A DNA stretch of 64,000 nucleotides from Eledone cirrhosa (taxonomy: Eukaryota). A program made the translations under genes and the position numbers. The notes under the pieces are model-generated. The model did not search any database, was not told where the DNA came from, and saw only the letters and a list, made by a program, of their open reading frames with translations. Shown here piece after piece: positions 1 to 64,000 of this stretch. Location of the stretch: contig OZ024745.1 of assembly GCA_964016885.1 (NCBI GenBank), positions 10,354,001 to 10,418,000 of the forward strand. Direction: 5' to 3'. Positions within the stretch are counted from its first letter, which is position 1, and every line of letters starts with the position of its first letter.

Positions 1-184
1 ACCAGTCCATCTCAGAGTTAAACCCCCGGCTATTGCTGGTGGGACTCATTTTCAGCTGAGTATACTGGAACAACATAAAATGAAGTGTTTTGCTAAAGAA
101 TAGAAAACATAACACAGTCCAGGAATCGAACCCATGACATTATGATTGTAAGTCTAACATCCTTACCACTAGGCCACGTGCCTC
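1..184 (-). mobile_element. tRNA-derived SINE family B, head and central part (runs off window edge)
   Basis: Reverse complement starts GAGGCACGTGGCCTAGTGGTAAGG (A box) and has GGGTTCGATTCC (B box). Central block resembles the copies at 29495-29817 and 47176-47513. Confidence 0.75.
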
Positions 185-982
185 TTCCTTAATTGATGGG
201 AAAACAACTGATAAGGAGCAATATGAAACAGGTTGCAAAAACTGATTGAAGGTGGTGCAAAAAATAAATTTTGCAAAGAAACAGTTTAGCTGGCCAGAGA
301 ATGTGTGCCCAGTATTAGTGTATCTGGTCACTGATGGGACCCTCTGTAAGGACTCTGTCTACAATGACCCTCTTGTAAAGAAGAAAAATAAAAGGAGAAA
401 AAGGAAAACAACAACAAAAAGGAGGAATTGCTGTATTTGGAGATTGCTGTTGATGAGTTGAAGACATCTACCTGCCATATTTCCATTATGTTGAAATAGC
501 AGAGAGAGTAAACTGTATAAAGGTATTGTAATATAAGAAAGTAATCAAAGAAAGCCAGGTAAAAAGAACAAGAGAGATTTAAGTTGCTGTATTGGTAAAA
601 TATGATGGAAACCATTAATATTTAAATAGAAAAATGCGAGAACTATTCATCAGATTCAACATATTCATTTTCAGACTTTGATATGGTTGATGTTACTGAT
701 GAGGGTGATGATGAATAACCCCCAGTCAGCTCTGCATGAAAAGTCTGGTGAGATATCAAATCCTAAATGTTTAATTCTGATTGTCTAGCCTTGCAAATAT
801 CTTCACCACTTCAATAACACCACCACCCCAAAACATACACATACATAACCCAAACCCCAAGACTTAGAAATATATATATATATATAAGCAGAAGAGATAT
901 TCAATTTGTTGGTAATTCAACAAATATAAATGTTTATAACTGATTCAGAGCACTCAACAAGTTTTCTGGAGTATAATATTCA

Positions 983-1226
983 ATATTAAATAAATGGAAA
1001 CTATATTTATAAAACCATATTTATTCTATTATATATATTTCAAGGGTACCAAAACTTTGGTATGCTTTCATCAGATAAAATACGAAGTGTGTTTTATAAA
1101 TTTTGACATAACCAAGGAAAATACCTTAACAGTTCAAGATGAAATTGTACCAAAATTTTGGTACCCTTGAAATATATATAATAGAAAAATATGGTTTTAT
1201 AAATATAGTTTCCATCTATTTAATAT
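983..1226. mobile_element. Foldback/MITE-like element with ~90-bp terminal inverted repeats
   Basis: 983-1072 (ATATTAAATAAATGGAAACTATATTTATAAAACCATAT...CAAGGGTACCAAAACTTTGGTA) is a near-perfect reverse complement of 1138-1226, with a ~65-bp spacer. Confidence 0.75.
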
Positions 1227-1229
1227 CAT

Positions 1230-1295
<66 letters not shown>

Positions 1296-1298
1296 GAT

Positions 1299-1440
1299 TA
1301 TACAGAAAATAGCACTAAGGACTACTAGGCACTGCATATATATCATGAAGAGTATTCTCAATACAATAGAAATAGCAATACCAAAAACAATACTGCACAT
1401 ACCCAAGGTGCACAGAGCTGTGCTTACTAATGCAGTGATA
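1299..1440 (+). mobile_element. R4/Dong-like non-LTR retrotransposon 3' end remnant (copy 1; continues upstream at ~845-875)
   Basis: ATACAGAAAATAGCACTA...GAAGAGTATTCTCAAT matches 4385-4440 of copy 2. CCCAAACCCCAAGACTTAGAAATATATA at ~850 matches ~4355-4380. Confidence 0.6.
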
Positions 1441-3772
1441 ACATACCCAAGGTGCACAGCTTACTAATGCAGTGATAATATACCCAAGGCGCACAGCTTA
1501 CTAATGCAGTGATAACATACCCAAGGTGCACAGCTTACTAATGCAGTGATAACATACCCAAGGTGCACAGCTTACTAATGCAGTGATAACATACCCAAGG
1601 TGCACAGCTTACTAATGCAGTGATAACATACCCAAGGTGCACAGCTTACTAATGCAGTGATAACATACCCAAGGTGCACAGCTTACTAATGCAGTGATAA
1701 CATACCCAAGGTGCACAGCTTACTAATGCAGTGATAACATACCCAAGGTGCACAGCTTACTAATGCAGTGATAATATACCCTGAAGAGTTTAGCGTAAAA
1801 GTTGGCGTCCATCAGGGCTCTGTTCTCAGCCCCCTACTATTTATTATTGCCCTTCAGGCTATAACAGAGGAGTTCAAGACAGGCTGCCCATGGGAACTCC
1901 TATACGCAGACGACCTGACACTCATAGCGGAATCAATGGCCGAGCTAGAGAAGAAATTCCAAACATGGAAGCACGGCCTAGAGTCAAAAGGACTTAAAAT
2001 TAACCTGGCTAAGACCAAAGTTCTAGTTTGTAGGAAAGAAAACAAGGCGGCGGTCCCTTCTGGGAAATGGTCGTGCTCGGTGTGTAGGAAAGGCGTAGGT
2101 AGAAACTCCATTTTATGTCCTAAATGCAAAGTATGGGTGCATAAAAGATGTAGTGGGATCACAGGTAAGCTAACTAAGAACATAGATTTTACATGTGGCC
2201 GGTGTTCTGGTGCAATAAGTAGCAGCAAGTGCCCACAAAATACTAGCTCTTTCAATTGCACAGAGGGTTCTATAGAAATAGTGGACAGCTTCCGTTACCT
2301 GGGCGATAAAATCAGCAGTGGGGGGGGGGGTGCTCTGAAAGTACTGTAGCTAGAGTCAGAACTGGTTGGAAAAAATTCAGAGAGCTTATACCACTATTAG
2401 CTGCTAAAGGGTTCTCCCTAAAAATGAAAGGCAGGTTGTACGATGCCTGCATACGAACAGCAATGTTGCATGGTAGTGAGACCTGGGCATTGTGTGCAGA
2501 GGATATACGCAGACTAGAGAGGAACGAAGCTTGCATGCTCCGCTGGATGTGTAACAGTAATATACGTGAACGGCAAAGCATAAACAAACTAAGGAAAAAA
2601 TTAGAGATAAGAGGGATCAGATGTTGTTTACTCGAGAGAAGGCTGCGTTGGTATGGACACGTGATGCGCATGAAAGTCGATAGCTGTATAACAAAGTGCA
2701 GGGCAATAAAGATAGACGGTAGCCACGGAATAGGCAGACCTAGAAAAACATGGGATGAGCTGATAAACTCCGACCTCACACACTTACACCTCTCCAAGAC
2801 AATGTCACTGGACCGAGACCTTTGGCGGTACTCAGTAACAGAGAAGACCCGCCTTGCCAGTAGGCATCTCTAACAAAATACACCCTGTCCCGCCACCACC
2901 CCCACCCCATCCACACCACCCCGTTCTATGTAAAGTTATGTTGGTGCCGCGCCATCCAGGCCGAAACAAATGAGATCGTGTAGGTGTCACGACAAAAAAT
3001 CACACAGTCCACGCTGTAATGTGGCCGTGTAGGCAACACGGTAAAAACCTCCCAGACCCACACTGTAAATGTGGTTGGTGTTAGGAAGGGCATCCAACTG
3101 TAGAAAACCTGCCAGACAGTCCTATGCGAGCAAGACAATCACTCTTGCCTCAAGTGGGACTACCCCCGTCCAAACCCATGCAAGCGTGGAACACGGACGT
3201 TAAACGTTGATGATGATGATGATGATGAAGGTGCACAGCTTACTAATGCAGTGATAACATACCCAAGGTGCACAGCTTACTAATGCAGTGATAACATACC
3301 CAAGGTGCACAGCTTACTAATGCAGTGATAACATACCCAAGGTGCACAGCTTACTATTGCAGTGATAACATATCCAAGGTGCACAGCTTACTAATGCAGT
3401 GATAACATACCCAAGGTGCACAGCTTACTAATGCAGTGATAACATACCCAAGGTGCACAGCTTACTAATGCAGTGATAACATACCCAAGGTGCACAGCTT
3501 ACTAATGCAGTGATAACATACCCAAGGTGCACAGCTTACTATTGCAGTGATAACATACCCAAGGTGCACAGCTTACTAATGCAGTGATAACATACCCAAG
3601 GTGCACAGCTTACTAATGCAGTGATAACATACCCAAGATGCACAGCTTACTAATGCAGTGATAACATACCCAAGGTGCACAGCTTACTATTGCAGTGATA
3701 ACATACCCAAGGTGCACAGCTTACTAATGCAGTGATAACATACCCAAGGTGCACAGCTTACTAATGCAGTGA
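1397..3772. repeat. 37-bp minisatellite (TAACATACCCAAGGTGCACAGCTTACTAATGCAGTGA), split by an RTE insertion at 1782-3227
   Basis: Near-identical tandem units at 1397-1781 and 3228-3772. Confidence 0.95.
1782..3227 (+). mobile_element. 5'-truncated RTE-clade LINE (RT C-terminal half, 3'UTR, (GAT)n tail), frameshifted
   Basis: ORFs 1768-2349 and 2424-2873 carry QGSVLSPLLF, YADD, FRYLG and RLRWYGHV..GRPRKTW. An 11-G run at 2320-2330 (9 nt in the copy at 14729) shifts the frame. (GAT)n tail at 3208-3227. Confidence 0.95.
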
Positions 3773-3789
3773 TGACACACAAAAATAAA

Positions 3790-4530
3790 AACTGGTTTAA
3801 GAAACACTGGACTAAATAGTGAGAGTGAAAGATTTCTAATTGCAGCACAAGATCAAAGCCTCCCTCACCAGAAACCACCAAAAATACATAATGAAGCAGA
3901 ACACAGTAACTGTAGAATGTATGATGGTGGTGGGGAAGAAACAGCCACATTATCTCTGGCTGCACAGTCTTAGCCCAAAAAAAAGAATATAAACAAAGGC
4001 ATAATAGAGTTGAGATTTACATACACTGGAAGTTATGCCAACACTACGAAATACCAACAGAAAAAAGGTGGTACAAACATACACCAGAAAAGAAAAGCTG
4101 TCAGAGAATGACAAAGCAACCATACTCTGGGATATGGCAATATACACAGACAGGGAGATCAAACCCAACTAATAAGATATCATAGTCAAAGACCACAAAG
4201 AGAAAAAATATTTCTATCTCTACAAGGAAATGGATAAATTATCCAAATATAAAGATCTGGTGAGAGAAATAACCCAAATGTGGATAAAAACAGAAACAAT
4301 CCCTATAATAATAATAGGGGCCCTGGGAGTGATAAATACAGACAAATATGTAACCAAACCCCAGAACTTAGAAATATATAGAGTATACAGAAAATAGCAG
4401 TATTAGGTACTGTATACATATTATGAAGAGTATTCTCAATAGAAACAATACATCACATACCGAAAGTGTACAAAACTGTGTTTGGTAACATATTGACAAC
4501 ACACAATTATAAGACTAATGATAATAATAA
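3790..4530 (+). mobile_element. R4/Dong-clade non-LTR retrotransposon remnant (zinc knuckle plus restriction-like endonuclease region)
   Basis: Frameshifted translation gives FLIAAQDQSL, HIISGC, RHNRV..YIHWKLCQHY, TILWDMAIYTDREIKPN.DIIV, KLSKYKDL, PIIIIGALG and QKIAVLGT. It ends in a TAA-repeat tail. Confidence 0.8.
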
Positions 4531-4710
4531 TTGTTTCTACTTTTAGGCACAAGGCCAGCAATTACCCAGTGCATTACTGGTACTTTATTTTATCGACCCC
4601 CGTAAGAATGAAAGGCAAAGTCAACCTCGGCGGGATTTGAACTCAGATCGTAAAGGGACGTAACTATGATGGAAAGCATGGCGTCCGACCCTCTACCGAT
4701 ACTGCCAATC
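4529..4710 (-). mobile_element. tRNA-derived SINE family A (Deu/Nin-type central domain); a second copy follows at 4762-4976
   Basis: Reverse complement has an A box (TGGCAGTATCGG), a B box (GAGTTCAAATCC) and GCCTTTCATTCTTACGGGGGTCGATAAAATAAAGTACCAG. At least a dozen copies occur in the window. Confidence 0.85.
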
Positions 4711-5893
4711 TACAATAATAATAATGGTTTCTAATTTAGTCACCAACTTTCTAATGATGATAATTGTTTCTACAAGACCAGTTATTTTGGAGGAGGGGAA
4801 AGTTGATTAAATTAACCCCTGTGCATTACTGGTACTTTATTTTATCAACCTCCATAACGATGAATGGCAAAGTTAACCTTGGTGGGATTTGAACTCAGAA
4901 CGTAAAGGGCTGTAACTATATGCCGCAAAGCATGTTGGTTGACGCTCTACCAATTCTACTGCCAATCCACTACCCTCCTTATAATAATAATGTCTCAGTT
5001 CTTAGATATGTTTAGCAGCATCAATCAACTCAACTTGAAATCAAAAAGATAAAAATTGGATGGAGTTCCAGGAATAAAAAACAAACTTCATTCATCCTAA
5101 AACCATGAAAAAAAACGAAATTAATTTAAACGCACAAAAAAAAGAAAAGAAAAGAAAATGAAATGCGATGGTCTATATATAGAAATTTATTTTAAGATGA
5201 AAAATTCTGAAAACAGCAGACAAGAGAAGATACAAATATTTTGAGACGATTTAAATTATTTTAACTGTCTCAATGACTTTGTCTCAATGATACAACTGGA
5301 GCCATTTTGATCAATTCCACACCATATAACAAGACTAAATCAGACATTGCCAACTCAACTGGAAAAAGTTCTTGAAATTGTCTTCTTGGAAGAATTTACT
5401 AGCGCACTGACAACTTTTATGTTGATGACTATCATTGAAAATCTCTGGAATGAATTTTAAAGACAACTGCAGGTATGGGGAGTTGCACAACCGGGTGTTA
5501 AGAGGAATTTATCTGAGATAAGGATACACAAACAAGATAACTGCTGCAGCTTTCAGTTAATAATACAACAAAGGCAACTGAAAACAACTGGCAAAAAGCC
5601 ATTGATAATTGATTACACACAGATTCCTCTAAGACAAACTGTTTTAAAAGGCAGTATTACTTTCTAAAGACTAGCCAAAACTAAAAACGTAATAAATATA
5701 ACCTAATGCTTTCAATTTATATAAAAACTCCTCAGAGTACATATATCCCCTACTCTGAATGCTCAGATGAGATGGAGGGGTCAGCATCCTGTTTATATAT
5801 GCTCCTTCTCTCTCTATTGGATGCTTTTTATAATGGCAACAACACTAGGGAGGTTGTCTTATCTTATCTTTGACACAGCTGAAAAATCCTCTC

Positions 5894-6215
5894 TTTGTTT
5901 GGGAAGTTCTCTATAGTTGGAGGTCCTATCTGACCCTTTGTTTGGGAAGTTCTCTACAGTTGGAGGTCCTATCTGACCTTTTGTTTGTGAAGTTCTCTAC
6001 ATTTGGAAGCCCTTCCTATCTGATCCTGCTATGTTTGGGAAGTTCTCTACAGTTGGAGGCCCTTCCTATCTAACCCTTTGTTTGGGAAGTTCCCTACAGT
6101 TGGAAGCCCTTCCTATCTGATCCTGCTTTGTTTGGGAAGTTCTCTACAGTTGGAGGCCCTTCCTATCTAACCCTTTGTTTGGAAAGTTCTCTACAGTTGG
6201 AAGCCCTTCCTATCC
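5894..6215. repeat. ~44-49-bp tandem repeat derived from an RTE-tail-related dispersed repeat
   Basis: Units TTTGTTTGGGAAGTTCTCTACAGTTGGAGGCCCTTCCTATCTAACCC resemble the TTTCTACAGCTGGATGCCCTTCCTA segment of the RTE 3'UTR (antisense). Confidence 0.75.
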
Positions 6216-6859
6216 CCAACTACTTTACTGGGTGTAGTTGTTGGGATAGGAAGAATGTACTGAGTGTGTTTATCATGTAGACCAGCAACAGGTTAACATG
6301 TCTTGAATACAAGAAGTCCTCCCAACCCTTTGATGGGAGATTTTGTAGATTCAGTTGAAAGTCTGGAATATGCAACAATAAGAAGTATTTCATATTCTAT
6401 TCACAGTTTAATATATTGTATATCAGTTTTGCTGCCTATGTAAACATATTTTCTTATGGTTTGTTTATATTTTAAATGTGTCACATCATTGTTCTCCATG
6501 TGATATTCATCATGGTGGTTGTGTTGATGATGATGAAAATACAATCAAAATTAATTTGATATGTAAACTTTTATGTTTAACTCTTTCTTCTTCACTCTGT
6601 TATATTTCCCAAACTATATTTTCCTCTGACATATTTCTATAATCCTACACACAAGATGACAATACATGGGTTTGAAAACAATATTTTTTATTCTCTTTCT
6701 ACCTTCCAACTAATTTTCGTTATCATCACTATTATTATCCTAGTTTTTACGTTTACTTTTCCATGTTGGTATATTTTGGACAGGACTTTTTGAGGCAATG
6801 TTTTACACTTGGATACCCTTCCAAACACTAACCTTTTTAGCTATTTCTATCAATATACA

Positions 6860-7995
6860 GGGATACGGTGCACCTGTCCTAAATTGGATAACAAAACCTA
6901 CTTACGGCATACAGGAGTAGTGTACCTATTCTAAACTGGATACACAGGGCCTTCTTACAACACACAGGTATATGGTATACCTATTCTAAACTGGATACAC
7001 AGGGCCTTCTTACAACACACAGGTATATGGTATACCTATTCTAAACTGGATACACAGGGCCTTCTTACAACACACAGGTATATGGTATACCTATTCTAAA
7101 CTGGATACACAGGGCCTTCTTACAACACACAGGTATATGGTATACCTATTCTAAACTGGATACACAGAGCCTTCTTACAACACACAGGTATATGGTATAT
7201 CTATTCTAAACTGGATACACAGAGCCTTCTTACAACACACAGGTATATGGTATATCTATTCTAAACTGGATACACAGAGCCTTCTTACAACACACAGGTA
7301 TATGGTATATCTATTCTAAACTGGATACACAGAGCCTTCTTACAACACACAGGTATATGGTATACCTATTCTAAACTGAATACACAGGGCCTTCTTACAA
7401 CACACAGGTATATGGTATACCTATTCTAAACTGGATACACAGGGCCTTCTTACAACACACAGGTATATGGTATATCTATTCTAAACTGGATACACAGAGC
7501 CTTCTTACAACACACAGGTATATGGTATATCTATTCTAAACTGGATACACAGAGCCTTCTTACAACACACAGGTATATGGTATATCTATTCTAAACTGGA
7601 TACACAGAGCCTTCTTATGACACACAGGTATATGGTATATCTATTCTAAACTGGATACACAGAGCCTTCTTACAACACACAGGTATATGGTATATCTATT
7701 CTAAACTGGATACACAGAGCCTTCTTATGACACACAGGTATATGGTATATCTATTCTAAACTGGATACACAGAGCCTTCTTACAACACACAGGTATATGG
7801 TATATCTATTCTAAACTGGATACACAGAGCCTTCTTATGACACACAGGTATAGGGATGTGGTGTACTTATTCTAAACTGGGTATATACGGCCTTCTTACA
7901 ACACACAGGTATAGGGATGTGGTGTACCTATTCTAAACTGGATATACAAGTCCTTCTTACAACACAGTGGGATATAGTGTACCTTTTCTAAGCTA
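6860..7995. repeat. 55-bp minisatellite
   Basis: Unit TATACCTATTCTAAACTGGATACACAGGGCCTTCTTACAACACACAGGTATATGG, period 55, with degenerate edge units. Confidence 0.95.
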
Positions 7996-8362
7996 GATAT
8001 ACATGGTTGATTTTTTTTAACCCATGTTTTGTCCTACAGATATCTTAACACAGGGATTACCCACTTCTTTTGTTTACTGGCTGTAAATAAATAAGGGCAT
8101 TTATTCCTTTTCAAATTAAAGTAAAAATACTTAATTACACCTGTACATCTGCCACATACAAAGTTGTCCTTCTCCAATAGTCTACCAGTGCTTAGTACTT
8201 AAAAGGATATCTACTAGTAAAACAAGTAACATTTGAACAAATATTTAAAAAATGATGACACCATTGTGGAATTGGTGGTATTGACATAATTTCAAAATGT
8301 AATCAGAGAAAAAAACTGCCTGATACATTTAAAAAACAAACTTGGAATATCTTCAAAATAGA

Positions 8363-8975
8363 TCATCCTCATCGCTTTAACATCCACTTTCTCTGCTAGC
8401 AAGGGTTGGACATGTTTACATAGACCAAGTCAGTACTGAAGTAGGGCTACTGACCTCCCAAACAGGCCAGGGCGGTATGCATCTCCCTTTTTGGTCTCAT
8501 GTTCTATCAAGTGCACAGTGATTGGGGGGGGGGGGGGGGGTCTTTGACACAACTGAAGGGTCTTCCCAACTCTTTGTTTAGCAAGCTTTCTACAACTGGG
8601 TCCCTATCATTAAATTACCCAAGACACCTCCAACGAGATATACCTTGGAGGAAGCCAGCTAAACATGTATAGGTGTGAGCTGTAACAACAAAACAACAAC
8701 TGGATACCCATCCTATCACTAACCACTTTACACCATGTACTGGGTACATTTATCATGAAGATTGCCAACTCTAAAAAGGTTGTCATGTCCTTGACATGAC
8801 TGAAGGGTCCTCCCAACCCTTTCTACAGCTGAATGCCCATCCTATCACCAACCACTTTACACCATGTACTGGGTGTGTTTATCGTATAGATCACCAATAC
8901 TAGGGAAGCTGTCATGTCTTTGACACGACTGAAGGGTTCTCCCAACATTTTGTTTAGCAAGCGTTCTACAGCTGG
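8363..8975 (-). mobile_element. Non-autonomous dispersed repeat with an RTE-like tail and internal tandem modules (family D)
   Basis: Colinear with 50350-50702 (TAGACCAAGTCAGTA...TTGGTCTCATGTTCTATCAAGTGCACAGTG...TTTGACACAACTGAAGGGTCTTCCCAAC). Related pieces at 5790-6340, 12800-13030 and 58545-58850. Confidence 0.65.
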
Positions 8976-9597
8976 ATCATCATCATCATCACCGTTTTAC
9001 GTCCGTTCTTCCATGCTAGCATGGGTTAGACAGGTTGTCCTGTTGTGGGCAGTGTCTGGTCGGCTGACCATGCCTTGCTCATACAGGAACTGATTTTGGC
9101 TTGATTTCTACAGCTGGATGCCCTTCCTAACACCAACCTCATTTACAGTGAGTTCTGGGTGCTTTTTTCCATGGCGCCTACACGTCCACTTTACAGTGGG
9201 AGGGTGTGGGGGCATATTGTCTATATGCTTCAGCTTGTACCCATGGGAGGTCGGGTACTCTGTATTACTGCGTGACGCCAGAGGTCACAGTCGTGTGTCA
9301 TCGCCTTTGAGAGGTGTAATTGGGTAAGGTCGGCTTTTATCACCTCATCCCAGGTCTTCTTGGGTCTCCCCACTCCGCGGTTTCCATTGACTTCTAGTGC
9401 TCTGCACCTTTTTATGCAGCTGTCATCCTTCATACGCATCACATGTCCATACCAACGCAACCTCCTCTCCTGCACACAGCATTTGATTCCTCTTATGCTC
9501 AGTCTCTCTCGATTCATTTATGCTTTGTCGTTCGCGTATATTACTATTACACATCCATCGGAGCATGCAGACTTCATTTCTCTCTAATCTACGTAAA
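8976..9597 (-). mobile_element. Short 5'-truncated RTE LINE (different subfamily)
   Basis: ORFs 9423-9620 and 9230-9517 give RRLERNEVCMLRWMC and RRLRWYGHVMRM..GRPKKTW. (CAT)n on plus at 8976-8990 is the (GAT)n tail. Confidence 0.9.
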
Positions 9598-9761
9598 ATA
9601 GATGGGGGTTTTAACTTCACAACAATGATGCAAGGAAATTGGAATTAACTGATGTTGACTTAATAAAGTTTGCTAATAAAGAAATAATTAGACATTTACC
9701 TTTCTCTTGTCAAATAACTAAAATAGTTTGGTGAATGTAAAATGTTATTTCAGCATAATTT

Positions 9762-9948
9762 AATTGTTTCTACTTTTGGCACAAGGCCAGCAATTACCCA
9801 GTACATTACTGGTACTTTATTTTATCGACCCCGTAAAGATGAAAGGCAAAGTTGACCTTGGCGGGATTTGAACTCAGAATGGAAAGGGCCGTAACTATGC
9901 GTCAAAGCATGACGTCCGACCCTCTACTGATACTGCCAATCCACCGCC
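9762..9948 (-). mobile_element. Full-length SINE family A copy with 19-bp target-site duplication
   Basis: TTATTTCAGCATAATTTAA occurs at 9745-9763 and 9954-9972. Head GGCGGTGGATTGGCAG. Confidence 0.9.
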
Positions 9949-10265
9949 TTTCATTATTTCAGCATAATTTAAAGTGGAGATATTTGCTCTCCTAACATGC
10001 CACAGTGGAACAAGATAGGTTATCTTTAACCAAATAATCAATTTAGAAGAAAGAACCAGAATCAAGCAATGTAAACAGCAAGTAAATTAAAAAGCTTTTG
10101 ATTGGAAAAATAGAACAAATATTCAGTGTTCCACCAAAAGTAAACCATTACACAGTATTGATCATTAATCATATGCATCTAATTTGATGATATTAAGTCT
10201 AATGCATGTTTTCTTCTAAACAAAACTAATGGAGATAACAGGAGGAAAGATCAAATAATACTTAC

Positions 10266-10467
10266 ATTTCTTGACAAACTCGTAAACATATTTGTTTTTC
10301 AAGAGGTTTTGTGTCTGACATTCATTAAACAAAACATACAAACAATCCAAGAGTCCCTGGTGGTTCACTAATGATTCCGATATGCCGGTCTCTTGGATCT
10401 CTCCATGCATCAGCTTCTCCAGTTTTTGGATTCGATTAGTAATTGAATCCATGCTTTCATTATCCAT
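10266..10467 (-). CDS. CIT: First coding exon of a citron Rho-interacting kinase-like gene (DMPK/ROCK/MRCK/citron N-terminal region)
   Basis: MDNESMDSITNRIQKLEKLMHG...NHQGLLDCLYVLFNECQTQNLLKNKYVYEFVKK resembles the citron N-terminus (pattern S.EG.LDAL.VLF.EC....L.K.K.V..FV.K). Phase-1 donor AAAT|GTAAG after 10266. Acceptor TTTATTTTTAG| opens the exon at 10477, 10 nt before the ATG. No kinase-domain exon was found at 1-10200. Confidence 0.8.
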
Positions 10468-11916
10468 TTTGATTTAGCTAAAAATAAACAATTAATAATA
10501 ATAACAACAATATAAAGAAAAATAAACAAATAATAATTAAAAATAAACAAAATAATAATGATAAAAATATAAAGAAAAACAAAACCGTTCTGAATAAGAT
10601 GACTTTAATGAATATTTACTAATTTATCAATATGATCTTTCTTTTTGTTCGTTTCTTGATGAGCAAACAGAAATTATTAGAAAAACAATTGAAATAGCAA
10701 AGACTTTTAGTTTAGTTTGGACTGTATTTAAAACTAAATTAATTTATTGGTGATCACATTTTCCCCTCAAGTATTAGCAGAATATTAATTTGCTGTTAAT
10801 GTATTTAGAAATTATTTCAGTGAAGGATTAATACAAACATCTGTAGCTATAATAAGAGAAGAATCGCTAACCAAGTGAGAAACAATAGTCACTTTGGACA
10901 CAAACCCCAGTACTGCGGCCTGCAATGCAGGGGAAAGGGAAACAAAGAAATGCGGGGGATTGTCCAGCCTCAGGTGTCCTCTGACCCCATATTGCTGAAC
11001 TCCTCTGCAAGATCAGAACATCAGTAGCCCATCTGAGGAAGGAGCACCGCGTGATTGGGTGGCTGGCCATTGTCTGGTGCAGCCCCAAGACCGCTGCACA
11101 CTAGGCCTAGAGCCCATCACCCTCCCGCTTCATTCTTCTGTGACCCTGGAGCCCTTGCTTTTCCCTTCCTTTTCTTTTTCCAACATTTATAGTGTTTTTT
11201 TCTAATTATTGTATAGTCATTCCTTCATGTAATCCTTATATTGACAAATGACAGTAAAAGGTTGGGTAGGGATGAGGACAAAATAGGTTTTCTTCCTTCC
11301 TTATAGTTTCTCATCATACTGTTTTACAAACTTTCAGCCATGATTATTGCTATTTGTTGTTTATTGCTTCATATTTGTTTTGTTAAATAACAGGAAAATA
11401 AGAAAGCTTTCTCATTAAACATCAACAATTGAAGTTTGAAACAATAAACATGCAACATCAACTAGTGTATTTTTTTAAATGCCCTGTTTCTAAAGGATAA
11501 CGAGATCTTTAAAATATACATATACACACACACACACATGCTAGTGTGGAAAATAGACATTAAACGATGACACACTGAGTCATCAACACAAATTCTGAAT
11601 ATATAATTTAAAATTGATAGCCTCTAGATTATAGTGTTTAAAAACTATTTTTGTCCCTCAAGAAAAAATATAAGAAATGGCGCATTTTTGATTACTTAAT
11701 ATACATTATCACGAAATGATAATGTGAGGGAAGTTCTTGGTAGCAACCACATATTGGGAAATCATCTCATAGGAAGATTTTCTTCAATTACTGTGTGCAA
11801 GGCCTTTCTTCAATCGTTTACACACACACATATATGTATACATAGATTTACACATACACACACATATATATACATATATATATATACATATAATTATTAC
11901 ATAATCAAATAGCTCT

Positions 11917-11962
<46 letters not shown>

Positions 11963-13040
11963 GATAACTAGTAGCTCCTACTTCTTGTTCTATTTAATAA
12001 AGATATTTGCTAATCATTGGAGAAACCTCTAATGAGCAGCTTGTCTCCAATTTCAACAACCTGTCAACACTCATCTCTTCTTCAAGCCAATTAAAGGTTG
12101 ACAGCCCTCACAAACCTCAAACTCCCTAATTGATCAATTAGTCACATTAGTACCCATCTATACCAATATACTACTCCCTTTATAAGTCCCTCTGGTAACT
12201 AAATTACATGCAAGTAGTGATTCACCAATATGATTTGAACTCCAAAACTAAAAGTTAATACTTCAAGCCAACTATTCCAACTTTATTCTTACACTAAATC
12301 ATGTTTGTATAACTATAAAACAATAACCCAATTGAAATCATACTAATTGTATTCTGTAATGTGGTAGTGCTGGTGCCATGTGCATGCATTTCATAAGGGG
12401 CAACTAAAGGAGTTGGCACAAAAACAACCAACTGATAGGTTGGATTGGATACTTTTTGTTGTGTCATCAATACAGACTACTTTACAGAGTGAACTGGGTG
12501 CTTCTTGACGTGTCACCAACATGACCCCCCTTACAGAGTGTATTTCATTAGAAATATGGAGAGAAAAGAAACCACACTACACATATATCTTCACCAATGT
12601 ATAAATAATGAGAAAGTCCATTGGAATCTTTTGACATGCTTTTAAAATAAGAAATCACACCACACACATTTGAAATCTCTTAAATGAAGATTTCAAAACT
12701 GATTTTAAGTTAAATTGTTTTCATTTGTTATTTCAAAAAGTAAAAGAAGTTTCTTATAACAGTTTAATTTCTTCACAGTCAGGGGCCCAACATATGACCC
12801 CACACTCTAATGGGTGCATTTTATTGTGGCACCAACACCAGAGAAGTTGCCATGTCTTAAAAGTCTTCCCAACCCTTTGTTTGGCAGCTTTTCTATGGCT
12901 GGATAGCCTTCCAATCACCATCTACTTCACAGGGTGTGTTTATCATGTAGATCACCAACACTAGGGAGGTTGTCATATCTATGGAACAGTCTTCCTGATA
13001 CTTTAGCTGGATCCTCTTCCTATCATCAACCACTTTACAT

Positions 13041-13247
13041 AATTGTTTCTACTTTAGGCACAAGGCCAGCAATCACCCAGTGCATTACTGGTACTTTATT
13101 TTATCGACCCAGTAAGGATGAAAGGCAAAGTCAACCTCGGCGGGATTTGAACTCAGATCGTAAAGGGACGTAACTATGCTGGAAAGCATGGCGTCCGACC
13201 CTCTACCGAGACTGCCAATCCACCGCCCTCTACCGAGACTGCCAATC
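13041..13247 (-). mobile_element. SINE family A copy with 19-bp TSD and a duplicated 5' end
   Basis: ATCAACCACTTTACATAAT at 13025-13043 and 13245-13263. CCCTCTACCGAGACTGCCAATC is present twice. Confidence 0.9.
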
Positions 13248-14034
13248 AACCACTTTACATAATGTACTGTGTGTGTAATTCCTCCAAACTAGGGAGTTGT
13301 CATGTCTAGGGCTCAGCTGAACACTCCTCTAATTTGACTGGTAACTTCTATCTTTCAAAAATTAATATCTACATACATGCATGCTTGAATGAATATATAC
13401 ACACATATACACATACATATACACACATATACACCAGCTGAGATAATAAATCTCAGCAGCTGAAATATTCATTAGCTGTAAATTCATAAAACTTAAAACA
13501 TTACTGGTGTGAAGACAAACAAAATATCTTTACACAACAACTGCAACTAAATCAACATCACTAGTGTGACTCAATCTAAAACTAAGGAAACAAATTTTAT
13601 AATTTTGAAATAAATATTTAATAATTATTGTTAAATTAATTTAGTGACAAGTTTATAACTAATGATAGGTGTTAGAATAATAGTTGTTATCATAACAGGG
13701 GTAGTTTTATAACTAATGATAGGTGTGATCATAACAGGGGTAGTTTTATAACTAATGATAGGTGTTAGAATAATAGTTGTTATCATAACAGGGGTAGTTT
13801 TATAACTAATGATAGGTGTGATCATAACAGGGGTAGTTTTATAACTAATAGTAGTTGTGATCATAACAGAGGTAGTTTTATAACTAATGATAGGTGTGAT
13901 CATAACAGGGGTAGTTTTATAACTAATGATAGGTGTTAGAATAGTAGTTGTGATCATAACAGGGGTAGTTTTATAACTAATGATAGGTGTTAGAATAGTA
14001 GTTGTGATCATAACAGAGGTAGTTTTATAACTAA

Positions 14035-16747
14035 CTAGCAGTAAAGCCCGGCGTTGCTCGGGGTCGCTCAGTAGCTGTGTTAAAGTTACAATGTTAAGTT
14101 TCTTTTTTGGCTTAAAGTCTGTCTGCACGACTGTCTGTCTGCACGACTGTCTGTCTGCACGCCTAACGAAATTTACAGATACATATATTTTAAATAAACT
14201 TATATAATTTTTGCTTTTTTTTACGAAATATTAGCTTGTTTTACGTAGTCTTTAAATAGACTTGTTTTCAAATAAAAAATATTGTTTTAAAAGGCTTTTA
14301 AATGGAAATGAAGCAAAACGGAAGCTTAGTGTTCGAACTGATGAATTTTGCAGGTCAAAATTTTGCTGGCTCGACAACTGTTCGTGTATTGTGTTAATGT
14401 CATTTTAAACGCTGAGAAAGCCAGCGTAATTTTTTTAATTTTTGCACGCAGAAAATGTAAACAGAACGTAAGACGCTCAATGTAAACAGAACAAAGGGAA
14501 ATAACTCGTCACTTACGCTCAAAAATCGATACATTAGATTCGATTTCGTCACATAGGGTGGGTCAATTTGAAATTTTTTTTTTCCGATGTCTTCGCTAGG
14601 GCTCAATGTACAAGTATAGCAATTTCGGTGCAATTCCGTCAGAGATTCTAAGAGGAGATGTGTGCCAAAAATCGATAGACAGACAGACAACCACAGCTTT
14701 ATATATATAGATTACAAATTCGATTTTTCTAGATGAAATGCAGTTCGGGTTTGTGTCAGGCAAAAGTACCACAGACGCTCTTTTCATTGTACGACAACTA
14801 CAGGAGAAGTACCTAGCTAAAAGTAAACCCCTATACTTAGCTTTTGTCGACTTGGAGAAAGCCTTCGACAGAGTCCCCCGTTCCATTATCTGGTGGTCTC
14901 TTAGAAAACTAGGTGTTGACGAATGGCTTGTGAGAGCTATACAAGCCATGTATAAAGAAACAGTCAGTAAGGTTAGAATTAACAACGAATATAGTGAAGA
15001 GTTTAGCGTAAAAGTTGGTGTCCATCAGGGCTCTGTACTTAGCCCCCTACTATTTATTATTGCCCTTCAGGCTATAACAGAGGAGTTCAAGACCGGCTGC
15101 CCATGGGAACTCCTATACGCAGATGATCTAACGCTCATAGCTGAATCAATGACCGAACTAGAGAAGAAATTCCAAACGTGGAAGCACGGCCTAGAATCAA
15201 AAGGCCTTAAAATTAACCTGGCTAAGACTAAAGTTCTAGTTTGTAGGAAAGAAAATAAGGCGGCGGTCCCATCGGGGAAATGGCCATGCTCAGTGTGTAG
15301 GAAAGGCGTAGGTAGAAACTCCATTTTATGTCCCAAATGCAAAGTATGGGTGCATAAAAGATGTAGTGGGATCACAGGTAAGCTAACTAAGAACATAGAT
15401 TTTACATGTGGCCAGTGCTCTGGTGCAATAAGTAGCAGCAAGTGCCCACAAAATACTAGCTCCTTCAACTGCGCAGAGGGTTCTATAGAAATAGTGGACA
15501 GCTTACGTTATCTGGGTGACAAAATCAGCAGTGGGGGAGGGTGCTCTGAAAGTACAGTAGCTAGAGTCAGAACTGGATGGAAAAAGTTCAGAGAGCTTAT
15601 ACCACTATTAGCCGCTAGAGGGTTCTCCCTAAAAATGAAAGGCAGGTTATACGATGCCTGCATACGAACAGCAATGCTGCATGGCAGTGAGACCTGGGCA
15701 TTGTGTGCAGAGGATATACGCAGACTAGAGAGGAACGAAGCTTGCATGCTCCGCTGGATGTGCAATAGTAATATACGTGAACGGCAAAGCATAAACGAAC
15801 TAAGGAAAAAATTAGAAATAAGAGGGATCAGATGTTGTTTACTCGAGAGAAGGCTACGTTGGTACGGTCACGTGATGCGCATGAAAGACGACAGCTGTAT
15901 AACAAAGTGCAGGGCAATAAAGATAGACGGTAGCCACGGAGTAGGCAGACCCAGAAAAACATGGGACGAGCTGATAAATTCCGACCTCACACGCTTACAC
16001 CTCTCCAAGACAATGTCACTGGACCGAGACCTTTGGCGGTACTCAGTAATAGAGAAGACCCGCCTTACCTAAATACAAAGTAAAAACCTACTACAGTCAG
16101 TAGGCACCTCTATCAAAACACACCCCCGTCCCACCACCTCCACCCCACCCACACCGCCCCTTTCAATGTAAAGTTATGTTGGTCCCACAACATCCAGGCC
16201 GAAACAAATGAGATCGTGTAGGTGTCACGACAAAAAACACACAGTCCACGCTGTAAATGTGGCCGTGTAGGCAACACGGTAAAAACCTCCCAGACCCACA
16301 CTGTAAATGTGGTTGGTGTTAGGAAGGGCATCCAGCTGTAGAAAACCCGCCAGACAGTCCACGCTGTAATGTGGCCGTGTAGGCAACACGGTAAAAGCCT
16401 CCCAGCCCCACACTGTAAATGTGGTTGGTGTTAGGAAGGGCATCCAACTGTAGAAAACCCGCCAGACAGTCCTATGCGAGCAAGACAACCACTCTTGCCT
16501 CAAGTGGGAAAACCCCCGTCCAAACCCATGCAAGCGTGGAACACGGACGCTAAACCTGATGATGATGATGATGATGATGATGACACTTGGCGTGGGTCGA
16601 TTTGAAAATTTATTTGACCGATGGTTCCGCCGGACCTTCATCTATAAGTGTAGCAATTTCACCGAAATTTGAACGTACGGTTTAAGAGGAGATGTGTGCC
16701 GAAGGTTTTAGTAGACAGACAGACAACCTCAGTTTTATATATATAGA
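14035..16747 (-). mobile_element. Non-autonomous Helitron with two stacked 5' modules, interrupted by an RTE LINE
   Basis: Minus strand: 5' TCTATATATATAAAACTGAGGTTGTCTGTCTG at 16747, a second TCTATATATATAAAGCTG at ~14711, and a 3' hairpin CCCGAGCAACGCCGGG then CTAG at 14035. Inserted between A and T with no TSD. Confidence 0.85.
14729..16583 (+). mobile_element. 5'-truncated RTE LINE with an intact 444-aa RT frame, a 3'UTR duplication and a (GAT)n tail
   Basis: ORF 14738-16072 has QFGF, FVDLEKAFDRV, QGSVLSPLLF, YADD, YLG and RWYGHV. ~113-bp tandem duplication at 16241-16465. Tail at 16557-16583. Confidence 0.95.
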
Positions 16748-18019
16748 TGATAGGTGTTAGAATAATAGTTGTGATCATAACAGAGGTAGATTTATAACTA
16801 ATGATAGGTGTTAGAATAATAGTTGTGATCATAACAGAGGTAGATTTATAACTAATGATAGGTGTTAGAATAATAGTTGTGATCATAACAGGGGTAGTTT
16901 TATAACTAATAGTAGTTGTGATCATAACAGGGGTAGTTTTATAACTAATGATAGGTGTGATCATAACAGGGGTAGTTTTATAACTAATAGTAGTTGTGAT
17001 CATAACAGGGGTAGTTTTATAACTAATGATAGGTGTGATCATAACAGGGGTAGTTTTATAACTAATGATAGGTGTGATCATAACAGGGGTAGTTTTATAA
17101 CTAATAGTAGTTGTGATCATAACAGGGGTAGTTTTATAACTAATGATAGGTGTGATCATAACAGGGGTAGTTTTATAACTAATGATAGGTGTGATCATAA
17201 CAGGGGTAGTTTTATAACTAATGATAGGTGTGATCATAACAGGGGTAGTTTTATAACTAATAGTAGTTGTGATCATAACAGGGGTAGTTTTATAACTAAT
17301 GATAGGTGTGATCATAACAGGGGTAGTTTTATAACTAATGATAGGTGTGATCATAACAGGGGTAGTTTTATAACTAATGATAGGTGTGATCATAACAGAG
17401 GTAGATTTATAACTAATGATAGGTGTTAGAATAATAGTTGTGATCATAACAGGGGTAGTTTTATAACTAATGATAGGTGTTAGAATAATAGTTGTGATCA
17501 TAACAGAGGTAGATTTATAACTAATGATAGGTGTTAGAATAATAGTTGTGATCATAACAGGGGTAGTTTTATAACTAATGATAGGTGTTAGAATAATAGT
17601 TGTGATCATAACAGGGGTAGTTTTATAACTAATAGTAGTTGTGATCATAACAGGGGTAGTTTTATAACTAATGATAGGTGTGATCATAACAGGGGTAGTT
17701 TTATAACTAATGATAGGTGTTAGAATAATAGTTGTGATCATAACAGGGGTAGTTTTATAACTAATGATAGGTGTTAGAATAATAGTTGTGATCATAACAG
17801 AGGTAGATTTATAACTAATGATAGGTGTTAGAATAATAGTTGTGATCATAACAGGGGTAGTTTTATAACTAATGATAGGTGTTAGAATAATAGTTGTGAT
17901 CATAACAGAGGTAGATTTATAACTAATGATAGGTGTTAGAATAATAGTTGTGATCATAACAGGGGTAGTTTTATAACTAATAGTAGTTGTGATCATGACA
18001 GAGGTAGTTTTATAACCAA

Positions 18020-18645
18020 CTAGCAGTGGTACCTGGCATTGCACGGGATAAGGTATTTTGGAACGCGGGCCACCAACAGACCTAATCGTGGAAAAACTGC
18101 ATGCCTGGACAATATATAAAGAAAATAAACCGAATACTCTGATGGCTGGATAATCTTTAAGATTTTCCTCGATGAAGCAGGAAAAATGCCGGTTTTCACC
18201 TAATACGGGCCCTAGGGGATGAAAAAGTTGAATTTTCTTATGTGCATAACACTCCCTGAAACATAAGTAATACACATGTAAAGTTTGAAAAAAATCGGTT
18301 GGGTACTTCGAGATTTAGGGATTCAAACTCACACACACAAACAGACAGACATCCCCAGGGAAGTGACGTAATGCAGACAGTCAGACATACAGACAGATTA
18401 TAAGGGCACAACGTTATATGTATGTATCTATCTAAAAAGAGAGAGACTAAGAATTATAGAGAGAGAGATCGCTAAATCTCCTAATGTGGTCCCTAGGGCA
18501 TTGAAAATTTGAAATTCTTTTTGCTCAGAACACTCCCTGAAACATAAGTAAACGTGTAAAGTTTGAAAACAGTCGGTTGGGTGGTTCTCGAGTTTTAGGG
18601 ATTCAAACTCACACACACAGACATCCTCAGTTTTATATATAGAGA
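18020..18645 (-). mobile_element. Non-autonomous Helitron (same family as 50949-51861)
   Basis: 5' TCTCTATATATAAAACTGAGGATGT and 3' CCCGTGCAATGCCAGGTACCACTGCTAG followed by T. A|T insertion. Confidence 0.85.
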
Positions 18646-18757
18646 TTATAGGTGTTAGAATAATAGTTGTGATCATAACAGAGGTATTACGGCATAGGAC
18701 ATTGTTTATGGACAAAATATTTTGGTTTCTTCAAATTTTGATAAAGTTATGGCTGTG

Positions 18758-18930
18758 GAAGAGAGAGAGGGGGAGATCTGGGCTGGGGAGAGAGAGAGAA
18801 AGCGATCAGGGTGGGTAGAGAGAGAGATCGGGGTGGAGAGAGAGAGAGAGAGAGGTGGAGAGAGAGAGAGAGAGAGAGGTGGAGAGAGAGAGAGAGATCG
18901 GGGTGGAGAGAGAGAGCAATAGAGAGGGGT
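18758..18930. repeat. Compound (AG)n / GGGGTGGAGAG simple repeat
   Basis: Visible directly. It explains the low-complexity ORFs at 18706-19012. Confidence 0.9.
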
Positions 18931-21158
18931 GGGGGTTAAATAGGCAACACCATTCACAGAATGTTAATTTCTGGTATGAATGAAGCCATTTTAAAACATA
19001 GCCCTCCCCCACTTTTTTTTTTTTTTTTGCTTTCTTTTTCAGCCTAACATTTGTGTTCTATGAATTCTAAATAAAAATGGTAGAATGTTTTTGATAGAGT
19101 GTAGTGTTTGTGTGACAGACTGATAGAGTTATACAGTTATTATACTACAAATAATTGAACAAAAGACGATGTGAGAGAGTCATCTAATCCATTCCAGACA
19201 GAGAGAGACAATTTGTATTAAAAAATTAACCAAATACACTCATATAAACACAAACTCTTACACAACAAATTAATGTGTATCACTAAATAAAAACAGGTAT
19301 TCGTTTCTAAATTTTCAATTAAGGACTGAAACTAATCAGATATTTAAAAACAGCTTTTGAAAATAAAGTTTTTTTAGTTATCAAAATAACAGAGACATCT
19401 AAGGAAACTCCCCCACCACCATTTCTTGCCCCACCCTCACCCTTCAACTGATTATAGACAACATTATTACAACTACTACAATCATATGTGTCTACAAAGT
19501 ATATTATCCTTAAGTATTTCTTGTAAGTGATGCTGCTTGCAGCTGCCTCACCATAAACTCTCTGCATTATTTAAAACAACTGCTGTATTTCTATTTTAAT
19601 ATTGGTTCCACCCTAAATAAGTAAACCTTTAAGAGAAAGTCTCAGCGACAATTATAAAATTACGTTACTGAATTATTCAAACTTTCCCCCATTGAAGGAT
19701 GACACTTTTGAGGAGGTATTAAATCTTAAACATAACCAGTAGCTGAAAATAATGAAATAATTGTTTCTACTTTTGGCACAAGGCCAACAATTACCCAGTA
19801 CATTACTGGCACTTTATTTTATCGACCCCGTAAGGATGAATGGCAAAGTTAACCTCAGCAGGATTTGAACTCAGATCATATGAAATAATAATAACTACCA
19901 CCTCTCTGTCAAAGAAAAAGGGGAAGAAAGAAAGGAAGAAAGAAGTCAGCGTAAGAGTCACACTACATTCATGCTAGAAAATGCCGCGAAAAATGCTACT
20001 CCAAAGAATCTATATTTAACAAAGGCATATATAATTGTTTCTACTTTTGGCACAGGCCAGCAATTACCCAGTGTATAACTGGTACTTTATTTTATCGACC
20101 CTGTAAGGATGAAAGGCAAAGTTAACCTCAGCGGGATTTGAACTCAGATCATATGAAATAATGAAACCCAGTAAACTTGACACCAACAGTAAACAATACA
20201 TCCTAATAAAAAAAATATAAAAAAATAGGCATGGCTTTTGACTCTCTCCACCCTCAGTTCCTCTCCCCCTGTTTCTATATATCAGTCTCTCTATCAGAAG
20301 CTACTGCAAAAATAGAAATAGTTACTCAAGAGCAAGCCTAAAAATAAAATAGGTGATGAAAGGGAAGGCAAGAGAATGATAAGAAAATCAAAGATAAAAA
20401 GGAAAAAGTTTTTAAAATGTATATAAAAACAAATTTTAGTTGCTGCTGCTGCTGTTGTTTTAAGTATTTTAAAAAATGCATACAAAAATAATTCCATATA
20501 TAATTGACCTGCTTAAGGTGTTGAAATAAGAAGGAAAAAAGTAAATATAGAAAAGGAGAAAATCTTTCTGAGCTGGGCCATGATATAAGGATTAGGAACT
20601 ACCATATACTCAAAGACTAGACAGGTATAACTAGTAATACAAAGATAAGTGACTTAGGTGTTATAGAGAAAAGGTTGAATAGATTGAAATAAAACTTAAA
20701 ACCCTCCTAAGAACATTGCAGCTTTTATTCTTATCTTATTTTTATGTTAGCTTAAAATAAACATGAAGATTATTTTACATTTCATTTGCTAGCAAAGTTT
20801 TATTTTTCTAACATTAACCCCCCAACCCACCTGCCATGCACACCCCTGCTCCCTTCAACATATGTATATAGTGTAGACTAGATTTTAAAGCTGTCATGTG
20901 CACTTCAATGCACAGTCAGCGAATGCATGCATACAAGCACTATTTGCAGCACAAATGTTTGACAAAGCGATCAATATAATCAATAAGCTTAATTTTCAAT
21001 ATTTAGAATTCCAGTTTGCCTGAAATTAAAAATTCAACTTAAAGTAGTCAATAAAACCTCCAATACAGAAAGTTAAAACTACAATTACAAAACAAACTTT
21101 TCATTTGCTAAAATAAATAAAATAAATAATTTTTTTTTAAAACAAACTAAAGTTAAGT

Positions 21159-21220
21159 AAACCGTCCAAGACAGTAAAATGTCCAATTTGAAACTGAAAC
21201 TCTATTGTCTTGGATGATCC
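21159..21220 (-). ncRNA. Candidate intronic pre-miRNA-like hairpin
   Basis: Minus strand CAUCCAAGACAAUAGAGUUUCAGU-UUCAA-AUUGGACAUUUUACUGUCUUGGACG pairs over ~24 positions using G-U wobbles that work only on this strand. It lies in a TE-poor segment. Confidence 0.35.
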
Positions 21221-23809
21221 TGTAGACAACGAGAACAGTCTAGAAATATACAAAAATAATTACAGCTAAGTATTTAATTAAGATAACATCATGTCTGTAG
21301 AAATAAGACAACAAAAACATTTAAAAAACACAAAAACAAAATAAATCAAATGTCGGATCAATAGATGAATGTTCAATTTATTTTCTATCAATAACAATAA
21401 ATAAATGTTCAACAATAATTAAAAGTTATGTAAAATAAAAACAACAGAAAACAACAACAAATGTGCATATATAGTATATAATAACGTGTATACTACCATG
21501 TAAAATAGATTGTGTATATATATACATCAAGGTGTGTATATATACCTTGATTATATAGGTGTATTTACTGTAAAATAAACAATACAAATAAATGTAAAAG
21601 CAAAATAAAGTGCGTGGGGGGGGGTCTGTGTGTGTGTGTGTGTGTGTGCGCGTGTGCGCGTGTGTGTCTGTGTGTGTGTCTGTGAAGCTATAATAAAGAC
21701 AGGCAATGACACTTTTTCTGAAGATTAAAAAGTCATTTGTTCAGATCAGAAAAACCTCTATTTTGAATTTAATTTATAAAAAGTCAAAATAAACATAGAA
21801 AGGAATTAAGAAAAAGTGAAACCGTTTTTGAAAACAAAACTTACTATTAAAATTAATGAAATCTGTGTGTAAAATCCTATCTGCTAGCAAGTCATTTTGA
21901 AGCATTTGTGCTGGAGGCCCATCTGACAGAGATGTTAGAGAATGTGGTTTGTAGTCTGACTGTTTCCCTGTGTATAAAGCTGCTTGTTGATTTGCACTTA
22001 AAAAGGTATCCTATTACAAAAGGACAGTAAAGATAAGTAATATACTATGATGGTACATATGGCAACCCCACCCACCTCACTACCCTCCTCCACACTAACA
22101 CACCACCACCACCACCCCTAACATACATCTCTTGGAGCTGATTCCAGAGCCCTCTGTAAAAATAACTGTCTAAGACATCCGTCAACATAAATACTCACAC
22201 ACATTCACCACAAAGTGGTCTGTTATGTAAATTTCTTCTTTAACAACAATAACAATACTAACAAGCAAACAGAAGTATGTTCAGGTATGCAACAGAAACC
22301 AAAAATAAGAGAGAGAAAAGAAAAGGAACGTGATTTTAGTAGGGAAAAGTAAAAAAGTGAGGCTATATAGATGCAACAGCAACAGTGTTGGTGGAACCTT
22401 TCTCTGCAACAGTACTTACAGCAATTGACAACACAACAGTTAAAATAGTTTCGCTATTTTCTTGCTTGTTGCTTTTGGGGTTTTTTTTTTTTAAAGTTTA
22501 CAAGGTATTCTTTGGTTTAGCTTTACATTCAAATAAAAGCTAAGTAGGATAATATTATTATTATCATATATTAATAATATCTAAGAAGAGAAAGGTGAGA
22601 AACAGGGGTAGAAAGAAACTCCCAACACACACACCTTGCCATCATCCTCATAATCTTTCTCTCTCTTCTCCCTCCTCCTCCCTCCTTTATTCTTTTTATA
22701 GAAGCATGCCTAGGAGATCTACTACAGGCAGGGCAACATTATAATCTATTCCTAATGTTTTTAGTGATGAGGTACAAGAAATTACTTTCACTCAGCTACA
22801 CAGCTCTTAGTCTATGTTCTTATGTAGGACCCCCAGACCTGCTGGTATTTTGGTACTCTGCCTGCATCTCTCTCTCACCTTAACACATACACGGTGTCAA
22901 GAGACACCTTTCTTCATTGATAAAAATAAAAATACTAATAATAAATATGGTGGGGGTATGAAAACAACAGCAGCAGCACTGGTGATGATTCAACTTAGAT
23001 TAACAGAAAAAAGAAATTAGTAAGCCTTAAGGCTGGCAACATTACATTTTGGTATGTTATATTGAGGGTGGGGAATACATCTAGGGCAGAGAAGGGGGTC
23101 CTTGGTAGATTAAATTTAACAAAAATGTATTTTCAAATTTTATTTTTTTTATTTTACTGTTTGTTTTACAACTTTATATACATTTTCCTGGCTTATTGCA
23201 AATTTGAAACCTGGTTTCATACCTTTTTAGATACCTTTTCTAATACTCAGTAACCACTGAAACATGACTAGAAATGGCACCTGTGTTAGGCCAAGTACAC
23301 TGAGGCAAGTTGAGCAATGAAGTTTGCTCAAAATCAGACGAACTGAGTAACAACTCATAGTCAGTAGTCCAATATGTTAACCTTATAATCACTTACATTG
23401 TTAAATAAATATATTATATTACACATACACACACATATATAAAATGAAAGTTTAAGTTTATTTTTCATGCTTCAACTATGTCTTGTCCATACATTCCATT
23501 TTTGCATGGTCTCTATAGCTGGATGCCCTTCCTAACACCAACCACTTTACAGTGTGTGGGCTGAGGACTTTTATCCATGGTACCACCACCACCACTTCAC
23601 AGTGTGCGCTGGTGCATTTTATTGTGGCATCAGCAATATATATATTTATATATATATTTTTATATATATATAAATATATATGCATGATCCTGTAACTCCT
23701 GAGGGGAGTTATGGGCGCACCATATTGACACACAGTAATTCTAGAGCATTTTAAAACTTCACAGGGCCCGTCTCCTTTATATATATATATATATATACAT
23801 ATATATATC

Positions 23810-23970
23810 AGGTTTCTGCACAATTTCCATCTACCACATTCTATTCACAGGACACAGGTCAACCCAAGGCAATGGTATAAAACCCATGCCCAGCATGCTG
23901 TGCAATGAGAGTATATCTGGAAGCATGTGATTGTGAAGCAAACTTCTCACCAGACAGCCAGGCATGCACT
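23810..23970 (-). mobile_element. Degenerate SINE family C copy
   Basis: Antisense similarity to 28165-28340 (TTTCCATCTACCACATTC...CACAGG...GTCAACCCAAGGC). Confidence 0.55.
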
Positions 23971-25202
23971 CATAGTTTGGGGAAGAAGTTAAAACCTTTT
24001 GTGAATGGTACCGGAAGTGTCTTTTTCATATTCTTCACTCAACCATCCATTACAGTTTGAACACATTCCATCTGACCCTATGCAACTCTTTCGTTAATAG
24101 TTGCTATAAATCTGCCAGGTTTCATTGTCATATCTAGGAAAGGTGGGAGGTGACATCACAAACACCTCTTTTTTATCATTAGCTGTTGCCCAACTCGAGT
24201 TGTTAGGACATTGGATAGAATCATCATCATCATCCATCATTTTTACGTCCATTTTTCTATGCTTGCATGGGTTGCTTTGCAGTATTTATTTCAGCTCTGT
24301 ATGATCTAAGTTTAAATTTCACCAAGGTCAACTTTGCCTTAGTCCTTTCAAGGCCAATAAAAAAAAGTACCAGTCAAATACTGGAGTTGCCTCTACCTCT
24401 CTTGCCCAATTCCTCTCACTCACTCTCCTTCACTGAAAGAAATTGGCTGTATATGCCCAAGAAATGCAGCATGTCACTACAACACCCTTATAACTCCACT
24501 AACAGTTACAGGTCCATAAATACACTAACTTAAGGTGACTACCACTTATATCCTAAACTTCAGTAATTAGTAGTTACAGTATTTGTCTCTGGAGAGATAG
24601 AATTTTAAGTAGTCATGTCTAATCATAATTTAATATTAAACTTTGAACACATGCAACAATCTACAGTTTTTGTGCAGAAAGGAAATCTCTATTGTCACTG
24701 GTATAGGAAGAGGTTCATTAACTCATTTGGTACCAAACAGCCTAAAACTTGACCCCTAGTTCTATGGAAAAAAAGTGTGCCACTGGTTCTATTATACAAA
24801 ACTAGCCCCCTCATTTTATGATACAAAACTAGCTCAGGTTCTATGATATAACACTGCCCCCCCCCCCCCCCCCCCCCCCCCGGTTCTATCATACAAAAGA
24901 GTGTATATACAAACATTTCCCATTATAATTTACGAATCTTTATGTTCCAAACATCAACATCACTGAAAGATAGTGACTTTACATCCTCTAAATTCTTCAT
25001 TACTTTCAAAATTACTTGAAAATCAGTGTATTTTGATATTCTGAGTTCAAACCTCACAGATGTCAACGTTGTCTTTTATCTTTCCACAGTCAATAAAACA
25101 AAGTACCAATCATGTACAGGGGTTCATTTAATCAATATTATCATTCCCCAGAATTTTCTGGCCTTGTACCTAAATTAGCCGACAATCTAACCACCACCTC
25201 TC

Positions 25203-27118
25203 TGAGATAGACAACAGTCTAACCACTGAGATAGACAACAGTCTAGTCACTGAGATAGACAACAGTCTAACCAATGAGATAGACAACAGTCTAACCACTG
25301 AGATAGACAACAGTCTAATCACTGAGATAGACAACAGTCTAACCACTGAGATAGACAACAGTCTAACCAATGAGATAGACAACAGTCTAACCACTGAGAT
25401 AGACAACAGTCTAATCACTGAGATAGACAACAGTCTAATCACTGAGATAGACAACAGTCTAACCACTGAGATAGACAACAGTCTAACCACTGAGATAGAC
25501 AACAGTCTAACCACTGAGACAGACAACAGTCTAACCACTGAGACAGACAACAGTCTAACCACTGAGATAGACAACAGTCTAACCACTGAGATAGACAACA
25601 GTCTAGTCACTGAGATAGACAACAGTCTAGCCACTGAGATAGACAACAGTCTAACCAATGAGATAGACAACAGTCTAGTCACTGAGATAGACAACAGTCT
25701 AATCACTGAGATAGACAACAGTCTAACCACTGAGATAGACAACAGTCTAGTCACTGAGATAGACAACAGTCTAGTCACTGAGATAGACAACAGTCTAACC
25801 ACTGAGATAGACAACAGTCTAATCACTGAGATAGACAACAGTCTAACCACTGAGATAGACAACAGTCTAACCACTGAGATAGACAACAGTCTAACCACTG
25901 AGATAGACAACAGTCTAATCACTGAGATAGACAACAGTCTAATCACTGAGATAGACAACAGTCTAATCACTGAGATAGACAACAGTCTAGTCACTGAGAT
26001 AGACAAGTCTAACCACTGAGATAGACAACAGTCTAACCACTGAGACAGACAACAGTCTAACCACTGAGACAGACAACAGTCTAACCACTGAGATAGACAA
26101 CAGTCTAACCACTGAGATAGACAACAGTCTAGTCACTGAGATAGACAACAGTCTAGCCACTGAGATAGACAACAGTCTAGCCACTGAGATAGACAACAGT
26201 CTAACCAATGAGATAGACAACAGTCTAGTCACTGAGATAGACAACAGTCTAATCACTGAGATAGACAACAGTCTAACCACTGAGATAGACAACAGTCTAG
26301 TCACTGAGATAGACAACAGTCTAGTCACTGAGATAGACAACAGTCTATCCACTGAGATAGACAACAGTCTAATCACTGAGATAGACAACAGTCTAACCAC
26401 TGAGATAGACAACAGTCTAACCACTGAGATAGACAACAGTCTAGTCACTGAGATAGACAACAGTCTAGTCACTGAGATAGACAACAGTCTATCCACTGAG
26501 ATAGACAACAGTCTAATCACTGAGATAGACAACAGTCTAACCACTGAGATAGACAACAGTCTAACCACTGAGATAGACAACAGTCTAACCACTGAGATAG
26601 ACAACAGTCTAGCCACTGAGATAGACAACAGTCTAATCACTGAGATAGACAACAGTCTAATCACTGAGATAGACAACAGTCTAGTCACTGAGATAGACAA
26701 GTCTAACCACTGAGATAGACAACAGTCTAACCACTGAGATAGACAACAGTCTAGTCACTGAGATAGACAACAGTCTAACCACTGAGATAGACAACAGTCT
26801 AGTCACTGAGATAGACAACAGTCTAACCACTGAGATAGACAACAGTCTAATCACTGAGATAGACAACAGTCTAATCACTGAGATAGACAACAGTCTAACC
26901 ACTGAGATAGACAACAGTCTAACCACTGAGATAGACAACAGTCTAACCACTGAGATAGACAACAGTCTAGCCACTGAGATAGACAACAGTCTAATCACTG
27001 AGATAGACAACAGTCTAATCACTGAGATAGACAACAGTCTAGTCACTGAGATAGACAACAGTCTAACTACTGAGATAGACAACAGTCTAACCACTGAGAT
27101 AGACAACAGTTTAATCAC
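25203..27118. repeat. 24-bp minisatellite (CTGAGATAGACAACAGTCTAACCA)
   Basis: About 80 tandem units. It is the source of the SISVVRLL ORFs. Confidence 0.97.
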
Positions 27119-28164
27119 CACCTCTCTGTGGAGTCTTGGAAATGTATCTATTTTTCATAAATAAACTTCCATATCCTTGTCACTCAACGGAAGACACATA
27201 ATTAACTATATCTGGAAGCATTCACAAGTAAACTTATTTCAGCTCTGATAATTGCTATGCAAGATCTTATGTGATAAAAATACCTGTCTGCCAACAGTCG
27301 TTATACAAGTGATAGTTGAAACAGATAAGTTACCCTATCATTTAATGAACAACACATTCTGAAACTAAGAGAGAGCAGGTTCAATTTTACTTTACAGCAC
27401 AAATTTCATTTTCAATCACCTTGGCACCTCAGTGGCGCTTTTTGTTTTGAGAATTTTTTTTAATTTCTCTTTCTTTCTGGAATTATTATTGAAACTACCA
27501 AGCAGGAAACATAGTGGGGTGGTAGGAGTGGGAGATTTATTTTATTTTTACTTATTTGTTTAATGTTTTTATAGTAGGTTTGACAGTCTAATCTATCCTG
27601 TTTTAGAACATAAATTTTGGTTGAAATGAAAGGTGATGCCAACATAGAGATTTTACCTGCAGACAAATACTGTCACTGGTAAACTATAAGCTTCAATGTT
27701 CTTATATTAACAATCCAACTACTGACAACCCTCAGATGTCTGTAATCTACTGAAATCACAACTTACACAACAATTTTATTATTTCATTAATAGAAGAAAA
27801 AATATCAAATTTTGTGTAAATTTAGGTGAATTCTTTTTTTTTAATGCTTCTAGAAATTAATTTTTTTTTTCCTATGTTTCTAGAAATTAATCTATTTTGC
27901 ATAAATTTAACTCTTTACATATATTTCTTTATACTAATCACTCAAATGTAAAGTGAGAATATTACCTGTGCTAGTGGCATTGTGCCACTAGGAAAGGTAA
28001 CACCAAAAATGTTAGCCCCACCCAAACTAGTAGTCTGAACATCTGATGGCACACCAACATACATACACTTCCACTTTTTATCTACGATCCACTTCATGCT
28101 GTCACACTCCCACTAGTCTACTCTAAGTGACTATATTTACTACTTTAAAATAATGATCAAACAC

Positions 28165-28340
28165 AGAGGCACAGTTATGGCTGTGGTTAAGCAGTTTGCT
28201 TCATAACCACAGGGTTTCTGATTCAATCCCACTGCATGGCACTTGGGACAAAAGTCTTCTACTATGGCCTTGGGTTGACCAATGTCTTGTGAGTGCAGTT
28301 TGGTAAACAGAAACTGGAGCAGCCCATCGTGTGTGTGTGT
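28165..28340 (+). mobile_element. tRNA-derived SINE family C (octopus-type, ends in (GT)n)
   Basis: TGGCTGTGGTTAAG (A box-like) and GATTCAATCCC (B box-like), then CTTCTACTATGGCCTTGGGTTGACCAATGTCTTGTGAGTG...GAAACTG...GCCCATCGTGTGTG, recalled as an abundant octopus SINE. Confidence 0.65.
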
Positions 28341-29494
28341 GTAAAAAGTAAACCAAAATACAATACGTGTGAATGATACAGTACAATGAAGATATATATT
28401 TGTTTAATGCTTGATATAGAAAGAAAGAGTTAACATTTCAGGTGTTAGTCCTCCATCAGAAGATAGAATGAAGATAGATGAGAGTAAGAGGAGGAAGCAA
28501 CTGAGAAAATTTTTTGATGGGGAAAACGTGTGTTTTAGTCAACTATAAGAGGGTCTTAACATTTCGGATGCTAGACCTCCATCAGAAGAAAGAATGAGAA
28601 ATAAGATAGATTGAGGGGATTGGAATAGGAGATTGGGCATATTGAAGGTACTAGGGTGTGAGTGAAAAATAGACGGGTGAGAAGAAGAAGGTGGTTTAAG
28701 AAGATTGTAGTAGAGGAAAAGTGGTAGAGAGTCATGGACACATACATATATACACACACATTTGTATATGTGTGTCTACACTTGTGAATGTGTTTATGTC
28801 CTATAACCAAAGACTAAGAGAAAGCTCCCTACAGCAACCAATTCAAACATGAACAAAACATATAACAATGTTTTTCTCATCCTTTATGTATTCAAGAAAA
28901 ACAGTAATTTCATAACTTCTTATGTAGTATTTCTATGACTTTCTTATCTGAAATATTGTGGAAATGTTTGTATTATGCTCAAAGACTGCTTGGTTCTTTT
29001 GAAGCTGGAGAATTATTTTTCAGATTGCTAAAAATAAGCTTCTTCAAGAAAGACTTGTGATCTTTTTTTTTCTTTTCTTTTTGTTCTTTCTACCATAGCA
29101 ACCCACCTTTAGTTCATTTTAATCCCTTTGAATGTGTGAAAAGTCTTTGTCAAACCCTTTAAGAGTAGATTATAGAAAGTGTGCATATTTTATTTGATTA
29201 AAATATTTTCCTTTATCCATTAACCTTTTTATGATAATATTTTGATTAACGAAGAATTTGGAAGGATTTACAAAGATAATATTTATAACAGAGGGTTTTT
29301 ATAACATATGTTGGAAAATACTAATTTAAATAGAAATCCTTTTAAAATGGGTGATTTTGTTTTATAGAACCATAGCTGGTTTTAGGTGAGTTATCAAAAG
29401 GATTCCTATTTAAGTTAAAAGTTTCCAACATACATCACACTGGACATGGATCTTATACCATAGCCTTTTGTTTCAGTGATGTGTTACAAATACC

Positions 29495-29817
29495 ATTACG
29501 TCTGCCTTTCCCTGCTTGCAAGGGTGGGACATGGAACTGATTCTGGCTTGATTTCTACAGCTGGATGTCCTTCCTAACACCAACCTCATTTACAGTGAGT
29601 GCTGGGTGCTTTTTTGCCATGACACCTCCACGGCCACTTTGCAGTGGAATGATAGGGACCCCAGTCCCTATCATCTCATTTCTACAGCTGAGTAAACTGG
29701 AGCAATGTGAAATAAAGTGTCTTGCTCAAGGAAACAACACATCACCCGGTCCAAGAATTGAACTCACAACCTTTCGATTGCAAGGCCAATGCTCTAACCA
29801 CTAAGCCATATGCCTCC
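29495..29817 (-). mobile_element. SINE family B (tRNA head plus RTE-derived tail)
   Basis: Near-identical to 47176-47513. Confidence 0.9.
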
Positions 29818-30473
29818 ATCTTAATGAAATAATTAACAATTGAGAAAATCCATCCAAATTCTTCATTAATTCCAATGCAGTGTATTTCATTACAATTATT
29901 GCTCCAGTGCTAGAGTTGATTCTCTCTCTGGAAGAAATTGGCCATGCTGAGACCTGGAGAAAAGATGAGCTCCAAGCAGGTTTAAAATGTCTGACACCCT
30001 TATGACTCCATCTGGAGTTACAGGTACATACATATCATTGTATGCCTGCTTTCAATACTGTCATTGTTTAGAGGACTATAACATACATACATCCTGATTT
30101 TTGGTATGGTTTCTACAGCTGGGTGTCCTTCCTAACACCAACTTCTTTACAGAATGTACTGAATGCATTTTACTGTGGATTGGTTGCAGAAAAGTGGAGT
30201 ACTCTCTTAAATTTTGGTGAATCCTTGTTTCAGCACCAGACACAATATGTGTCATGCTTATTTACATATACCTTGATATGTTTCAAATTCACTAAACTTT
30301 ATTTCACCTGGGGTTCCAATCTTCTGATACCATAGTTTAGGGAATAAAAACCTTGCTTAGTATTGAGATCTAAGGTGAGAGATATCTAAAATGGTCGACT
30401 TCTTTTTAATTACTGCCATCTTATAGGCTAAAGTATAGGAGCCAGACTAAACCTTAATCACCAGAGGAGTAAA

Positions 30474-31924
30474 TCCCACCATGGAGTGGTAGTGTGACAG
30501 AGTTAAGTCAACAGTGATCCCACCATGGGGTGGTAGTGTGACAGAGTTATGTCAACAGTGATCCCACCATGGCGTGGTAGTTTGACAGAGTTATGTCAAC
30601 AGTGATCCCACCATGGGGTGGTAGTGTGACAGAGTTATGTCAACAGTGATCCCACCATGGCGTGGTAGTTTGACAGAGTTATGTCAACAGTGATCCCACC
30701 ATGGGGTGGTAGTGTGACAGAGTTAAGTCAACAGTGATCCCACCATGGCGTGGTAGTTTGACAGAGTTATGTCAACAGTGATCCCACCATGGCGTGGTAG
30801 TTTGACAGAGTTATGTCAACAGTGATCCCACCATGACGTGGTAGTGTGACAGAGTTAAGTCAACAGTGATCCCCCCATGGGGTGGTAGTGTGACAGAGTT
30901 ATGTCAACAGTGATCCCACCATGGGGTGGTAGTGTGACAGAGTTAAGTCAACAGTGATCCCACCATGGCGTGGTAGTGTGACAGAGTTAAGTCAACAGTG
31001 ATCCCACCATGGGGTGGTAGTGTGACAGAGTTATGTCAACAGTGATCCCACCATGGTGTGGTAGTGTGACAGAGTTAAGACAAGAGTGATCCCCCCATGG
31101 CGTGGTAGTTTGACAGAGTTATGACAACAGTGATCCCACCATGGCGTGGTAGTTTGACAGAGTTATGTCAACAGTGATCCCCCCATGGGGTGGTAGTGTG
31201 ACAGAGTTATGTCAACAGTGATCCCCCCATGGGGTGGTAGTGTGACAGAGTTATGTCAACAGTGATCTCCCCCATGGGGTGGTAGTGTGACAGAGTTATG
31301 TCAACAGTGATCCCCCCATGGGGTGGTAGTGTGACAGAGTTATGTCAACAGTGATCCCCCATGGGGTGGTAGTGTGACAGAGTTATGTCAACAGTGATCC
31401 CCCCATGGGGTGGTAGTGTGACAGAGTTATGTCAACAGTGATCCCCCCATGGGGTGGTAGTGTGACAGAGTTATGTCAACAGTGATCCCCCCATGGGGTG
31501 GTAGTTTGACAGAGTTAAGTCAACAGTGATCCCCCCATGGGGTGGTAGTGTGACAGAGTTATGTCAACAGTGATCCCACCATGGGGTGGTAGTGTGACAG
31601 AGTTAAGTCAACAGTGATCCCCCCATGGGGTGGTAGTGTGACAGAGTTAAGTCAACAGTGATCCCCCCATGGGGTGGTAGTGTGACAGAGTTATGTCAAC
31701 AGTGATCCCACCATGGGGTGGTAGTGTGACAGAGTTAAGTCAACAGTGATCCCCCCATGGTGTGGTAGTGTGACAGAGTTAAGTCAACAGTGATCCCCCC
31801 ATGGGGTGGTAGTGTGACAGAGCTAAGTCAACAGTGATCCCACCATGGGGTGGTAGTGTGACAGAGTTATGTCAACAGTGATCCCACCATGGCGTGGTAG
31901 TGTGACAGAGTTATGTCAACAGTG
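30474..31924. repeat. 44-bp minisatellite (GATCCCACCATGGGGTGGTAGTGTGACAGAGTTATGTCAACAGT)
   Basis: Period 44, about 33 units. Confidence 0.97.
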
Positions 31925-32015
31925 CATCACGCAAGATGCTGAGTGAAAAGATGTCATATCAACAGTTAGGATCAAAAGATTTCATTAAATAAAATACTGC
32001 AGCAATTATAGAAGA

Positions 32016-33599
32016 GTAGCACCAGATGTATGTAGCAATGTCAGTCAGTCACAACAGATGTATGTAGCAATGTCAGTGAGTCACACCAGATGTATGTAGC
32101 AATGTACAGTCATTCACACCAGATGTATGTAGCAATGTCAATCAGTTGTACCAGATGTAGCAATGCGTAGTCAGTCACACCAGATGTATGTACCAATGTG
32201 CAGTCAGTCACACCAGATGTATGTACCAATGTCAGTCAGTCACACCAGATGTATGTAACAATGTCAGTCAGTCACACCAGATGTATGTACCAATGTCTGA
32301 GTTACACCAGATGTAGTAATGTGCAGTCAGTCACACCAGATGTATGTACCAATGTCAGTCATTCACACCAGATGTATGTACCACAATGTCAGTCAGTCAC
32401 ACCAGATTATGTAGCAATGTCAGTCAGTCACACCAGATGTATGTACCAATGTCAATCAGTAGCACCAGATGTATGTACCAATGTGCAGTCAGTAGCACCA
32501 GATGTATGTACCAATGTCAGTCAGTCACACCAGATGTATGTACCAATGTGAGTCAGTCATACCAGATGTATGTAACAATGTCAGTCATTCACACCAGATG
32601 TATGTACCACAATGTCAGTCAGTCACACCGGATGTATGTAGCAATGTCAGTCAGTCACACCAGATGTATGTACCAATGTCAGTCAGTCACACCAGATGTA
32701 TGTAGCAATGTCAGTCAGTCACACCAGATGTATGTAGCAATGTCAGTCAGTCACACCAGATGTATGTACCAATGTCAATCAGTAGCACCAGATGTATGTA
32801 CCAATGTGCAGTCAGTAGCACCAGATGTATGTACCAATGTCAGTCAGTCACATCAGATGTATGTACCAATGTCAATCAGTAGCACCAGATGTATGTACCA
32901 ATGTGCAGTCAGTAGCACCAGATGTACCAATGTCAGTCAGTCACACCAGATGTATGTAGCAATGTCAGTCAGTAGCACCAGATGTATGTACCAATGTCAG
33001 TCAGTCACACCAGATGTATGTACCAATGTCAGTCAGTCACACCAGATGTATGTAGCAATGTCAGTCAGTCACACCAGATGTATGTACCAATGTCAGTGAG
33101 TAGCACCAGATGTATGTACCAATGTCAGCCAGTAGCACCAGATGTATGTACCAATGTCAGTCAGTAGCACCAGATGTATGTACCAATGTCAGTCAGTGAC
33201 ACCAGATGTATGTACCAATGTCAGTCAGTGACACCAGATGTATGTACCAATGTCAGTCAGTCACACCAGATGTATGTACCAATGTCAGTCAGTCACACTA
33301 GGTGTATGTAGCAATGTCAATCAGTAGCACCAGATGTTTGTAGCAATGTCAGTCAGTGACACCAGATGTATGTAGCAATGTCAGTCAGTGACACCAGATG
33401 TATGTAGCAATGTCAGTCAGTGACACCAGATGTATGTAGCAATGTCAGTCAGTGACACCAGATGTATGTAGCAATGTCAGTCAGTGACACCAGATGTATG
33501 TAGCAATGTCAGTCAGTGACACCAGATGTATGTAGCAATGTCAGTTAGTGACACCAGATGTATGTAGCAATGTCAGTCAGTCACACCAGATGTATGTAC
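32016..33599. repeat. 32-bp minisatellite (CACCAGATGTATGTACCAATGTCAGTCAGTCA)
   Basis: Period 32. Three units give the 32-aa repeat seen in the ORF track. Confidence 0.95.
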
Positions 33600-33766
33600 T
33601 TCCACTCATACTCTAGTCACCTGTCCTACACCCCTTCACCACCCTCTTCAATACCTGTCCTCTCACTTTTCTAATATACTAACCTCCAATATTCCCTTCC
33701 AAGAGGATCTTATACATTATAAGGGGAAAAATAGATACAATGCATAGTTTAGCATAAACAGCATGA

Positions 33767-36700
33767 ATGGTAGTTTATTGTAGTTTACTATAATACAATG
33801 GTAGGTCTTATGACGTAGTTTAGTATAATACAATGGTAGGAGGTCTTATGACATAGTTTAGTATAATACAATGGTAGGTCTTATGACGTAGTTTAGTATA
33901 ATACAATGGTAGGAGGTCTTATGACGTAGTTTAGTATAATACAATGGTAGGTCTTATGACGTAGTTTAGTGTAATACAATGGTAGGTCTTATGACGTAGT
34001 TTAGTGTAATACAATGGTAGGTCTTATGACGTAGTTTAGTATAATACAATGGTAGGAGGTCTTATGGCGTAGTTTAGTATAATACAATGGTAGGAGGTCT
34101 TATGACGTAGTTTAGTATAATACAATGGTAGGTCTTATGACGTAGTTTAGTATAATACAATGGTAGGAGGTCTTATGACGTAGTTTAGTATAATACAATG
34201 GTAGGCGGTCTAATGACAGTTTAGTATAATACAATGGTAGGTCTTATGACGTAGTTTAGTATAATACAATGGTAGGAGGTCTTATGACGTAGTTTAGTAT
34301 AATACAATGGTAGGCGGTCTAATGACAGTTTAGTATAATACAATGGTAGGTCTTATGACGTAGTTTAGTATAATACAATGGTAGGCGGTCTTATGACGTA
34401 GTTTAGTATAATACAATGGTAGGAGGTCTTATGACAGTTTAGTATAATACAATGGTAGGTCTTATGACGTAGTTTAGTATATACAATGGTAGGTCTTATG
34501 ACGTAGTTTAGTATAATACAATGGTAGGTCTTATGACGTAGTTTAGTATAATACAATGGTAGGAGGTCTTATGACGTAGTTTAGTATAATACAATGGTAG
34601 GTCTTATGACGTAGTTTAGTGTAATACAATGGTAGGTCTTATGACGTAGTTTAGTGTAATACAATGGTAGGTCTTATGACGTAGTTTAGTATAATACAAT
34701 GGTAGGAGGTCTTATGACGTAGTTTAGTATAATACAATGGTAGGAGGTCTTATGACGTAGTTTAGTATAATACAATGGTAGGTCTTATGATGTAGTTTAG
34801 TGTAATACAATGGTAGGTCTTATGACAGTTTAGTATAATACAATGGTATGTCTTATGACGTAGTTTAGTATAATACAATGGTAGGAGGTCTTATGACGTA
34901 GTTTAGTATAATACGATGGTAGGTCTTATGATGTAGTTTAGTATATACAATGGTAGGTCTTATGACGTAGTTTAGTATAATACAATGGTAGGTCTTATGA
35001 CGTAGTTTAGTATAATACAATGGTAGGTCTTATGACGTAGTTTAGTGTAATACAATGGTAGGTCTTATGACGCAGTTTAGTATAATACAATGGTAGAGGG
35101 TCTTATGACGTAGTTTAGTGTAATACAATGGTAGGAGGTCTTATGACGTAGTTTAGTATAATACAATGGTAGGAGGTCTTATGACGTAGTTTAGTGTAAT
35201 ACAATGGTAGGTCTAATGACGCAGTTTAGTATAATACAATGGTAGGAGGTCTTATGACGTAGTTTAGTATAATACAATGGTAGGAGGTCTTATGACGTAG
35301 TTTAGTATAATACAATGGTAGGAGGTCTTATGACGTAGTGTAGTGTAATAAAATGGTAGGTCTTATGATGTAGTTTAGTGTAATACAATGGTAGATCTTA
35401 TGACGTAGTTTAGTGTAATACAATGGTAGGTCTTATGACACAGTTTAGTGTAATACAATGGTAGGAGGTCTTATGACGCAGTTTAGTGTAATACAATGGT
35501 AGGTCTTATGACGTAGTTTAGTGTAATATAATGGTAGGTCTTATGACGTAGTTTAGTGTAATACAATGGTAGGTCTTATGACGTAGTTTAGTGTAATACA
35601 ATGGTAGGTCTTATGACACAGTTTAGTGTAATACAATGGTAGGAGGTCTTATGACACAGTTTAGTGTAATACAATGGTAGGAGGTCTTATGACGCAGTTT
35701 AGTATAATACAATGGTAGGAGGTCTTATGACGTAGTTTAGTATAATACAATGGTAGGAGGTCTTATGACGCAGTTTAGTATAATACAATGGTAGGAGGTC
35801 TTATGACGCAGTTTAGTATAATATAATGGTAGGAGGTCTTATGACGTAGTTTAGTATAATACAATGGTAGGTCTTATGACGTAGTTTAGTGTAATACAAT
35901 GGTAGGTCTTATGACGTAGTTTAGTATAATACAATGGTAGGAGGTCTTATGACGTAGTTTAGTATAATACAATGGTAGGTCTTATGACGTAGTTTAGTGT
36001 AATACAATGGTAGGTCATATGACGTAGTTTAGTATAATACAATGGTAGGTCTTATGACGTAGTTTAGTGTAATATAATGGTAGGTCTTATGACGTAGTTT
36101 AGTGTAATACAATGGTAGGTCTTATGACGTAGTTTAGTGTAATACAATGGTAGGTCTTATGACGTAGTTTAGTGTAATACAATGGTAGGTCTTATGACGT
36201 AGTTTAGTGTAATACAATGGTAGGTCTTATGACGTAGTTTAGTGTAATACAATGGTAGGTCTTATGACGTAGTTTAGTATATACAATGGTAGGTCTTATG
36301 ACGTAGTTTAGTATAATACAATGGTAGGTGTTATGACGTAGTTTAGTGTAATACAATGGTAGGTCTTATGACGTAGTTTAGTATATACAATGGTAGGTCT
36401 TATGACGTAGTTTAGTGTAATACAATGGTAGGTCTTATGACGTAGTTTAGTATAATACAATGGTAGAAGGTCTTATGACGTAGTTTAGTGTAATACAATG
36501 GTAGGTCTTATGACGTAGTTTAGTGTAATATAATGGTAGGTCTTATGACGTAGTTTTGTATAATACAATGGTAGGTCTTATGACGTAGTTTAGTGTAATA
36601 CAATGGTAGGAGGTCTTATGACGTAGTTTAGTGTAATACAATGGTACGAGGTCTTATGACGTAGTTTAGTGTAATACAATGGTAGGAGGTCTTATGACGT

Positions 36701-36835
36701 AGTTTAGTGTAATACAATGGTACGAGGTCTTATGACGTAGTTTAGTGTAATACAATGGTAGGAGGTCTTATGACGTAGTTTAGTGTAATACAATGGTACG
36801 AGGTCTTATGACGTAGTTTAGTGTAATACAATGGT
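33767..36835. repeat. 35/38-bp minisatellite (TAGTTTAGTATAATACAATGGTAGG[AGG]TCTTATGACG)
   Basis: About 85 tandem units in two length variants. Confidence 0.97.
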
Positions 36836-38786
36836 TTTATTCACCAAATTTCACTTGGTTTATATAATGTTTACAATAGAAAGAAGGTGAAAAATTAAAT
36901 AGTATAACTAAGGGAAAGGCAGCTGACACGGAATATCTCTGCTGTGTCCTACAGCCAGCAACAACCACTCCTCCCTCAACATATCTCTGCTGTGTCCTAC
37001 AAGCAAAACATTGAAGGTAATGCCATGAAGAACAACCAGGAACAACCACTACATCAACCACTCCACCTCATGGGATGCACTCCTCACAATTTTGCAAAAG
37101 AAAACGGCAATTGAAGGCCCGAGGACACCAGAGATCATGACAGTGACCGTCATGAAATGGAAGCAGTTGGTCAAGCAGTCAAGTAAAATTATCAATGAAA
37201 AGGAAGCAAATAGGTAAGTTATAACAGTACTGTCAATGGTTTTTAGCTTTCAACTTTAGTAAATTAATCTTATGGAAAGTGAATGAAATTAATATTGAGT
37301 TGCAGTTAATGGTTGAAAGGTATTCTTCACACATTCTAACATTTAATGCTCTTTTTTTCTAAGTGACACATTGAATTAAGAAGAAGAAGAAAAGCAGTCA
37401 TGAAATTATTCTGCTCTATTTTTCATTTAAAACATAATATATTTCTGTTTGTAGAGAGATTTGAAATAATCAAAAGAGACAGCTCAGAAAAATAATTTGG
37501 AGAGAAAGAGACTAAATGAATTTAAAAAAAACAAAAACAATTTTAAAGATGAAATGTAGCAAAGATTCCTGTGCATATTTCTACTGATATTTTCTTTATA
37601 TTTTACCAATAATTTTACAAAATTTAGAAATAAATTTGTACTATCATATACAAAATATTTAACAGTGATAATTTCTGTACTTCATATTCACTGTATGAAG
37701 ATTTATTACATTTATGTGACTACTGTTGGGAGGCTACAGTCTCTGTTGATTGTAGAGAGATGATATAGAGGACTGTAGTGTGGGTGACACAATAATACAC
37801 ACCAAGTCCACTCTGTAAAATGGTAGTGGTGGTGACTAAATAAAATGCACCAAGTCCACTCCGTAAAGTGATGTTGCTGGTGACACAATAAAATACACCA
37901 AGTCCACTCTGTAAGTGGTAGTGTTGCTGCCATGAAAAAATACACCTAGTACACTATATAAGGTGGTTAGTTTGAGGGAGGGCATCCAGCCATAGAAACC
38001 ATGCCAAATATGGAATGTAGGAGTAAGACATGGACACCTGACCAGTCAAGCCTCAGAACTCATCCAACCCATACCAGTATGGAGAGTGGACGTAAAGATG
38101 ACGATGATGATGAATAGATTAAAAATGAGAAGCAATTAAGAAAATGAAATCAGGAGTCTCATGAGTGTAAAGTAAGAGGCTGAAAGCATCTTAAGTAAAA
38201 TGGCACTACTGACCTGTTTAGCTAATTTGTTCATTAAGGAAGGTGTTAATCTCACTAATTAGCAACTTTGTGCTATTATTAACTGCTATAAAAGCAAGGA
38301 AGCTATGTGTGAATTTAGTGAAACTACAGGGAGTAAAGTTAATATGCTAAGTAATAAAGATGAGAAAAATAGTAAAACAGTTGGTTGTTGTATAATACCA
38401 TAAAGATCTAGTGAAATATATTTCTGGTATAGATGACATGAGACAACCTACATGGATACGTAGTTTATAAAGATCTACTGAAATATATTTCTGCTATAGA
38501 GGACATTCTAGTATTTACAGGACAACCGACATGGACAGGCAATTCAACATGGTGTTGCCCCAGCATGGCATCAGTCTGTCGGCTGGAACACAATAGAGTG
38601 GTAGAGGATATCAGAGAAGGTAAAGTTGACATCGGATTTGAAGTGAGAACATAGAAAGTTGGAACTAAATGCGACAACATATTTTGTCCAATGCTCTACC
38701 GATCTTACCAATCTCCTGCCCTTCACCAGTCACCCTCAATTCAATAGTTAATTATTAAGATGACAGAATAGAAATGATTATGTTTA

Positions 38787-40501
38787 GAATATAGTAAGAC
38801 CAATATTACAGTCTGGAGTATAGTAAGACCAATATTACAGTCTGGACTATAGTAAGACCAATATTACAGTCTGGACTATAGTAAGACCAATATTACAGTC
38901 TGGACTATAGTAAGACCAATATTACAGTCTGGACTATAGTAAGACCAATATTACAGTCTGGAATATAGTAAGACCAATATTACAGTCTGGAATATAGAAA
39001 GACCAATATTACAGCCTGGAATATAGTAAGACCAATATTACAGTCCGGAATATAGTAAGACCAATATTATAGTCTGGAATATAGTAAGACCAATATTACA
39101 GCCTGGAATATAGAAATACCAATATTACAGTCTGGAATATAGTAAGACCAATATTACAGTCCGGAATATAGTAAGACCAATATTATAGTCTGGAATATAG
39201 TAAGACCAATATTACAGCCTGGAATATAGAAATACCAATATTACAGTCTGGAATATAGTAAGACCAATATTACAGTCTGGAATATAGTAAGACCAATATT
39301 ACAGTCTGGAATATAGTAAGACCAATATTACAGTCTGGAATATAGAAAGACCAATATTACAGCCTGGAATATAGTAAGACCAATATTACAGTCCGGAATA
39401 TAGTAAGACCAATATTATAGTCTGGAATATAGTAAGACCAATATTACAGCCTGGAATATAGAAATACCAATATTACAGTCTGGAATATAGTAAGACCAAT
39501 ATTACAGTCCGGAATATAGTAAGACCAATATTATAGTCTGGAATATAGTAAGACCAATATTACAGCCTGGAATATAGAAATACCAATATTACAGTCTGGA
39601 ATATAGTAAGACCAATATTACAGTCTGGAATATAGTAAGACCAATATTATAGCCTGGAATATAGTAAGACCAATATTACAGTCTGGAATATAGAAATACC
39701 AATATTACAGTCTGGAATATAGTAAGACCAATATTACAGTCTGGAATATAATAAGACCAATATTACAGCCTGGAATATAGAAAGACCAATATTACAGCCT
39801 GGAATATAGTAAGACCAATATTACAGCCTGGAATATAGTAAGACCAATATTACAGTCTGGAATATAGTAAGACCAATATTACAGTCTGGAATATAGTAAG
39901 ACCAATATTACAGCCTGGAATATAGTAAGACCAATATTACAGCCTGGAATATAGTAAGACCAATATTACAGCCTGGAATATAGAAAGACCAATATTACAG
40001 TCTGGAATATAGTAAGACCAATATTACAGTCTGGAATATAATAAGACCAATATTACAGTCTGGAATATAGTAAGACCAATATTACAGCCTGGAATATAGT
40101 AAGACCAATATTACAGCCTGGAATGTAGTAAGACCAATATTACAGCCTGGAATATAGTAAGACCAATATTACAGCCTGGAATATAGTAAGACCAATATTA
40201 CAGTCTGGAATATAGTAAGACCAATATTACAGTCTGGAATATAGTAAGACCAATATTACAGTCTGGAATATAGAAAGACCAATATTACAGCCTGGAATAT
40301 AGAAAGACCAATATTACAGCCTGGAATATAGTAAGACCAATATTACAGTCTGGAATATAGTAAGACCAATATTACAGTCTGGAATATAGTAAGACCAATA
40401 TTACAGCCTGGAATATAGTAAGACCAATATTACAGCCTGGAATGTAGTAAGACCAATATTACAGCCTGGAATATAGTAAGACCAATATTACAGTCTGGAA
40501 T
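38787..40501. repeat. 29-bp minisatellite (AATATAGTAAGACCAATATTACAGTCTGG)
   Basis: Period 29, about 59 units. Confidence 0.97.
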
Positions 40502-40573
40502 CTTCATTGAGATAAACAAAGAATCATTATTCTGAATTCTCCAAAGACTGATGCTACAAATAATATAACCAGA

Positions 40574-43500
40574 TTGTGAACTACTGTGAAGTTATGAACT
40601 AGTGTTGTATAGTTGTGAACTAGTGTTGTATAGTTGTGAACTAGTGTTGTGTAGTTGTGATCTAGTGTTGTATAGTTGTGATCTAGTGCTGTATAGTTGT
40701 GAACTACTGTGAAGATATGAACTAGTGTTGTATAGTTGTGAACTAGTGTTGTATAGTTGTGAACTAGTGTTGTATAGTTGTGAACTAGTGTTGTGTAGTT
40801 GTGAACTAGTGTTGTATAGTTGTAATCTAGTGTTGTATAGTTGTGAACTAGTGTTGTATAGTTGTGAACTAGTGTTGTATAGTTGTGAACTAGTGTGGTA
40901 TAGTTGTGAACTAGTGTTGTATAGTTGTGAACTAGTGTTGTATAGTTGTGATCTAGTGTTGTATAGTTGTGAACTAGTGTTGTATAGTTGTGAACTAGTG
41001 TTGTATAGTTGTGATCTAGTGTTGTATAGTTGTGAACTAGTGTTGTATAGTTGTGAACTAGTGCTGTATAGTTGTGAACTAGTGCTGTATAGTTGTGAAC
41101 TAGTGCTGTATAGTTGTGATCTAGTGCTGTATAGTTGTGAACTAGTGTTGTATAGTTGTGAACTAGTGTTGTATAGTTGTGAACTAGTGTTGTATAGTTG
41201 TGAACTAGTGCTGTATAGTTGTGAACTAGTGCTGTATAGTTGTGAACTAGTGCTGTATAGTTGTGAACTAGTGTTGTATAGTTGTGAACTAGTGTTGTAT
41301 AGTTGTGAACTAGTGTTGTATAGTTGTGATCTAGTGTTGTATAGTTGTGAACTAGTGTTGTATAGTTGTGACCCAGTGTTGTATAGTTGTGAACTAGTGC
41401 TGTATAGTTGTGAACTAGTGCTGTATAGTTGTGATCTCGTGTTGTATAGTTGTGAACTAGTGTTGTATAGTTGTGAACTAGTGTTGTATAATTGTGAACT
41501 AGTGTTGTATAATTGTGAACTAGTGTTTTATAGTTGTAATCTAGTGTTGTATAGTTGTGAACTAGTGTTGTATAGTTGTAATCTAGTGTTGTATAGTTGT
41601 GATCTAGTGTTGTATAGTTGTGAACTAGTGTTGTATAGTTGTGAACTAGTGTTGTGTAGTTGTAATCTAGTGCTGTATAGTTGTGAACTAGTGTTGTATA
41701 GTTGTGAACTAGTGCTGTATAGTTGTGAACTAGTGTTGTATAGTTGTGAATTAGTGTTGTGTAGTTGTGAACTAGTGCTGTATAGTTGTGAACCAGTGTT
41801 GTATAGTTATGAACTAGTGTTGTATAGTTATGAACTAGTGCTGTATAGTTGTGAACTACTGTGAAGTTATGAACTAGTGCTGTATAGTTATGAACTAGTG
41901 CTGTATAGTTATGAACTAGTGTTGTATAGTTATGAACTAGTGTTGTATAGTTATGAACTAGTGCTGTATAGTTGTGAACTAGTGCTGTATAGTTATGAAC
42001 TAGTGCTGTATAGTTGTGAACTACTGTGAAGTTATGAACTAGTGCTGTATAGTTATGAACTAGTGTTGTATAGTTGTGAACTACTGTGAAGTTATGAACT
42101 AGTGCTGTATAGTTATGAACTAGTACTGTATAGTTGTGAACTACTGTGAAGTTATGAACTAGTGCTGTATAGTTGTGAACTAGTGTTGTATAGTTGTGAT
42201 CTAGTGTGAAGTTATGAACTAGTGTTGTATAGTTGTGAACTAGTGTTGTATAGTTGTGATCTAGTGTGAAGTTATGAACTAGTGTTGTATAGTTGTGAAC
42301 TAGTGTTGTATAGTTGTGATCTAGTGTGAAGTTATGAACTAGTGTTGTATAGTTATGAACTAGTGTTGTATAGTTGTGAACTAGTGTTGTATAGTTGTGA
42401 ACTACTGTGAAGTTATGAACTAGTGTTGTATAGTTATGAACTAGTGTTGTATAGTTATGAACTAGTGTTGTATAGTTATGAACTAGTGCTGTATAGTTGT
42501 GAACTACTGTGAAGTTATGAACTAGTGCTGTATAGTTATGAACTAGTGCTGTATAGTTATGAACTAGTGCTGTATAGTTATGAACTAGTGCTGTATAGTT
42601 GTGAACTAGTGCTGTATAGTTATGAACTAATGCTGTATAGTTATCAACTAGTGCTGTATAGTTGTGAACTAGTGCTGTATAGTTGTGAACTAGTGCTGTA
42701 TAGTTATGAACTAGTACTGTATAGTTGTGAACTAGTGCTGTATAGTTGTGAACTACTGTGAAGTTATGAACTAGTGCTGTATAGTTATGAACTAGTGCTG
42801 TATAGTTATGAACTAGTGCTGTATAGTTATGAACTAGTGTTGTATAGTTATGAACTAGTGTTGTATAGTTGTGAACTAGTGCTGTATAGTTGTGAACTAG
42901 TGCTGTATAGTTATGAACTAGTGTTGTATAGTTATGAACTAGTGTTGTATAGTTATGAACTAGTGTTGTATAGTTATGAACTAGTGTTGTATAGTTATGA
43001 ACTAGTGCTGTATAGTTGTGAACTACTGTGAAGTTATGAACTAGTGCTGTATAGTTATGAACTAGTGTTGTATAGTTATGAACTAGTGTTGTATAGTTAT
43101 GAACTAGTGTTGTATAGTTATGAACTAGTGCTGTATAGTTGTGAACTAGTGCTGTATAGTTGTGAACTAGTGTTGTATAGTTATGAACTAGTGCTGTATA
43201 GTTATGAACTAGTGCTGTATAGTTGTGAACTAGTGCTGTATAGTTATGAACTAGTGCTGTATAGTTGTGAACTACTGTGAAGTTATGAACTAGTGCTGTA
43301 TAGTTGTGAACTACTGTGAAGTTATGAACTAGTGCTGTATAGTTGTGAACTAGTGCTGTATAGTTGTGAACTAGTGCTGTATAGTTATGAACTAGTGCTG
43401 TATAGTTGTGAACTACTGTGAAGTTATGAACTAGTGCTGTATAGTTGTGAACTAGTGCTGTATAGTTGTGAACTAGTGCTGTATAGTTATGAACTAGTGC

Positions 43501-44055
43501 TGTATAGTTATGAACTAGTGCTGTATAGTTGTGAACTAGTGTTGTATAGTTATGAACTAGTGCTGTATAGTTATGAACTAGTGCTGTATAGTTATGAACT
43601 AGTGCTGTATAGTTGTGAACTAGTGCTGTATAGTTGTGAACTACTGTGAAGTTATGAACTAGTGCTGTATAGTTGTGAACTAGTGCTGTATAGTTGTGAA
43701 CTAGTGTTGTATAGTTGTGAACTACTGTGAAGTTATGAACTAGTGCTGTATAGTTGTGAACTAGTGTTGTATAGTTGTGAACTAGTGTTGTATAGTTATG
43801 AACTAGTGTTGTATAGTTATGAACTAGTGTTGTATAGTTATGAACTAGTGTTGTATAGTTGTGAACTAGTCTTGTATAGTTATGAACTAGTGCTGTATAG
43901 TTATGAACTAGTGCTGTATAGTTATGAACTAGTGCTGTATAGTTATGAACTAGTGTTGTATAGTTATGAACTAGTGCTGTATAGTTGTGAACTACTGTGA
44001 AGTTATGAACTAGTGCTGTATAGTTATGAACTAGTGTTGTGTAAATTATGAACTA
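40574..44055. repeat. 21-bp minisatellite (GAACTAGTGTTGTATAGTTGT) with an interspersed 18-bp variant (GAACTACTGTGAAGTTAT)
   Basis: Tandem units visible directly. It is the source of the LYSCELV ORFs. Confidence 0.97.
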
Positions 44056-46299
44056 TTGTCAGTGGGTGACATTGAGAAAAATATAGAGAATATTCATATT
44101 AAGTACATAGAACACATTGGTTTGTGTAGGAGACTTGTTTTGTTTGGTGGCAAAGTTGGTGGTAATATAACCAAGGAAGAGATAAGCTTTGCAGGAAGGA
44201 AACATTATGAAGGATATGTAGTAGAAGAGAAAATAGATAAAAGTGGAAGAAAAAAAACCCTTTCCAAATTATCACAAACATATACAAATTTTAATAAATA
44301 TACGAACTAAAATTATTTCTATGACAATAAAACAACAATAAATCATACACTTCAACTGCCATTAACAACCTGCAATGCTTTATGTAAGCATTACAATATG
44401 TATTAACTGGTAGCTAGTACTATGTTACACCCAAACTGTAAGTTTTCTGGTGTAGGGTGGCCTTCACAAACTATTGGCTGAATCCCTCTTTTAATAAACA
44501 AGAAAGTGTTGCTCATACAACACACCTATCCAAGTTAAGTTTTTAGTTATTTCTTTATCTTAAACTTGTAAAAGAAGCAGCAGAAAGTCAGTTTTTGGGA
44601 GCCACCCTATTTTAATCTCTATGGCAGTCTCCTAGATGCTACATATTTTCAGATAGCATGTCTGTGCATTCCAGGTTTCAAACTTGACATCAAAATACAT
44701 GGAAATGGAAACCTACTGATAAGTAACATTGACAACCGTAAAGATTTACCAAACATTTGGAGAAATCAAAGATTAGCATGGGGTGGGGATGAAGTAAGGT
44801 GGGGGGAACAACTACTGAATATATCTTTACAAAAATGGAAATGTTATCTTTCACAGAATCTATAGTATTTTGTTTTAGAAACTTATTACAAGATTCTTAT
44901 CAAATATGTGAATGTGCTTTTATATTATTTAGCGGTGTGTGATAGCATTTCTAAGTGGAAAATAGAAAGAAAAAAACAACCTATTATTACTGTTCCAAAA
45001 GTCACTAGTAGTAGCATTATCAATAATTAATGAGAGGAGTGAGAATGGTAAAACAAAGAAGAAGAAAACAAGTAATGAGAAGAAATGAAAAGCAATAGCA
45101 AGTTTAAGAGAACAAAATCATAAAAATGTTTTACATTTTTGTATTCTTGCAGCGGGTTTACCATAAATGGTCTTTCAGTATGTTGTTTCTAGTTTCAGCA
45201 TCTACAGATAATCAAAAGTAAGGTATTAATACCAACTACTTATTTCCTTTTAAGCAAAAATCACTTTCCAATACTTAAAACACATTTCATATTTAATGGC
45301 TTACTTTAAGAAATAATTGTTTCTTAAAGAGAAAACACTTCTAAATTTGGATGATAAAATTTTCAAGTAAGGGAAAAAAAAAGAGTATTCTAATTTCTAA
45401 ATAGAAAATATTCCATCATGTAAGATTAACTGAGCTTATGGATGCTATCCAAATATCTTACTCATGGTCTACCTCTGGGCACCTTCACTGTTGGCTTTGC
45501 CCATTAAATCAATTCAATGTTTCTTTTCTTAGACATTCTGACCTCTTGATTCAGAGAAATAGAGGCACTACCTGGAGCAATTACCAGGTCTCCAGGATAC
45601 ACACTTTTGAGTGAAGAAAAGAAGAAAAGAAAAAAAGAAAAAGAAAAAGAAAAGAAAAAGAAAAGAAAAAGGAGATACAACCTATTTCTTTTGACTTTGT
45701 TATCATTGGTATTGAGAAAGTTTAGACATGTGTCTACATCTATATTCATACCTTCATACCTGCAAAGATTTCACTATTTCATATACATGGTAAACATAAT
45801 GACCAAATACAAACAAATAGAACCAAACTTTCACAGAACCAAAACAATATTTCTCAAGAGTTCAGATTTCAATCATGACCCTTTGTTTATCACAGAATCA
45901 GAAAACTTAAAAAAACATATTTGATTTGTAAATGTTGTTGTCATAACAAAAGATTCCTGAATATGTTTGCAAAGTTAGAATATTGGATGAATAAAGAGGA
46001 TAAAGCAATATGTATTGAAGTATTAAACTACTTTGTAGTATTATCATATATTTTCTAGTTGAATTCAATAATAGCTCATCTTTCTTATCTGTTATACAAC
46101 TTATATAATATCTGTTAAGCTGATAGCTGCTGGAAAATGTTTTATCAGAAAAGAAAACAACAGTATATTTATCATAAGTTGAATAAAAAATAGTTTAAAC
46201 CTGAATTTGAAACACATTCTGACGATTTCTAAAGGGTTCAGAGAAAGAGATATTTTTTTTAGCACCAAAATCCAATCTATACACATATATAAAAAAGAT

Positions 46300-46630
46300 A
46301 TCCAGGCTATGAGGTGCAATAAAGTAGACGAGAAGAAAGAAATGAAATATTAAATCTGAACGATAAAGGTGAAAGAAGAGGAAGATGAGAATAAAAAAAG
46401 AAAGAATTAGAGGTATTCCAAGTATGAAAGGAAACCACTACCACATCTCCATAATGTAAGTTGTAAGCAATGATAATGTTTAAAGTAGTACATCGGTATG
46501 AAGATAAGTTATCTCTAGAAAGCAAAGAACTTGGAATCACAGAAGAAAAAGTAACTCCAGTATTCTCAAGAGTTCTGTAAAAGAAATTACATAGAAGCAG
46601 GCAGGACACTAGGGGATGGGAATCAGACAC
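46300..46630 (-). mobile_element. Possible highly decayed CR1/L2-like LINE 3' remnant
   Basis: Minus translation has CLLLCNFFYR...VIPS...R...SFHTWN, loosely like LINE C-terminal LFYRY...T...WN motifs, followed by a pyrimidine-rich tail. Confidence 0.3.
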
Positions 46631-46738
46631 AAACTTAACTCTTTCGTTCTTACTTGATACACAAACATTAAGAGGCTGTCAGGTAATTTTAACAACCTGT
46701 AGTAGAATGAGAGGATTTCTAATTTAGGCACAAGGCCA

Positions 46739-46939
46739 GGGCGGTGGATTAGCAGAATCGATAGAGTGTCAGACAAAATACTTTGTGGTATTTAATTACG
46801 ACTGTCTATGTTTCTGAGTTCAAATCCCACCAAGGGGAACTTTGCCTTTTATCCTTCTCGGGTCAATAAAATATAATACCAGTTAACCACCAGGGTTGAT
46901 ATAATGAAATTTACTGACCTTGTGACTGAATTAGAAATC
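46739..46939 (+). mobile_element. SINE family A copy nested in the tail of an antisense family A copy (46716-47110)
   Basis: TSD AATTTAGGCACAAGGCCA (46721-46738) versus AATTTAGGCAGAAGGCAA (46940-46957). Confidence 0.75.
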
Positions 46940-47175
46940 AATTTAGGCAGAAGGCAATGAATTAGTGGGGAAAGGAAAGTTGTTTGTATCGACCCCAGTA
47001 CTTTACTCATACTTTATTTTATCGACCCCAGAAGGATGAAACAAAGTTGATCTCAGTGGGATTTGAAAGCAAAACATAGAGAACCTTAACAAAATACTGC
47101 AACGCATTCCATCAGTAATGTGTGAGCAATGGCTAACATCTTGTTCTCCAGGAGTGTATGTGTGTGTGTATATAT

Positions 47176-47513
47176 ATCATCATTTCATTTTACGTCCGCT
47201 TTTTCCCTGCTTGCAAGGGTGGGACGGGAACTGATTCTGGCTTGATTTCTACAGCTGGATGCCCTTCCTAACACCAACCTCATTTACAGTGAGTGCTGGG
47301 TGCTTTTTTGCCGTGGCACCTCCACGACCACTTTACAGTGGAATGATAGGGACCCCAGTCCTTATCATCTCATTTCTACACAGCTGAGTAAACTGGAGCA
47401 ATGTAAAATAAAGTGTCTTGCTCAAGGAAACAACACATCACCCGGTCTGAGAATTGAACTCACAACCTTTCAATTGCAAGGCCAATGCTCTAACCACTAA
47501 GCCATGTGCCTCC
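47176..47513 (-). mobile_element. Full-length SINE family B (tRNA head plus RTE-derived tail)
   Basis: Head GGAGGCACATGGCTTAGTGGTTAGAGC...GAGTTCAATTC. Tail CACTGTAAATGAGGTTGGTGTTAGGAAGGGCATCCAGCTGTAGAAA...GGACGTAAAATG..ATGAT matches the RTE 3'UTR at 3061-3227. A truncated copy is at 56140-56397. Confidence 0.9.
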
Positions 47514-48089
47514 ATATATATATATATATATATTGGAAAATGTGTGAGGTCCTTGGTACAGTTAGATATATTGAAAAAAAAGGAAAAGAATAATTTGATT
47601 TAATTTTATATTATAATAATTGTTTCTACTTTAGGCACAAGGCCAGCAATTACCCAGTGCATTACTGGTACTTTATTTTATCGACCCCGTAAGGATGAAA
47701 GGCAAAGTCAACCTCGGCGGGATTTGAACTCAGATCGTAAAGGGACGTAACAATAATATAATATTATAATAATATGGGTTGGTTATATATATCGACAAGA
47801 TATCAGACCTCATTTGCTTACCAAGTGGGGTGGGACTTGTTTCCATTGCTGATACTATCTACCAGTCACATCTCCTGGCAGAAAGAGCAATCTGAAATAA
47901 AGTATCTTGCTCAAGGTTATAACACATCCCCTGGTCCAGGAATCAAACTCACACCCTCCCAATTGTGAATCCAATTCTCTAACCACTAAGTCATATGACT
48001 TCACAAGTATTTTTATAATTCAGCATATATTGAGAATAGAACTCCAGATTTACAGCAACTTACCAGAAAATCTGATCAAAGAACCTCAA

Positions 48090-48960
48090 CAAGGTCACTT
48101 ATTAGAATAGACCGCTACATGGTCACCTATTAAAATAGACCCCTAGAAGGTCACTTATTAAAATAGACCTCTACATGGTCACCTATTAAAATAAACCTCT
48201 ACATGGTCACCTATTAAAATAAACCTCTACATGGTCACCTATTAAAATAAACCTCTACATGGTCACCTATTAAAATAAACCTCTACATGGTCACCTATTA
48301 AAATAAACCTCTACATGGTCACCTATTGAAATAAACCTCTACAGTCACCTATTAAAATAAACCTCTACATGGTCACCTATTAAAATAAACCTCTACATGG
48401 TCACCTATTGAAATAAACCTCTACAGTCACCTATTAAAATAGACCTCTACATGGTCACCTATTGAAATAAACCTCTACAGTCACCTATTAAAATAGACCT
48501 CTACATGGTCACCTATTGAAATAAACCTCTACATGGTCACCTATTGAAATAAACCTCTACAGTCACCTATTAAAATAAACCTCTACATGGTCACCTATTA
48601 AAATAAACCTCTACATGGTCACCTATTGAAATAAACCTCTACAGTCACCTATTAAAATAGACCTCTACATGGTCACCTATTGAAATAAACCTCTACAGTC
48701 ACCTATTAAAATAGACCTCTACATGGTCACCTATTGAAATAAACCTCTACAGTCACCTATTAAAATAAACCTCTACATGGTCACCTATTGAAATAAACCT
48801 CTACAGTCACCTATTAAAATAGACCTCTACATGGTCACCTATTGAAATAAACCTCTACAGTCACCTATTAAAATAAACCTCTACATGGTCACCTATTGAA
48901 ATAAACCTCTACAGTCACCTATTAAAATAAACCTCTACATGGTCACCTATTAAAATAGAC
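48090..48960. repeat. 28/26-bp minisatellite (GGTCACCTATTAAAATAAACCTCTACAT)
   Basis: Tandem units, often alternating 28 and 26 bp. Confidence 0.95.
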
Positions 48961-49596
48961 GCCATCTTAAAAGTGACAGAATATATTGGACGAGGTAATT
49001 CTGGATATACAAAAAGGGAAGATCTCAACTGGAACAGCTTTGATCATAGGTCTGAGTAAGGCTGCCCTAGGGCTAAACAACAACAATTTGCTAGAAACTA
49101 TGTAGCATATTGATAAACTGAGTTCAATATCTAGTGTCAATACTTCATTGGCTTTAACTGATAACAATCTGTACCACATGAAACCATGTTATTTCTGACA
49201 ACAGTCCACTTAACCTTTTGTTTGGCAAGTTTCTGGATGTCTTTCCTATCACCAACCCCTTTACAGAGTGTCCCGGGTGTATATGCCACCAACACTAGGG
49301 AGGTTGTCCTTGCTTCAACTCTCCCCCATATACTGATAAATAGGAATGGTAAACTTGAAAGTGTTATAGCCGCCCAATAACTACTATAAAGATTGTTATA
49401 AAAGATCTGGAATAAATACATGTGAATCTATCAATGTTTTCTAAATATTATTGTAATTAATATCTTTAGAAATATAGTATATATATAATTAAATGTTTAT
49501 AACTACCATTTAACAGTTCAGTGAATCAGTAAGAAATGTTATAAGTGAAAAAAACACTCATCTTGTTTCACAGCACAACAGTCGAAAAGTCTGTTT

Positions 49597-49784
49597 TATA
49601 TAATATTTGACACATCATTATATAATATTTGACACATCATTATATAATATTTGACACATTATATAATATTTGACACATCATTATATAATATTTGACACAT
49701 CGTTATATAATATTTGACACATCATTATATAATATTTGACACATCATTATATAATATTTGACACATCATTATATAATATTTGAC
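49597..49784. repeat. 22-bp minisatellite (TATAATATTTGACACATCATTA)
   Basis: About 8 units. Confidence 0.9.
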
Positions 49785-50948
49785 TATTTTTCACAGCACA
49801 GCATTATTTATATAATATTTTCGGCAGGCAGTATAAGCCTTCAAATTAACGTATTATTACAAAGACTTTATGCAATAATAATTATTGGTGGTTTTACTTA
49901 TTGTTTGGAATGGATGTCATTCTCAATGTATGTATGAACTCTTGGAGTAGTAAAAGTGCTATCTTGGATATGTTTTAAACCTGGCAGAGCCCATCCCTCT
50001 CCGGGTCTGAACGCAGCAGGCTTCTTCCTGAGAAGGAGAGAGAGTGATAGTGATAGAGAAGAAGTGAGAAAGAGATACAAGAGGAAGAATTTACCCCCAG
50101 TACTTGATTAGTACATTTTTATCAACCTCAAAAGGATGAAAGGTAAAGTTGACTATGAGAGGATTTGAACTGGGAGCACAGAGAGCTAGACACAAATACT
50201 ACAAAGTATTCTATCCAACATTCTAATGACTGCCAATTTACCACCTATCCATCCTCTATCATTTATAAAAACTGGCGTCATTTATGATAACGGTCTCACA
50301 AAAGTAGTTATAATGATTTAGGCATGCTGTCTAAATTTTAAGGGCACCAAAGAGTTAGACAGGTCTACGTAGACCAAGTCAGTATTGAAGCAGGGCAACT
50401 GACCTCCCAGACAGGCTGGGGTGGTCTGTATCTTACCTTTTGGTCTCATGTTCTATCAAGTGCACAGTGTGGGAGGGAGGGGGCATGCCTTTGACACAAC
50501 TGAAGGGTCTTCCCAACCCTTTGTTTAGCAAGCTATCTACAACTGGATACCCTTCCTATCACCAACCACTTTACACCGTATACTGGGTGCGTTTATCATG
50601 AAGATCACCAACACTAGGGAGGCTGTCATGTCCTTGACATGATAGAAGGGTCCTCCCAACCCTTTGTTTCGCAAGCTTTCTCCAGCTGGATACCCTTCCT
50701 ATACAAAGGAATATTTAGGATGAAGCAGTTAAATCAGATCCCCAAGTACTCAGCCCCATAGATGAAATGACTCAAGTTTAAAACACATTGAGAAACAAAC
50801 TGATATCAGCACACAACAAAATACAAAAAAAAAAAAAAAAGAAATTACATGAAGGTTAAATACTCCAAAATAAATTATGCAGATCAAATGTCTGAAAAAT
50901 ACTTCATACTTTAACTGTTCAAGTATCGAAGTTATAACCTAACTGCCA

Positions 50949-51861
50949 TCTATATATATAAAACTGAGGATGTGTGTGTGTGAGTTTGAATCCCTAAAAC
51001 TCGAGAAGCACCCAACCGACTGTTTTCAAAATTTACACATGTAATACTTATTATGTTTCAGGGAGTGTTCTGAGCAAAATAAATTTCAAATTTTCAATGC
51101 CCTAGGGACCGCATTAGGCGATTTAGCGATCTCTCTCTATAATTCTTAGTCTTTCTCTATTTAGATAGATACATTAGATAGATACATACATATAACGTTG
51201 CACCCTTGTAATATCTGTCTGTATGTCTGACTGTCTGCATTACGTCACTTCCCTGAGGATGTGTGCGTGTCTGAGTTTGAATCCCTAAAATTCGAGAAGT
51301 ACCCAACCGACTTTTTTAAAACTTTACATGTGTATTACTTATGTTTCAGGAAATGTTATGCACATAAGAAAATTCAAGTTTTTGATCCCCTAGGGGCCTG
51401 CATCAGGTGAAAAACTGCGTTTTTTCAGGTTTTTTGAGGCGTTACGCCAGACTGATTTCCTTGAAATTGTAACTATGTATTAGTCAGTCTCTTCTTCATA
51501 CCGTGAGCAAAGAAAATCCAACTTTTTTATGGACTAGGTCCCGCATTAGGTGAAAAACTTCATTTTTCAGCTTTTTATGGCTTTTTTGAGGCGTTACATC
51601 TAGCCGATTTTCCCGAAATTTCAAGGTATATTATGCACATAAAAAAAATTCATTTTCTTGATCCCCTAGCGCCCGCATTAGGTGAAAACCTGCATTTTTC
51701 CTGCTTCATCGAGGAAAATCTTAAAGATTATCCAGCCATCAGAGTATTCGGTTTATTTTCTTTACATATTGTCCAGGCATGCAGTTTTTCCACAATTAGG
51801 TCTGTTGGCAGCCCGCATTCCAAAATACCTTATCCCCTGCAACGCCGGGTACCACTGCTAG
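50949..51861 (+). mobile_element. Non-autonomous Helitron with internal duplications
   Basis: A|TCTATATATATAAAACTGAGGATGTG at the 5' end and CCCCTGCAACGCCGGGTACCACTGCTAG at the 3' end. Colinear with 18020-18645. The base after CTAG is A rather than the usual T. Confidence 0.85.
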
Positions 51862-53299
51862 ATTTTTAATAAATGTGTATCGTTATATAAAAGCAGTTAT
51901 GGCTGAATAACAATTTGCTGGCATCAACCTTCTGATTAATGTAATATCATTTAACCTGTACCATTGCAACTTTCAGATAATCTTAATACACTTTATTGCA
52001 GTTACTAATTATTCTAAACCATTGCTTTGTAAAGTAATCATAACGGAAGAATATCTCTGACCTGACATCATCATCATTTAAAGCCCATTTGCAGACCAAG
52101 TCATTACTTCATCAGACCTCTCAGATGAGCTAGGGACCACACTTTGCTTACATATGTTCCCACACTCAATAAAGTGTATTGGGTTGTCACATACTGAAGC
52201 TAGACATGTTAGGTAACTACGTGCTGCTCATATGCTCCATTTTTGGCTTGCTTTCTATAGAATTTTATCATGGCACCAGATTAAGGATGTGGTTATGTCT
52301 TTCACGCAACTGAAGTGTCCTCTCATCCCTTTATTTAACAAGTTTTCAATGGCTGAATGCCCTTCCTAATACCCCCTATTTTTAATACTTGTTCAGATTA
52401 TTATTTATCATTTAACAAACCTCAGTTACAAAACCTATTTCAAAACAATCTGCTACATTTTAGATTCATTTGAACACTTATGGAAAAATAACCCTGTTTC
52501 TTTGATAGTAATATTTTTATTTTTAATTGACTATACAAATATTTCCTCAATGGTACATCTTTACTGTGAACATTTCAAACCATCAATTATAATTTTTAGC
52601 CCAAAGAAAAATGATCAAGTCAACTTTAAGACAATCATGAATATTGTCATGTTGTAAAGATCATTTTCACATAATTTTAAAATCATGTTATGTTAAGTCT
52701 TCTGTTGAACTACAAATATACAGTATTATTGGAAGAGAGGGAGCCATAGTAAAATACACCTAGTACACTCTGTAAAGTAGGTGGTAATTAAACAAAGCCA
52801 ACAGATTAGAGAGGTCTCTTCAGTTATAGTCAAGACGACAACCTCTCTAATGCTGGTGCCATGTTGAAATCCACTAAATACAGTCTGTAAAGTGGTTGGT
52901 GTCAGGAAGAGCTTCCAACTGTAGAAGCCACGTCCTAAATGTACACAGGAGCTAGATATAACCTCAAACTCATCTAGAGCAATATCCCTGAATAAGAATT
53001 GACTTCAACTATAATGACCTGACCAAATAATGGCGGCATGGAAGGTGAACGTATGCTGCTGATGATGATACATTGACCAGTGATCCTATCTTATTTCCAT
53101 GGCAATATACAAACTCTAATTCAGTTTTCAAATAAACTGAAACACAATTCACCATACAAATTAATGTAACTGAAGAGATCGACTAGAATATAAAATACAG
53201 CACCTTTTTTTTTTTGGTGGGGGGGGGGGGGTGTCAGGACAGTGCCCATAAACCCCAAGGATGTTTTTTTTTTGTTGACATGTATCCTTAATAACCTTT

Positions 53300-53592
53300 T
53301 TTGCCCACTTATTCCCGAGAGGGTCGGGGGGCAGAGTCTTCAAACACTCCCTCCTGTGGGTCCTTTCAGAAGTAACCATCTCCAACTGATCCGTCTGGAT
53401 CCCCAAGTGAGACCAGCCAAGCTCATGGATGTATCTACCATCTTGCTTGGGGTCTACCCCTGGGTTTCTTGCCTGTTGGTTTTGCCTGCAAAGTGTCCAG
53501 TGATTCTTTCCTGGGACATTCTAACCACATGTCCTCCATAGTATCAAAGCTGTGATCTCTCAATTTGGAGAAGTAGCGACTCTACCTTAATA
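53300..53592 (-). mobile_element. Rex3/Expander-like RTE 3' coding remnant
   Basis: Minus translation (with stops and shifts) gives KVESLLLQIERSQL...GHVVRMSQER and GIQTDQLEMVTSERTHRRECLKTLPP, similar to the Rex3-type VEPLLLHIERSQLRW.GH..RM C-terminus. Confidence 0.7.
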
Positions 53593-54485
53593 CCCAAAGA
53601 ATAAAATAAAAAGTTTAAAATCTTTACATTTTGCTACTAATTATAAGTTAGGTGGAAATATGCAATTTGTTCTTAAACTTTTAAGATAAATTAATGATCA
53701 TCATCATTTTGACATCTGCTGCCCAATACATTCACACATCTATGAGTAGTAATATCAGGCAACTTCTTCATAATAATTTATAAAGGATACAATGAAAAAA
53801 ATATCATATACTGACACACTTTTCATGATAAAGAAAACAATACAAAATACATAAAAAGAAAATGATACAACTCAGACAATTTACTGACATGCTTGATAAT
53901 CACATTAGCTAGTCACAGACAAAAAATGTCAGCCTCTTCTCCATTCTAATATCTCTATTGACCACTTACATCAAATCTCACAAATTCTACAATATTTCTC
54001 AATGATTAAATCTCCCAAGAATTATTAACAAACTAACAGCATACTTATGTTAACAAAAAAATATTAAAATTATAAATCTTCTCAGTCTATTAGGTTAACA
54101 CCCATTCAAGTTGTAAAGGTAGTATGGATGCAGTGTTTTACAATTGAATGCCTGCTTGATGCCAACCCTACTGTTTAAAGAGAATATAGTCATCGTTTAT
54201 ACCTTGGGTGTCTGATACAATGCTGAAATTGGTATTACAGTTAAGATTTATCTGAACAGTCCTGTTAATTCACTTTTTAAAATGGTGTCTTTCATTCTCT
54301 CTCATATATATATATATATATCATCATTTACCGTCTATTTTCCATGTTAGCATAGGTAATGTTTAATATAGAAATGGCTCCTACAAGACTAGAACTGTTT
54401 GATTCGAAGGAAATCATATATATATATATAAATATATATATAGATGTAAAATCCAGACCCCAACAGCAAGCGCTTTCGGATTATA

Positions 54486-54720
54486 CAGGCTGGGGCATAA
54501 AGATTTCTCACCTTTTGAAGGGATATAAAAAAAGAACATTATCTAGAAGAAAGAAAACAACTGATTATATTTCTAAAAAGTACAGACAAAATAGTTTTGT
54601 CTGAATGGGTTTTTTTTAAATTACATCAGACAAATGCCGGCCATCGCAATACATTGATGGAGTCGTTCCTGGAAGTTCTCCATGACTCTGGGTTATCTCA
54701 GGTGGAATTGCATCAATTTC
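54486..54720 (-). mobile_element. Tc1/mariner-superfamily transposon right-end remnant
   Basis: Minus translation EIDAIPPEITQ/RVMENFQERLHQCI/DGRHLSDVI* is typical of a mariner-like transposase C-terminus. Terminus TA|CAGGCTGGGGCATAAAG. Confidence 0.7.
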
Positions 54721-54906
54721 ACCAATTACAGTGCCATTGCAATAAAAAGACAGAAAATATATATTGAAATGCTGTAAAAAGATTTAATTCATTGATCAGG
54801 CCTAATATTGTGACATGTGATTCACTGTGAAAATGCTAGGTTGGTGTCAACAAAACAAATTAGTTATTTCCCACAGATGGAACTTTCATCAATGTCAAGT
54901 GATGAT

Positions 54907-55485
54907 TAAACTCACATTATAATTATATCTTACTAGCAATACCTAGTAAACTACATTATAATTATATCTTACTAGCAATACCTAGTAAACTACATTATAA
55001 TTATATCTTACTAGCAATACCTAGTAAACTACATTATAATTATATCTTACTAGCAATACCTAGTAAACTACATTATAATTATATCTTACTAGCAATACCT
55101 AGTAAACTACATTATAATTATATCAATGTTGTCTCTGAGATGAAGCGAGAGCGTATTTGAATAGATATAAAGATGAGAAAATTCATCGCTAGAACAGCCG
55201 TTAAAACAGTTAAATGATGAGCAAAAATGTCTCAGAGGACAACAGAAAGACAATCCACAAGGTGAGTGACAATCACTCACCTTGTGAATTGTCTCTGTTG
55301 ACCACAGGCTGCTGGTCTCTGTCCTCTGAGACATTTTGCCCATTGCTGTCTTTGACAGCATTTAGCTGCTTTAACGGCTGTTCTAGCGATCAGTTTTCTC
55401 TTTTATATGTGTTATAATTATACCTTACTAACAATACCTAGTAAACTACATTATAATTATACCTTACTAACAATACCTAACAAAC
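54907..55485. repeat. 39-bp minisatellite (TAAACTACATTATAATTATATCTTACTAGCAATACCTAG), split by a palindromic insert
   Basis: Units at 54907-55123, resuming at ~55412-55485. Confidence 0.9.
55165..55408. mobile_element. Long palindromic (foldback) element
   Basis: The arms are reverse complements around a CAA loop at 55270-55272, for example ATCGCTAGAACAGCCGTTAAA / TTTAACGGCTGTTCTAGCGAT and CACAAGGTGAGTGA / TCACTCACCTTGTG. Confidence 0.85.
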
Positions 55486-56710
55486 TGGATGAAAATCACC
55501 TGGAATAAATGAAACAAGGATCACTAAAACTTCCTAAAGCTAATGTTGTACTTTCCAGAATTAGACATCACAGCTTTCCTCATATCACTTAATATTGTCA
55601 ACTATTGTAGTTGGTTTTATTCCCTATCTTCTATATCTATTAAGTGATCAAACTACATAGATTATAAAAACCACAAGCAATAACTTAGAAATCTTAAGTA
55701 GAAACTATTCAGACTCGCTACTCACTAAAGTGAATATACTAAATTCTTCAAATTTAATTACACTACAAAATGTACCATTCATGTAGAAACTCCTTAATCT
55801 TTCTTTTCTTTTTATCCTCAAGAAGCAGCTGTGCTTGATAAAAACGTAGGAGGCCAGAAATAATTACAAACAATTCTTTATTACTTGTAATATACAAGAA
55901 CTTACAAACTGCACAGTATATTATCATCAACCTTATTGGTATCAGTAGAGCGTCAAACAAAATGATTTGCGGCATAAAGTTATGTCCCTTTACGTTCCGA
56001 GTTCTAATCCTGTCGAGGTTAGCTTTGCCTTTCATCCTTATGGGGGTTGATAAAATAAAGCACCAGTAATGCACTGAAGTTGATTTAGTCAACTGTTCCC
56101 TTCCCCCAAAAAATTGTACCTAAATCAGAAACCATTATTCATCATCATCATCATCATTTTACGTTCGCTTTTTCCCTGCTTGCAAGGGTGGGACGGGAAC
56201 TGATTCTGGCTTGATTTCTACAGCTGGATGCCCTTCCTAACACCAACCTCATTTACAGTGAGTGCTGGGTGCTTTTTGCCGTGGCACCTACACGACCACT
56301 TTGCAGTGGAGTGATATGGACCCCAGTCCCTATCATCTCATTTCTACAGCTGAGTAAACTGGAGCAATGTGAAATAAAGTGTCTTGCTCAAGGAAACCAT
56401 TATTATCATTGAATATCCATTTTCCCTGCTTATTACTGTATGCCTGGACCTGTAACTCTTGATGGGGACATAGAGACACTTTAGTGACACAGCATTTCTT
56501 GGGCATTTGAAATATGAAAGAGCCCATCACCTCTTCACGTCTGCATACAGCCGATTTCTTCCAGAGAAGGAATAAAGTGAAAAACAGGTACAGAGGAAGA
56601 ATTGACCAGAGTATTGGACTGGTACTTTTTTTTTATTGACCTCGTAAAGATGAAAAAATGGGTGCAGAGAGCCGGGAGGAATACCACAAAGCATTCTATC
56701 TGACCTTCTA

Positions 56711-57068
56711 ATCATCATCATCATCATCATTTAACGTCTATCTTCCACGCTAGCATGGGTTAGATGGGAGTTGTCCCACTTGAGGCAAGATTGGTCGGGA
56801 GACCGTGTCTCGCTCGTATAGGACTATCTGACAGGTTTTCTACAGCTGGATGCCCTTCCTAACACTAACCACATTTATAGTGTGGACTGGGAGCTTTTTA
56901 CCATGTTACCTACACGGCCACTTTACAGCGTGGACTGTGTGTTTCTTGTCGTGACACCTACACGACCTCTTTAGTGTGGACTGGATGTTGTGGTACCAAC
57001 ATAACTTTATAGAGAAAGAGTGGTGTTGGCGGGAGTGAATTGATGGATTGGGGGTAGTGGTTTGGGGT
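56711..57068 (-). mobile_element. RTE LINE 3'UTR-only insertion
   Basis: Antisense match to ~2890-3227, including the (GAT)n tail. Confidence 0.85.
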
Positions 57069-57161
57069 GTGTGTATATATATATATATATATATAACCAA
57101 GATCCCCAGTAAAAGAAAGACTGACCCTCTATATATTTATAACCAAGGGCCTCAGAAGTTG

Positions 57162-57206
<45 letters not shown>

Positions 57207-57376
57207 TCTACGGCTTTGATATAAGTACCCCCGCCGCCTTTGTGGTATTTTTGTCTTGGTTGTAAGAGGCTTAGCTCTGTTTCTTGACCGCTGTATCGCG
57301 TGATTGACTCCCCCTCCGCCTTTCAGGATTCTATCTCGCGTCCTAACGGATGTGTTTTGACACTCTAAATGAGGCA

Positions 57377-57469
57377 TCCTCTTGATAAGTCGGCAAACCT
57401 CACAAAAATACTGTATCTCTGTGATGTAGTGTTTTTGCATAATATGCCACGAAACTACGTAGACGAGGA
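57377..57469 (+). ncRNA. Type I hammerhead ribozyme, U3-A8 core variant with extended helix II
   Basis: TCCTC - TTGATAA (57382-57388) - GTcGGCA...TGCCAC - GAAAC TAC GTA (cut after 57461) - GAcgaGGA. A 15-bp hairpin (57403-57437) lies inside helix II. Confidence 0.65.
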
Positions 57470-58979
57470 CTAATGAAGGAATTTAGGTATGGTATATCTT
57501 AATTATATCTGTCTCTTCTTTCTTTATATATATATATATAACCAAGATCCTCAGCAGATGAAAGCCTGGCCCTCTATATATATATATATTACCAAGGGCC
57601 TCAGTAGATGAAGGACCGACCCCCACAGGGCCAGAATTAAGTAATGCCTCTACCAATTCAGCAGAGCCGGGAGGAATACCACAAAGTAATTTATCTGACC
57701 TAATGACTACCAATTCACCACCTTCCACTTATACTTAAAATAGCAATTTCAATGAATATATAACTTCACAACTTTAATTTAAAATTCTGACAAGCTTTTA
57801 CATTTTTTTAAAATCCTTTTCAATGTTTTAGACACATTTTCCCTGCTTAGCGTGAATGGAATTCATGTTTGTTAGAGCAGTACTTTGTAGTGGAGTATGC
57901 CCTTCCTACCACTAACCACAGAACTATGAGGCTGAACTCTGCTGCCAATTAGGCAAATTTAAGTACATTGTTCACAATAAAACAGGAAAGTCTGGCTACT
58001 AGTACTTAACTATTAATGGCCTGTACCACATAAAACCACATTATCAAGATATTGTTGAAAAGTACAGCACCCTGCATCTAATCTGGCCACTAGCAAAGAT
58101 ACAATAAACATCTGAATTAACAAACCATATGAAAATACATTAGCATGACATTGAAGTTAAAAACAGCACTAGTTTTATAGATATTTTCTGATAAATCATT
58201 ACAGGAGGTGTTTAGTGAAAACTCTATTAAAGTATTGATGATATAATGGAGCAGGTGGTGGTGGTAAACTGGACAACAGATTAAGTCTACCACTCAAGTG
58301 GGCTGCAGTGGGATTTCAACACAAAGAGCCAGAACAAAATACCACAAGGCATTTCATCCAACATTGTAACAATTCTGTCAATCCACCCCAGTGTTACTGG
58401 TACTTTATCAACCCTGAAAGGATAAAAGGTAATGTTGATCTTGACAGGATTTGAACTCAGTGTGCAGAGGATCAGAACAGATACAGTAAGACATTTCTAG
58501 GGTTCTAATAACTACCGATTCATCACCTGTTACACTTAAGACATCATCATCATGTTTTTCCCAGTTAGCAAGGCTTGGACATTACAGAACAAGTCCATAC
58601 TCTAGTCGGGCTATAGACCTCTCAGAAAGAGGGGGGGGGCTCCATTTAGCTTACCTCCCCACACTCTACTGAGTATATTTTATCATGGCACCCCCACTAG
58701 GGACGTTATATCTTTGACACAGCTGAAGAGTCCTCCTGACCCTTTTTTAGGCAGGCTTTCTACAGCTGGATACTCTTCCTATCACCAACCACTTTACTGG
58801 GTATGTTTATCACTAGAGAGGATGCTGGATGTCCTTCCTATTCCAACCATGTTACATTTAAGGAAATTCCAGACAAACTCACAAAATATCAATATTTGGA
58901 GCTTATAAAGAAGACAAACCTCAAGATGATCCAGGATTAAGCTATATTTAAGTTTCTTTATCATTATAACACAGTTTAA

Positions 58980-59190
58980 CCCTTTAGCATTTAAACCGGT
59001 TGTATCCAGCCAGAATTCTCTCACCTCTTTCTGTTTAAACTGACCATAACCAGCTACTCATACTTATGTTAAGGTATTGTTCTCAAAATAATTATCAAAA
59101 TCTCATGGATTCAATATTATGAGATAATTATGTGAAATAAAGTGTTTATAGTGTTAATAATAAATACAGAGTAATGTAAATGTTAAAGGG
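58980..59190. mobile_element. piggyBac-type MITE
   Basis: TTAA TSD at 58976-58979 and 59191-59194. TIRs CCCTTTAGCATTTA / TAAATGTTAAAGGG match at 13 of 14 positions. Confidence 0.85.
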
Positions 59191-59286
59191 TTAAATAGTG
59201 TTTATGAAGTAACTCCTCTTGGACAATATATGGCTAAATCAACAGTTTGAAGAAAGTGACATCAAATGAGAATCCTTTGATGAAAT

Positions 59287-59628
59287 AATCATCATCATCA
59301 TCATCGTTTAACGTCCATCTTCCATGCTTGCATGGGTTTAGACGGGGGTTTTCCCACTTGAGGCAAGATTGGTTGTCCTGCTCGTATAGGACTGTCTGGC
59401 TGGTTTTCTATGGCTGGATGCCCTTCCTAACACCAACCACGTTTACAGTGTGGACTGGGAGGCTTTTACCGTGTTACCTACACGGCCACATTACAGCATG
59501 GACTGTGTGTTTTTTTGTCGTGACACCTACACGTCTGGCGGGTTTTCTACGGCTGGATGCCCTTCCCAACACCAACCATGTTTACAGTGTGGACTGGGAG
59601 GTTTTTACCGTGTTACCTACACGGCCAC
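59287..59628 (-). mobile_element. RTE LINE 3'UTR-only insertion with internal duplication
   Basis: Antisense match to 16220-16583. The segment CTGGATGCCCTTCC...CCTACACGGCCACA occurs twice. Confidence 0.85.
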
Positions 59629-60074
59629 AATAAATAAGTCAATACCAAAGATAAAGAGGTACCTGTAGTTATTAATATCATAAACACTTAAAATAACCTA
59701 AACTCATAAGAAAGACATTGTTGATGTCATTTTAATTGTACCTCCATCGGTTCCAACAGTGGCTGAGCATTCCACAAAGACATGCATCCTTAACATAGGG
59801 AAATTCACCTCGATACAGTGTGTAACAAGACTAGCCTTTTAAACACAGGTGAGAAAAGTGAGAAAAGTGGAGCACCATGACTTATTTGGTGTTAAATCCT
59901 AGAAACTCCTTTAGTTTAACTTCATTCTTGAATAAGAGATATTGCAACAGTCATCAAAATGGATGACGCACTACTAAACAATTGGTAGTCTCAGATTCTC
60001 CAGTAACTAAGAAATAATGTAAAGAACTTTTGTGTCACTACAGTTAATATGTTTATCATCTTACATCAGTTTTT

Positions 60075-60510
60075 CACAATGAAAAAGTACTTAGTCTTAC
60101 CTGTCTGTTGGTTGTTTTGCTGTCACGATAAATAGCACCCGGTTCACCCTGTAAAGTAGTCGGTCGTGCTGGTGACACAATGAAAAAGTACTTAGTCCAA
60201 CCTGTCAGTTGGTCGTTTTAGTGTCACGATAAATAGCGCCCGGTTCACCCTATTAAGTGGTCGTGCTGGTGACATGATGAAAAAGTGCTTAGCCCAACCT
60301 GTCAGTTGGTCGTTTTAGTGTCACGATAAATAGCACCCGGTTCACTCTGTAAATGTGGTTGGTGTTAAGAAGGGCATCCAGCTGTAGAAACCAAGCATGA
60401 AACAGTTCTGTAGGAGCAAGTCACTGTTACCTGATTTGACTTGTCTCTAGTCAGGACAACTAGTCTAACCCATGCTAGCGTAGAAAAATGGACGTTAAAC
60501 GGTTATGATG
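60075..60510 (+). mobile_element. RTE-tail-bearing repeat with ~100-bp internal tandem triplication
   Basis: ATGAAAAAGTACTTAG...GTCACGATAAATAGCACCCGGTTCAC occurs three times, followed by an RTE-like tail (GAAGGGCATCCAGCTGTAGAAA...GGACGTTAAACG). Confidence 0.7.
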
Positions 60511-60549
60511 TTCCATGCTTGAAATATTTTTCATGTGCTGTCAATTAGA

Positions 60550-60864
60550 CTAACTTCAGAATATCCTGCAAAGGACTTTTTCTCCAGAAAACGGAGGAGG
60601 ACCCTCGCACTTTTCACTCTTTCCCCTACCCTGGAATTAGAGGGTAAAGACAATTCTGGAGAGGGGCAGGTCGGAGAGTCGCCCACCCCATAGTTTTCCG
60701 TGGGAAAAAAAGTCCTTTGCAGCACATTCGGAAGTAAGATTAATTGACAGCACACGATGAAGGAAGAAATGACGAAGAAAACTCCGGAAGAGGGGGGGGG
60801 GGTCCCCGCACCCTCACTCCGTTTTCAGAGGAAAAACGTCCTTTGCAACAAATCCGGAAGTAAG
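60550..60864. promoter_or_regulatory. Candidate CpG-rich promoter with ETS-type motifs
   Basis: CGGAAGT at 60729, CCGGAAG at 60784 and CCGGAAGT at 60854. Three copies of a composite motif and an abrupt local rise in CpG. Confidence 0.45.
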
Positions 60865-61586
60865 TTTAAAATAACAAAAAAAAATGAGGAAAAATAATTA
60901 TTACCCACTGAAATCGATGGGGAGGGGGTCTGTGATTGTTATCGTAACAGGAACAGGTTTGCTGGGTGAGAGTTGACCTGGGGTTAAACAAAACACCAAC
61001 AACAAATGTATAAAAACAGTTTAGAAGCGATGAATATAAAGTTTAAAACTACGGTGAAAATTGTATTTCTATTTGAAAGATATTTTAGTTGGACGGACAC
61101 GGAGACAGAATAACAACAGGGCTGTATTAGGGGGGGGGGGCAACAAGTGAGAAAACAAAGGAGAGAGAGAGAATAGACAACCGTTAAGGAAATTAAACGC
61201 TAATACTAAACATTATCGAAGAAAATTCCAATATACATTGGGAATAAAAATAAGGTCGATAACTGTTTGTGGAGATAGCAAAACCGCTCCAAGGAATTCC
61301 TAATTATACCCCAGCTTGTGGAAGTGGACAGAGAGAAAAACTGTCCAGGAATTTCCTAATTTGTTTTGATTACTAACATGAAATTCTTCAAAACGATTCT
61401 CGCTATAAAACAGAATATATAATATAATAATCCAGAGAGGAATTTGGAAAATATTTAATTGTATGAACCTAAAGGTAGGGAATAAAATAGAAAGGAAAAA
61501 TATCTAATAGTTTGGAGAGAAAAACACAATAAAAAAGTTGCGATATGGTCTGTCTTGCATTTAAAATCATTAAATGTATTACAAAG

Positions 61587-61778
61587 GGTGGTGGATTGGA
61601 ACTAGAATTGGTAAAGCATCGGATAACGTTTTGTAGCACAGAGTTACAGCCCTTTACGTTCGGAGTTCAAATCCTGCCGAGGTTAGTTTTGCCATCCTTA
61701 CGAGGGTCTGGGGTCGGTTTAACTGACTTTCCCCTCCACCAAAATTGTTGGCCTTGTACCTAAATCAAAAACCATTAT
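61587..61778 (+). mobile_element. SINE family A copy
   Basis: GGTGGTGGATTGG...GGAGTTCAAATCCTGCCGAGG...TTGGCCTTGTACCTAAATCAAAAACCATTATTA. Confidence 0.8.
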
Positions 61779-62063
61779 TAAATGTATTATATATCTTAAG
61801 TATGGTCATTTGGTACCCGGTAAGGGTAATTAGACTCATACCAAGGTAGAGATAATCCTCATCTAAATATCGATGCCGCTCAGGTGGGTATCAATATAAT
61901 GAAATCTATTCACATAGATCGAACTTCGTTTGACTGTCTATCTATTTATATATATATATATAACGAAGGAGTTGTGGTAAGGAACCAAATGGACCATAAC
62001 GCACCAGAGTACTCAATACTTAGGGTAGTAGAAACGGTTTGAGCTCTGCCGTCAGGGTCATAC

Positions 62064-62095
<32 letters not shown>

Positions 62096-62153
62096 CTTTA
62101 CTCTTTGTTCTTGAATGTTTGGTTGGTAGAGTCCATAACACCAATCAAACCCC

Positions 62154-62213
62154 TTTTATAGCTCTGACGAATCCTACGGTTACGTAAGGAAGAAACATTG
62201 TAAGCCAATAAAA
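62154..62213 (+). ncRNA. Type I hammerhead ribozyme (near-canonical, Penelope/retrozyme-like)
   Basis: TTTTATaGCT - CTGACGA (62164-62170) - aTCCTACG GTTA CGTAaGGAa - GAAAC ATT GTA (cut after 62202) - AGCcaATAAAA. There is an A-A mismatch at the first pair of helix II. Confidence 0.6.
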
Positions 62214-62247
62214 ATCTTTTGATGTTGTAGACGCTCTTGTGTTCTTT

Positions 62248-62298
<51 letters not shown>

Positions 62299-62490
62299 GT
62301 AAGGAGTTGACGAACCCAGCATATTTATCAATGAAAGGACCGGTTGTATCTCACCGTGGACAATGTAAGATACACTCCCAGAGTATACACATAGTTATTC
62401 GCTTCAGTACAACACACGTAAAACGGGTGCCTATAATAGTTCCCGGACTTGAGCTTCAGCCGCACTTATATATATATATATATATAACCC

Positions 62491-64000
62491 GACAACCACC
62501 TGATCACCTATAGATCAGGGGAGCATTCTAGTCAGATAGATTTTATCCTCATCAGAGGACGTGACAGATGGACGGTCCTAAACACAAAAGCCTACCCTAG
62601 TGAGGAATGTACCACCCAACATAGCTTAGTTGTCAGAACTAGACGAACCTGGAAAAGAAAGATCTGGAAGCTGAAAGACACCTCAGCCAGTAACAGATTT
62701 AAAGATATTTTACTCAACGCCTACGACAATAAAGAAGACCAGATAGAAACATTCAATGTAGAAGAACACTGGGAGTTCCTAAAAAATAACTTACTAGAGG
62801 CAACGGATGAGGTCTGTGGCTGGAGTAAGACCACAAGCAGGAGGAGAGTGACTTGGTGGTGGAACAATAAGGTAGATGAGGCGGTTAAGGCCAAGAGACA
62901 GGCATGGAAAGAATGGCAGAACGGGGGGAGCAGGGTACATTACATAGAGATCAAGAAGGAAGCTAGGCGACAAGTATACTTAGCTAGGATGGAAGCAGAG
63001 GATAGAAAATTCAAGCATGTTTTGCAACGTGAGGACCAGAAACAGGAGGTGTTCAAAATTGCGAGGCAGTGTGTCAGAGAGAATTGTGATGTCATTGGAG
63101 AGAAGCGTATCCGGAATGATAAAGGTGAGCTTGCCCTCACAAGTGCTGAGAAGAAAGATGCATGGAAGAGTCATTATGATAGATTACTAAATGAGGAGAA
63201 TGCATGGGAAGAAGAGACCCTACCCCAAGTAGACCCTATAGAGGGGCCAGCAGTACAAGTCAGCAGCAGTGTAATAAGTAAGGCAATCAAAGATATGAAG
63301 ATGGGTAAGGCAACCGGTCCATCGTGTATAGCTGCCGAGATGCTGAAGGCATCTGGGTCTGTAGGTCACACTATAACCACACGTATTGTTAACCAGGTAA
63401 TACTAGAAGGTGTCATACCAAAAGATTGGTGCAGTAGCATCATTGTCAACTGCTACAAAGGTAAAGGTGATGCACTAGATAGAGGAAACTATAGAGGTAT
63501 AAAGCTGATGGACCAGGTCATGAAAGTAACAGAAAGAGTTATAGCACAGTTGATTAGGGACCGGGTGAAACTAGATGAGATGCAATTTTGGTTTGTACCA
63601 GGAAGAGGCACCACTAATGCCCTCTTCCTTGTGAGGCAGTTACAGGAAAAGTACCTAGCTAAAAGTAAGCCACTCTACCTGGCATTCGTCGATCTCGAGA
63701 AAGCCTTTGACAGAGTTCCACGTGCTGTAATCTGGTGGGCTCTTAGAAAACTAGGAGTAGATGAATGGCTTGTGAAAGCTGTCCAAGCCATATATAGGGG
63801 AACAGTCAGCAAAGTTAGGATTAGCAATGAGTATAGCGAAGAATTTAGCGTACAGGTTGGTGTCCACCAGGGCTCTGTTCTTAGCCCTCTCCTGTTCATC
63901 ATAGTCCTGCAGGCAATAACGGAGGAGTTTAAGACTGGATGCCCATGGGAACTCCTGTATGCTGATGACGTCGCACTTATAGCTGAATCTATGGTAGAAC
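62491..64000 (+). mobile_element. RTE LINE, 5'-truncated inside the APE endonuclease; stop-free frame continues beyond the window
   Basis: Manual frame +1 translation: HLITYRSG..SQIDFILIR..EECTTQHSLVV (APE end), TWWWN, KATGPS, YKGKGD..NYRGIKL, FVDLEKAFDRV, QGSVLSPLLF and YADD at 63958-63969. Confidence 0.95.

What the first reader, a model, noticed from the sequence alone, without database searches (positions are those of the whole stretch)
61948..62490. Stack of unrelated short modules separated by (TA)n, each with a hammerhead-like fold
Seen: three modules (61962-62068, 62096-62250, 62293-62467) alternate with (TA)n tracts. The middle one has a near-canonical type I hammerhead (62154-62213) with the same GAAAC-NNN-GUA architecture as 57377. 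The third has, on minus, CTGGGAG-TGTATCTTAC..GTGAGATACA-ACCGGTC (62338-62385; helix II intact, core decayed). The first has, on minus, CTGACGG-CAGAGCTC-AAACCG (weak). Another TA-bounded module sits at 23682-23777. Inference: several families of small ribozyme-bearing elements repeatedly home into (TA)n, probably mobilised by Penelope-like RT/endonucleases, and build composite arrays.
Basis: partly seen in the sequence, partly recalled or inferred. Interest (0 to 1): 0.75.

Follow-up and report, generated by a model that had tools for sequence, protein, structure and literature searches.

The report
Stacked stubs of Hydra Penelope elements
The three short pieces are cut-off tail ends of three different Penelope-type jumping-gene families that likely landed one after another in the same TA repeat; only the middle one keeps a whole predicted self-cutting (hammerhead) RNA, and this kind of element and its TA preference are already described.

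Summary
The stack is real, but the modules are not small free-standing ribozyme elements. The middle one is the exact last 155 bp of a 4.9-kb Hydra-clade Penelope-like element (family A) with a complete type I hammerhead. The first is a head-to-head stub of a second autonomous Hydra family (B, intact ~720-aa ORF, 55,036 exact motif matches). The third is the last 175 bp of an 837-bp non-coding unit with the same end architecture (C). Hammerhead motifs are about 7-fold enriched in TA-flanked segments, yet only 12 of 143 such segments carry one. Hydra elements with hammerheads and (TA)n targeting, including one from Octopus, are published (PMC8557442), and the scan noted such TA fields before on other DNA of this genome. 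One side result stands out: about 90% of family B copies stop inside helix II, more likely at a transcription start than at a stall. No cleavage was tested. New members of a known kind; low interest.

The parts
61947..61961 (.). (TA)n tract 1, target remnant
   Evidence: sequence
61962..62032 (-). Module 1, arm 1: the 71-nt 'tail' of Hydra family B, read from its second fixed 3' end
   Evidence: 91% to L121; in full-length copies this stretch lies between pLTR end and ORF (L123, L276); 4,868 raw DNA reads of run X21 continue past 62032 with the uninverted family sequence
62031..62068 (+). Module 1, arm 2 (inverted): 3' half of the family B hammerhead (GAAA 62031-62034, helix III, GUC 62051-62053, helix I 3' strand) up to the first fixed 3' end; the 5' core is absent
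   Evidence: the same 2-nt-overlap junction is seen in 11 of 26 loci read, in two subfamilies
62069..62095 (.). (TA)n tract 2
62096..62250 (+). Module 2: last 155 bp of Hydra family A (4,870-bp unit), 5'-truncated
   Evidence: 40 of 40 scored hits 100% identical; 30 of 30 fetched loci extend further upstream; full-length copy L091
62154..62213 (+). Complete type I hammerhead of family A: extra A after the core, 2-bp helix III with a near-palindromic ACAUUGU, predicted cut after 62202
   Evidence: sequence; descriptor hit; helices I and II in the MFE fold, core not
62251..62292 (.). (TA)n tract 3
62293..62467 (-). Module 3: last 175 bp of family C, an 837-bp non-coding unit with pLTR-type partial tandems
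   Evidence: positions 663-835 of the L098 unit, 87%; unit and tandems
62442..62464 (-). Mutated 3' half of the family C hammerhead (GAAG for GAAA; 5' core lost by truncation)
   Evidence: family reads GAAACTCGAGTC in 17 of 25 sites read and has CTGATGA upstream in 13 loci long enough
62345..62384 (-).
   Evidence: the window copy lacks the 3' strand
62468..62486 (.). (TA)n tract 4
62487..64000 (+). Neighbour, not part of the stack's mechanism: 5'-truncated LINE-type RT element (RTE-like by recalled motifs)
   Evidence: 504-aa open frame, RVT_1 E=1.2e-22; ends in (GAT)n then (TA)n about 1.2 kb beyond the window

Best explanation
The three modules are truncated 3' ends of three Penelope-like families, two with Hydra-clade RT-endonuclease genes elsewhere in the genome and one non-coding, which likely inserted independently into one (TA)n tract. 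Shown: family membership, fixed 3' ends against (TA)n, full-length parents, hammerhead motifs in the parents. Inferred from published Penelope biochemistry: the element's protein nicks AT-rich DNA and primes reverse transcription at one of two internal RNA sites (pLTR end, tail end); copying usually ends early, leaving a stub; when both cut strands are primed, the two cDNAs join head-to-head over 2-10 nt of overlap (module 1). Each insertion leaves TA on both sides, so the tract stays a target and stacks grow without any module needing another. By identity to the nearest copies (100, 94, 90%) module 2 probably came last and module 3 first. Modules 1 and 3 cannot form a hammerhead on their own; module 2 would need a partner copy because helix III is only 2 bp.
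For: Family A: pLTR-ORF-pLTR in L091 with RWR, DKT, CxCx5C, CxxC and CxH motifs; 40 of 40 copies taken in genome order end at the same 3' site within 4 nt, followed by TA-rich sequence or (8 of 40) the tail, while 5' ends scatter from -33 to beyond -450. Family B: open ~720-aa ORF with the same motifs in L275 and L276, 3,547-bp unit, 47% identical to A; two fixed 3' ends, 40 of 52 incidental copies align to one of the two; raw reads run into (TA)n at both. Family C: longest frame 88 aa, 837-bp unit preceded by truncated copies of itself, 17 of 20 copies end at 833-837, 5' ends scatter, and it shares the bulged hairpin within 8 nt of the first fixed end with A and B (background 0.06 per kb). 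In 590 kb sampled at evenly spaced positions 12 of 30 full hammerhead motifs lie in TA-flanked 100-400-bp segments that make up 5.8% of the bases (binomial p=4e-8), and 24 of 30 have (TA)5+ within 250 nt downstream against 20% of random positions. Published: Hydra clade has canonical hammerheads and inserts into (TA)n (PMC8557442), Hydra-1_Obim is listed from Octopus; two RT start sites and the tail (PMC11167929).
Against: No autonomous partner of family C was found, so its mobiliser could be another TA-targeting Penelope clade. Pfam did not recognise the family A RT or a Hydra endonuclease; clade assignment rests on motifs compared by eye with the paper, not on a tree. Only 12 of 143 TA-flanked segments hold a full motif, so most TA-bounded segments are something else or are truncated past it. 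The MFE folds do not show the catalytic core for A and C. The insertion order is inferred from identity only. No cleavage or RNA data.
Confidence: 0.9

Rival explanations
1. The modules are small non-autonomous ribozyme elements with two defined ends, each replicating as a unit.
For: Family C is non-coding with a long-helix hammerhead; family B stubs are short with clustered 5' ends (15 of 24 at -8 to -21 from GAAA).
Against: Modules 2 and 3 start at points inside longer units, and their families' 5' ends scatter. Family B junctions differ from copy to copy and the same junction recurs in two subfamilies, which fits repeated independent joining rather than descent from one mini-element. Modules 1 and 3 lack the 5' core.
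Confidence: 0.05
2. The stack moves or was formed as one composite (template switching in one event, or a transcribed array re-inserted as a block).
For: Family B stubs sit beside A or C copies in several loci (e.g. L020, L026, L043, L050).
Against: B has over 55,000 motif copies, so chance neighbourhood in TA tracts is expected; partners, order and orientation vary; the three modules differ in age (100, 94, 90%); only the window locus holds all three.
Confidence: 0.04
3. The hammerhead-like folds are chance matches in AT-rich repeat DNA.
Against: 36 full motifs in 600 kb (7 of them from one satellite) against 0, 3 and 3 in shuffles and 2 in reversed sequence; 13 motif families with different helices around the same core, several with the U3-A8 covariant.
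Confidence: 0.01

Closest known systems
Hydra clade of C-terminal-endonuclease Penelope-like elements, incl. Hydra-1_Obim of Octopus bimaculoides (Craig et al. 2021, PMC8557442; seen: passages, section 11, supplement rows)
   Same: Single RT-endonuclease ORF, DKT, CxCx5C, CxxC, CxH, no CCHH seen, hammerhead in the pLTR, (TA)n insertion, 5' truncation, inverted copies and one-sided tail.
   Different: RWR for RWK; units of 4.9 and 3.5 kb against 'generally <3 kb'; tails of about 100, 78 and 90 nt against 30-40; these families are distinct from Hydra-1_Obim by eye (different hammerhead and N-terminus); very high copy number of B.
Metazoan PLE hammerheads (Cervera and de la Pena 2014, PMC4209133; parts 1-2 of 4 read)
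   Same: [quoted passage not shown]
   Different: Helix II inserts of 54 nt (B) and 84 nt (C) are longer than the 7-8 bp stems described; A closes helix II with U-A rather than G-C; B has a 5-6 bp helix III that could fold as a monomer.
Poseidon of Anolis, in vitro mechanism (Frangieh et al. 2024, PMC11167929; parts 1-2 of 4 read)
   Same: Two fixed ends that delimit a tail; copies run through the hammerhead cut site, so uncut RNA was the template; both DNA strands can be used.
   Different: Other clade; target there is AT-rich/ATT rather than (TA)n; not tested for Hydra.
Metazoan non-LTR retrozymes as non-autonomous PLE derivatives (bioRxiv 10.64898/2026.07.22.740005, part 1 of 5 read; PMC7229834, search listing only)
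   Same: Family C is non-coding, has a type I hammerhead and partial tandems.
   Different: 837-bp unit mostly as truncated monomers or 1.x-mers, not long head-to-tail arrays; no circular RNA shown.

Membership tests
Hydra-clade PLE (families A and B) | Single ORF, RT followed by C-terminal endonuclease | tested here: met
   B: open ~720 aa in L275, L276; A: same layout with one frameshift in L091
Hydra-clade PLE (families A and B) | RWK motif near the N-terminus and DKT for DKG | tested here: met
   RWR (conservative variant) and DKT in both
Hydra-clade PLE (families A and B) | CxCx5C linker, CxxC and CxH around the conserved E/N, no CCHH | tested here: met
   read from the translations
Hydra-clade PLE (families A and B) | Hammerhead in pLTR; partial tandems, inverted copies, tail | tested here: met
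Hydra-clade PLE (families A and B) | Insertion into (TA)n | tested here: met
   A; B: 41 of 52 incidental and 16 of 24 sampled copies followed by TA, raw reads
Hydra-clade PLE (families A and B) | Phylogenetic placement of the RT with published Hydra elements | not tested
   no tree built; published proteins were seen in the supplement and compared by eye only
Non-autonomous PLE / non-LTR retrozyme (family C) | Non-coding unit with type I hammerhead | tested here: met
   longest frame 88 aa; 24 full motif hits
Non-autonomous PLE / non-LTR retrozyme (family C) | Head-to-tail tandem of at least two units each with a complete hammerhead | tested here: inconclusive
   partial tandems are common, a few upstream copies reach past the 5' core (e.g. 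L132, L133, L148); no long arrays seen
Non-autonomous PLE / non-LTR retrozyme (family C) | Identified autonomous partner; circular RNA | tested here: inconclusive
   no linked ORF in 30 loci; shared boundary hairpin points to Hydra; RNA not testable here
Type I hammerhead ribozyme (module 2) | Core CUGANGA...GAAA...UH with three helices | tested here: met
Type I hammerhead ribozyme (module 2) | Site-specific self-cleavage | not testable with these tools
   needs an in vitro assay
Type I hammerhead ribozyme (modules 1 and 3 as they stand) | Complete core in the window copy | tested here: not met
   5' core absent in both; GAAA mutated in module 3

The most novel reading that the evidence does not exclude
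Family B shows that a Hydra element starts transcription inside helix II of its own hammerhead, so its mRNA carries only half a ribozyme at the 5' end, and the protein mostly primes on the two sites at that 5' pLTR and runs off after 60-150 nt; about 50,000 genomic half-hammerheads would then be a fossil map of the transcription start and of two-strand priming, and stacked (TA)n arrays a dated record of successive families.
Probability: 0.45. Interest if true: 0.5.

Novelty: new member of a known kind. Interest (0 to 1): 0.24.

Why it matters
As a locus it is ordinary debris of a published retroelement clade. It does show how much of this genome's (TA)n-associated DNA is Penelope-derived (about one full hammerhead motif per 20 kb in the sample, at least 13 motif families; Hydra-type ORF pieces in 7 of 60 sampled 10-kb stretches) and supplies two young families, one with intact ORFs, for testing what the Penelope hammerhead does and how (TA)n is targeted, neither of which the papers read here settle.

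Tried and rejected
Rfam scan: no hammerhead hit, only TA-repeat matches to miRNA models. Pfam: no RT or GIY-YIG hit for the family A protein or a Hydra endonuclease piece. A pattern asking for CTGANGA within 30 nt of the family B half gave 14 heterogeneous chance junctions; the true core is the U3-A8 variant 54 nt upstream. Naiad was my first recalled guess; rejected because the endonuclease is C-terminal and canonical hammerheads are present. Test for presence/absence polymorphism of module 2: inconclusive, no contig or read spans the stack and joints at the repeats are skipped. No RNA holder listed, so expression and cleavage were not examined. Search for an ORF linked to family C in 30 loci: none. 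A general helix II truncation hot spot across families: not supported; it is strong in B only, A and C scatter. RT stalling at the hairpin as the cause in B: considered, ranked below a transcription start because ends pile up beyond the unwound 3' strand with a sharp upstream edge at a TTAGTCC motif. The first descriptor missed the B and C motifs; the relaxed one has no shuffle control of its own. PMC3088659 was seen as a search listing only. Five literature searches showed no title or abstract opening on stacks of several PLE families in one (TA)n or on truncation inside helix II; full texts were not checked for this, and bioRxiv supplements were closed.

Full report
Observation. The window lies in a 3.0-Gb animal genome. 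Four (TA)n tracts at about 61947-61961, 62069-62095, 62251-62292 and 62468-62486 separate three unrelated modules. Rfam reports no hammerhead anywhere in the window, so each motif had to be judged from its family.

Module 2 (62096-62250, plus). All 40 scored genome hits are 100% identical over 155 bp. In 30 of 30 fetched loci the sequence continues upstream; L091 holds pLTR, ORF and pLTR, a 4,870-bp unit with one frameshift. The protein has RWR, DKT, CxCx5C, CxxC and CxH, the diagnostic set of the Hydra clade in PMC8557442 section 11. An exact 22-mer of the hammerhead occurs 1,196 times. Of 40 copies taken from the start of that list (skipping some close neighbours), all end at the same 3' site within 4 nt; 19 have 5' ends inside the fetched stretch, scattered from -33 to -491, and 21 run to its edge. 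The module is therefore a randomly truncated 3' end. Its hammerhead is complete. [quoted passage not shown] Helix III has 2 bp and a near-palindrome, the dimer-type design.

Module 1 (61962-62068). The best other copy is 94% identical. Against uninverted copies it consists of two arms: 61962-62032 is the 71-nt tail on the minus strand, and 62031-62068 is the 3' half of a hammerhead on the plus strand, running to the first fixed end. Raw DNA reads confirm that most family copies continue uninverted at 62032 (4,868 reads in run X21). The parent, family B, is a second Hydra element: L275 and L276 have an open ORF of about 720 aa directly after the tail, 47% identical to family A, in a 3,547-bp unit. 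Its hammerhead has the U3-A8 covariant core, a 54-nt helix II and a 5-6 bp helix III, and folds as such. The same junction as in the window occurs in 11 of 26 loci read, in two subfamilies, which points to repeated joining over short overlaps.

Module 3 (62293-62467, minus). The best other copy is 90% identical. It is the last 175 bp of an 837-bp unit without a frame over 88 aa, often preceded by a truncated copy of itself; 247 exact 21-mers, a lower bound for this older family. The family hammerhead is CUGAUGA, an 84-nt helix II, GAAA, a perfect palindrome and GUC; the window copy begins 11 nt before GAAA and has lost the core. That site is the start of a bulged hairpin that lies within 8 nt of the first fixed end in A, B and C alike, against a background of 0.06 per kb; earlier scan notes led me to look for it. 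It is the best evidence that C borrows a Hydra enzyme; no linked ORF was found.

The other two loci named. The 57205-57526 module is also the 3' end of a longer element with a U3-A8 hammerhead; 19 of 19 other copies have U before the cut site, so the shared 'GAAAC-NNN-GUA' is a point mutation in the window copy. The 23682 segment is the head of an old repeat that is not TA-bounded in 19 of 19 other copies and shows no hammerhead.

I sampled 60 stretches of 10 kb at evenly spaced round positions. A strict descriptor found 36 full motifs, 7 from one satellite, against 0, 3 and 3 in shuffles. With that satellite locus dropped and G-U pairs allowed, 12 of 30 motifs lie in TA-flanked 100-400-bp segments covering 5.8% of bases (p=4e-8), but these are only 12 of 143 segments. 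Of 211 TA-flanked segments of 40-500 bp, 125 match a segment in another locus, and 57 of 110 runs hold two or more segments within 200 bp of each other, up to nine. Stacks are common here; not every motif hit was checked by hand.

Mechanism. Shown: parents, fixed 3' ends at (TA)n, scattered 5' ends, inverted arms, hammerheads in parents. Inferred, from PMC11167929: nicking of AT-rich DNA, priming at two internal RNA sites that bound the tail, uncut RNA as template, either strand extended. Insertion into (TA)n leaves TA on both sides, so the tract remains a target. Only the window locus holds all three modules among the 90 loci compared, and their ages differ, so sequential independent insertion is the simplest reading; a direct test on alleles was inconclusive.

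Side result. Family B has 55,036 exact matches to the 3' half of its hammerhead but 5,454 to a degenerate pattern of the 5' half about 55 nt upstream. In the sample 15 of 24 copies start 8-21 nt before GAAA; read depth in three RAD runs of one study falls more than 30-fold across that stretch, and about 25-fold in one contig set (RAD bias and subfamily mismatches contribute). The cluster has a sharp upstream edge at a TTAGTCC initiator-like motif (motif recalled). I first read this as RT stalling; note e1-9577420 proposed run-off at a transcription start, which fits the edge better. Neither is tested, and families A and C do not show it.

Comparison and verdict. Hydra elements with hammerheads and (TA)n targeting are published, with an Octopus member; every hammerhead variant seen here except the very long helix II is in PMC4209133; the scan has earlier notes on TA fields of Hydra ends in this genome. 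The finding is three new members of a known kind in a common arrangement. Interest 0.24.

Noticed in passing
L276:2990-3003 (family B helix II); genome-wide: About 90% of family B copies stop within a 14-nt stretch of hammerhead helix II next to an initiator-like motif; many are head-to-head dimers.
   Followed up: partly
L091:4254-4276, L276:3058-3082 and 3135-3157, L148 (family C): A bulged RCTC...GAGY hairpin follows the fixed 3' ends of three unrelated families; candidate RT-start signal.
   Followed up: partly
window 57205-57526 and 14024-14122: 3' end of a fourth hammerhead-bearing family (U3-A8 core, 62-nt helix II), cut-site U mutated in this copy; its tail sequence occurs separately at 14024. 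L232 has two related motifs 595 bp apart.
   Followed up: partly
window 23682-23777: Head of an old dispersed repeat with a fixed 5' end that continues into a common SINE-like 3' part in other copies; not a TA module.
   Followed up: partly
window 62487-64000 and L097:1-1230: 5'-truncated LINE-type RT element abutting the last TA tract; after its (GAT)n end come (TA)n and another stub resembling family B-type ends, so the element probably also sits inside the TA field.
   Followed up: no
L217, L245, L239, L226, L231, L235, L222: Hydra-type ORF pieces (35-63% identical to family A) in 7 of 60 sampled 10-kb stretches; at least 13 hammerhead motif families among all fetched loci.
   Followed up: no
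L091:1-1545 and L275 minus strand (645-aa frame): Other Penelope-type ORFs (one with RVT_1 and GIY-YIG Pfam hits) lie next to the Hydra copies; clades not determined.
   Followed up: no
window 25202-44059: Dense run of unrelated young minisatellites (periods 21-44 bp, 33-169 copies).
   Followed up: no
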